Positions 1 through 64,000 of a stretch of 64,000 bases of DNA are shown in pieces (positions within the stretch are counted from its first letter, which is position 1; the number at the start of each line of letters is the position of its first letter). Origin of the DNA: Azolla caroliniana (Eukaryota > Plantae > Polypodiophyta); NCBI GenBank assembly GCA_043228905.1, contig JBHGNT010000014.1:20894001-20958000 (forward strand), read 5' to 3'. Under the pieces are notes generated by a model. That model had not been told where the DNA came from, searched no databases, and worked only from the letters and a program-made list of their open reading frames with translations. The translations under genes and the position numbers were made by a program.

Positions 1-251
1 GATTAAAGGAGGCGATTGGTTATGATGATAATGTCGTAACACCGTCTAATTTATCGATATTAGAGGATGGTCATTTTTCTCCACATGAACCTGAGAAAAT
101 CCTCGACCATAGGTGTAGAAACCTAAGGTCAAAGGTTGTTCATCGCTACAAGGTTAAGTGGAAGGATAGATTGGAAGAAGACAGCACATGGGAAACCGAA
201 GAGACATTACGCAAACATTTTCCTAACTTCCCATTGCAAGAGTGCAATTAA
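1..251 (+). mobile_element. 3' end of a Ty3/Gypsy chromovirus pol (integrase C-terminal chromodomain); starts outside the window
   Basis: Frame from nt 3 reads LKEAIGYDD...HEPEKILDHRCRNLRSKVVHRYKVKWKDRLEEDSTWETEETLRKHFPNF...*. The PEKILDHR/YKVKW/STWE pattern is a chromodomain lacking the first and third aromatic cage residues (group II type). A polypurine tract (ggagggggggag) follows. Confidence 0.85.
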
Positions 252-267
252 ATGGAGGGGGGGAGTA

Positions 268-728
268 TGTAATGTTCATTTGTTTAGACGTGCTTAGGGG
301 GCTATCATACTGTAATATTTGAGTCGTCGGCTTTATTGGACAGACCCAATGTGTGTCATAGGGTACCCTGCACATGATTGGTCAGGTAGATGTCATTTCA
401 TGGCCTAGGTCCTATAAACAGGGGAGACTCTCCTTGGTTAAGGGGGCCCCATGAGTGGTTTAGACGAAGCTCTCTTTGATGTGGACTTGTCATCTACCAA
501 GGTCCTGACGTGGAGATCCTAGCTGGTATGGGACAGATCGGAATTCCTCGTCTGCGTGTCGACTCTGGCGCGGGGGCGGATGGGTGGTAACGCATATTTT
601 CAGTATGATTGTGTCATTTATATCTTTATTTTAGAATTGATGATCTTGGTTATTACACTACGTCTATGTATTTCTATTACTTAGAGCCTTTAGGATCAAA
701 GCCATAAACAAATGTACTTGTGTTGACA
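268..728 (+). mobile_element. 3' LTR of the chromovirus
   Basis: Starts TGTAA just after the PPT, contains a TATA-like cctataaa (~411) and plausibly ends ...TGTTGACA at 728. The right boundary is unconfirmed because the 5' LTR is outside the window. Confidence 0.6.
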
Positions 729-1270
729 TCAAATCAACACAAAATTATCAAAGCTTTTACAAGCTACGTAAACTCTTGCGCCAATACTACTTCATACGCT
801 CTTGACATTGGAATAATACCCTCATGAGAAAAATGATCAAGAAATGTAATCGTATCAACCAAATCTCCCATCAATGCCAAAAAATCCATGCATCCAACGA
901 ACTTGAACAACTCCGTTGTTTCAAAAGGAAACATGAAACACCAAACATGAGCCATTACTACTACTCGTGTTGGGAGAACCCCACACGAGCAAAGCACAGT
1001 AAACGACACACATGCCTCATCAAAAACCCCCACAAGAGTCAAGAAGGAAGGCATCCAAAACCCACACATATGTATGGTATGGGAGATTCTGGCTTTGCAT
1101 AAGAGAGGCAAAGAAAGCTCTTAGAAATTGAAGGGCCATCCATCAGATTCATATCATAAATGTATGTATACACACATGGCCGGAGCTGTGTTTTAAACTA
1201 AAATACGTGCAATAATACAGAAACATCAACACGGAAATAGAATCAACACACACACACACACACTCGTTTG

Positions 1271-1310
<40 letters not shown>

Positions 1311-1372
1311 GCATATGTACATAATTGCAGCTCTACATACAACAAAAACAAACAGTTCCCATTCCTTCTTTA

Positions 1373-1406
<34 letters not shown>

Positions 1407-1489
1407 ATCAAAAGATAAGAAGATTCTTCTTATCTCTGCCTGCCCCTGACCTAAAAAACAACCTAAGCGAAAATAATCTGAAGGTCGCC

Positions 1490-6490
<5,001 letters not shown>

Positions 6491-6940
6491 AAATGATTCT
6501 AGTTGGCAACAATTTTATTTGAGTTATTAGATATGTTCTCTAGCTCCTAAAGGAGCGTTTTGTACTCGGAATCCCTATTGGCTATGGGAGCCCTTAGACT
6601 AGATAACAGTTAAGAGTGATTTAAGGTTGATATGACAGTTCATCTTTTCTTTGTTATGCTAAAGATAAGATATCATCAGGTGTTGTAATGAATAATTGTG
6701 ATGGAGGTTTTATGATAAGCATGCTTTATCATGGAGCTGCTTTTTTGAATAGTATCATTTTCCCTTCAGGAATGTATTTCTCAACAGTATCCTGGTTCCT
6801 GGTTAATTGCTACATATTTACAGAGGGTTAAAAGTTCTAGAGAAATTAGCTTTTCACATGTAACTTAGCTTCTCTGGGTAAAGATTCTGGAGAAACTAGT
6901 CTTTTACAAATGTTATTGCCAAATCTTTATGGATATCCAT

Positions 6941-7435
6941 ATTGTTAGTACCTTTAAATATCAAATTATGCTGCAGTATATTTAGTGAAACCTTTTTATT
7001 ATCAATGCTATCGTCCTAGTGTCTTATTTTGCTATGATTTTCAGTTGAAACATCAGTTGAAGGAAAAAATTTAGACTGTTCTTTGTCCCAACACTATCCA
7101 ATACATATCGGTACTCTTTTTGGTTATATTCTGACGTCCAATTAACGTAGTGAGTGTTAGTAGCTCTTGGCTAGTGTGGATTGTATGTTTACTTGGTAAT
7201 TGGAAGCTTTCTCTTCTCATGAAGAAGAATACCAAGTTCAGTTAGTTATTATGATGTGTCATTACATGATAAACACAAGAAGAAGAATAGTGCAATGTTG
7301 CTAAGGGTAAGCTTTCTCTTCTAATGATGAAGAAGGATGCTACGTTTCCTTCAATTTTTGTGCCACTTTTTTATCTCCTAGTCCAACTATTTTTGTGCCA
7401 CTTTTTTATCTCCTAGTCCAACTAATGCTCTATAC
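6941..7435 (+). repeat. Copy 1 of a ~470-bp direct repeat (copy 2 at 9548-10012)
   Basis: attgttagtacctttaaatatcaaattatg...gctctatac aligns with copy 2 with only scattered differences. Copy 1 has an extra ~35-bp internal tandem duplication near 7355-7425. Confidence 0.9.
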
Positions 7436-8687
7436 TTGTGAGCTTGTCATTGCTTTGTTTGCACATTAGCTAGGTTGTATTTAGTATGGATATTTCTTTT
7501 GCATACCCACACTTCTTCCACCCTTTGTTTTCACGTTAGCTAGGATGTATTTAGTATGGATATTTCTTTTCCATATCCACACTGCTTCCACTTGTTCCAA
7601 ATAGAGTGATACTCAAACACACATAAAATGGGGGACAATAGATGATAAATGAATCAATGTTATAGAAGGGGAAACGAATGCCTTATATAGGGTCACCCTC
7701 TCAATACCTTCTCACGAGGTATCGTACCATATATAATACAATTTTTCTTACTTATTAGTTAATTTGGATATTATGAAAATAGCTCTTCTACACAATACTT
7801 AGCATCTTTCTCATTCTTTCCACAAAATCAGAAAGCAAAGCCTTAATAAAATCACGACAACGGTTAACATCATAATCATCCCCAATAATGTCTTTCCCAC
7901 CAAGAAGAATTGCAGCATATGATGTTTTCTCATGGTCTATAGAATTGATATGTTTTTGTCGTTTGTAATTTTCACCACCATCATTACTACCACATCCATC
8001 AGCAATCATAAACTCACTTCCTGATGTTGTGTCAGACATCCTAACCGAGATTGAGAGAACTAACTTGAGACGATGACAATTTTTCTTGAAACTTCTTCTG
8101 AATAATCCTTGGAGAGCTTTGCAAAAGCCCCAAATCACAAAAAGCGGAGTTGTGACAAAATTACATCAAAAACATTGTTTTAACACTATCATTGGAACGT
8201 AGTGGCTTTGCTGTAGCTCTCTCTCTCTCTCTCTGGATACTGTAGCTATTTTTACCCCCGCAGGTTTTTTTCTAAGCATTTAACTCTTTACAGGAGGAGA
8301 GTGCGTTCGTTGAAGCCAGAAAGGTTGGAATCGCGGGTATCGTACTTCCTTCCTACGTACCTTCAGGTAAGATTCAAGAAGCCCTACTACTACTACTTCA
8401 CCCTCCTTTCCTTTCCATGTCTCTTCACTTTCTTCATCATCTTCCTCTTCTTGTGATTTGACCCTTCTTCCATGTCGATGACCAGCTATACATATATGTA
8501 TGTATGTATGCATGCCTAATTCCTTCTTCCCAATATGCTATACTCATGTCTGTTTAAGGGAAGGAGACCCTATCTACAGTTTAACGATTTAAATGATCTC
8601 ATGTGTTCTAATTCGGTGGGTTTAATATTGTGGTATTCAATCAGAGACGAACTCGTTTGTGCACGTGTTTCATACTTGCCACACATG

Positions 8688-8758
<71 letters not shown>

Positions 8759-8921
8759 TGTTGTGTGACTATATGCTTGTTTCCCCTCCCCTAAAACACA
8801 AATTTTACATATGGGACCAAAAGAATGAATCAGAGATATCCGAAAATGACAGTGTGTGTAAGAATGAGTGAGGTTAAATGTGTCTGGTTCCTTTTTACGG
8901 TGTCAGGAGGGAGGGTTAAAT

Positions 8922-9458
8922 ATGTTTTTCGAGCTTCCGATGAAGCGCCTTGTGGTGCTGCGTCCTGATCAGCTCCATAAGGGAATCTACCTCAATGTCG
9001 CCATCTTGACACAGTTGCTAGAAGATGTCAAGTCATGGAAATGCAGTGAAGATCATGGCTACTATATCACTCCCACTACGCTAGGGAGCATCGGAGAAGG
9101 CAAAGTGAGGAGTCTAACAGGCATGGTATCATTTCCTTTAGAATTCTGCTGCATCGTCTTCAAACCATTTAAAGGAGAGATTCTTGAAGGAGAAGTTAAA
9201 CAAGTGAGTAAACGTGGATGCTATATAGCCTCTGGACCATTGGAAGACATATTTGTACATGTATCCATGATGGAAGGTTATGAACATGAAGGTGGTACAA
9301 ATGTGGAATTCCCTAGGTTCACGCAAGCAGATGGAAGTGTGATCGAAATTGGAACAAAACTTCGCTTCAAGATAGTTGGAATCAAGTGGATTGAGGAGCA
9401 TAGGGATTTTAAGGCTCTAGGAACTATTAATGAAGACTTTCTGGGGCCCATTGAATAA
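8922..9458 (+). CDS. NRPE7: RNA polymerase IV/V subunit 7-like (NRPD7/NRPE7 type, RPB7 family), 178 aa, intronless CDS
   Basis: MFFELPMKRLVV...DHGYYITPTTLGSIGEGKVRSLTGMVSFP...VFKPFKGEILEG...SGPLEDIF...VGIKWIEEHRDFKALGTINEDFLGPIE. The GYY..TTL..IGEGK.R..TG and GIKW.E..R.F.AL motifs fit NRPD7/NRPE7 rather than NRPB7, but D versus E cannot be resolved. Probable 5'UTR intron 8367 (gtaag) to 8906 (tcag), containing a (GA)n tract. Confidence 0.88.
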   Translation: MFFELPMKRLVVLRPDQLHKGIYLNVAILTQLLEDVKSWKCSEDHGYYITPTTLGSIGEGKVRSLTGMVSFPLEFCCIVFKPFKGEILEGEVKQVSKRGCYIASGPLEDIFVHVSMMEGYEHEGGTNVEFPRFTQADGSVIEIGTKLRFKIVGIKWIEEHRDFKALGTINEDFLGPIE

Positions 9459-9547
9459 AATGGATATCTTTCACTAAGATTAAGTGGCCATGTGTGTATG
9501 TATATCTCCAATTTACTAATGCAATTGTATGGAACACATACCTTTAA

Positions 9548-10012
9548 ATTGTTAGTACCTGTAAATATCAAATTATGCCGCAGTATATTTAGTGAAACCT
9601 TTTTATTATCAATGCTATCGTCCTAGTGTCTTATTTTGCTATGATTTTCAGTTGAATCATCATTTGAAGGAAAAAATTTTGGACTGTTCTTTTTCCCAAC
9701 ACTATCCAATACATATTGGTATTCTTTTTGGTTATATTCTGACGTCCAATTAACATAGTGAGTGTTAGTAACTCTTGGCTAGTGTGGATTGTATGTTTAC
9801 TTAGTTGGTAATTGGAAGCTTTCTCTTCTCATGAAGAAGAATACCAAGTTCAGTTAGTTATTATGATGTGTCATTACATGATAAACATAAGAAGAAGAAT
9901 AGTGCAATGTTGCTAAGGGTAAGCTTTCTCTTCTCATGATGAAGAAGGATGCTACGTTTCCTTCAATTTTTGTGCCACTTTTTTATCTCCTATTCCAACT
10001 ATTGCTCTATAC
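9548..10012 (+). repeat. Copy 2 of the ~470-bp direct repeat, starting 90 bp after the RPB7-like stop
   Basis: Direct alignment with 6941-7435. Confidence 0.9.
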
Positions 10013-11472
10013 CAGCTTTTCTGTGTTTATTTTGATCCTGACAGATGATTGGATGAACTCTTATGGGAAGTGTCCTAATCGAAGAACCTCTTTATTAGGT
10101 ATTCTTGCATGCTATACTTTCAGGATTTTGTTTTCTCATTGCTTTAAATCAGATTAGATTATCAAAAAGTCTATGCGATTTTTACATGTTTAATCTTTAA
10201 CAATAAGACATTCTAGCATTGGTGCTGAAATTATATACATATTTTATGCTCAAGAAAAAATCTAGGAAAGTTTTATATTTGGCTTCAATTAGTGGCATTA
10301 AATGTTGTGATTCTAGTAAATCATTCATTTCAAACTCAAATGCCAATTTCTTCTTAACATCTATTAACAAATATGGAACTAGCACGACACCACAAGATAT
10401 CTTAAGTTTTCTTATTTATATTGTTTTCACATGTAGTATTCCATACATTCATGTACATCTCACAGTATAGTTACTACAACCCTCCAAGTCATGCATGATA
10501 GCCAATTGCTGACAATACATAGCATAATAATGCAATATATGTAGAAACAACATTGTGTTGGTGTGTTGTCACAACATTAATATTCTATGGAGTCTTGTAA
10601 ATATTTTATTCTTGTTCAGAATACAAATATCTTATTTACTTTTCATTTTACTCCCTATTCTAATTCAATATTGTTTTTTGCTTCTACTCCTCATTTCTTC
10701 TTTTTGCCGAGTACTTAAGTTAGCCTTTTCCTAGCTATGGAGTCTAGAAGCAAGTACAAATCATGCACATGTTGTTAGAGCTTGAGACCTTACAATCAAA
10801 TATGTGGCAGTAACGCAAGAAAATCAATGCCTTACAACAAAATATGTGGCACTAGAGTAAGAAAACCAATGAACTTCTCAAGGACTTACAACAACTAAAT
10901 GTTGAAAAGGCACATCACTACAAGCTCCTCGCAGACTTACAACCACTACAAGTGTTGGAAAGCCACAACACTACAAGGAATTATCTCATTGGGTTTACAA
11001 TCTAGAATGATCATTGTGACTCTATGATGATACGTGTCAAAAGCACATTTAAACCGTCCAAAAGAACCAGAAATTAGTTTCCATACAAAGTTTGGTGCTG
11101 TATAGTTGCAATTCTAATTAGCTACATCTCATGATTTGAATGCACCACACTTGATATCCATCTTATGTTGCTTGAGTTAGATTGGTCAAAACATTGTTAA
11201 TTGGGACAACCCGAGCTAGAGATGAGGTTATCATCATTATAAGAGAATTTCAACATCTTTATTAATAAGTTCCAAATGTGCTTTGGAGATACAAATAATG
11301 TTAGAATTGTTATCAACAAGATTCAAAGATTGTGTATATGGGTATAGATGTGTAAATTCGTTGAGATATGAGTATGTTAATGTATGGGTATATATTTTTA
11401 TGGAAAAGGGTTAAGCGTATTTCTTTATGTATTTTTGTGTGGGTATATAAAATTATATGTATATGGGTATCT

Positions 11473-11509
<37 letters not shown>

Positions 11510-11997
11510 TAAGTGTATAGAAAGATGTGGTTTAAGTGTATATGTAATTTTATTCAATGTAAACATTTGTTTGTATTTGCGATTGTGGTATTAGCACAAT
11601 CCATCCTAAGTTCTAACTACACTCTACTTAATAATAGCCTTAATGAATGTGTAGTAAAACCAACCATGGTCGAGTTAAGGTAATTACAACAAGACCAAGA
11701 ACCACATATAACTAACCAAGATTTGCCAATATCTAACCAAGAACTTCCAAGCATAACTATTTGGCCCGAAGTTGTAGAAGTGTAAACATGGAAGTGGAAT
11801 GGAGAAGTTTTCGAGTGAGTGTTTCTAAATGTGTATGATATGAGTGTATCTAAATGTGTATTGTTTTCAAATATGCGTAAACATAAAGTTTTTTAAGCAT
11901 GTATGAATTATTTATTTCATGGGAAGGTATATTCATGTAATTATGGAAGAAAAAGTAAGTGGGTGTGGAGTTAAGGCTAGGGACCAAGCCTCCACTC

Positions 11998-12623
<626 letters not shown>

Positions 12624-12770
12624 TATAATTTATATGTATGTACATAGTATGTACATTAATAATAGAAATAAGTATAATAAGTTTTTTTTGTGTGTGTGCG
12701 TGCGCGCGAAGGCCCGTTTTGTCCAAGAAATGGAAGTGGTGGGCGGATGGATATACGGCCCCTCCCTTCT

Positions 12771-12807
<37 letters not shown>

Positions 12808-13886
12808 ACAACACAGAAGACGACGAAAATTGCAGGTTTCTATTTCTTTCTCTACAAAGATTCCAGATTCCCCTCAGATATATCTATGTATACATTGTAT
12901 ATATTTGTCAGCGCTGTTTTGCCATAGTAAAAGCAAATATGACTATATAAATCCTTCCATATTCTCATGAAATAAAGGAGCATCAAAGAATGCATGTAAT
13001 TATTGTTTTTGCTTCCATCTGTGTATATAAATCGGGGCCTGAGATTAAACCGAATTGATGTACGGATGATGGCGATTCATGCCACTGAATCCTTTAGTTA
13101 ATGGCCAGAACAATTGGTGGTACTTATAATCATAATTTCCTAGTATTTCGTTCCATGAAAACCCTGAACGATATGTATAAGTTTCTACGATAAATTTACA
13201 GTGCACATTTCTCAATATAATCTTCTGGTCATGCTAGTAAAGAAGAAGAAGAAGAAGAAGAAGAAGAAGAAGAAGAAGAAGAAGAAGAAGAAGAAGAAGA
13301 AGAAGAGGTGGGTTGGGCCAAACACCTGCATTCGCAAGAGGTTTAAAGATCATTCAAAAGGGAAACAATGGTTCTTCATATTAGAGTTTGACATTAGATA
13401 GATAAAATATAAGACGTAACAAGACTTTGAAAAGGCGCTGGGTTAGTAGTAGCATGCATGTATGGAATGATCAGGTACCACTAGTATTATGTAGGTCAAG
13501 GTCAAGGTCAAGGTCGGCTATCCATCAATGGGTACACACACACACACACACACACACAAATTTGATGCGAACTTTAAAAGATCTTTCTTTCATACAACAT
13601 ATAAAAGACACTTTAAATGAAGATGGGAAGATGTTTGGCTCAACATGGTGCATACACACAGGCCCTCATGTGAATGGTAGGTATTAGTAGTAAATTTTTC
13701 CTTTTTTATTTTCTGAATTTAGTGTTTTTAATGTATTAGCTTCATTTGCTTGCTCTTTCTGGTTTTGTATTGTTGATACTTTTGCACAGGAAGAATATTG
13801 CACGTTTAATAACAGTTATCATAGACTTGCAGAGGTTTTTTGTGAGGTTGGGAAAACAGAGAGCAATCTAAGAAGTAAATGTGGGT

Positions 13887-16525
13887 ATGCCCTCGAAAGC
13901 TGCAAAGAAGGGCAAGAAGAAGAAGAAAGGACCTCCCCCACCTGATAAAGCATGGGAGAAGGTAAAAAGACGCAAAAATTCAATTCTAGTCTTGTAGGTC
14001 TCATTTTTTGAAGGCTTCTCTCTTAGAGGTTGATTGATACTTACATTCCATTTTTTAGTTTCTCTCATGTAACCCTTTTGGCTTTCATAAGCCAATAAAA
14101 TTCGGCCTTTAAAATGATGGATGACATTTTAGCTCCTTGGTGGAATCTGTTCATACTAACTACATTTGATTGATTTCTCGTCAATATTGACAGGCGATCA
14201 ACAGTGGGGTATGGGAAAGGCCACTAGAAGTCTTACCCGATCCTCTCATTCACCCCTCCTTCAAGGAAATGAGGGAGAAAATTCTGAGTGCAGTTGGAAA
14301 GGTATGTGGTTCTTAGGAAGGAGGTTTCAGCTACCTCATAATAATTTAATGAGTTAATATGATCATCTCACATTAAATCCTTTCATTTTGATGGTGATGG
14401 TGATGGGGTGGTGCCATGGCAGATATCAATCCAATGGAGTGATTGCGAGATGATGAATGGTTTTGTACAAGAGCTTTTCAATTCTTGCCGGGAGAAATTA
14501 GTGAGTGAGCGAGAGCCTAGTCTGCTGTATACAGTGCCATGCACCGCGATCTACAGCTTTGTACCTTGTTTTATGTTGAAATAAAAAGAAGCTGCTATTA
14601 ATTAAACCATTGTCTCATGTTTCTCATTTGCGTACCAGTGCTTGTTCTTTCCAAAACTTTTAAATTGTTAAAAACTTGAATTTCCAGCATTTCAAGGAAT
14701 ATATGAGATTCTACTCTCTTAGAATATTTGTCCTTCATATATCCTAATTTTATGATGTGCTACTTTTATTTCGCAATGTTGTGACATCTTAGTGAGGGGA
14801 AAGAGGCTCTAAATTCAATGGAACACCAATATGTTTTGCACAGATCTTACCTTATGTTTTATATTGATGGTATCAGGTACGCATGGAGTTGAGGGGTGCG
14901 TTCTTTTTGACAAAAATTATCATATCTCCATCGACCATTGTTCCAAGCTTGAAAACGCTGGACTTCTCTTGTTGTGAAGCTCTGGATTATGTCTTTCTTC
15001 AGGTGCCATCTACACACTCTCACTTTTTATCGTGTAAGTAGTTATTGTACTAATCCTAGGCCTTTGGGCTCAAGGTTTAGCTTTTACGCTTCCATAATAT
15101 ACCAGTCATATTTACTTCTATACTAATCCTTGGGGGTGAACACATGACATAATATACCAATCATATTTACTATTGTACTAATCCTAGGGGGTGAACACAT
15201 GACATAATATACCAATCATATTTACTTCTATACTAATCCTAGGGGTTGAACACATGACCTCACAACCTTTACCGACTGACTGCATCTATCTGGGATTTCT
15301 CTTTTCTTTTTGTAATTAGCTTAGCCTAGTGGTAAGTCGTTTACACTACTAGCACTACATCTTTGGCTTGAAACCTAATTTTCTCACCTCTATTACTCCA
15401 TGGATATCTCTTATTTCATTAGATGCCACATCTACCACAACCTTTATTGATTGAGCTGCATCTAATTGGCCTTTTGCATTTTTTTCGTAATCAACTTACC
15501 CTAGTGGTAAGTCGTTCTACACTACTAGTTGACTACATCTCAGGTTTGAAACCTAATTTTCTCACCTCTCTATTACTCCATAGATATCTCTTATTTCAGT
15601 AAATGCCACTCTGGTAGTGGGGTTGAACCCATGACCACCTGGTCTCCATTGGGCGACCTTACCAACTGAGCTACATCCATATAGACTCTCTCTCTCTCCC
15701 CTTTTATTATCCTTGGCTAACTATAGTGGTAACTTGTTAAACTACTAACACGAAGCCTTGAATTCAAGGCTTGATTATCACACTTCTTTGTTACATGTTT
15801 TTCTTAATTTACCAGATGGCATTGTGGAATATGGCCTCTCTAGTCTCTCTCATGGATGACATGAATTTTTGTTTTAGAATGGATGACATGACTTTAACGC
15901 TTATTTTTGTCGTCATGATCAGTCTCATAGTACGTAACATACTCGAATGTATTTGCAAACATTCTTTTTCATACTTTTGCAAACGAATGCGCATGTTATG
16001 AAATAGACATAAGTTTTTTTTTACATTTTTTACCTTAACTTTCTTACCTTAATAAGAAGTTTTACCTTATAATAAATAATGAATACAAAAGTATGGTATT
16101 TACCATACTTTGAGGGTGTTTACTATACTCGAAGGATTGAAACATACTCCAATGCGAATGCACGTATGGTACACATGATTCTATGATTTGTCCCATTGGT
16201 CAATTTTGGGCTCTAGTAGATGTTAATATATCTTTCTTTTTCCCTTTAGGTTCATTTGAAATTCTAAGCCTAATTTAATGTTGATTGATGACTTCAGTGT
16301 GAGTCATTGGAAATCTTGTCATTGCACCGATGTCCTTCATTGAGGAAGGTGATTTTGCACGCAAAGAAGCTGAAGGATGTGGACTTGCTTCGTTGTGAAA
16401 AGCTTTCGGTGCTCATCCTTTGGAGTGATTCTCTTTCTTCATTTCATCTTGATCCTAGTGTCAATCCTTCACAATTTAAGACACTTCAACTCCATTGTCC
16501 TAACTTTGTGAACAATAAAAGCTAA
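13887..16525 (+). CDS. Small Cys-containing leucine-rich-repeat protein with a basic N-terminus, 204 aa, 5 exons, function unknown
   Basis: Exons 13887-13961 (MPSKAAKKGKKKKKGPPPPDKAWEK), 14194-14301 (AINSGVWERPLEVLPDPLIHPSFKEMREKILSAVGK), 14423-14500 (ISIQWSDCEMMNGFVQELFNSCREKL), 14877-15002 (VRMELRGAFFLTKIIISPSTIVPSLKTLDFSCCEALDYVFLQ), 16298-16525 (CESLEILSLHRCPSLRKVILHAKKLKDVDLLRCEKLSVLILWSDSL...FKTLQLHCPNFVNNKS*). All four introns are GT-AG and phase 0, there are no internal stops, and LxxLxLxxCxxL repeats continue across the junctions. Confidence 0.8.
15094..15258 (+). repeat. 55-bp tandem repeat x3 in intron 4 of the LRR gene
   Basis: Unit ataatataccaatcatatttact...tactaatcctagggggtgaacacatgac starts at 15094, 15149 and 15204. 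Confidence 0.9.
15240..15785. repeat. Array of degenerate tRNA-derived (SINE-head-like) units arranged back to back
   Basis: Minus strand 15678-15611 reads GGATGTAGCTCAGTTGGTAAGG...GGGTTCAACCCC (A and B boxes). Plus-strand units at ~15318, ~15492 and ~15715 carry TAGCCTAGTGGTAA...GGTTTGAAACC-like boxes. No complete cloverleaf. Confidence 0.6.
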
Positions 16526-17327
16526 TGGCCCCTTGTACCGATCTACACAATAGGGCTTCATATAAATCCTCGTTAACACTTACCACGAGTATCTCCTCAT
16601 TCTAAATGATCTTCATGAAATTGATTTCACAATTCTGTGATTATTTATAAGTCATGCACCAATTTCAATTTTTTAAACCAACACTAAATAGGTTTGAGCA
16701 TAAACTTCTCAAAAAGAAACATAGAATTATTTATTAAAGCAAGTGCAGCTTTACTTAATTAATCATACTCTACCTTCATTTCGTTCTCTAACCAATTAAC
16801 CATATTCTAACCTTCATTTCAATCTCTAAGTTTCACCTAAACATGTTTATAGATCAAGAATTTCAGCTAAATTATAGAAATTTTATGATCAACACCTATG
16901 TCATTTGGATTATATGTATATGAAGTGCTATGTAGACACATCAGTCTATATTAATTGAATTGATTTTAGGTAATATGTAAATGTCAATTTCAGGACTGAT
17001 AAAATATGTCTAAACAAGGTGATGCCTTTGTTCGTTTCAGTAGTGTGGGACCCTTATGGATAACAATAATAGCGGAACCCCTCAATTTGGCATGTGCAAT
17101 TGAAGGTTTTGCACAATTTATTTCATTCGGATTAATTTCACTCCACATAGTTGTATATTGGCACATTTGGTTCAATGTAGTGTTCATCCCCTTACCAATT
17201 GTATAAAGTTGGAGTTTAGGGCTAGAATCGAAGGCACCCTAAAGTCGAAAGCTAGACTTCAGTCAGTATCGTGATTCAACCTCTCTCTCTCTCTCTCACC
17301 ACGAAAGCACTTGAACAGTTAAGAACG

Positions 17328-17673
17328 GAATTAGGCTAATGAAATTGATTAATACATTAAATCCCTTTTTAAAATAGGATTTACAACAATAATGCAATGT
17401 AATGATAATGGTTGAGAAGGGCGGTAATGCTAAAATACGAGTTGAATACATTTCTACAATAATAGACCAACTAAGCTAGCGGTGACGATCCGAGCTTGGT
17501 TGATCAACTCTGTATTTTAGCATTACTGCCCTTCTCGACCATTATAATTCCTTTGTATTTCCGTTGTAAACCCTATTTTATAAAGGGATTTAATGTATTA
17601 ATAAATTTCATTAACCTAATTTCTACAATAATAAACCAACTAGGCTAGTGGTGAGGATCCAAGCTTTGTTGAT
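17328..17673. repeat. ~120-bp inverted repeat whose loop is duplicated (A-B-A'-B)
   Basis: Arm 17328-17445 is the reverse complement (with mismatches) of 17504-17623. The spacer 17451-17504 recurs directly at 17620-17673. Confidence 0.85.
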
Positions 17674-18437
17674 ACCCTACAATCAACGACAACGTTGCCT
17701 TTTGTTGATATAGTGTCCTTGTACCACTTTGAAAGAAAGAAAGAAAAGAGCTTCCTAAGGTGGTCCAACTCCATTGTCACGACTCACAACCAATCACTCC
17801 CAAACCCTAAATCTCTAAGTAAACAAGAAGAAGTCATAACCCTAAAATCCTCAAAGAGAAGGAAGAAGGAGAGAATGAAGAAACCCTAAAAGAAGAAAGT
17901 ACCACAGCTCCATAATGCCAAAATGAGCCTTTCTCTTCCCTTTTTATAATAAGAGAGGTTTCACTCACTTACCTATTCCCATATAAAGGATAATTTGTTT
18001 GAGCATTGACTAAGACTTCAACTCCACACCTTTTTCTACACAACCTATAGCTTTACCATTTGGCTATCTCCTATTTATTATAATATTATGTTTTTGATAT
18101 ATACATATACATATTTATGTGCTTGTAAGTTACATATTTACAAAGGGTTTAGGGTTTTCGAGTAATTATTGATGGTGGAGTTACATTAAATAATGCCCTC
18201 GCGAGATTTATTCGACAAGGATGGGTACATAGCCCACTGTTTTTGCTATAATTAGCACTTTTGGTGATGTTATTGAGGCTTGTAACCATTGATGATTGTT
18301 GAGACTCAAACTCAACTTCCCCTAGTGTGTAAACACACCTTAGGAATATACAAGTGTGTGAACACACCACCACAACGTAACAATAACACACACACACACA
18401 CACACGCACATGCAAGCACACACACACACACACACAT

Positions 18438-18474
<37 letters not shown>

Positions 18475-18559
18475 CATGCACGCACACACACGGCATGCAC
18501 ACATGCACCCTTCCCAATGAAAAGCTGGACAGAAACAACTTCGCATCTTGGGAATACAC

Positions 18560-18853
18560 GATGCAAAATCCATCTTGTCGGCTAATGCTATTGGAGTTAC
18601 ATTGAAGGAACTCAAGAAATGAAACCCAACCCAACACATGTCGACTACTCTACATGGGAGCAAGTGGCGAGCCGTGTGTTGTATTGCTTTGCATCATGTG
18701 GTCACCACCACATGCTCGGTTACATTCGAGAAGCCAAGACGCCGAAGGAAGCTTGTCAAAATCTCAAGAAAATCTTCATGGCCAATACGACTGCACGAAA
18801 GCTTCAACTCCGCCAAGAATTGAATAATGTCCAACAAAGGGAAATGTCGATCA
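18560..18853 (+). mobile_element. Oldest host element: degenerate Ty1/Copia gag, 5' part (continues at 34947-35085)
   Basis: YWSYIEG...WEQVASRVLYCFASC...AKTPKEA..NLKKIFMANTTARKLQLRQELNNVQQREMSI. After removing Copia A the frame resumes TSYTLTIMELLDALDSINVNIDDDEMVQICLGVL. Confidence 0.8.
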
Positions 18854-21800
18854 TGTTAGGATTTGAATTGACCACAACCGATTTCTCGTATATGTGTTCG
18901 GGTGCAAAGAAAACGAACAAGGACATGCATAGACAGAAAATAGAAGAACAAAAATACTCAGAAATGAGACAGATATTTTACCACGGGGGTCCACAAACCC
19001 CAAGAAAACAAATCACTATGTGTACGGAGAGGAGTACAAGGAAACTCAAAGGCAACAACCTCGAGCTCGTCTTCGTCTAACAGACAACGACAAAGTTACT
19101 ACTCTCTCTCTCTCTCTCTCTCACGGTTATAGAGGCAACTACTGTCAATGTAACTCTTACAACTATAATGATGATAACATATCTATAAAGTTTGCCCTAG
19201 TTGTATTTATACATATACAACTTTCTGGCTATTTACATACATAGCCCACAAGGGTCACATTTAGACTATTTACATATATGGTCTCCCAATTTCGGTTTCG
19301 ATTTTCGATTTCGGCCTCAGTTGAAATACTCATTGACTCCATCCAATTTGGTTCGTTCTCTTTTCCTCGATTCAAGCTCCTCTTCCCATCCGGAGGGACT
19401 TGTTATCTAACAAACTCCCCCCTTCACTCCGGCATGGGGTACTTAACCAACCAACCCTTTTTCGGCACTTGTCCAACTTTTCGGCCGACAACACCTTCAT
19501 GAACATGTCTGACCCGTTCTTTGTTGTGTGCACCTTTACTAGAGTAAACTCCCTTTCTTCCACTCGCTCTCAGAGCCAATGGTATCTCCTCTGGATGTGC
19601 TTGGTCTTCGAGTGATAGGCGACATTCTTTGCAAGGTGGATGACACTCTGATTATCGCAGTAGAATCAGAATTCCTCTTGTCGAATTCCCAACTCTCTGA
19701 TGGACTCCTTCATCCATATAATTTCCATGTTGACTTCCACTGCGGCCATGCACTCGGTCTCCGTGGTTGATAGCACCATGGCCTTTAGTAGCCTCGACTA
19801 CCACGAGATAACTCCCCATGCATAGGTCATTACATACTCGTACGTGGATCGATTGGTATCTACATCAACCGACATGTCCGAATCAATAAAGCCTTCTAAT
19901 AGGGGTTTACCTGAGCCGAATCGAAGACACATGCTCAAGGTGACTCTCAGGTACCGGAGTATCCACTTCACCGCAACCCAATGCTCTCTTCCGGGATTGC
20001 TCATATATCGGTTGATGACTCCGATAGCATATCCGATGTTCGGCATGGTAAAAACCATAGCGTACATTAGGCTTCCGAATGCTGAGGCATAAGGCGCTTT
20101 TGACATCTCGACCTTCTCAATTTTTGATTGCTTCCGGACAACTTTAGTTTGTCGGCAGTGTCGAGCCGACCGGTTTCACGCTTTCCATGCTGAATCTCTA
20201 AAGCACCTTTGCCATGTACTTTTCTTGTCACAACCACTATAAGTTCTTTATCCTGTCTCAGACAATGTGCATTCCTAGGATCAGCTTTGCTGGACCCATA
20301 TCCTTTATTGAGAATGACCTACTCAAGGCCTTCTTCAGAGCTCAGATCTTGCTATAATCCCATCCGACTATCAACATTTCGTCCAAGCGGGGTAAATATT
20401 TCGTCGAAATCAAGATCCTTCTTCAGTTGAAAGCCATTCACCACGATTCGGGCTTTATACCTGGGTGGATTCCTACCATCTCCCTGTTTCAATTTGTATA
20501 CCCATTTATTCCGGAATGCATTTTTCCCTTTCGGCAACTCGGTCAATTCGTATGTGTGGTTCTCATGCAAGGAATCCATCTCCTCTTGCATGACGCTTAA
20601 CCACTTTCGGGTGTGGGTATCTCTCTTAGCTTCCTCGAAGCTTTCTGGCTCCCCCTCATCGGTTAACAACACATGTTCTTCATCCGGAAATATCTGGGGG
20701 GGCTTCTCTCTCTCAAGGGGTATCTTCTACCTCCGTTCGACATAGTCGGTTCTTCGACTTCTTCGGCTGAGTCAAATTCAGTTCCCCTTGTTCTTCAGTC
20801 GGTTCTTGATTTTGCCGAGTATTAATTCTGTTGGCTGGCTTAGATTTGATTTCGATCGAATCGACTTCTACTCGATTCGATCGACCATCGACTCGGCTCG
20901 ATTCAGTAGTTGGAGATTTATTCTCAATCTCCCAATTGACAATCGTCTTCTCTTCCATGAAGACGATGTCTTGGCTCTTAATCACCTTCTTCTCGGCTAA
21001 GTCCCATAGTCGATAACCGAATTCATCATCGTCGTAGCTGAGAAATATACATGGACGAGATTTTGAATCCAATTTCCCCCTTTGGTCCTTTGCCACATGC
21101 ACACATGCAAGACCGCCAAACACCCTCAGATTTCGGTACGAGACATCTTTGCTGCTCCACACCCTTTGTGGAATATCACCGTCCAAGGGTATTGAGGCGA
21201 TCAATTTATCACATACGGTGCCGTCATCCACGCGTCAGCCTAAAACATCTTTGGTAACTTCGCATGTGCAAGCATACTTTGAACCCTCTCCATTACGGTT
21301 TGGTTCATCCTCTCAGCCAGCTCGTTGAGCTTTGGCATCTTCGGCACGGTATACTCGAGCCTGATTCCTTGCGTTGGTATTCACCACCGTTGTCGGCTTG
21401 AATAGCTTTAAGCTTTTAGCCGGTTTCTCTTTCGGCCCTCACTTGGAACTCTTTGAAGACGGCTAACAACTGGTCCTTCATCTTCAACACGGAAGCCCAC
21501 AACTTCTGGCTATAGTCGTCTTCAAAGGTCACAAAATATTGTGAACCACCATGAGACTTTGTGCTCACATAGCATACGTCGATATGGCACATGAGTTCTA
21601 GCGGCATTTTCTTCCTCATTGGGGGCCTCGATCAGAAGGAGGTTCTGTTTTGCTTGCCGGCCAAGCAATCAACGCACTTCTCAAGTTGCACGTTCTTTAC
21701 CTCAGGAATAAGGTTGTCATCGGCAAGGCTTCGCATCCCCTTCTCTCTCATATTGCACAACCTCTTGTGCCACAGGTCTCCGACAATGTTAATTACCACA

Positions 21801-24666
21801 TTTGCTTCCCCTCGGCATATTTTGTTGGGAATATGTCGCTCCAGTGGGAGGATGATCCGATTGTTCGGAAAGCCGATCGTCGAAGAGTTGGAAAACAGGA
21901 GCCGAGTTGATGAGGAACTCGGCCGAGGCCGAAACCGGAATCGTGTAAATAGCCAACTTGGGAGACTATATTTGTAAATAGTCTAAGTGTGCACCCCATG
22001 AGGGTTACATATGTAAATAACCAGAAAGTTGCGTATGTACATATGCAACTAGGGCAAACTTTGTATTAGAGAGAGAGAAGTGTAAGTGCAGAAGTGGTAG
22101 AACGTGAGAGAGTGTGAGAGAGGTGGGAGAGCCGCGCCATAGCTGTGTGTGTAACAGCAAACGCAAAGAGCCCTGTGCGGCTGATATACTCGACAGAGTG
22201 TTGTATTCCTCTCAGTGCGTTGTATACCTACTTTCTATAGTGAAGAAATCTGTTCACCTGTGGTTTTCCCTGTTTTAGGGTTCCCACGTAAGTCTCTATG
22301 CACTCTTGTTTATCTTGTCTTTTCCTTGGCATATTTTCTGTGATTCGTATTTCAGCAGTGTCTGTTCATTGTGATTTATATTCCGCAACGATTTCTCAAC
22401 AAACTGGTATCAGAGCTTGAGGTGCAAGCATGGAAGGAGGTGTTAGCGGTTTCCCAGGTATTATAGGTCTCAACTCACAGAACTATGCATACTGGAAGAT
22501 CAAGATGGAAGACCTTCTCATAGTCAAAGACTTGTACGAGCCAGTCGACATAGCAAAAATACCTAGGGGGTATTGGAGTCGGATTGGAAGCTTCTAAATC
22601 GGAAGGCGGTGGCCACTATCCGACGATGTGTCGACTTAAGTGTCCTTCAACATGTGGCGAACGACACAAATGCCCACGAGATGTGGCAGAAGCTGTCGGG
22701 TCTGTACGAGAGGAAGAACACGCTAAACAGAACCTCGCTAATGAGAAAAATCATACGGCTAAAATACAGAGACGGTGAGAGCATCGTCGAACATATCAAC
22801 ACGTTTATGGGGTATGTAAATCAACTTGCTGCGACCAAGGTTCCCCTGGATGACGCAATGCAGGCCATCCTGTTGATGTGCACAATGCCGGAAAGCTGGG
22901 AGAACCTGGTGGTTACTCTCAGCACCTCCTGTCAAGAAGAGAACTTGTCTTTACAGACAGTGAAGACAAGCATCCTAAACGAGGAGGCAAGGAGGAAAGA
23001 CAAAGGAGTCATGTCCCAAATGGAGTCGAATCCGACTCAACATATGGACAGAGGAAGGGACCGGCGAAGAAGAAGTCCGCAGCAAACAGACAAATCCCAC
23101 GCCAGATCGAAGTCCAGAGGTAAGCCCGTGTGCTTTTATTGTGGAAAACCTGGACACTTCCAGAAGGACTGCAGACACATGAGAAAAGACAAGAAGGTCG
23201 GAAATAATGTCGAACCCCGGAAAATTCCGGATGAAAAGAACACTTCGGCCATTGCTACGAGCAATGAGGAACTCCTGTTCATTTGTGAATAGACAAGTGC
23301 AAACCTTGCAAGCTAAGAGTGCACTTGGGTGGTTGATTCTGGCGCATCCTTCCATATTACTCCGTTGAGAGAGGATTTATCGACTTACATAGCCGGGGAT
23401 CATGGCTATGTAAAGATGGGTGATAGTGGAGAATGCAAGATAACCGGAGTCAGAAGTGTGTGCTTAACGACGTCGACAGGGTGTCCACTAACGTTGAAGG
23501 ATGTTGGACACGTCCCCGATATCAGATTGAATATGATATGGACTGGAAGGCTTGACGACGAAGGCTACAATGATAGCTTTCGGAATGGCAAGTGGAAGTT
23601 CTGCCGAGGAAACCTTATAGTGGCCCGAGCACAGAAAGAAGGCACATTGTACATGATGCATGCCTGACTGTGCAAATCGGAAGTAAACATGGCAGCCGAC
23701 TCGGTAGGAGAGATATGGCATAAGAGGCTAGGCCACATGAGTGAAAAAGGAATGCACCTGCTAGCTGACCAGAAACTTCTACCAGAAGTCAAGGGAGTGC
23801 ACTTGGAGAAGTGTGTCGACTGCTTAGCCGGAAAGCAGAACAGGACGACATTCCACTCGAGACCACCGAGGAGAAGAGAAGCTGCACTAGAATTAGTACA
23901 CACGGACGTGTGCTATGTGGATGCTCCATCGCATCGAGGAGGACAATACTTTGTAACATTTATTGACGACTACAGTCGGAAAACATGGGCCTTCGTATTG
24001 AAGTTGAAGGATCAAGTACTATTGGTTTTCAAGGAGTTCCAGGCAAGAACCGAAAGAGAGTCGGGTCGAAAACTGGAGGTTGTTCGAACTGACAATGGTG
24101 GTGAGTATAAAGGGCAGTTCGAAGAATACTGCAAGAGCCAAGGTATTCGAATCGAATACACAGTACCAAAGACCCCATAGTTGAACGGGCTTGCAGAGAG
24201 GATGAATCGAACGATCATGGAGAGAGTAAGGAGCATGCTCTCTCATGCGAAACTACTGAAATCCTATTGGGCTGAGGCGTTGTACACAGTTGTTTATCTG
24301 ATCAACAAGTCTCCCTCAGTGCCATTAAAGGGTGATGTCCCACAAAGGGTGTGGACAGGGAAGGATGTCTCCTACCAACACCTGAGGGTGTTTGGATGTT
24401 TGGCGTATATGCATGTACCAAAGCATCAGAGGTCAAAGCTCGACAACAAGTCGAAAGCATGCATATTCATGGGATACTCGGAAGATGAGTTCGACTACAG
24501 GCTATGGGACCTAGTCGACAAGAAGGTAGTGAGAAGTCGGGATGTAGTCTTTCTAGAAGACAAGAAAATTGAAGACTGGAAGCAACAGAAGTCGGAACCG
24601 ACTCCCTAGTCTGTTGGGATTTACGGTCCCTCCGGATGGGATGTCTGGAGATGAATGACGGCAAGC

Positions 24667-24885
24667 CCGGTTGCGGTTACGGAACCGGAGGATGAAGAGT
24701 ACTCGGCATGAAGCCGGATGAAGAGTACCCGGTTACGGAGCCGGATGACGAAGACCCGGCTACGGAGCCGGATGATGAAGACCCCGGTTACGGAGCCGGA
24801 TGACGAAGACCCGGTTACGGAGCCGGATGACGAAGACCCGGTTACGGAGCCGGATGACGAAGACCCCGGCTACGGAGCCGGATGA
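24667..24885 (+). repeat. ~29-30-bp tandem array in the Copia C U3 (second copy ~30214-30432)
   Basis: Unit ccggttacggagccggatgacgaagac(c), about 7 copies in each LTR. Confidence 0.9.
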
Positions 24886-25308
24886 TGTATGTACCCGGAG
24901 AGAGATCCGGATGCGGGGACATATTTGTGAATATGTTTGCCAAGGGCCCTTGAGGCTATATTTGTAAATAGCCCGAAAGTCATATGTGTATAAATATGAC
25001 TTAGGGCAAACAGTTTTGATGTTGTTGCTCATCTTCTGTTTTCCACTTAGAGGGAGCGAAGTGAGAGCAGCCGAGAGGTAAAGAGAGAGAGAGAGAGAGA
25101 GAAACGAGGAGGTCGTTGCCTCTGTGTATTACCGCCGCCTGTGGCGAAGACAGTGAGCTCAAGGTTGTTGCCTTGAAGCTTCACCATTGTACATCTCTGT
25201 TCATAGTGATAGTTGGAGTTTGAGGACTCCCGTGGTTTTTTTTTCATTTAGGGTTTTCCACAGCACCGTTCGTAACAAAGTGGTATCAGAGCGACGGTAA
25301 CACAGAAA

Positions 25309-28300
25309 ATGGAAGGCGGCGGCAGCGGGCAACCGGGGATGATGGTGCTGAATGCGCAGAACTACGCCGACTGGAAGATCAAGATGGAGGATCTTCTGAT
25401 TGTTCGGGACCTGTACGAACCGATTGACAGGTCGGAAATACCGAAGGGGGTACTTGAGTCGGAATGGAGGCTTCTGAACCGGAAAGCCGTTGCAACCATT
25501 CGGCAATACGTCGATGTGAGCGTTCTACAGCATGTGGCGAACGACACCAACGCATACGAGATGTGGAGGAAGCTGTCGGGCCTCTACGAGAGGAAGAATG
25601 CGTTGAACCGGACCTCCCTGATGAGGAAGATAGTGAACCTCAAGTACCGGGACGGTGAGAGTATGGTGGAACACGTAAGCACGTTCATGGGATTCGTGAA
25701 CCAGCTTGCGGCGATCAAGTTCCCGTTGGAGGATGCAATGCAAGCCATCATCTTGATGTGTACATTGCCGGAAAGCTGGGAGAACTTGGTGGTGACTCTC
25801 AGCACCTCCTGCACGGAAGATAACCTGTCCCTACAAACGGTAAAGACAAGTATTTTGAATGAAGAAGCGCGTCGGAGAGATAAAGAACCGGCCTCCGACT
25901 CGAAGGCGCTGCTTACCGAATCGGAACGGGGAAGACAATGGAACCGGAGTCCGCAAAGACGGGAGAAGTCGGGGACCCGGTCGCAGTCAAGAGGAAGACC
26001 CACATGCTTCCACTGTGGGAAGCCGGGGCACTTCCGGAAGAATTGTCGGCATTACCGAAAGGACAACGGAGCCGACGACACCGATTCGAAGAAGTCACCG
26101 GAGAGAAACGGTGCATACCGGGGAGCCACGGACCGGAGAGGTCCGGATCGGCGAGGGCAGGACCGGAAAGGAACGACGGCACTCGCGGCAAGTGAAGAAG
26201 AGATAATGCTCATTACCGAAGAAAGGGAGCTGAACCTTGCCGGTGAAGAGATGACCTGGGTGGTCGATTCCGGAGCGTCGTTCCACCTGACCCCGGAGAA
26301 GAAATACTTCTCATCCTACATAGCCGGTGAGCACGGCTGTGTCCGGATGGGAAATGAAGGCACATGCCGGATTGCCGGCATAGGAGATGTGTGGTTGACA
26401 ACCTCGACCGGATGCAAAATGCTGCTGAAGGATGTTCGACACGTTCCGGAGGTTCGATTGAACCTGATTTCGGCCGGGAGGCTAGACGATGAAGGCTACA
26501 CGGGTAGCATCCGGAACGGTGTCATGAAGTTCAGCAAAGGGAGCCTGATAGTGGCTCGGGCCCGGAAGATCAACACACTGTACCTGATGAATTCCCGGCT
26601 ATGTCCGGAGGAGCTGAACGTGGCAGCTGACACTGCCGGTGAGCTATGGCACAAGAGACTGTGCCACATGAGCGAGAAGGGGATGAAGAGGCTTGCAGAA
26701 GACAACCTTATTCCAGTGAAGCATGTGCACCTGGAGAAGTGCACCGATTGCCTGGCCGGTAAGCAGAACCGAACCTCCTTCCACTCAAGGCCACCGACGA
26801 GACGTTGTGCACCATTGGAGTTGGTGCACACTGACGTGTGTCAGGTAGAAACGAAGTCACATGGCGGAGCCCAGTACTTCGTGACATTCATTGATGACCA
26901 CAGCCGGAAGCTGTGGACGGCACCGTTGAAGACGAAGGACCAAGTGTTGGGCGTCTTCAAAGAACTCCACGCGAGAGTGGAAAGGGAATCCGGCAAGAAA
27001 CTGAAAGCGATATGAGCGGATAACGGAGGGGAATACCGGGGGCAGTTCCAGGAGTACTGTCGCTCGAAGGGAATCCGGCTCGAGTTTACTGTGCCGAAGA
27101 CGCCGGAACTGAACGGACTGGCCGAGAGGATGAACCGGACCATAATGGAGAGGGTCCGGAGTATGCTGGCGCATGCGAAATTACCCAAGGGGTTCTGGGC
27201 TGAGGCAATGTCGACGGCGACATACGTGATAAACAGATCACCCTCAGTACCTTTGGACGGAGACACGCCGCAAAAAGTGTGGACCGGTAAGGAAGTGTCC
27301 TACCGGCATCTGAAGGTGTTCGGGTGTCTCGCATATGTGCATGTGGCAAAGGACCGGAGAGGAAAGCTAGATCCAAAGACCCGGCCATGCATATTCCTCG
27401 GTTACGGCGACGATGAGTTCGGCTACCGAGTATGGGACCCGGTCGACAAGAAGATATTCAGGAGTCGAGACATCATCTTCATGGAGGACAAGACACTCGC
27501 CGACTGGGAGTCGGAGAAGAAGATGAAGAGCTCCAAGTCGACCGGTGAGAATCAACTCTACGAGGAGCAGTCCCGACCGGCAAGGGACCGGTTAGCACTC
27601 GAGGATCCGGCCGAAGACGGTGAAGAAACAGAACCGGCCGAAGAAGATGAAAATGATACCGGAACCGGTCCCGATCCCGAAATGGATTCGGATGAAGAAG
27701 AATCGGAAGAACCGGTCACCGAAGCTCCGGAACGGAGATATCCTCTAAGAGAGAGAAGGCCCCCCCGGAGATTTCCGGATCCAGAGCACGTGCTGCTAAC
27801 CGACGAGGGGGAGCCGGAGAGCTTTGAAGAAGCAAAGCACGACACCCAGAGCCGCAGGTGGTTGAGTGCCATGCAGGACGAGATGGATTCCCTGCATGAA
27901 AACCACACATATGAACTTGTGGAGTTGCCGAAAGGAAAACGGGCACTCCGGAACAAGTGGGTGTTCAAGCTGAAACCGGGAGATGCCGGAAACCCCCCGA
28001 GATACAAAGCCAGGATCGTGGTGAAGGGGTTCCAGCAGAAGAAGGGCATCGACTTCGACGAGATATTTGCCCCGGTAGTGAAGATGACCTCCATCCGGAC
28101 GGTGCTGAGCATAGCGGCAAGCATGGACCTCGAGGTAGAACAGATGGACGTGAAGACGGCATTCCTTCACGGTGACCTCGAAGAAGAGATCTACATGCAG
28201 CAACCGGAAGGATTCGAGAAGAAAGGGAAGGAGCACCTGGTATGCCGGTTGAAGAAGAGCCTTTACGGACTGAAGCAGGCTCCCCGGCAATGGTACCGGA

Positions 28301-29382
28301 AGTTTGACTCCTTCATGACCGACGAAGGGTACCTCAAAACGCAGTCCGACCACTGCGTGTTTGTGAAGAAGTTTGAAGGAGGAGACTTCCTAATACTCCT
28401 CCTGTACGTGGACGACATGTTGATCGTCGGACGGGACCAGGTCAAGATACGGATGCTGAAGAAGGCTCTTCACCGAACCTTCTCAATGAAGGACTTGGGT
28501 CCGGCGAGGCAAATACTAGGGATGCACATCATCCGGGACCGGAAGAAGAAGCAGCTGTGGCTGTCACAGGAGAAGTACGTGATGAAGGTGCTTCACCGGT
28601 TCAACATGTCGGAAGCAAGACCGGTCGGATCGACCCTCCCGGTAAACTGCAAGCTGTCCAGCAAGCAAAGTCCCAAGACAAAGGCTGAAAAGGAGGATAT
28701 GATGAAAGTACCGTATGCCTCAGCCGTCGGGAGCTTGATGTACGCGATGGTGTGTACCCGACCGGACATAGGATATGCAGTCGGAGTGGTGAGCCGGTAC
28801 ATGAGCAATCCCGGCAAAGAGCATTGGAACGCGGTCAAATGGATACTTCGATACCTGAAGGGCACGGCAAACGTATGCCTCCGATTCGGATCCGGTAAGC
28901 CCGAACTCGACAGCTTCACCGATTCGGATATGTCGGCTGATGCAGATACCAGCCGGTCCACATCAGGGTATGTGATGACGTATGCAGGGGGAGCTGTTTC
29001 CTGGCAGTCGAGGCTGCAGAAGACGGTTGCGTTGTCAACCACGGAGGCGGAGTACATGGCGGCTGTTGAAGCCGGCAAGGAAATAATATGGATGAAGGAC
29101 TTCATTAGAGAGCTCGGTATCCGACAGGAGGAGTACCGACTCTACTGCGACAGTCAGAGTGCCATCCACCTTGCGAAGAACGCAGCCTATCACTCCCGGA
29201 CGAAGCACATCCAGCGAAGATATCACTGGATCCGGGAAAGGATAGAAGACCAGGAGTTCGTGCTGACGAAGATTCACACGGACGAAAACGGCTCAGATAT
29301 GCTGACCAAAGTGCTCACACCCGACAAGCTGGAAGCATGCCGAAAGAGGATCGGATTGGAGAGACATCCCATGCCGAAGTGA
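25309..29382 (+). CDS. Copia C Gag-PR-INT-RT-RH polyprotein (1357 codons) with a single premature stop
   Basis: ORFs 25309-27015 and 27091-29382 are in the same frame, separated only by TGA at 27013 (KAI*ADNGGEY, expected R; CGA>TGA). Motifs CFHCGKPGHFRKNC, DSGASFH, HTDVC, LLLYVDDMLI, TDSD, KHIQRRYHWIRE. Confidence 0.95.
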
Positions 29383-29407
29383 AGGGGGAGTTTGTTGGGA
29401 TTTACGG

Positions 29408-30169
29408 TGTCGTAGTGTATTTCGTACACTACGTGAAAAAGTAAAAATAATATAACCGATTTAATTACATATAAATAAATAAAATAAGAATATCAAGATA
29501 TTTATCACCAATAAATAAAATAAGAATATCAAGATATTTATCACGTGCATAGGGCAAGATTTGAACCTTGTACCTCCACGTAGCCAAATCTCAACTTTAC
29601 CATTATGCTACCTTATCTTTAGTGTTCTATAAATAGATTTAATAACTATAAGTGCTTTATTTGCGCCTACCTTTATTAAAAAGGTAAATCATGCATTTTT
29701 AGAGTGCGTGAATATTTTATAGAAAAAACGCAAGCAACTAAAAAAGTGACTCATGCATATCTAGCGTGCATGAGCACTATATTTAGCAAATAAAAGCAAG
29801 GATTAGAAAAGCATCACATGCACATTTAGTGTGCATGAACATATTAGAAAAAGCATGTAGCTATGCTTAGTCTCTCCCATCACTATATAAGGATGGGGAG
29901 CACATTGTAGTTTTTGTTGATTATTTTTCTATAATGATCAATCAATCTAAAATATTCGTGGGATTCACGAATTTGCTAAAATAATTCTCTTTGACTACCT
30001 AAATATTGACTAAATATACTAAACTCGTGGGATTCACGAGATTCTTATCTTATAACTCTTTATACCTATTCTTTACTAGCCTTATTTGTATTTTTCTTTC
30101 CTCCTAGTCCAAAACCCCGGTGGTTCCCACCCGACTCACGCAAACGATCCGGAGCCGAAAGGCACGACA
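29408..30169 (+). mobile_element. 762-bp solo LTR (TGTCGT...ACGACA) inserted 15 bp into the Copia C 3' LTR
   Basis: Absent from the 5' LTR (gatttacggtccc). Flanked by a 4-bp ACGG duplication, with 6-bp terminal inverted repeats, TATA-like ctatataagg at ~29883, AT-rich sequence and no ORF, PBS or PPT. Confidence 0.85.
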
Positions 30170-33100
30170 ACGGTCCCTCCGGATGGGATGTCTGGAGATG
30201 AATGACGGCAAGCCCGGTTGCGGTTACGGAACCGGAGGATGAAGAGTACCCGGCATGAAGCCGGATGAAGAGTACCCGGTTACGGAGCCGGATGACGAAG
30301 ACCCGGCTACGGAGCCGGATGATGAAGACCCCGGTTACGGAGCCGGATGACGAAGACCCGGTTACGGAGCCGGATGACGAAGACCCGGTTACGGAGCCGG
30401 ATGACGAAGACCCCGGCTACGGAGCCGGATGATGTATGTACCCGGAGAGAGATCCGGATGCGGGGACATATTTGTGAATATGTTTGCCAAGGGCCCTTGA
30501 GGCTATATTTGTAAATAGCCCGAAAGTCATATGTGTATAAATATGACTTAGGGCAAACAGTTTTGATGTTGTTGCTCATCTTCTGTTTTCCACTTAGAGG
30601 GAGCGAAGTGAGAGCAGCCGAGAGGTAAAGAGAGAGAGAGAGAGAGAGAAACGAGGAGGTCGTTGCCTCTGTGTATTACCGCCGCCTGTGGCGAAGACAG
30701 TGAGCTCAAGGTTGTTGCCTTGAAGCTTCACCATTGTACATCTCTGTTCATAGTGATAGTTGGAGTTTGAGGACTCCCGTGGTTTTTTTTTCATTTAGGG
30801 TTTTCCACAGCACCGTTCGTAACATAGTCAACCTCAACTACCATCGACTTAAGGCCAAGTGAGTGGTCACCGACAGCTATAAGGAGGCAGCTGGCCAATA
30901 GAACCGAATCCGAGTCAGTCGACTCGAAAAGACCGACAGACTATGAGTCTGAGTCGGCAGAGCTGCTGAAGTCAATTGATGAATATGAGTTGGAGTTATC
31001 CAACCTGGATATGCCGATTGACGAGCAGAATCCTGAGCAAAGAGAAGAGTTGGCAGAGACATCTGGACTGGAGCCAACAATGAGTGGACGAAGATACCCA
31101 CTCAGAGAAAGGAAGGCACCGATTACATATGCTAGTCAATACGTCCTCTTGACTGATGACGGTGAACCAGAGTGCTATGAAGAAGCCATTGCCGACGAGA
31201 GCAAAGAAAAATGGCTGAGCGCGATGCAAGAGGAGATGGAATCCTTGCACGCGAATTACACCTACGACCTAGTAGAGTTGCCGAAAGGTAAGAGAGCACT
31301 CAGGAATAAATGGGTCTACAAGGTGAAGACTGGAGAAGTCGACAACGAGCCCAGGTACAAAGCCCGCATAGTGGTAAAGGGTTTTCAACAGAAGAAGGGC
31401 GTCGACTTTGACTAAATATTCGCACCAGTCGTGAAGATGACATCCATTTGAACTGTTCTAAGCATAGCTGCCAGTTTGGACCTGGAGATCGAACAATTGG
31501 ATGTCAAAACCGCATTTCTGCACAAGGAGCTAGAAGAAGAAATTTACATGCAGGAACCCGAAGGCTTTGAGGAGAAAGGGAAAGAGAATCTGGTGTGTCG
31601 ACTAAGGAAAAGCTTGTATGGCTTGAAACAAGCTCCATGCCAATGGTACAAGAAATTCGAGTCCTTCATGATGGAACATCGGTTCCAGAAAACATAGGCT
31701 GATCACTGTGTGTTTGTAAAAAGGTACGAGGAAGGAGATTTCTTGATCCTCTTGCTATATGTTGATGATATGTTGATAGTCAGTCAAGACACAAGGAAGA
31801 TTGGTAGCTTGAAGAAAGCTCTCGCAAATCATTTGCCATGAAAGACCTTGGACCGGCAAAGCAAATCCTAGGAATGCACATAACCCGAGACAGAGCTCGG
31901 AAGGTGCTATGGTTGTCACAACAAAAGTATGTGACGAAGATCCTAGAGAGGTTCAACATGTCGAACGCAAAGCCGGTCGGCTCAGTGTTGCCGACAAATT
32001 GCAGATTGAATGTGAAGCAGTGTCCGAAAGGGCAGAGGGAAATGGCTGAGATGTAGAAGGTACCATATGCCTCGGCTGTCGGCTGTCTAATGTAGGCTAT
32101 GGTCTGTACGAGACCGAACATAACATTTGATGTGGGAGTAGGAAGCCGATATATGAGTAATCCAGGGAGAGAACACTAGGCAGCAGTGAAGTGGATACTC
32201 AGGTACCTGAAAGGCACCTCGGAGGTGTGCCTAAGGTATGGTGTCGGAAAACCTGTGCTGGAAGGTTTTACCGATTCAGACATGTTTGGAGATACTGACT
32301 CAAGCTGATCCACGTCAGGGTATGTGATGACCTATGTAGGGGGAGCAATGTCGTGGCAGTCACGATTGCAGAAGTCTGTAGCCTTGTCGACTACAGAGGC
32401 AGAGTATATGGCGACGGTAGAGGCCGGAAAAGAGCTGATCTGGATGAGAAGTTTTCTCACCGAACTAGGCATGAAGCAAAATGAGTTATTGCTTCATTGT
32501 GACAGCCAAAGCGCCATACACCTAGATATCACTCTCGGACCAAGCACATACAGAGAAGGTATCACTGGTTGCGGGAGAGAGTCGAAGAAGGAGAGTTTTC
32601 CCTTGTGAAGATTCATACTGACGTCAATGGATCCTCTCGGTGTGTTGTATATCTACTTTCTATAGTGAAGAAATCTGTTCACCCGTGGTTTTCCCCGTTT
32701 TAGGGTTCCCACATAAATCTCTGTGCACTCTTGTTTATCTTGTCTTTTCCTTGGCATATTTTCTGTGATTCGTATTTCAGAAGTGTCTGTTCATTGTGAT
32801 TTATATTCCGCAACGATTTCTCAACACATTTGAGCATGGATCAAGTATAGTGTGTTTGTTTTCTGGGCTTGAGCCACAATCAAGCTCCCCTTGCAGAACT
32901 TCATGAAACCATTCCGAATGCTACCTGTGTCGCCTTCATCATCCAATCGATTGGTTGATATCAGAATCAATCTGACTTCCGAAACGTGTCGTACACCTTT
33001 CAGCACTAGCCGATATCCAATCGACGTTACCAGACACACATCTCCAATGCCAACGATTCGAAATGCTCCTTCATTTCCGATCTTTACAGATATGAGATCT

Positions 33101-33887
33101 TCAGCTCTGTAAGATGAAAAAGCATTTCCGATCGGGGGTTAGGTGGAATGACACACCCGAATCTACCACCCATGTCGATTCATCGCCGACAAGGTTCACT
33201 TCGTTCTGCTTGTAGATCAGTAGTAGTTCCTCCTCACTTGTCGCGATTGCCGAGGTGTTCTTGCTGTCCAAAATCTTCTTCAGCTACACACCATTGGCTT
33301 CCCCTTTTTCCTTTTGGAAATGTCGACAATTCTTTTGGAAGTGGCCCAGCTTCCCACAATAGAAGCACGTGGGCCTTCCCTTGGACTTCGACCTTGTCCC
33401 ACGAGATCTCAATTTTGGGGACTTCGATTTCGGCCTCTTTCGCGATTTGTCTTACCTTTCGTGACTAAGGCCTTCAAGTCGGCAATGGACCTTCATTCAA
33501 TAAGCTTGACTTCACCTACTTTAGGGATAGATGTTTCCCTTCTGGTCCGGCGTTGCCCAATGTGACAATGAGCATCTCCCAACTGTCCGGAAGGGATCCT
33601 AACAACAATAGTGCTAATACCTCATCGACAAGAGGTACTTCTAGAGAGGTGGTTTGATTCATCAGTCCTTGGAAGGCATTAATGTGCTCCACCATGTTGG
33701 AGTCGTCCTGATACCAGAGTCTCACGATTTTCGTGAAAACTAAGACTCTGTTCACGGCGTTCTTGTTTTCGAACATCACACCAATCTTCTTCTAGAGAAC
33801 GTCGACACTCGTCTCTTCATCAAAGTTGTTGTATAGATTCATGTCTATAAAACACCATATATATGCAACCGACTTCAGATGAATGGT

Positions 33888-34246
33888 TGTTAATGGGTGG
33901 GGGGTGAAGCCTACTCCCATTCTAAGCTTTGCCCCCCTCCCAAGGGGGTTATGATAAAGAGAGCGAACGAGAGTGAAAATAAGAAATGACACCAAAATGA
34001 GAGGGGAAAAAGTTCTATGTCATTAATTGCCCCATCAGGGGTTTATATAGTACAAGAGGTAACCTTTACAAATAAGAATGAGACAAGTAGGGAGTTACAT
34101 TACTTACCCACTTTCTCACCTTTGTACAAATGTGCATGTGTTCATACACATACTCATCCTCACACACTCATTCATATTACACATTACACACATTACACAC
34201 CATACACATTACACCTTAACCCTTCTGTACACCTATATGGGTAACA
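33888..34246 (-). mobile_element. 359-bp solo LTR in Copia A gag
   Basis: TGTTA...TAACA termini; removing it restores the gag frame WEVIHLKSVAYI. TSD degenerate (atggt/atgac). Orientation inferred from a TATA-like motif. Confidence 0.7.
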
Positions 34247-36239
34247 ATGACTTCCCAAGTCGATGCATCGATCTTTTCTGGCTTCGTCTTTCCGTACTGC
34301 ACCGGCAACCACAGGTCTTTGCATACAAGCATATCCCGCATCTTCGACTTCCACACTGAATAGTTGGAGCCGGTTAACTTGAACATTCCACCGAAATGTT
34401 CATCCATCACTCTGATACCACTTTGTTAGGATATGAACCAACCACAACCAGTTTCTCGTATACGTGTTCGGGTGCAAAGAAAACGAACAAGGAAATGTAT
34501 AGACAGAAAACAAAAGAACAGAAATACTCAGAAATGAGACACAAATATTTTATGTGGAAAACCCGAAAAAGAAAAACCACGGGGGTCCACAAACCCCAAG
34601 AAAACAAATCACTATGTGTACGTAGAGTTACTACTCTCACACACTCTCTCTCTCACTCACGGTTATAGAGGCAACTACCGTCAGTGTAACTCTTACAACT
34701 ATAATGATGATCACGTATCTATAAAGTTTTCCCTAGTTGTATTTATACATATACAATGTTCAAGCTATTTACATACATAGCCTAGAAGGGTTACATTTAG
34801 ACTATTTACATATATGGTCTCCCAATTTCGGTTTCGGTTTTCGATTTCGGCCTCAACTGAAATACTCATGGACTCCATTCGATTCTGTTCATTCTCCTTT
34901 CCTCAATTCGAGCTCTTCTTCCCATCCAGAGGGACCTATTCTAACAATCACAAGCTATACCTTAACGATCATGGAGCTATTGGACGCACTCGATTCAATC
35001 AATGTCAACATTGATGACGACGAAATGGTGCAAATATGTCTCGGTGTCCTAGTGCCACGGTTCACCAAAATGAGATCTATTGATTATCAAGCTCAACCTA
35101 GTCTAGTGTGTGAACACACCCTTTGAGAATCTATGAGCACTCAAAGGTCAAAAATCACCAGTACTCTCTACACATTAACTATGTGATATAGAATCATATT
35201 CTATGACACATAACTAATGAGTTTCCACAATCCCCATGACTCATGAGCTTCTATACCTCTAAAGAGAGAGGGTGACTGTATATAAAGCACCGTCCTCCTA
35301 CGTCATATAGAGCCGATTGTCCTCCTTTGTAATGCTACATTTTTGTTCATCATATTCTCCTTGTTATTTGCGGAGTTCGGATCGGCGTATACCCTTTTGA
35401 TGGCGAATCGGGCGGAGATGGTTGTCGAACACCCCCGAGCCTCACACTCACTTAACGATTAATAGATGATTAAGCACGATATCTCTCTCACTCTCTCAAG
35501 CTCGCTCTCATAGACAATAGGGTAATGAATATAGACAATAAGAGTAATGAATATGTTTATTAACCCTCTTGTTAAGAGGTCTAGCACCAACAAGGAAGAG
35601 AGATTAGTGTTCTCTAACTAAACACCTCACTAATCTCTCTTAAGTTTAAAGGTTACAAGAGGGAGGAGAGGAAGCTCTAGCTCTTAATCAATAGGGAGAT
35701 CTTTACAAATGGAAGAACCCTTACAAAGCCACCACAATGTGGTTTATATAGCATTTACATTTAGGGTATGGCCCTTTTACAGTTGGATGTCCCTTGGCCC
35801 TTTTTCCTCTTGCCATTTCCTCTTCATAGGTCCTTTAGCCATACTACGTCCTTGTTGATGCACTCTTCTTCATGACCGGTCGTGGTGCAATCCAAGCGCT
35901 TAACATCCCCCCCAACCTAATGAGTGCACACCCCTAGGTGCACTGTGGGAGGGGAGCTTCGGGCGTTGAGGGCGAGAAGGATAGAGTAGGGGGGGTTTTC
36001 GGGGGGTGGTAGGCGGCGAGGGTGGAGGATGTGTTGTCCGAGTGTTGTCAGAGGGCCTTTGTGTGCCTTTAAGGACCCGGACTCGTAACTCTTTTCAGGG
36101 GGGAAAAGGGGAGTCTATGAGGTAGTTCTATGGGGAATTCGGCCTCCTAGGTGCTGAATTTGGTCGATGCCTATTGACTTAACCTGGGCGGGGTATTTGG
36201 TTGATGTGTGCAATTGTCGGGTGTCCCGTGCAGTCGCGG

Positions 36240-37205
36240 TATGGTCGTGGGTGGGGAGCCGGCTTCGTTTCGGGACCCAGAATCAAGTGGCACCTTTGTG
36301 CCAACCTTGGGCATTTGTGAGTTCTTTTCAGACTCGCCAAACAACACGTTCTCTGCGGCGTGGTCCTTCGGCGAAAGTCGCGTGGACATTCACCCACTTG
36401 TGCGGCGTGGATGTCCTTGTTCTGATGTTAGCGTTACTCTGACCATGGGTGATCAGTGGTTGTGTGAGTTCTTTTTGGTTGGGTGTTTTCACGCTCTAGA
36501 GTTTGTCGAGATTGGTTGGGAGTGGTTCGAGTGTTGTTGCAACAAGTTTTTCGAACTTCACACCATTTGCAGTTTGGAAGGAGACAATGTTCTTGCTTGG
36601 TAATAGTAGACATTCGCTTTTGTGACACTAATCCAAACCGAGGAGGCAAGGTGTGTACAACACTTTCAATGGGAGGACCCTCACTAGAATTGAATGCTCA
36701 CTGTATTGTGCCTTGATTTTGCACACAAAGGCTCCGAGGTAGCGTGATGTGGAACCATCGAAGCCAAGGAAGTTGTCGTTGCACGCTTGGAGGTTTGGGA
36801 AACCTAGTGTTCCCACGTTTTGAAGGAGAAAAGGGTTAGTGATGCTCCGGTGTCAATTACTGTTGTTAGAGGTACACCGTTGGCAAAGCATGGTAGGTGT
36901 GTTGTCACAACATTAGGGTCTATCGACCTAGCAATAGTTGTAGGGTGGGCGACACCTTGTCTTTTCAGTTTCTCTTGCGCATTGCGAAGATCGGTTTCTA
37001 GTCGGGCCATTCGGCCTTCGGATGCTTGAAGTTTGGCTTCCACATCTCGTTGTCGAGATGTGAGTAGAGCTTCGAGGGTGAGGGGTTCGTAGAGACGTTT
37101 GAGCTTGCTCCCATTGATGAATCCTGGGATGTCGATTCCTTCGAGCGTGCGTATTTGACATGCTCCTGTCTTGGTAATCTCTGAGACTACATAGGGGCCT
37201 TTGCC
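36240..37205 (-). pseudogene. In-frame C-terminal extension of Gypsy D Pol: coiled coil + second retropepsin-like protease + WxPK tail
   Basis: After integrase: GKGPYVVSEITKTGACQIRTLEG...INGSKLKRLYEPLTLEALLTSRQRDVEAKLQASEGRMARLETDLRNAQEKLKRQG...ANGVPLTTVIDTGASLTLFS (DTG at 36854-36846), one frameshift, LGFPNLQAC..FLGFDGSTSRYLG...CLLGLD*CHK (stop where W is expected), then ...WRV*KELTNAQGWHKGAT*FWVPK. Confidence 0.75.
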
Positions 37206-40200
37206 TCATAATTTGAGCTTCTTTTTGTGTCGTTGAGAGGTGAATTTGAGAGCCATGTCCCCTTCAGCTAGATCCTTATCCCTTACTTTGTTATCGTGCC
37301 ACACCTTTCTATTGGCTTTCTCTGTCAAGAGTGCTTGGAATGCGAGAAGGCGAGTTTCGGTCAACCGTTGTAGGTTCTCTAGGCGTGATGGGAGGGGGTT
37401 CCCATCCCATCGTTCTTGAACGGCTATCCTGAGGCTAGGGATGAGGACCTCGATGGGAAGTACTTGTCCATATACTAGTTTGAATGGTGTGTGGAGAGTT
37501 GCTACTTTGTAGGAGGTGCGGAAGGCCCACAATGTGGCTTGGAGTTTGGTGCTCCAATCGATCGCGAAGCTACAATTATCTTCGTGAGCACTGGACATAA
37601 CACCTTATTAATGCTTTCCGCTTGATCATTGCACCAGGGTTAATAAGGGGAGCTCTTGCGGTGTGTCACCATAAACTCGCCTAGTAGGTGTGTTATCACC
37701 TCATTGAGGTAATGGGAGCCTTGGTCGCTAATGATCTCGAGCGGACATCCAAACCGTATGATGACATTTTCATATAGGAATTTGGCGGTGCTATGTGCAT
37801 CAACGTTTAACTTAACACAAGCTTTGGCTTCAGCCCAATTTGTAGCATAATCAATGGCGGTGATTATGTATCGATTGAGGTTGGAAGTTGGGCTAATTGG
37901 GCCGATAAAGTTGATTCGCCATTTCTCGAATGGTTGCTAAGCCACTACCGGGTTTAATGTGTTGAAATCCGCTTTTAACGGGTGCTTGAAACGTTGGCAC
38001 TCGTCACACCGGCGTACATACTTGTATGTGTCTTTGAATAGGGTTGGCCACCATAGGCCGGATTGGAGGATCTTGCGTGTGGTGGACTTGTGATTGAAAT
38101 GACCGCTTTTTCTTCCACAATGAGCTTGTTCGAAACAACGATGACATCATGGTCTGTTACACACCTTCGAAGTACATCATCGTTGCCTCTTCAATACAAG
38201 TTTCCTCTGAGCATCGTGAAGGGGCCACATTTTCGTAACAAAACACGTGCTTGTGCCCGACTTAGTTGTTGTTGGAAGGATGCTCCTTCGGTTAAGACAT
38301 GAACGATGTCTTATGCCCATGATGGTACAGTTTCGATCGTGAATAATGCAACATCTAGGGTTTCATCGTCGACTCTAGTGGCTTCTTCTCCATTTGGTAT
38401 TTGTGAGATGATCGACGAGTACATGGTCTTTTCCTTTTCTCACCACCACCTTGAAGTTGAACTCAAGTAGAGTTATAATCCATCGTGATATACGTCCTGT
38501 GGCGTGAGTCTTGTTTACCAAGTAGAGGAGGGCTTGATGATCTACAAAAAATGAGAAAAATGACGCCAAGAGGTAATGTTGGAACTTCTTCACGTTGTAA
38601 ACCATTGCTAAAGCTTCTCGTTCCATTGTGGAGTAATTTCGTTCCGCTGAGTTTAGCTGACGGCTAGCGAAGGTGATCGGTAGATTGAGTGCTCCTTCAC
38701 CAGGTTGAGCGAGTACCGCACCAATCGCGAAGGCAGAAGCATAAGTGTGAACGTGGAATTCTTTGTTCCAGTCTGGGGATCAGAGGATGGGGGCTTTAGT
38801 TAAGCACTCCTTCAAGAGCTCGAATGACAGGTGCACTCTTCTGTCCAGGTATACTGCTTTAGTAATGCGTAGAGTGGTCTTGCCTTGTCTACGAACATCT
38901 TAATGAAGCGTCTATAGTAACCCACGTACCCAATGCGTCCTTGTAGTTATTTCTCGTTCGCGGGTGGTGGCATGTCAAGGATGAGCTTTCCTTTTGCCTC
39001 ATTGATTGAGATCCCATGTCGGGACACACCATGACCTAATATGAGTTCGTGTTTGACCCAAAATTGACACTTGAGAGGGTTGAGGGAGAGTTGATATTCC
39101 TTGCACTTTTCGAACGTCAAGTAGAGTAGTGTCAGGTGGGCGTGCCATTTCGAATGACAACATAAATCATCGACGTAGGACTCCACCCCTTGTCGTAACC
39201 TTGTCGGGAAGATGTGGTCTGTTGCCCTTTGATAGGTGCTCAGGGCACTTGTGAGCTCGAAAGGCATTTGTTTGTACGCGAACGTACCAAATTCGGTTGC
39301 AAAGGCTGCCTTGTGTTTATCTTTGGGTGCCACCGAGATTTGGTTGTACCCTGAGAACCCATCGATGAAGCTATAGGCTTCTGCTCTTGCAACTCTTTCG
39401 AGTAAGTGCTCGATGTAGGGTACCAGGTAGTTGTCTTTGATGGTGGCATCATTGACTTGCCGATAGTCAACACATATGCGGATTTGGCCATTCTTCTTGG
39501 GGACGACTACGATTGGGGAGCCCCAAGTTGTTCGCTCAATCAGGTAGATGATGCTAGTGTCTAACATTTTATTGATTTCGGCTTTTACTTGTTGAGAGTA
39601 GTTAGGGTTCATTGGGCGCAGTCTTTGTTGGATTGGGCGGGCGTCGGCTTGCATGGGGATGCTATGGGTGATGACTTCGGCCGGTACACCTTTCATATCT
39701 ACATACGACCATGCAAACACGTCTCTAAAATTTGTGAGGAGGGTGATCAAGGACGTCTCCTCGTCCGACTAGAGATTCGTGGCAACGAACGTTGGTTTGG
39801 GGTCCACCCCATTTTCAAAGTTGATTTCTTTAACTCTCGCCGGTTCGTCAGATGCCTAGCCTAGGATGTTAGGGGTGCGTTGTGGTCTCTTACAAGCCAC
39901 TACCCTACTCCCTTGTTTGTAGAGTTTGAATTGCCCCAGGAAGTCCACCTCTGTCGAGGTCTTCCGAGTGGTCACATTCTCTTCCTTGCACGTGATTTGT
40001 TGTGCTAGGTCTTCGTATTTTACGTCCACCTGTTTTCGCTTGGGTACGAGAGTGGTGACATTAAAACCCGAAATCGTGTCTCCATCCTCATCGCCAAACT
40101 TTGTACCAATGGGGTACATTGCATGGGTCGTGGCGAGAGCATGCACCCAATCCATCTCGGACGCATAGGAAGCCACAGATTGGTCTTCCCTCGCATTCTT

Positions 40201-40279
40201 TGTCCTAGGGGTAGTGGATTTTTGGGGAAGGGGTTGGCCCCTAGCAAAGATTTGACCTGTCTTTGTGGGATTGCATGCT

Positions 40280-43200
40280 AGGAGGAAGATCAAATGCCTA
40301 CGATCGGATGGCGGAAAAGAGTACTTTTCCGGCCAATTCAACAGCTATCTACAACAAAAAGGAATTCGGCGAGAATTCAGCTGCAAATACACACTGCAAC
40401 AGAACAGTGTGGCCGAAAGGAAGAATCAGTCGCTGATTGATGCGGCTAGGGCAATGCTGGAGGAAAAGAGCATGCCCAAGTTCTACTGGGCGGAGGCGGT
40501 CCAAACGGCCATTTACATCCAGAACTGGATCGGGGATAAGGTGTCAGCTCACGAGCTGTATTTCGGGCGCAAGCCGAATTTGAGACACCTCCGGATATTC
40601 GGCAACATAGCCTATGTACATGTGCTGGATGAGAAGCGGAGAAAGCTGGATGCAAAATCGGAAAAATGCATCCTAGTCGGCTATGCTCAAGAGCAAAAGG
40701 GGTATAAATGTTTTAACCCCCGGACGAAGCAGGTCCGAGTCAGCCGAGATGTCGAGTTTGATGAATCGGCATCGTGGTATTCCTTACCAACTCCGACTTC
40801 CGATCTCGACCCGATGTCGGAGGATGGGGCTAGTGAGCCTGAACCGGCCCAGGTAGAGAAAGATGAAGTCAGGACTCAAGATGAGAGTCTGGAATCATTC
40901 CAGTTATGCGGACCGAATGAGAGACTGGATCAGTCCAACCAGTCGGATAATGAGACGACGAGTAATGGAGACTCTGTCGTGCTCTCCCTGCACAAGGGAC
41001 CGAGGAGACGGTTCACACGCAAAGAGAAAGGGAAGCAGAAGATGCCGGAATTCGAGACCGGCAATGATGAGTCGGATCGGTCCGTATCTGACTTCGGCAA
41101 GGACATAGGCAGATCTTTGGGAACGAAGACCAAACTGGCTAAGAAGGGTCTCATACCAGGTAACGGTGAGTTACGTCGGTCCACCCGCCAGAAGGATCCC
41201 GTTAAACGGTACGGGTATAACGAGTACATGGCGCATCGTTATGCGTACATGACCAAGGTCGCAGAAGTGCGTGAGTCGGAGAGCTACGCAGAAGCGGCAA
41301 AGGACGCAAATTGGCGTGCCGCTATGGAGGAAGAAATGCGGGCACTGGATGCCAACGGAACTTGGGACTTGGTTGACCCTCCCTATCACTATAAACCGAT
41401 CGGATGCAAGTGGGTGTAGAAGGTAAAGTACAATGCCGACGGTACAGTTAACCGGTACAAGGCCTGGTTAGTGGCGAAGGGATATGCGCAGACCCACGGA
41501 ATCGACTACGACGAGACCTTCGCTCCTGTAGCGAAGATGACGATGGTTCGTGTGGTACTGGCGGTTGCTGCGGCAAGGGGGTGGCATCTTCATCATATAG
41601 ATGTGAAGAATGCTTTCCTTCAAGGAGATCTTGAAGAAGAAGTCTTTATGACTCAGCCCCCCGGATTTCAGTCGAAGGTGAACAAGTCGGTGGTATGCTG
41701 GCTGAGGAAGTCGTTGTACGGCTTGAAGCAAGCCCCCCGTGCTTGGAATGCTAAGATCATGCACCGGTTGCGAAAGATGGGGTTTGTTGCCTCTAAGTCG
41801 GACTCTTCCCTGTTCATCCGTCAAGGCTCAAACAGTCTGGTATGTATCTTACTCTATGTTGATGATTTAGTTATCACCGGCCCAGGTCTTCCGAAAATCA
41901 ACCGCGTCAAGTCCCAGTTGTCAGACGCATTCAATATGAAGGACTTGGGGGACCTTCATTATTTTTTGGGGATCGAGGTGATCCGCACCCCCGACGGCAT
42001 ATTGCTTTCTCAACGCCATTATGTGTTGAATATACTGTACAAGTTCGGCATGACGGAATGTCGATCTGTCTCCACACCCCTGGACCGGAATCAGAAGATC
42101 TGTCCCAACTCTGGACCAGCCTGCGATGAGAAAAGGTTTCGACAAATAGTCGGAAGCCTGATCTACTTGACCATCACCCAACCCGACATTAGCTATTCGG
42201 TCGGAGTGGTAAGCCAATTCATGCAGAAGCCGACCATGGAGCACCTTCAGTGCGCGCAATAAATACTGAGGTATGTAAGCGGCACTAAGGACAGGGGGCT
42301 CTTATACCGGCAAGGTATAACCGAAGAGCTTGTCGGCTACACGGATGCAGACTGGGCTGGCAATGCAACGGATCGTCACTCAACTTCCGGCTTTATGTTT
42401 TCTCTTGGGAGCGCGACTGTTTCGTGGAGCAGCAAAAAGCAGCCAACAGTGGCTCTATCCAACACTGAGGTTGAATACCGGGGCGCGACCGTTGCCACCT
42501 GCGAAGCCATTTGGCTTCGGCGACTACTGCAAGACCTGCGGATCGAGGTACCGACCCCGATCCTGATCTACTGTGATAACCTCAGCAGCATGCAGCTCGC
42601 CAAGAACCCTTTGTTCCATGCTCGCACAAAGCACATAGAACTGCATTATCACTTTGTGCGTGAGCGGGTCCTGAGCGGTAAAGTTGAACTACAGTATGTT
42701 CACACGGATCGGCAAGTTGCCGACATCTTCACCAAGCCGCTCGGGTCGGACAAGTTGCAGCACTTTACCGAAATGCTTGGTGTTCAACATCTCGACGTGC
42801 CGCACTTGAGGGGGAGACGCAAGGGCAAAGACACTACCGAAACAGGCAAAGGCAAAAAAACTGTTGAACCCGTAGGTAAGAGAAGAACCAGTAGAGGTGG
42901 AGACAAGAAGAAAAATGAAGCCGAGTCGACGAAGGAAGTCGGCACATCCAAACAGGTCGGAGTGAGCGGCTGTGAAGAAGAAGTGTACACTCAGGAAGAG
43001 AAGTGCATGCTATGCGGAGGTCATCACGATCGTAATGGCCATGATGCGGAATCGAATGAAGAATTCGACTTCGGTGAACCGGCTAAAGAAGCCAAGGGAA
43101 GCACGGAGAAGGCCAAGACCCGGACGTGGTCCGATGTGGTGAGAGGCCTGAAGCTGAAAATCAAATCGGAGGATACCAATTCGGACAAGAGCTGGAACAA

Positions 43201-43949
43201 GTCGAAGACAGCCGATTCGGATCAACAGACAGATCCGGATGAGTTGGATCAACGAGAGGCCAAGGAGACACAGACGCAGCGGAAGTCGATGCCATCGCGG
43301 AGGAACCAACGGATCGGCAAGTGCCGGAGTCATAGCAGCGAAGGAGCTGAGATGGGCCTATTTAGCAGACATGCCGAAGGTCGAGGTGCGCAGAACCAAA
43401 GGGGTCGCGGCAAACGGGACCGGACCGGACAAGGAGCGCAAGCAAGGCGAAGCGACGCCAGGAGAAGTCGGTTGGAAGAACCGGCTGCCACAGAGGTTGA
43501 CACTACGACCCTACCTCAGGTTGAGCTTGAGGGGTAGTGTTGAGCGGCAAGCTCAACCGGAGCCGGATCGGCTGAATAAGCCTGAGCCGGTAAGCGAGAT
43601 GAATCGGTATGCCGGTGAGCAACTGAGCCGGTAAGCAGTAAAGACTGGTGAGCTGGGGAGCCGGTATGCCGGATCCAATCTGTAACCGGAAGCCTAGTAT
43701 AGGTTAGACTACTAGACAGTTATAGTCTCGTAGTTAGTGTCAAATGCTCGTGTGAGCATTGAAGTACACCGTACTTCTAACAGTCCCGTGTGGACTTGTA
43801 TAAATAGCTGATGAGCGCGTTGTAGATACAGAGCACCGAGTATTCATATAATTTTGGAAAATAGTGTGTTTTGCTCTCTCTCTCTCTCTGTCTGTCTCTC
43901 CCGCGTACTCTCTCTCTCTCTCTCTCTTTGTGTATTGTTCTTTCTAACG
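40280..43949 (+). mobile_element. Copia E, 5'-truncated (INT-RT-RH plus 3' LTR), inside Gypsy D
   Basis: Begins in integrase (KIKCLRSDGGKEY); RT ILLYVDDLVI, RH TDADWAG...KHIELHYHFVRE; in-frame stops at 41417 and 42260. PPT at 43526-43537, LTR 43538-~43949 (TGTTG...TAACG). The 5' half is deleted. Confidence 0.88.
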
Positions 43950-46900
43950 CTTCCGCAAGCAATCTTTTACAATCTCGAACTCGATGGTTTTTGACCAATC
44001 GTCCACGAGAGGACTGCCTTTTTGTTCATGAACTTTTTGTGTGTATGCTTTGATGTGGAAGGTTTTGTTGTTTTTACGCATATAGATTGTATCATTCTCA
44101 AAGTCCATCACAAGGCGGCTTACACGTAGGAATGGCCTCCCTAGTAAACACTCGTAAGCCACATGGTTGGATGATCTTGTGACGACGAAGGTGAGATTGA
44201 ACTTGACCCCGTGATTAGTGAAGTGGTGTGCAGGGATCATGCCTTCTGGCCGTTGGATAGACCCATCTGCCATTCAGAGTTTGACGTCCGAAGGAAGCAT
44301 TTTTGGGCTCCCCCACTAACACCAACATTCGCAGTTGACTATGCTTACCCCCACTCCAGTGTTGATGATCGTGTCACACGTTGTGCTGTTGACGCAAACG
44401 GGGAGAGTGAAACTAGTGTTGCCGCTCTCGAAATGAGCTCCACATATATCTATCAGCGTTCCTTTGGGTTGTTTGGGGACTATGGTCGTATGAGGGATGT
44501 GGGTGTGTATCTTCTCTCCATAACATGCTGACAGGCCTCCATTGAGGCGGCGAAGGACGTCATGCCATGGTTGGATGTCGAGTTTGAGCAACTCTTCAAG
44601 TGTGAACTCTATTTCTTTGGCGAGTATAGGTCGTAGTTTGGGGTTGTTGGTCACGAAGGTGCCGATGTAGCTCTGTACTTCGCGTAATGTTAGTCGTAAT
44701 TTAAAATTTAATATTTGTTGGAGCAGGATTGTGTTGACTTCTTTGATTGGGGTAGATTGGGGTAGATTGGGATGGGGGGGTCGGTTGGTGTTACGACAAG
44801 GGGGGGTTTACCCGTGTGTTGGGGTGGAGGATTTACCAAATCTTCGAGTTGGTCGAAGTTTAGGCTCGGGAGACTAAGCGACCCTTCGAATTGTTCGTGG
44901 CGTATGAGTTTGATGTACTCTTTGACCTTTTGTTTTTCAGCCATTGGGTTTGGGTATGCTGCTAAGTGTGCTGACAGCTCTTGGTTAGGGTTGACATCTA
45001 TCGTTTCTATGTCTCCCGCTGGTTCTTGATCTTGCTTTGAGGTCTGTGTGGATGCATTTTTTTTGGATTTTCGTCTCTTACACGTTGTCGAGGTATTCCT
45101 CGCGGATGCGTGGAGTGAGGCGGAACCTCTGAGGTCCTGTACCAAAGAGCAAGAGAGGAAGGAGTAGAGACCCTCTACGTGCGTGCGTAGATCCACAGGG
45201 ACACGGCCCTTCGACGCAAAGACGCAAGTGGGACAGCGACACAGAAAGACACGAATGTATGTATGTATTAACAAGGACAAACAACAAGAACACGAAGATA
45301 ACAAAACCACGAAGTCGGTTATAACCGAACAGGCCGGCGAACAGATGCCGATGCCTGTTCGTAAACGTACAGAAAGACAGGAGCAGGTTGGAGGTGCTGC
45401 CGGAAGCACTCGGGCATTCCTCAGAGCAGCGCGAGCCTCCCGAAACCTGCACAAAAGGAAGCTATGGAGTTTGCGAACCAGAGAGAGAGAGAGAAGCCTT
45501 CGCGCGCAAACCGACAGCACTTCGTCCTCGACTCTCCGCGCTCCCCTTTCCCCTCCTCGTCTCCCTCCTTTTTATAGGCGAGGAAGGAGCCGTTTCCCCT
45601 TTACTTCCTACCCACCTAGGATCTTCTATGGACAACATTCGAGAAGAGCCGGTTCCTACGCTCCTCTGCACCGATTCCACTTATGGACGGTTTTCTTCAC
45701 GACATCCGCCCCCACCTAACCTCGCATCCACCGGCATGCGCCAAATTGAGTTGGGACGGAGAAAACCGGTCCAGCCTTCATTCCCCGCCCGTCGGTTCTT
45801 CCTCGGTTTCCAATCGTTCGTCGTCGCGGTCCAGCCCAACCGGATCCGGCTCGTCGTCCTGACGCTTCTTGAACGCTTTGATCCGCTTCCCCGCTACCGG
45901 TATCGCCATTCTCGTACCGTCGAGTTCCGCTAGATGGTACGTCTCGTTGTCGTTGGCGCTTTGTACCACGTAAGGCCCGAACCACCTTCTTGCGAACTTC
46001 CGTGTCGCTCGGTGCTGGTTGTCAAGGCTACTGTCGTAGACTAGCACCTAGTTGCCTTCCTCGATCTTCTTCGGTCGGAGCCGGTGTGTCCGGTCGAACC
46101 GGGCTTTGTTCCTCATCCGTGCTTCCCGGAGCTTTTCCGCAGCCTGCTCCACGTCCTCCGGTCTTCGCTCGAGCTGTCGTATGCGCGCCGCCAACAGTTC
46201 CTCCCGGCTCATCTCGTCTCTCCAGTCCACGGTTGCCCATGAGGAGATCGTACGTTCCATCGGCATGACCGGCTTCTGCCCAAACATGAGTTCTGCTGGC
46301 ATGAATCCGGTTACCGAACTGTGCGTAGTTCGGTCCGCCCACAACGCGTAAGGCAACAGCCGCGGCCAGTTCCCGACTTGACCTCCGCATGCCCGAACTA
46401 ACGCCTTGACGATCGGTTCGTGTCCGCGCTCCACCTTTCCATTCGCCTCCGGATTGTACGCAGTGGTAAGCGAGAGCTTGACTCCTAGCCGGTCGAACAG
46501 CTCCTCGGCCTCTTCGGCGTCCAACTCCCCGCGATCAGCCACGATTTTCCCGACGCACCCGTACCGGCATATCACGTTGTCGAGATATTTCGCAAGTGCG
46601 TGTGGAGATGAGGCGGGACCGCGGGGGTCTCGAACCAAAGAGCAAGCGAGGGAGGAGAAAGAGGGAGAACCGGCTACGCAGGACCGGGGATTCACAGGGA
46701 CACGGCCCTTCACCACGGAGAACGCGAACAGACACCGACACAGACAGACGCGAACGACTAAAGATGTATATTAACAAAAATGGCTAACACGACTACAACC
46801 CTCGATGGGGCACAGGTTGGTTACAACCGAACAGGCCGGCGAACAGATGTCGATGCCTGTTCGCTTCGACGCACAAACGGGGTAGCCGGTCGGAGGTGCT

Positions 46901-47441
46901 GCCGGAAGCACTCGGGCGTTCCTCGAAACAGCGCGAGCCTCCTCGGAACCCTGCACAGAAAGCTATGGAGCTCAAGAAGGAAGGAAACAGAGAGAGAAGC
47001 GTCCAGAAACGGTCCGACAGCACTTCGTCCTCTCTGCGCGAGATGCCTGCAACAGCTCTTTCCTGCTCCTTATATAGGCCGACGAGCAGGCCGTCATGTC
47101 AGCTTTATTCCCTGTCCCTTTTGGACAGGGATCCGCTCCGTTCTTCACGCATCCGCGTAGTTACGCCGCCGACTCGTACAGTTCCTTAACTCGCGCGCGC
47201 GACCGAAAAGACTGTTCGCGCGGTGTTTGTCTCCACTTGTGTTAGGGCCCGTTCCTGCCGATTATCCTCCTAATTCGCTTTTATGTACAACTTGGAGCTT
47301 GCGCGCGTGAAGAACCGGTTCCCACGCCTAGGTGCACCGATTCCGCCTATGGACGGTTTTCTTCGCGACATCCGCCCCCACCTAACCGCGCATCCTCCGG
47401 TATGCGCCAAGAGAGTTGGGACGGAGAAAACCGGCCCGTCT

Positions 47442-50400
47442 TCATTCCTCGCCCGTCGGTTCTTCCTCGTTTCCGGATCGTTCGTCACTGCTGACTAGGA
47501 GAGCCGGGTCCGGCTCGTCGTCATGTCGCTTCTTGAACCCTTTGATCCGCTTCCCTGCAACCGGTATTGCCACTCTCGTGCCGTCGAGTTCCGCCAGGTG
47601 ATATGTCCCGTTGTCATTGGCGCTCCGTACCACGTAAGGCCCGAACCACCTTCGTGCGAACTTCCGTGTGGCTCGGTGCTGGTTGTCGAGGCTGCTGTCG
47701 TAGACGAGCACCCAGTCACCTTCTTCGATTTTCTTCGGTCGGAGCCGGTGCATTCGGTCGAACCTGGCTTTGTTCTTTGTCCTCGCCACCTGGAGCTTCT
47801 CCGTAGCCAGTTCCACGTCCTCCGGTCTCCGCTCGAGTTGTCGTATACGCGCGGCCAACAACTCCTCCCGGCTCATCTCGTCCCTCCAATCGACCGTTGC
47901 CCATGAGGAGATCGTCCGTTCCATCGGCATGATCGGCTTCTGGCCGAACATGAGCTCCGTCGGCATGTACCCGGTTACCGAACTGTGCGTGGTCCGGTCT
48001 GCCCACAAAGCATAAGGTAGCAGCCGCGGCCAGTTACCGACTTGGCCTCCGCATGCCCGAACCAACGCCTTGACGATCGGCCCGTGTCCGCGCTCCACCT
48101 TGCCATTCGCCTCCGGATTGTACGCAGTGGTGAGCGAGAGCTTGACTCCCAGCCGGTCGAACAGCTCCGCGGCTTCTTCGGCGTCCAACTCCCCTCGGTC
48201 AGCCACGATCTTCCCGACGCACCCGTACCGGCATACCACGTCCTCGATTAGGAACCGACAAACGGCCGCGGTCGTTTTGTTCGGAAGGGCCCGGCCTTCC
48301 ACCTGGTTCGTCAGATCCTCCCGCGCTAGGACCAGGTACCGCATCTGTCCTACTCCCATTGGCATCGTTACCAGATCTACCATCCATTTGAAATGGATGG
48401 CCGGAGGGTACGTAGGGTGGAGCTCGTCTCGATGTCGGACTATGGAGTGCATCTGACAGCTCTCGCAAGTTGTCACGAACTGATGCACGTCCTGGTACTG
48501 CCCCGGCCACCAATACTTCCCCTTCAGTTTCTCAAACGTAGCCCATGTTCCACGGTGTCCAGCCCAAGGGCTGTCGTGGTAGGCCGCTAGCAGCTCCTCC
48601 TGATCTTCCTTCATTGCCACCACCCGGAGCGGGACGCCGTTCCTCCTCTTCGGGTGCTTCCACAAGTATCCGTCCCGGAGAAAGAACCGGTACGCTTTCT
48701 TCCGGATCCGGTTGGCCTCGTCCTTCGTCCATGACGCATCGGGCGTCATTGTCTTCAAAAACCCACCGATCTGCAGCCACTCCCCGTCGTACTTGCTCGC
48801 GTCGAAGTCGTTAAGCGCCGGAGTGCTTGTCCCGTCGGTTGTTACATACGCAGTCTCGAAGAAGTCCACGCCGACCTCTTCGTCCTCCGAAATCATGCCG
48901 CTCTCGTCATCGAATCTCGCCCTCGAAAGCATGTCGGCCATGGCGTTGTCTTTCCCGGAAATGTGTCGTATTCCCGGGTCCAGGGACTTGATGTACGCTA
49001 TCCACCTGAGCATTGCCAGGTCCGGCGTCGCGCATCCGGAAACCATGCCGAGAATCGGCATGCAATCCGTCTCTATGATTACCTCTGTCCCGATCAGATA
49101 GTCCTTGTCGGCTTTCACCGCCGAAACGATACCCCAGAGTTCGCGTTTAACCTGGGCGTATCCTCGCTGCCGTTCGCTGAGGACCTTCGCGCCGAATCGG
49201 ATCGGAAACCGATTGCCGTCCTCATCTTCTTGGTTGACGACCCACCCGATTCCGGTCGGACTCGTGTCAACCGTTATGTACACTGGGGTGCCCTTTCTGT
49301 AGACGGCCTTTCGGAGCGCCGGTGCTGCCGAGAGAGCCTCCTTCAGCTTCCGGACCGACTCCTTGTGCTTGTCTAGCCATTCGAATCTTCGCCCTTTCCT
49401 CAATAATCCGTATAGCGGCTCCGCAACATGGGCGTAATGCGGGATCCATATGTGGTAGAATGCGCATGCCCCCAGGAATCTACGTACTTCCGTGACCGAG
49501 CCGCAGTCGGGCTTCATCGCGGAGATGGCTTCTACCTTTGCCGGAGACGGTTTCCGGCCATATGGCCCACATAAGTGTCCGACCACCATGATTTCCGACT
49601 GCCCGAAGGCTGATTTCTCCCCCGAGAAGGTGAGCCTCGCATCCTCTAGCCTTTGCAGCACCTTCTCGCAGTCGTCGATGTGCGCCATCACGAATCGCCG
49701 GCATCCGTCCGGCCCGACCGTCTCGTCCTTCTCTTCTACCGGGCATCCCTTGATCGGGATGTCGTCTAAAAACGGCATGGTGATGTCCGGGATGCAGTCC
49801 CTCAGCACCTTGTTCATCGCATTCACCATGTGGGCCACCGAGTTGGTCCCTCCTTGCGGCAGCGTACACATCCGCACTAGGCCGAGGGGAGTTCGCATCG
49901 TCGTAATGTCTCTGCTTTCCACGGCTAGCTAGAACTGGTCGTACCCTGAGTATAGATCACCGACCGAGTAAATCGACCTTCCGGCGAAGGCCTCCGCGAA
50001 CTCGTCTATGGTCGGTCCGATCCCTGCGTTCCGAATGGTCACTCTATTGACCGGCTGCAGGTCCTGAATGAAGCGCAATGATCCGTTTTTCTTTGGCACG
50101 GTAAACCAGCGGTTTGAATACGGGGCGCTCGACGGCTCGAGAATGCCCATATCAACTTTCTGCTTCAACAGCTCCATCAACTTCGGGATGTGAGCTCTCG
50201 GAACCGAAATTGGCTTGAGATTCCACGGTACATGCGGTACCGTGAATATCACCATCGGCTCTACGATCGTCGGGTCCACGCACCCGATTTCCTCCGGCGA
50301 GAATGCGAAGGCTTTCCCGTGCCTTCCGAGCATTCTCCGGAACCGGTCTTCCTCCGCCGGCAGTAGGAACCCGCCCCCACCGATCTTCAGCTCGCGGAGC

Positions 50401-50930
50401 GTCTCGTTGGTGAAGGTGTGTCCTATGCAGGCCCGATCTCGTAAGCTGGGGTCCGATGCAACCCCTTTAATCCGGGATTCACTGCCCTCCGGTAAGGGCG
50501 CCGCAACTGGCCTCACCTTCCGGTCCACCGTCTTGTACTTGGTGCTCACTCGGGCCGTCCGTTCCGACTCGAGCCCTCGACCGAAGTCCGCGATGACTTC
50601 GTACATTTCTTCGGAACATACCGGTATCGTCCGGTCTTCGTTAAGGTCTTCTTCGACTACCTTCCCCAGCATTCCCAAGGTGTCGTCGAAAGAGACTGCC
50701 TCCACGGCTCCGTTGATTCCTTCGTCAGGGCCGAGAACTCCGCATGCCCGAAGTCTCCCCTCCGTCTTTGTTTTCTCTCGGCCGGTGATGCCGACCATCG
50801 TACATGCTCCGCTGTCGGAGAAGCAAAATTTCCTACCTATTGTACACGGTTTTATCGTACAGATGTGGGGTTTTCCCGGAGCATCCGGACTGTCGCGGCC
50901 CCACGCCTTGGCAGTCCTCTCTAAAAATCC
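47442..50930 (-). CDS. Gypsy G Pol (RT-RH-INT), entered in the -1 frame; one premature stop at 49929
   Basis: Open frame from GGA at 50930. Motifs YSNRWFTVPKKNG, FIQDLQPVN, GDLYSGYDQF, LPQGGTNSVA, PFLDDIPIKG, VDTSPTGIG, HISGKDNAMADMLSR, HDSPWAGH...CESCQ, ADRGE, YNPEANGKVER, WFGPY. No chromodomain. Confidence 0.9.
50865..50930 (-). promoter_or_regulatory. Putative -1 ribosomal frameshift signal (G_GAU_UUU + pseudoknot); second copy at 56497-56563
   Basis: G GAT TTT TAG ends gag; a 6-nt spacer precedes the stem GGACTG/CAGTCC, whose loop GTGGGG can pair with a downstream CCCCAC. The same layout is present in Gypsy F. Confidence 0.75.
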
Positions 50931-53047
50931 TCTCGGTTTTCGGAACCGAGGGAATCGCGGTTACGTTCGTGGTTCGGCCGTACCGTCAGAAACTGGACCG
51001 AATGGCGCCCGTCTTGGCTTTTGACCCTTGCGTAGGCCGAACCATTGTCCAGCACTTTGGTCTCCATTTGCGCCGCCGTGATGTACGGCTCTCCCAGAAT
51101 GACCGGATGCGAAGACGTCTCCTGCACGAAGAAGTGCTGGTCAATCTCGACGTCGCCGATCTTGACTCGCACATTCGGACAGGCCCCGTGCAGTTCCTCG
51201 GTGGCGCGCGTTGCTGCCCTTATTTTCCACCCGTGCTTGGTGTTGATCGGCCATTTGCCCTTCTTATAGAAGTCCATGGACATCAAATTGATCTCCGATC
51301 CGTGGTCCACCAAAGCTATCACCGGTTCCTGGACATCGCCGATCTTTACCGGGGTTTCCGTGGTCGCTCGGGCCCAGTGTGGTCTCGAATAGTGGCTTTC
51401 CGCCCACTCGTCTCCCAGCGCCATGTCGTCTAGGTGCGTCGTCCGCACTTCCACCGGTCTTTCCGGTTCTGTCTCCGTCGACAGCCTCTTCCGTTTCACC
51501 AAGTCCACGATGGAGTCGTGGAACTCCTTCTTGGCGATTCCCAGCACCTCTCGTAACGACAGCTCCACCTTGCTGTCGAGGATCCGTTCCTCCAGGACCT
51601 TTCGTAAGTCCGTGGTCCTTTCTATCTCCGTCCCCAGACGGTACCCGCCCTTCTGGGGTTTATCTTGCGTACCGGCCCCGCCGGCTTCGTCCCGTCGTGG
51701 CCCGGACCGGGTCTCGTATCGTTGTGAGGGCCCGGTCGTCCCGGGTCTCCCCACCCGCTTCTCTTCTACCAGAGCCTCGTAGTTCTGGCAAGCGGCTTCC
51801 GCGAAGCCCGTCCTTTCCTCGACCGGGTCGCTCCACCCGGTCATCTCCCGTACCCGTTTCTCCGCACGGTCCGATTCCTCCCCTTTAAGCCTTGCACCGG
51901 CAAGGCCTTCCAGCATCGTCGGCCAAAATCCGGCTTTGCTTTCCCTTCGGGCCTCGCCGCCCCCGACTCGAATGCCGGCCGACGCCGAGTAGTGGACGGT
52001 TTCCGCGTGTCGGGCCGCCGCCTCTTCCATCAACCTTTTCATACCACCTTTTCCGTCGTTTCGGCTCAGGGCCCTTCGGGTGTCGCTGGCATGCACCCGT
52101 CCTTCCCACAGGTACACCACCCTGTTCCTCAGCGCCTCCGCGAAGTCGCCGCAGTCCTTCCGAATGTGGCCGACTTCATCGCACCACATGCACCTGTTTC
52201 CTGCCGCCGGCCGTCGGTCACGAGCTGGTTCGCCTCCTTCCCTTCGGGCCTGCGCGATTTGGAGGTCCTTTATCGCCTTCGTCAATTCCTCCAGCGCCGC
52301 TCCTCCGGTTGAGCCTCTGACTACGCCGGTCGAAGCCGAACCGGTATCCAACCACTCTCGGGTCTCTTCCTTTCGCACCTGTGGCGCTGGTTCGAGCTTC
52401 CTTGCTGCGACCGAGCCCGACCCGGTTGCACCGTTATCCGCCCATTCTCGCCGTTTGTCGAAACGGCCACAGACCTTCCTGACAGCCGCCCAGTCGGTAG
52501 TGAGCCCGTCTTCGGTTTCCAGCAAGAGGCCCACGTGCTCCCGATCCCGTTCGTCGACCGACTTGACAAACAGCAAGACCCGGCTCGTGTCCAGGATGGT
52601 TCGGTCGAGCGCCGAAAGGCGCGCAAAGTTTTCCTCGAACTCCCGGAGGAGCGCCGACGCGTTTCTTCCCTTCCCCGGGGACTCCACCCATTCCATGAAC
52701 CTTCGCTTCGAAAGCCGGAGCGCGTCGTCCAGCCCGTATTTCTCTAGGAGCCGACCTTCGAACTCCTCCCAGGTACGGCTCTCCGTCCGCACCTCGAGCA
52801 CCTCCGCATGGATGCTCGGCATCGCCACTCAGGGAAATCCGGCAAGACGCCTTTCTTCCGGAATGTCCCGCATCAGCATCTCTGCACCGTAGGACGCCAA
52901 ATACTTCGTGGCATCCTTCCCATCGAACCGGCCGATCGTGCCGACGACCGCCTCAATAGCTCTGTCGAGGGCACCGGTGATCTCGCGCGCGTTTACAATC
53001 CGATCCACGGCCGAAGCCATGGCCTCTGCGAGATCCGACCCCCTCAT
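50921..53047 (-). CDS. Gypsy G Gag-protease ORF (one premature stop at 52829)
   Basis: MRGSDLAEAM...FDGKDATKYL..., zinc knuckle CMWCDEVGHIRKDC, protease ALVDHGSEINLM...VILGEPY, ending ENREDF*. The internal TGA corresponds to CGA (R) in Gypsy F. Confidence 0.85.
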
Positions 53048-53069
53048 CTTCTGCTCTTCTGCCGCCTCT

Positions 53070-53087
53070 TTCACGTCGGGTTCACCA
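53070..53087 (-). promoter_or_regulatory. Primer-binding site complementary to tRNA-Trp (identical site at 58701-58718)
   Basis: Minus strand TGGTGAACCCGACGTGAA, 4 nt after the 5' LTR. It is complementary to ...TTCACGTCGGGTTCACCA, the 3' end of plant cytosolic tRNA-Trp(CCA) as recalled from memory. Confidence 0.8.
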
Positions 53088-56000
53088 AAGATGTCGAGAT
53101 ATTTCGCAAGTGCGTGTGGAGATGAGGCGGGACCGCGGGGGTCTCGAACCAAAGAGCAAGCGAGGGAGGAGAAAGAGGGAGAACCGGCTACGCAGGACCG
53201 GGGATTCACAGGGACACGGCCCTTCAGCACGGAGAACGCGAACAGACACCGACACAGACAGACGCGAACGACTAAAGATGTATATTAACAAAAATGGCTA
53301 ACACGACTACAACCCTCGATGGGGCACAGGTTGGTTACAACCGAACAGGCCGGCGAACAGATGCCGATGCCTGTTCGCTTCGACGCACAAACGGGGTAGC
53401 CGGTCGGAGGTGCTGCCGGAAGCACTCGGGCGTTCCTCGAAACAGTGCGAGCCTCCTCGGAACCCTGCACAGAAAGCTATGGAGCTCAAGAAGGAAGGAA
53501 ACAGAGAGAGAAGCGTCCAGAAACGGTCCGACAGCACTTCGTCCTCTCTGCGCGAGATGCCTGCAACAGCTCTTTCCTGCTCCTTATATAGGCCGACGAG
53601 CAGGCCGTCATGTCAGCTTTATTCCCTGTCCCTTTTGGACAGGGATCCGCTCCGTTCTTCACGCATCCGCGTAGTTACGCCGCCGACTCGTACAGTTCCT
53701 TAACTCGCGCGCGCGACCGAAAAGACTGTTCGCGCGGTGTTTGTCTCCACTTGTGTTAGGGCCCGTTCCTGCCGATTATCCTCCTAATTCGCTTTTATGT
53801 ACAACTTGGAGCTTGCGCGCGTGAAGAACCGGTTCCCACGCCTAGGTGCACCGATTCCGCCTATGGACGGTTTTCTTCGCGACAACGTCCTCGATCAGGA
53901 ACCGACATACGGCCGCGGTCGTTTTGTTCTGAAGGGCCTGGCCTTCTACCTGGTTCATCAGATCTTCTCGAGCCAGGACCAGATACCGCATCTGTCCTAC
54001 TCCCATCGGCATCGTCACCAGGTCTACCATCCATTTGAAGTGGATGGTCGGAGGGTACGTAGGGTGAAGCTCGTCCCGATGTCGGACTACGGAGTGCATC
54101 TGACAGCTCTCACAAGTCGTCACGAACCGATGCACGTCCCGGTACAGTCCCGGCCACTAGTACTTCCCCTTTATCTTCTCGAACGTGGCCCACGTTCCAT
54201 GGTGTCCAGCCCAAGGGCTGTCGTGGTAGGCCGTCAGCAGCTTCTCCTGTTCTTCCTTCATTGCCACCACCCGGAGTGGGATGCCCGTTCCTCTTCTTCG
54301 GGTGCTTCCATAAGTATCCGTCCCGGAGAAAGAATCGGTATGCTTTCTTCCGGATCCGGTTTGCCTCGTCCCTCGTCCATGACGCATCCGACGTCATCGT
54401 CCTCAGAAACCCACCGATCTGGAGCCACTCGCCATCGTACTTGCTCTCGTCGAAGTCGTTAAGTGCCGGAGTGCTCGTCCCATCGGCCGTTATGTACGCT
54501 GCCTCGAAGAAGTCCACGCCGACTTCTTCGTCCTCCGAAACCATGCCGCCCTCGTCATCAAACCTTGCCCTCGAAAGCATGTCGGCCATGGCGTTGTCTT
54601 TTCCGGAAATGTGTCATATTTCCGGGTCCAGGGACTTGATGTACGCTATCCACCTGAGCATCGCCAGCTCCAGTGTCGCGCATCCGGAAACCATGCCGAG
54701 AATTGGCAGGCAATCCGTCTCAATAATTACTTCTGTCCCGATCAGGTAGTCTTTGTCGGCCTTTACTGCCGAAACGATACCCCAGAGTTCGCGTTTAACC
54801 TGGGCGTACCCTCGTTGTCGCTCACTGAGGACCTTCGCGCCGAATCGGATCGGGAACCGAATGTCGTCCTCGTCTTCTTGGTTGACGACCCATCCGATCC
54901 CAGTCGGACTCGTATCCACCGTTATGTATACCGGGGTACCCTTCCCGTAGACAGCCTTCCGGAGCGCCGGTGCTACCGCAAGAGCTTCCTTCAGCTTCCG
55001 GACCGACTCCTTGTGCTCGTCTCGCCATTCAAATTTTCGCCCTTTCTTCAGCAACCCGTATAGCGGCTCCGCAACGTGGGCGTAATGCGGGATCCATATG
55101 TGGTAGAATGCGCATGCCCCCAGGAACCTCCGAACTTCCGTAACCGAGCTACAGTCGGTCGTCATCGCGGAGATGGCTTCTACCTTTGCCGGAGACGGCT
55201 TCCGGCCATATGGCCCACATAGGTGTCCGACTACCAGGATTTCCGATTGCCCGAAGGCCGATTTCTCCCCGGAGAAGGTGAGCCTCGCATCCTCTAGCCT
55301 TTGTAGCACCTTCTCGCAGTCGTCGATGTGTTTCGCCACGAATCGCCGGCATCCGTCCGGCCCGACTGTCTCGTCCCTCTCTTCCACCGGGCACCCTTTG
55401 ATAGGGATGTCGTCTAGAAACGGCATGGTGATTTCCGGGATGCAATCCCTCAGTACCTTGTTCATTGCATTCACCATGTGGGCCACCGAGTTGGTCCCTC
55501 CTTGTGGCAGGGTACACATTCGCACTAGGCCGAGAGGAGTTCGCATCGTCGTAATGTCTCTGCTCTCCACGGCTAGCTGGAACTGGTCGTACCCCGAGTA
55601 CAGATCACCGACCGAGTAAATCGACCTTCCGGCGAAGGCCTCCGCGAACTCGTCTATGGTCGGTCCGATTCTTGCGTTCCGAATGGTCACTCTGTTGACC
55701 GGCTGCAGGTCTTGAATGAAGCGCATCGTTCCGTTTTTCTTTGGTACGGTAAACCATCGGTTCGAGTATGGGGCACTCGACGGTTCGAGAATGCCCATAT
55801 CTACTTTCTGCCTCAATAGCTCCATCAACTTCGGGATGTGAGCTCTCGGTACTGGAATCGGCTTGAGATTCCACGGCACATGCGGTACCGTGAATATCAC
55901 CATCGGCTCCACGATCGTCGGGTCTGCGCACCCGATCTCGTCCGGTGAGAATGCGAAGGCTTTCCCGTGCCTTCCAAGCATTCTCCGAAACCGGTCTTCC

Positions 56001-59000
56001 TCCGCCGGCAGTAGGAACCCGCCCCCACCGATCTTGAGCTCCCGGAGCGTCCCGTCGGTGAAGGTGTGTCCTATGCAGGCGGGATCTCGTAAATTGGGGT
56101 CCGACGCCACCCCTCTGATTCGGGACTCGCTGCCCTCCGGCAAGGGTGCCGCGACTGGCCTTACCTTCCGGTCCACAGTCTTGTACTTCGTGCTAACTCG
56201 GGCCATCTGATCCGACCCGAGCCCCCGACCGAAGTTCGCGATGACTTCGTACATCTCTTCGGAACATAGCGGTATTGTCCGGTTTTCGTTAAGGTCTTCT
56301 CCGGCAACCTTCCTCAGCATCCCCAAGGTGTCGTCGAAGGAGACCGCCTCCACGGCCCCGCTAATCTCCTCGTCCGGGCCGAGAACTCCGCACGCTCGAA
56401 GTCGCACTTCCGCCCTTGTCTTTTCTCGGCCAACGATGCCGACTATCATACACCCTCCATTGTCGGAGAAGCAAAATCTCCTACCTATCGTACAGTCGTG
56501 GGGTCTTTCCCAAGTGCCTGGACTGTCTCGGCCCCACGCCTTGGCAGCCCTCTCTAAAAATCCTCCCGGTTCTCGACACCGAGGGATTCGCGGTTTCTCT
56601 CGTGGTTCGGCCGCACCGTCAGAAATTGGACCGAATGGCGCCCGTCCTGGCTTTTGACCCTCACGTAGGTCGAACCGTTGTCCAAACCTTGGTCTCCATT
56701 CGCGCCGCCGTGATGTATGGTTCACCTAATATGACCGGGTGCGAGGACGTCTCCTGTACGAAGAAGTGCTGGTCAATCTCAACGTCGCCGATCTTGACTC
56801 GCACGTTCGGGCAGGCCCCATGCAGTTCCTCGGTGGCGCGCGTCGCCGCCCGTATCTTCCACCCGTGCTTGGTGTTGATCGGCCACTTCCCCTTCTTATA
56901 GAAGTCCATGGACATCAGGTTTATTTCCAAACCGTGGTCCACCAACGCCACCACCGGTTCCCGAACATCTCCGATCTTTACCGGGGTCTCCGTGGTTGCT
57001 CGGGCCCAGTGTGGCCTTGAATAGTGGCTCTCCACCCACTCATCTGCCAACGCCGGGTCGTCGATGTGCGTCGTCCGCACCTCTACCGGTCTTTCCGGAT
57101 CCGTCTCCGTCGATAGCCTCTTCCGTTTCACCAAGTCTACAATGGAGTCGTGGAACTCCTTCTTGGCGATCCCTAGCACCTCCCGCAATGACAGCTCCAC
57201 CTTGCTGTCGAGGATCTGTTCCTCTAGGACCTTCCGTAGGTCCGTAGTCCTTTCTATTTCCGTCCCCAGTCGGTATCCGCCCTTCCTGGGGTTATCTTGC
57301 GAGCTGGGTCCGCCGGCATCGTTCCGTCGTTGCCCGAATCGGGTCTCGTACCTTTGTGAAGGCCCGGCCGCTCCGACTTTCCCCACTCATTTGTCTTCTA
57401 CCAGAGCCTCGTAGTTCTGGCAGGCGGCTTCTACGAAGCCCGTCTTCTCCTCGACCGGATCGCTCCACCCGGTTATTTCCCGGACCCGTCTCTCAGCGCG
57501 GTCCGTTTCATCCTTCTTCAACCGTGCGCCGGCAAGACCTTCCAGCATTGCCGACCAGAGTCCGTCTTTGCCCTCCTTTCGGGCCTCGCTGCCCCCGACC
57601 CGAATTCCGGCCGATGCCGAGTAGTGGATGGCTTCTACGTGTCGGGCCGCGGCCTCTTCCATCAGTCTCTTCATACCTCCTCGCCCGTCGTTTCGGTTCA
57701 GGGCCCTCCTGGTGTCGCCGGCGTGCACCCGGCCTTCCCACAGGTACACCACCCGGTTCCTCAACGCTTTTGCGAAATCGCCGCAGTCCTTCCGGATGTG
57801 GCCGACCTCGTCGCACCACATGCACCTGTTCCCTACTGCCGGCCGTCGGTCACGAGCCAGTTTGCCACCTTCCCTTCGAGTCTGGGCGATCTGGAGATCC
57901 TTTATCGCCCGCGTCAACTCCTCCAGCGCTGCTCCTCCGAACGAGCCATTGACCATGCCGGTCGAAGCCGGACCGGTTTCGAGCCATTCCCGGGTTTCTT
58001 CCCTTCGTACTTGCGGTGCCGGTTCAAGCCTCCTTGTTGTGACAGACCCCGCATCGGCCGCCCCGTTGTCAGCCCATTCCCGCTGTTTATCGAAACGGCC
58101 ACAGACTCTCTTAACCGCTGCCCAGTCGGTTGTCAGCCCGTCCTCGGTTTCCAGCAAGGTGCCGACTTGGTCCCGGTCCCGCTCGTCCACCGACTTGATG
58201 AACAATAGGACCCGGCTCGTATCCAGAATGGTTCGGTCAAGCGCCGAAAGGCGCGCAAAGCGTTCTTCAAACTCCCGGAGGAGTGCCGACGCGTTTCTTC
58301 CCTTGCCGGGGGACTCCACCCATTCCATGAAGTCCCGTTTCGAAAGCCGGAGCGCGTCGTCCAGCCCGTATTTTTCTAGGAGTCGGCCTTCGAACTCCTC
58401 CCAAGTACGGCTCTCCGCCCGCACCTCGAGCACCTCCGCATGGATGCTCGGCATCGCCACTCGAGGAAACCCGGCAAGACGCCTCTCTTCCGGAATGTCC
58501 CGCATCACCATTTCTGCCCCGTAGGACGCCAAATACTTCGTGGCATCCTTTCCACTGAACCGGCCGATCGTACCACGACCGCCTCAATGGCTCTGTTGAG
58601 GGCGCCGGTGCCCTCGCGTGCACTCAATATCCGATCCACGGCCGAAGCCATGGCCTCTGCAAGATCCGACCCCTTCATCTTCTGCTCTTTTGCCGCCTCT
58701 TTCACGTCGGGTTCACCAAAGATGTCGAGGTATTCCTCGCGGATGCGTGGAGTGAGGCGGAACCTCTGGGGTCCTGTACCATTGAGCAAGAGAGGAAGGA
58801 GTAGAGACCCTCTACGTGCGTGCGTAGATCCACAGGGACACGGCCCTTCGACGCAAAGACGCAAGTGGGACAGCGACACAGAAAGACACGAATGTATGTA
58901 TGTATTAACAAGGACAAACAACAAGAACACGAAGATAACAAAACCACGAAGTCGGTTATAACCAAACAGGCCGGCGAACAGATGCCGATGCCTGTTCGTA

Positions 59001-60229
59001 AACGTACAGAAAGACAGGAGCAGGTTGGAGGTGCTGCCGGAAGCACTCGGGCATTCCTCAGAGCAGCGCGAGCCTCCCGAAACCTGCACAGAAGGAAGCT
59101 ATGGAGTTTGCGAACCAGAGAGAGAGAGAGAAGCCTTCGCGCGCAAACCGACAGCACTTCGTCCTCGACTCTCCGCGCTCCCCTTTCCCCTCCTCGTCTC
59201 CCTCCTTTTTATAGGCGAGGAAGGAGCCGTTTCCCCTTTACTTCCTACCCACCTAGGATCTTCTATGGACAACATTCGAGAAGAGCCGGTTCCTACGCTC
59301 CTCTGCACCGATTCCGCTTATGGACGGTTTTCTTCACGACAACGTAGTCGTGGGGAGGCCTTGGTCGTGACACTTTAAGTTATGAGCTACTCTTTGAGCT
59401 CGTGTGATGACGTTGGCGCCAACAGTTGATGATACGATAGATAACATATTTGTGCCAATCTGTGTCTTTTTTTCTGGGCAATAAGGTACTAGTGTTCTTT
59501 ACAACACCATGGGCATGATGCTTCTCTTTGGAACCACTCGATAAGGTCCTGTGACTGTTGGCTGAGACTTTGCACTGGTGGTTGTGGGGGTATCGTGGTC
59601 GTTGTGCCATCCGGTTGTAATACTGATGTTTGGTTGGGCACTCGCTAACCATGTGTGGGCCTTGGCAATTGAAGCATTTCAATTCTGACCTTCTTAGACC
59701 ATTGTTGTTGCGATATCCCATCGATGGGCCCCTCTGTTCTCCTCTCAAGACGTACACTGGTATTTGGTCGCCTTCGAAGTCCACAAAGTGGGAAAGCACC
59801 TCTTCTTCAACACCGTACTCCCGGTATGAGTCTTCGTATGCGGGGGCACCCCCCCAACTTGGGTTTGGTTATTGGTGGCGTATTCTAGTTCGGCGAGGCG
59901 AGCTCCGATGCGCGGTAGTGGGGGTTGTTGGGGAAGTATTGCTGGTAGTTGTGGGAAGTATTGGTGGTGTATTCTATTTTATACTTTTACAATTGATAAA
60001 TTACAAAATCTCCCTCATTTAATTTTGAACTCCTCCTTTTGATATAATAACATTTGTGTCTTGAGTGATCTTGAAGGTAACATTAATCTTTCCGAAGGCA
60101 GTATCTTGGGCGTTTGAACTTCGATTCATGAATCGAAAATTGCTATATGCTCCTCGTCATAAGCTCCAGATGGGAAATGTCTTTCTATAGATTTTTGGCA
60201 TTGTTTTGACATTGTGAAGTGTTATCTTC

Positions 60230-60800
60230 ACGACACCGGCTCAAACGACAACCTTTGGAGGATGCCAATACACGTCACCTTCGTCGAAGACTACTCTAGG
60301 TACACTTGGATCTATCTAATGCGCCAGAAGAATTTCTCACACTTCCAAAAGTTCACGAATGGAGCCGAAACAAAAACGGGTCGACATGTTTGGTGCCTTT
60401 GGTTGGATAGAGGAAAAATATACTTTTTCGATGCATTTAAAATGTATCTCCAGTAAGAAGGAATTCAGTGAGAATTTACGTGCCAACATACACCTCAACA
60501 AAACAGAGTAGCGAAAAAGAAGAATCGACACTTTACATCGGTGGCGAGGGCCATGATGAATGAGAAAAACCTACCAAAATCATACTGGGCCTAAGCGGCA
60601 TGCATAATCGTCTACCTGATGAATCAATGCACAATGTTAGATGTGCATGAAGTCACCCCACATGAGAAGTAGTACGGAAGGAAGCCAGACTTGCCCCGTT
60701 GAAGGATATTTCACACTATTGCATTCGTGCACATTCTTGATGAGAAGTGGCAGAAGCTCGATTTGAAATCAGATGTGTATTCTCAGAGGGTACTCTCTAG
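60230..60800 (+). mobile_element. Degenerate Copia integrase fragment, possibly the same old element as 18560-18853
   Basis: VTFVEDYSRYTWIYLMRQK...CLWLDRGKIYF...TPQQNRVAKKKNR...LPKSYWA with stops and frameshifts; same strand as the old gag. Confidence 0.7.
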
Positions 60801-62455
60801 AGCACTTCATTCTCTAATGTCACATGACCTCTACACATTTGTAAGGTTTCTAACTTCGAAATTCTCCTGAATTGTAGACCCAAGTTCAAGTGGTTCATTC
60901 ACATGAAACACCCAATGTTTGATGGAAAACCAAAAAATATAACATGCCTTTAATATAGTTGAGAATATTATAACCTATTTTACTTTTTTGGAATATTTTA
61001 ATCTCAACCTTCATATATATAAAAAGAATATGAGTTAGGAGGCTAATCTTATGTCATGTCCTTGAGTCTTGAATTTTTGTATTTCTTGTGGTTAGTTTCC
61101 TTGTACCAAGCTCATTTATGAAGGTAAAGATCTTGTATTGGACAATCGTGTATCGAGCTCTTGTCTTCAAGTATCACATTTTGAATATTAGTGAGTGAAA
61201 TCTTGTAAATTGCAATAACTTTTTATAGAATATCATGCTCATATGGCAAAACATGTATTTTGCTCTTGTGATATATATTAATATAACCAAGCTATCATTT
61301 TTGTTGATAAATAATACCCGAATCGAAGTGTTAATTATCTCTTTTAGGTTGCCATGAACACATTATCTTAGTCCACTTCTTAGCCACACGGAGTTGTCAA
61401 ATATTATTTATCCTTTACATGACTTAGGCGAAAGGAACTAATCATAAAGTGAGATGCAGGAGATTGATGGAATGGATGATGCTTCAAAACTAATGAGGCT
61501 GAATTTCAAAAAATGTTGGTGTATTGCACTAATAACTGCAAAAACTAGAATGGATATACAATGGCAGTAGGTAGTACCCAGATGGTTGTTCCCCCCTCCC
61601 ATTAGATGAAAGAGGGGCGTGAATATGACATGAAATACATAGAGAACAAACATGTGGGCTATTGAATGCAGGTGATGTGTAAGATAAATAAGTGATGTCG
61701 CCCATATGGAAGTAGGCACGGACTACCCGATAAAGGGACTAAAGTTGTGTATTGAATGACATTTTAATTAATGGAGTATACTCTTTTTTGGAAAAGTGAG
61801 ATGCAAGAATTTTGCAAATATAAGCATGTAAAACTCAAATGCATTTTGGAGAGACAAAATGGATGATATGGTTGCAAGAGATTGTTCAAGCATCACATTG
61901 TGGACGCTATCTAGGTATCAAATCTGTCATCATTGATGTAGGTAACATCGCGACACAACTCAAGGTTACATTTTCTATTATCTAGCTCATGAGTTAAGGT
62001 CCTCTAGCTCTCGAAAATGCATGTGCTAACAAACCGCATATCACAAAGAGACTTCCCACAACTTCCAAGTTTGTAGGCGTTGTTGCACCTCCACCTGTCG
62101 TGTGGTTCAAAGGGCCAATGTTATGAAGTATGTGCTGAATGACATACAACCTTGCCTTGGATGGCCTAACATGTCTTTCTTATAGGTCTAGAGAGAGTGA
62201 GTGAGGAAAGCAAGAAATAAAATTAACGTCAGACATACATATGTTAAGAGGCCAGAATAGCCAATAAGACCAAACGAGGGATTTACATCTTAAAATATGT
62301 ATGGTGGGAAAGGGCGAAATCCACTCACCCCCACATTTTCTCCTTAATATTACCACCAATCCCATTAGTTAATAATATCAATATTATTTAGTCGTGACTC
62401 GTGACTCGTGACTCGTAAGTAGGGGCAACAAAAAGAAGTGAGGAAATTATGTTTC

Positions 62456-62487
<32 letters not shown>

Positions 62488-62714
62488 GAGACTGGAGTTA
62501 TTCATTGTACATACAGTATTTACAGTTGTCTGTGTCCCACTGCGAAAAAAAGATATTTTTTGCGTGTGCGTATTAATGAATGTACAATGTATGTTAGAGG
62601 CGTGCGACGAAAAAATATCTAAAAAAAAGACGAAAGAAAGAAGAGGATAAGGACCCCCAAATCAATAAATATCTCTTTCCTTGCCCAAATAATATCTTTC
62701 TTTCGTTCCTTCGT

Positions 62715-62749
<35 letters not shown>

Positions 62750-62801
62750 GTCTGTCTGTCTGTCATTTATTTACTTAACTTAACTCGTGCCTGGCTTGGC
62801 T

Positions 62802-63979
62802 ATGGCGTCTGCAGCGATTCATTCGGCAACAACGACCGTCAAACCGAGTCGTAGCGAAGATCTTGTTGATCCTCAACAGCAGATCCTTATAGAAGAAGCT
62901 GTTCGCAGAAAGTTTGATGAAGAAGCTCCCAAACGCCATCGCAAACCTCTTCGGAGTGACATCGACAGTGATGGTAATATTCAGACTGAATATTTTGACG
63001 ACCTGAATGATGACCATGAGATGCCCCCTGAGTACATCAAGCTCCAGTCTCTCGTCCATGACTCGCATGATCAGGTATGCTCTCTGTCTCTGTCTGTCTC
63101 TCTCTCCTCCAGGCATTTTTACTATACGTGTGTGTTTCTACTGTATTTAGTGTAATATATTTTACTGTTGTTTTTAAGTCGTATTTCTCTCTCTCTCTCT
63201 ATGGTTATTCACTGCAGATATCTATATATGTATGTATGCTATCTTTGCTGTATATTTCACTGCGATATTTCCCTTTTTGGTCGCTTCACTGGATCTTTCT
63301 CTTTTTGATGTCTTTACTAGATCTATCCATAGTATTTTCTTTGACTCTGAATTTTCTGTTGCCTAAACTGTATGTGTATCACCGGGTCTTCGTCTGGTGT
63401 CTTAATTACAGTATACACATGCCTATTCACTGCGGATATGTATACATGTTTGTTGTCTTTGCTGTATATTTCACTACGATCTTTCCTTTTTCGTTTCTTT
63501 ACTGGATCTACATTGTTCTTTCTTTGACTCTGATCTTTCTGGTGCCTCTACTCTACGCGTATCACCCGTTCTTCTTTTGGTGTCTTAATTACAGTGTACA
63601 CATGCATATATGCATACTTACACTTATTTTTCCAATATGATCTCTTTCTAGTGTCTTGTACTGTCTGTCTGTCTCTAGTCATATGGAATGTAGTCGATTT
63701 CCCATGGATGGCAATGTTCTTCCTCCCTCCCTCTCTCTCTCTCTCTCCTCATCTTACTCTTGTCTATTGCTGCAACCCTGATTTCGTCTAGAGCTCTCTT
63801 CACAGTATCTTTTTTTCCATTTCTTAAGGGCCTAACAAGTGCTATTCATCTTCTGTTTTTTGTGATGGTTTTTAAATTAGCATGTGGTTCAAGAATATCC
63901 CAGTGAAGTTCCAGAGGAATTCGTGGAGACGGAATACTATAAGGATCTGAACTCTGTAGACCAATCCCTACACCATGCG
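62802..63979 (+). CDS. MEE59: MEE59-like (maternal effect embryo arrest 59 family) protein, first two exons, continues beyond the window
   Basis: Exon 1 62802-63074 (MASAA...VRRKFDEEAPKRHRKPLRSD...PPEYIKLQSL...HDQ|gt); exon 2 63881-63979 (ag|HVVQEYPSEVPEEFVETEYYKDLNSVDQSLHHA|gt). APKR.KP.RS and EFVET.YY.DL.S.D..HH match the family as recalled. A (CT)n leader lies upstream. Confidence 0.75.
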
Positions 63980-64000
63980 GTATGGCTTGTTGAATTCTGC

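Follow-up and report, generated by a model that had tools for sequence, protein, structure and literature searches.

In the reference classification of plant LTR retrotransposons (REXdb; PMC6317226), the accessible text names only aRH, CHD, CHDCR and eORFs as extra features; no protease figures there among the eORF domains, which are those present in at least five elements, and the word "fern" is absent from the main text. The lineage described here, which carries a second retropepsin (PR2) after its integrase, shares with Athila/OTA, as presented in that source, a single GAG-PROT-RT-RH-INT ORF, a primer-binding site (PBS) for tRNA-Asp, a 5-bp target site duplication (TSD), the lack of a chromodomain and of aRH (neither was matched by Pfam in six long polyproteins of the PR2 lineage) and a long 3′ region with extra ORFs, which in Athila often belong to PF03078. 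Unlike the PR2 lineage, Athila has no extra polyprotein domain in the REXdb account. By this likeness in layout the PR2 lineage appears to work as an Athila/OTA-type Gypsy element; it is not filed here as Athila, a placement that is not established by a tree without labelled reference rows. Its PBS and TSD differ from those of Phygy and Selgy.

Other elements and viruses offer partial parallels. Tat elements with aRH, the aRH-less Z1/Z2 included, are described in the accessible text of PMC10508981 and PMC13468544 as plant Gypsy elements that took up from elsewhere a second copy of an enzyme class already in Pol, located after the integrase in one of the structures. Their additional domain is an RNase H, whereas that of the PR2 lineage is a protease; the native RH of dual-RH elements typically degrades according to the available accounts, whereas both proteases of the PR2 lineage keep the catalytic motif. 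The same portions of these two papers mention no second protease in fern Tat structures, and the rotifer ORF3s covered in the accessible part of PMC5408684 are env, GDSL and DEDDy. Chromoviruses share with the PR2 lineage an in-frame folded domain after the GPY/F motif, theirs being a chromodomain and that of the PR2 lineage a retropepsin. In plant viruses, the tandem leader proteases of closteroviruses and P1a/P1b of ipomoviruses are second or self-cleaving proteases with a host-dependent or maturation role, and an ophiovirus movement-protein domain, itself a DTG retropepsin, carries out the maturation of the protein to which it belongs (accessible text of PMC6357015). However, these are RNA viruses and not LTR elements, and their likeness to PR2 would be one of function. 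The initial annotation had considered the two-protease architecture undescribed; the architecture proved to be real, family-wide and under selection, and no description of a post-integrase protease was found in the accessible full-text literature, outside subscription journals, Repbase and GyDB.

The element was encountered as a decayed copy in the window, the whole 64,000-nucleotide stretch of Azolla caroliniana DNA that was analysed. It has the Ty3/Gypsy order GAG-PR-RT-RH-INT, and paired TG...CA LTRs, PBS, polypurine tract (PPT) and TSD are present in other copies. All parts of the element lie on the minus strand: a gag continuation with the zinc-knuckle region (59328..59951), Gag's C-terminal part or linker upstream of the canonical protease (44421..45079), that protease (PR1; 44070..44420), the reverse transcriptase (RT; 39005..39650, with YVDD at 39166-39177), RNase H (38420..38776) and the zinc-binding and core domains of the integrase, which are frameshifted (37299..38185). 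A plus-strand insertion with Copia-type integrase/RT/RH lies nested between PR1 and RT (~40285..43973, ends approximate), and the gag continuation lies past a nested array of another Gypsy family (~45080-59327). This array is arranged in tandem, with the RT motif FLDD and repeated LTR-like blocks. The extent first proposed for the element, 35362-40270, was too small, since nested insertions split the element and gag reaches 59328-59951.

The integrase C-terminal domain (CTD; 37089..37298) contains the GPY motif, as GKGPY at 37191-37205, with a stop immediately before it in the window copy. From this motif, an open frame passes through a long charged helix (36954..37088), which joins the CTD to PR2 (36560..36905), and reaches VIDTGAS at 36840-36860, with DTG at 36846-36854. 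After one frameshift near 36807, the next frame contains LGFDG (36754-36768), LLGLD (36631-36645, with a stop after it), AQGW (36301-36312) and WVPK (36268-36279). The last two motifs belong to a W-module (WVNV...AQGW...WVPK; 36259..36399) within a basic low-complexity tail (36118..36570) that has several stops in this copy. A PPT (35906..35918) adjoins the 3′ LTR (TG...CA; 35362..35905), for which the match to either LTR of other copies is 83-93%; these are the only termini visible in the window copy, and a search of the window and of the 20 kb beyond it gave no 5′ LTR. The motif coordinates confirmed the initial description of a Pol frame running past GPY into a retropepsin and an AQG/WVPK tail, disrupted by a single frameshift and stops, as well as the NTG triplet reported at 44355-44363 in PR1.

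Searches of the 523-Mb genome (G000) confirmed that the two-protease polyprotein is a trait of the lineage and not an oddity of the decayed window copy. The piece from GPY to PR2 and a PR2-only query each gave at least 150 scored matches. Since queries containing PR2 select for PR2, the integrase core was also searched alone; this gave about 75 matches of at least 76% identity, followed by those of a different family at about 55%. A second Gypsy family of this genome with 55% identical integrase (C18:11194066, C13:17135758) has many open frames of ~1,850 aa and is apparently young. Among the 30 best integrase-core loci, chosen on integrase only and including L135 and L136, which may be a single locus assembled twice, PR2 lay within 1.5 kb of the integrase in 26. 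The remaining four were all deleted or interrupted, and none of the 30 ended cleanly after the integrase. One exception breaks off after the integrase core and another is interrupted within the helix; L147 (= L048) is split by an insertion, with PR2 found further on, and in L140 the stretch between mid-CTD and tail is deleted in frame, so that GPY, helix and PR2 are lost and the tail is kept. Any one stop between integrase and PR2 was common to at most 6 of 40 copies, and a programmed stop or read-through at this position was ruled out by the lack of a shared stop. An origin of PR2 as a separate insertion with its own boundaries was likewise ruled out, as PR2 is in frame with the integrase at a fixed spacing and is not bounded by any LTR match.

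The assignment of PR2 as a retropepsin, first made from its motifs, was borne out by profile and structure analyses of the post-integrase region. PR2 of unbroken copies exceeded the Pfam gathering cut-offs of gag-asp_proteas (PF13975; 31.5 vs 28.2 bits) and Asp_protease_2 (PF13650; 30.3 vs 24.3 bits), whereas the window fragment by itself scored weakly (E 0.05). PR2 carries the clan AA signature, D-[TS]-G with a downstream hydrophobic-hydrophobic-G motif. AlphaFold2, with a 16-row alignment as input, predicted a small beta CTD, a single continuous helix of 42 residues, a retropepsin (pLDDT ~77-92 over most of the domain) and a low-confidence tail. The best Foldseek match to PR2 was the RVP domain of human DDI1 (E 2e-8, TM 0.77 by target), and Ddi1-type retropepsins (PDB 3s8i, 4rgh, 4z2z) were the best structural matches, at TM 0.69-0.80 by target; these share D[TS]G and LLGLD-type motifs with PR2, but only 15-23% identity. 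Because LTR proteases share this fold, the likeness does not show capture from a host Ddi1. A viral fold library likewise gave general retropepsin matches and no specific donor, the Ddi1 likeness also being generic.

A PR2 homodimer was predicted with a score of 0.65, the best of three controls scoring 0.00; its runs had contact agreement of at least 64% and pLDDT of at least 80, with Asp-Asp and Thr-Thr contacts central. In calibration, the same mark was reached by 21/30 solved pairs and 0/23 single chains from microbes, and by 17/29 pairs and 0/30 single chains from eukaryotes, including 1/7 pairs that had no older solved relative. As Ddi1 dimers are solved, the pass shows likeness only and may reflect memory of those dimers. 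Thus, the models predict a Ddi1-like fold and a homodimer joined at D-T-G.

The initial annotation had proposed comparing the two proteases by conservation of the D-T/S-G triplet, dN/dS and phylogeny. The triplet read exactly DTG in PR1 of 22/34 copies and in PR2 of 27/48 genomic copies, with departures in both mostly of the C>T/G>A decay type. PR1 read NTG in 3/34 copies, the window copy among them, and D[TS]G in 5/5 unbroken polyproteins examined; the NTG of the window copy is decay of that copy. Constraint was expressed as omega, a simple count, made without a tree, of alleles common to several natural copies and either synonymous or non-synonymous, with values inflated by recurrent CpG-type decay. 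With alleles present in at least 2 of the same 17 copies, omega was 0.40 (0.24-0.61) for PR2, 0.18 (0.10-0.30) for PR1, 0.09 for RT, 0.14 for the integrase core, 0.22 for the CTD and 0.17 each for the helix and the W-module. The linker after PR2 served as a neutral control and gave 1.5 (0.87-3.0). When alleles in at least 3 copies were counted, the values were 0.32 (0.16-0.63) for PR2 and 0.12 for PR1. Both proteases are below 1; the PR2 confidence interval excludes 1, and by this count PR2 is under purifying selection. Its constraint is 2-3 times weaker than that of PR1 and the weakest among the folded domains. Shared amino-acid variants occurred at 39/113 PR2 sites (36 copies) vs 11/117 PR1 sites (20 copies), and at none of the 16 residues around the PR2 DTG (VIDTGASLTLFSFETW).

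These results bear on the suggestion that PR2 replaces PR1, which would mean that Gag-Pol maturation passed to PR2 from a dead PR1. The window NTG fits this suggestion, but PR2 does not replace PR1, because PR1 reads DTG in most copies. In addition, PR1 is intact in every unbroken polyprotein, has the lower omega (0.12-0.18) and groups with the proteases of sister elements (see below). By these comparisons a takeover by PR2 is refuted at the family level, and we give it next to no credence.

Relatives outside the genome were found by profile and full HMMER searches. Among 1.84 billion representatives, phmmer gave 158 matches, several of which cover CTD, helix and PR2 at 26-35% identity; a word-index search of proteins, for which the query was one copy's post-integrase region, gave 0 matches among proteins of 477-1519 aa. 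Unbroken single ORFs with Gag-PR1-RT-RH-INT-PR2-tail reach 2,450-3,230 aa; their source is public assemblies, in which several copies may have been collapsed into one. P0158, P0159 and P0161 (2,454-2,553 aa) belong to the same family as the window copy, and P0169, P0174 and P0185 (~3,200 aa) have RT 59-62% identical to that of P0158. In a distant subfamily (P0153, P0169, P0174), the zinc-binding (H2C2) region of the integrase occurs twice in tandem. PR2 identity between subfamilies is 22-29%, against 59-90% for RT: P0185 and P0186 share 90% in RT, 75% in integrase and 29% in PR2, and P0169 and P0185 share 62% in PR1 and 27% in PR2. Among 26 post-integrase proteases of relatives, 6 of them from close kin of the window family, the Asp is kept in 24 and D[TS]G is exact in 17. 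Among 30 relatives looked up, two are from the fern Adiantum nelumboides: P0014 has DTG after the integrase, and P0009 ends at LLD. An integrase-helix-PR2 protein close to P0009 (P0006; RYA42775.1 / WP_139158370.1) is recorded from a 1,653-bp contig of Enterobacter cloacae complex sp. GF14B and is probably plant DNA in a bacterial assembly.

The carriers of PR2 form a single group. Among the 120 best RT-INT relatives (1,404-4,468 aa), only in P0152, P0185 and P0186 did the polyprotein of a single element close with a protease; the majority of the others stop 90-160 aa past the integrase core, and several with long tails lacked a protease match. A quick RT-RH-INT tree built from 47 selected single units placed the 7 PR2 carriers together (SH-aLRT 99), and their sisters lacked PR2. 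The clade fell outside a 12-row angiosperm clade, in an unresolved group that includes Riccia elements. Some proteins of Cordylochernes and angiosperms appear to have two proteases but were left out of the count of carriers: the extra protease in these models precedes another RT or ends a tandem repeat, and they look like concatenated gene models. Most concatenated models were left out of the 47-row tree, in which P0212 and P0247 formed the outgroup. Four further proteins (P0039, P0056, P0085, P0101) have two tandem retropepsin domains and no RT in the ORF; they lie apart from PR2 in the protease tree.

In protease trees, the PR1s of the clade grouped with the proteases of sister elements (88/96), and the PR2s were long-branched and apart. 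A clade of PR1 plus PR2 was rejected (AU p=0.007) and PR2 monophyly was neither established nor rejected (p=0.31), in a test with 121 columns, 31/92 rows and long branches. Within one element, PR1 and PR2 share 22-27% identity. These topologies show PR1 and PR2 to be of separate ancestry. PR2 as a duplicate of the clade's own PR1 was rejected by the same test; an older duplication or a capture is possible. Within the explanation favored below, a single acquisition of PR2 by the lineage is the likely reading. This separate ancestry and the weakest constraint among the folded domains would also suit a passenger without function, namely a fragment of another element acquired by capture or read-through. 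However, the omega intervals exclude 1, and subfamilies with ~60% RT identity retain the frame, the order, the motif and the W-module. A passenger would explain capture and not retention; this reading is already largely refuted, and we regard it as very improbable.

The tail after PR2 is a second conserved part of the C-terminal extension. The motif W-x-x-K/R-x-L-x-x-(A)QG[WYF]-x-x-G-x(3-4)-W-[VLI]-P-K was present in all subfamilies examined, and the W-module (omega ~0.2) is kept in distant relatives. It occurs once in the window's subfamily and is duplicated in another (L034, L036, L037, L044, L048 and kin), with 96 residues between the two. The tail is basic (K+R 13-16%). No membrane span was found in the tail, all 19-residue windows of six C-terminal regions being below a hydropathy of 1.6, and an Env-like membrane protein was thereby ruled out for this region. 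The W-module matched no Pfam family and was modeled at low pLDDT; Atlas gave a lead of only 0.75, and Atlas features for a distant relative, scored 0.80, are a lead only.

Other copies supply the termini and the 3′ region. In five long copies the two LTRs are 96-98% identical to each other, and in five short ones 97-99%; 5-bp TSDs are readable in L034, L038 and L080, and the PBS of other copies shows complementarity to the 3′ end of tRNA-Asp(GTC) genes of the host. The genome also contains large tandem arrays matching the tRNA-Asp(GTC) 3′ end (C3, C8, C10, C11, C15; L091-L094; 150 matches); tRNA-Asp, the primer tRNA of the family, was confirmed in 4/4 array loci scanned. Long copies measure ~14-15 kb and have a sense block of extra ORFs of 3.5-5 kb between tail and PPT, which the window copy lacks. 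These ORFs reach 852 aa, with coiled-coil and proline-rich parts (L114, L115, L117, L118, L119, L120); a Pfam scan of 6 of them from long copies gave no family match, PF03078 included. Two non-autonomous deletion types (L038, L042, L071-L080; also L051, L054, L064-L066) lack RT, RH and integrase core; in them gag-PR1 runs in frame into PR2 and the tail. The first type was amplified with its own LTR pairs (97-99% identical), and no PR2 constraint was detected in it, with omega of 1.03 (0.47-3.55) in 12 copies, a comparison of little power. In one deletion type, micro-homology at the junction could explain the kept frame.

Collectively, sequence comparison establishes an in-frame fusion, a retropepsin match, purifying selection, one carrier clade and separate PR1 and PR2 ancestry. 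We suggest, with about even confidence, that the window holds a decayed copy of a non-chromovirus Ty3/Gypsy element whose PR2 is an accessory protease, acquired once, likely active and likely cutting the C-terminal extension off the integrase rather than serving core maturation. PR1 would carry out normal Gag-Pol processing, and PR2 would be produced one-to-one with integrase; pairing of integrases through the long helix would bring two PR2 domains together as a dimer. A short hydrophobic strand lies between helix and PR2 in 12/12 proteins compared; presumably it resembles retropepsin cleavage sites. PR2 may be released at this candidate site, and may then free or trim the basic W-motif tail. 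The fast drift of PR2 would mirror co-evolution with few, variable sites. PR1 could in principle cut the same junctions, and the need for a second enzyme would then be unexplained.

The helix, the dimer and the tail also suit a different role, in which PR2 is a non-catalytic or barely catalytic module: helix and PR2 dimer would clamp two integrases, and the tail would bind nucleic acid or chromatin, in the position of a chromodomain. The location after GPY, the length of the continuous helix, the predicted homodimer, the basic tail and the strong constraint on helix and W-module are consistent with this role, and the Thr of DTG is also used in building the dimer, so that structural reasons could account for the retained motif. 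However, a pure scaffold need not keep the Asp, which is retained in 24/26 relatives at ~25% identity, and the candidate cleavage strand would part PR2 from the integrase. We consider this role unlikely.

An accessory protease that is active could instead act on host proteins in counter-defence, carried to chromatin or RNA granules by the integrase or the basic W-motif tail. PR2 keeps its catalytic motif while the remainder diverges far faster than PR1, RT and integrase, and in plant viruses a second protease can have an accessory role that depends on the host (closterovirus L2; accessible text of PMC6357015). Within the family, however, omega stays under 1 and PR2 gives no sign of positive selection, and fast drift fits relaxed constraint equally well. 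We regard host-directed activity as a doubtful alternative. In its fullest form, which we hold to be similarly improbable, a clade of fern LTR retrotransposons would have captured a second retropepsin as an integrase-delivered effector aimed at silencing or chromatin proteins of the host, and the W-motif tail would serve to address it; if this were true, PR2 would be the first retrotransposon counter-defence protease.

Whether retrotransposons turn accessory proteases on themselves or on their hosts, in the way of plant RNA viruses, is a question that can be put to a direct test, as the 115-residue domain is easy to express. For annotation, a protease match after the integrase is not always a nested element. 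The accessible text of the reference plant LTR classification (PMC6317226) has one polyprotein protease, with chromodomains and aRH as recognised add-ons; the retention by an old lineage of two catalytic-type proteases, different in ancestry, within one polyprotein is a new architecture, with a parallel in the dual RNase H of Tat and retroviruses. PR2 provides a clean diagnostic for a non-seed-plant clade. The architecture is real, selected and lineage-defining, and is apparently undescribed, and its likely function would be that of an accessory protease.
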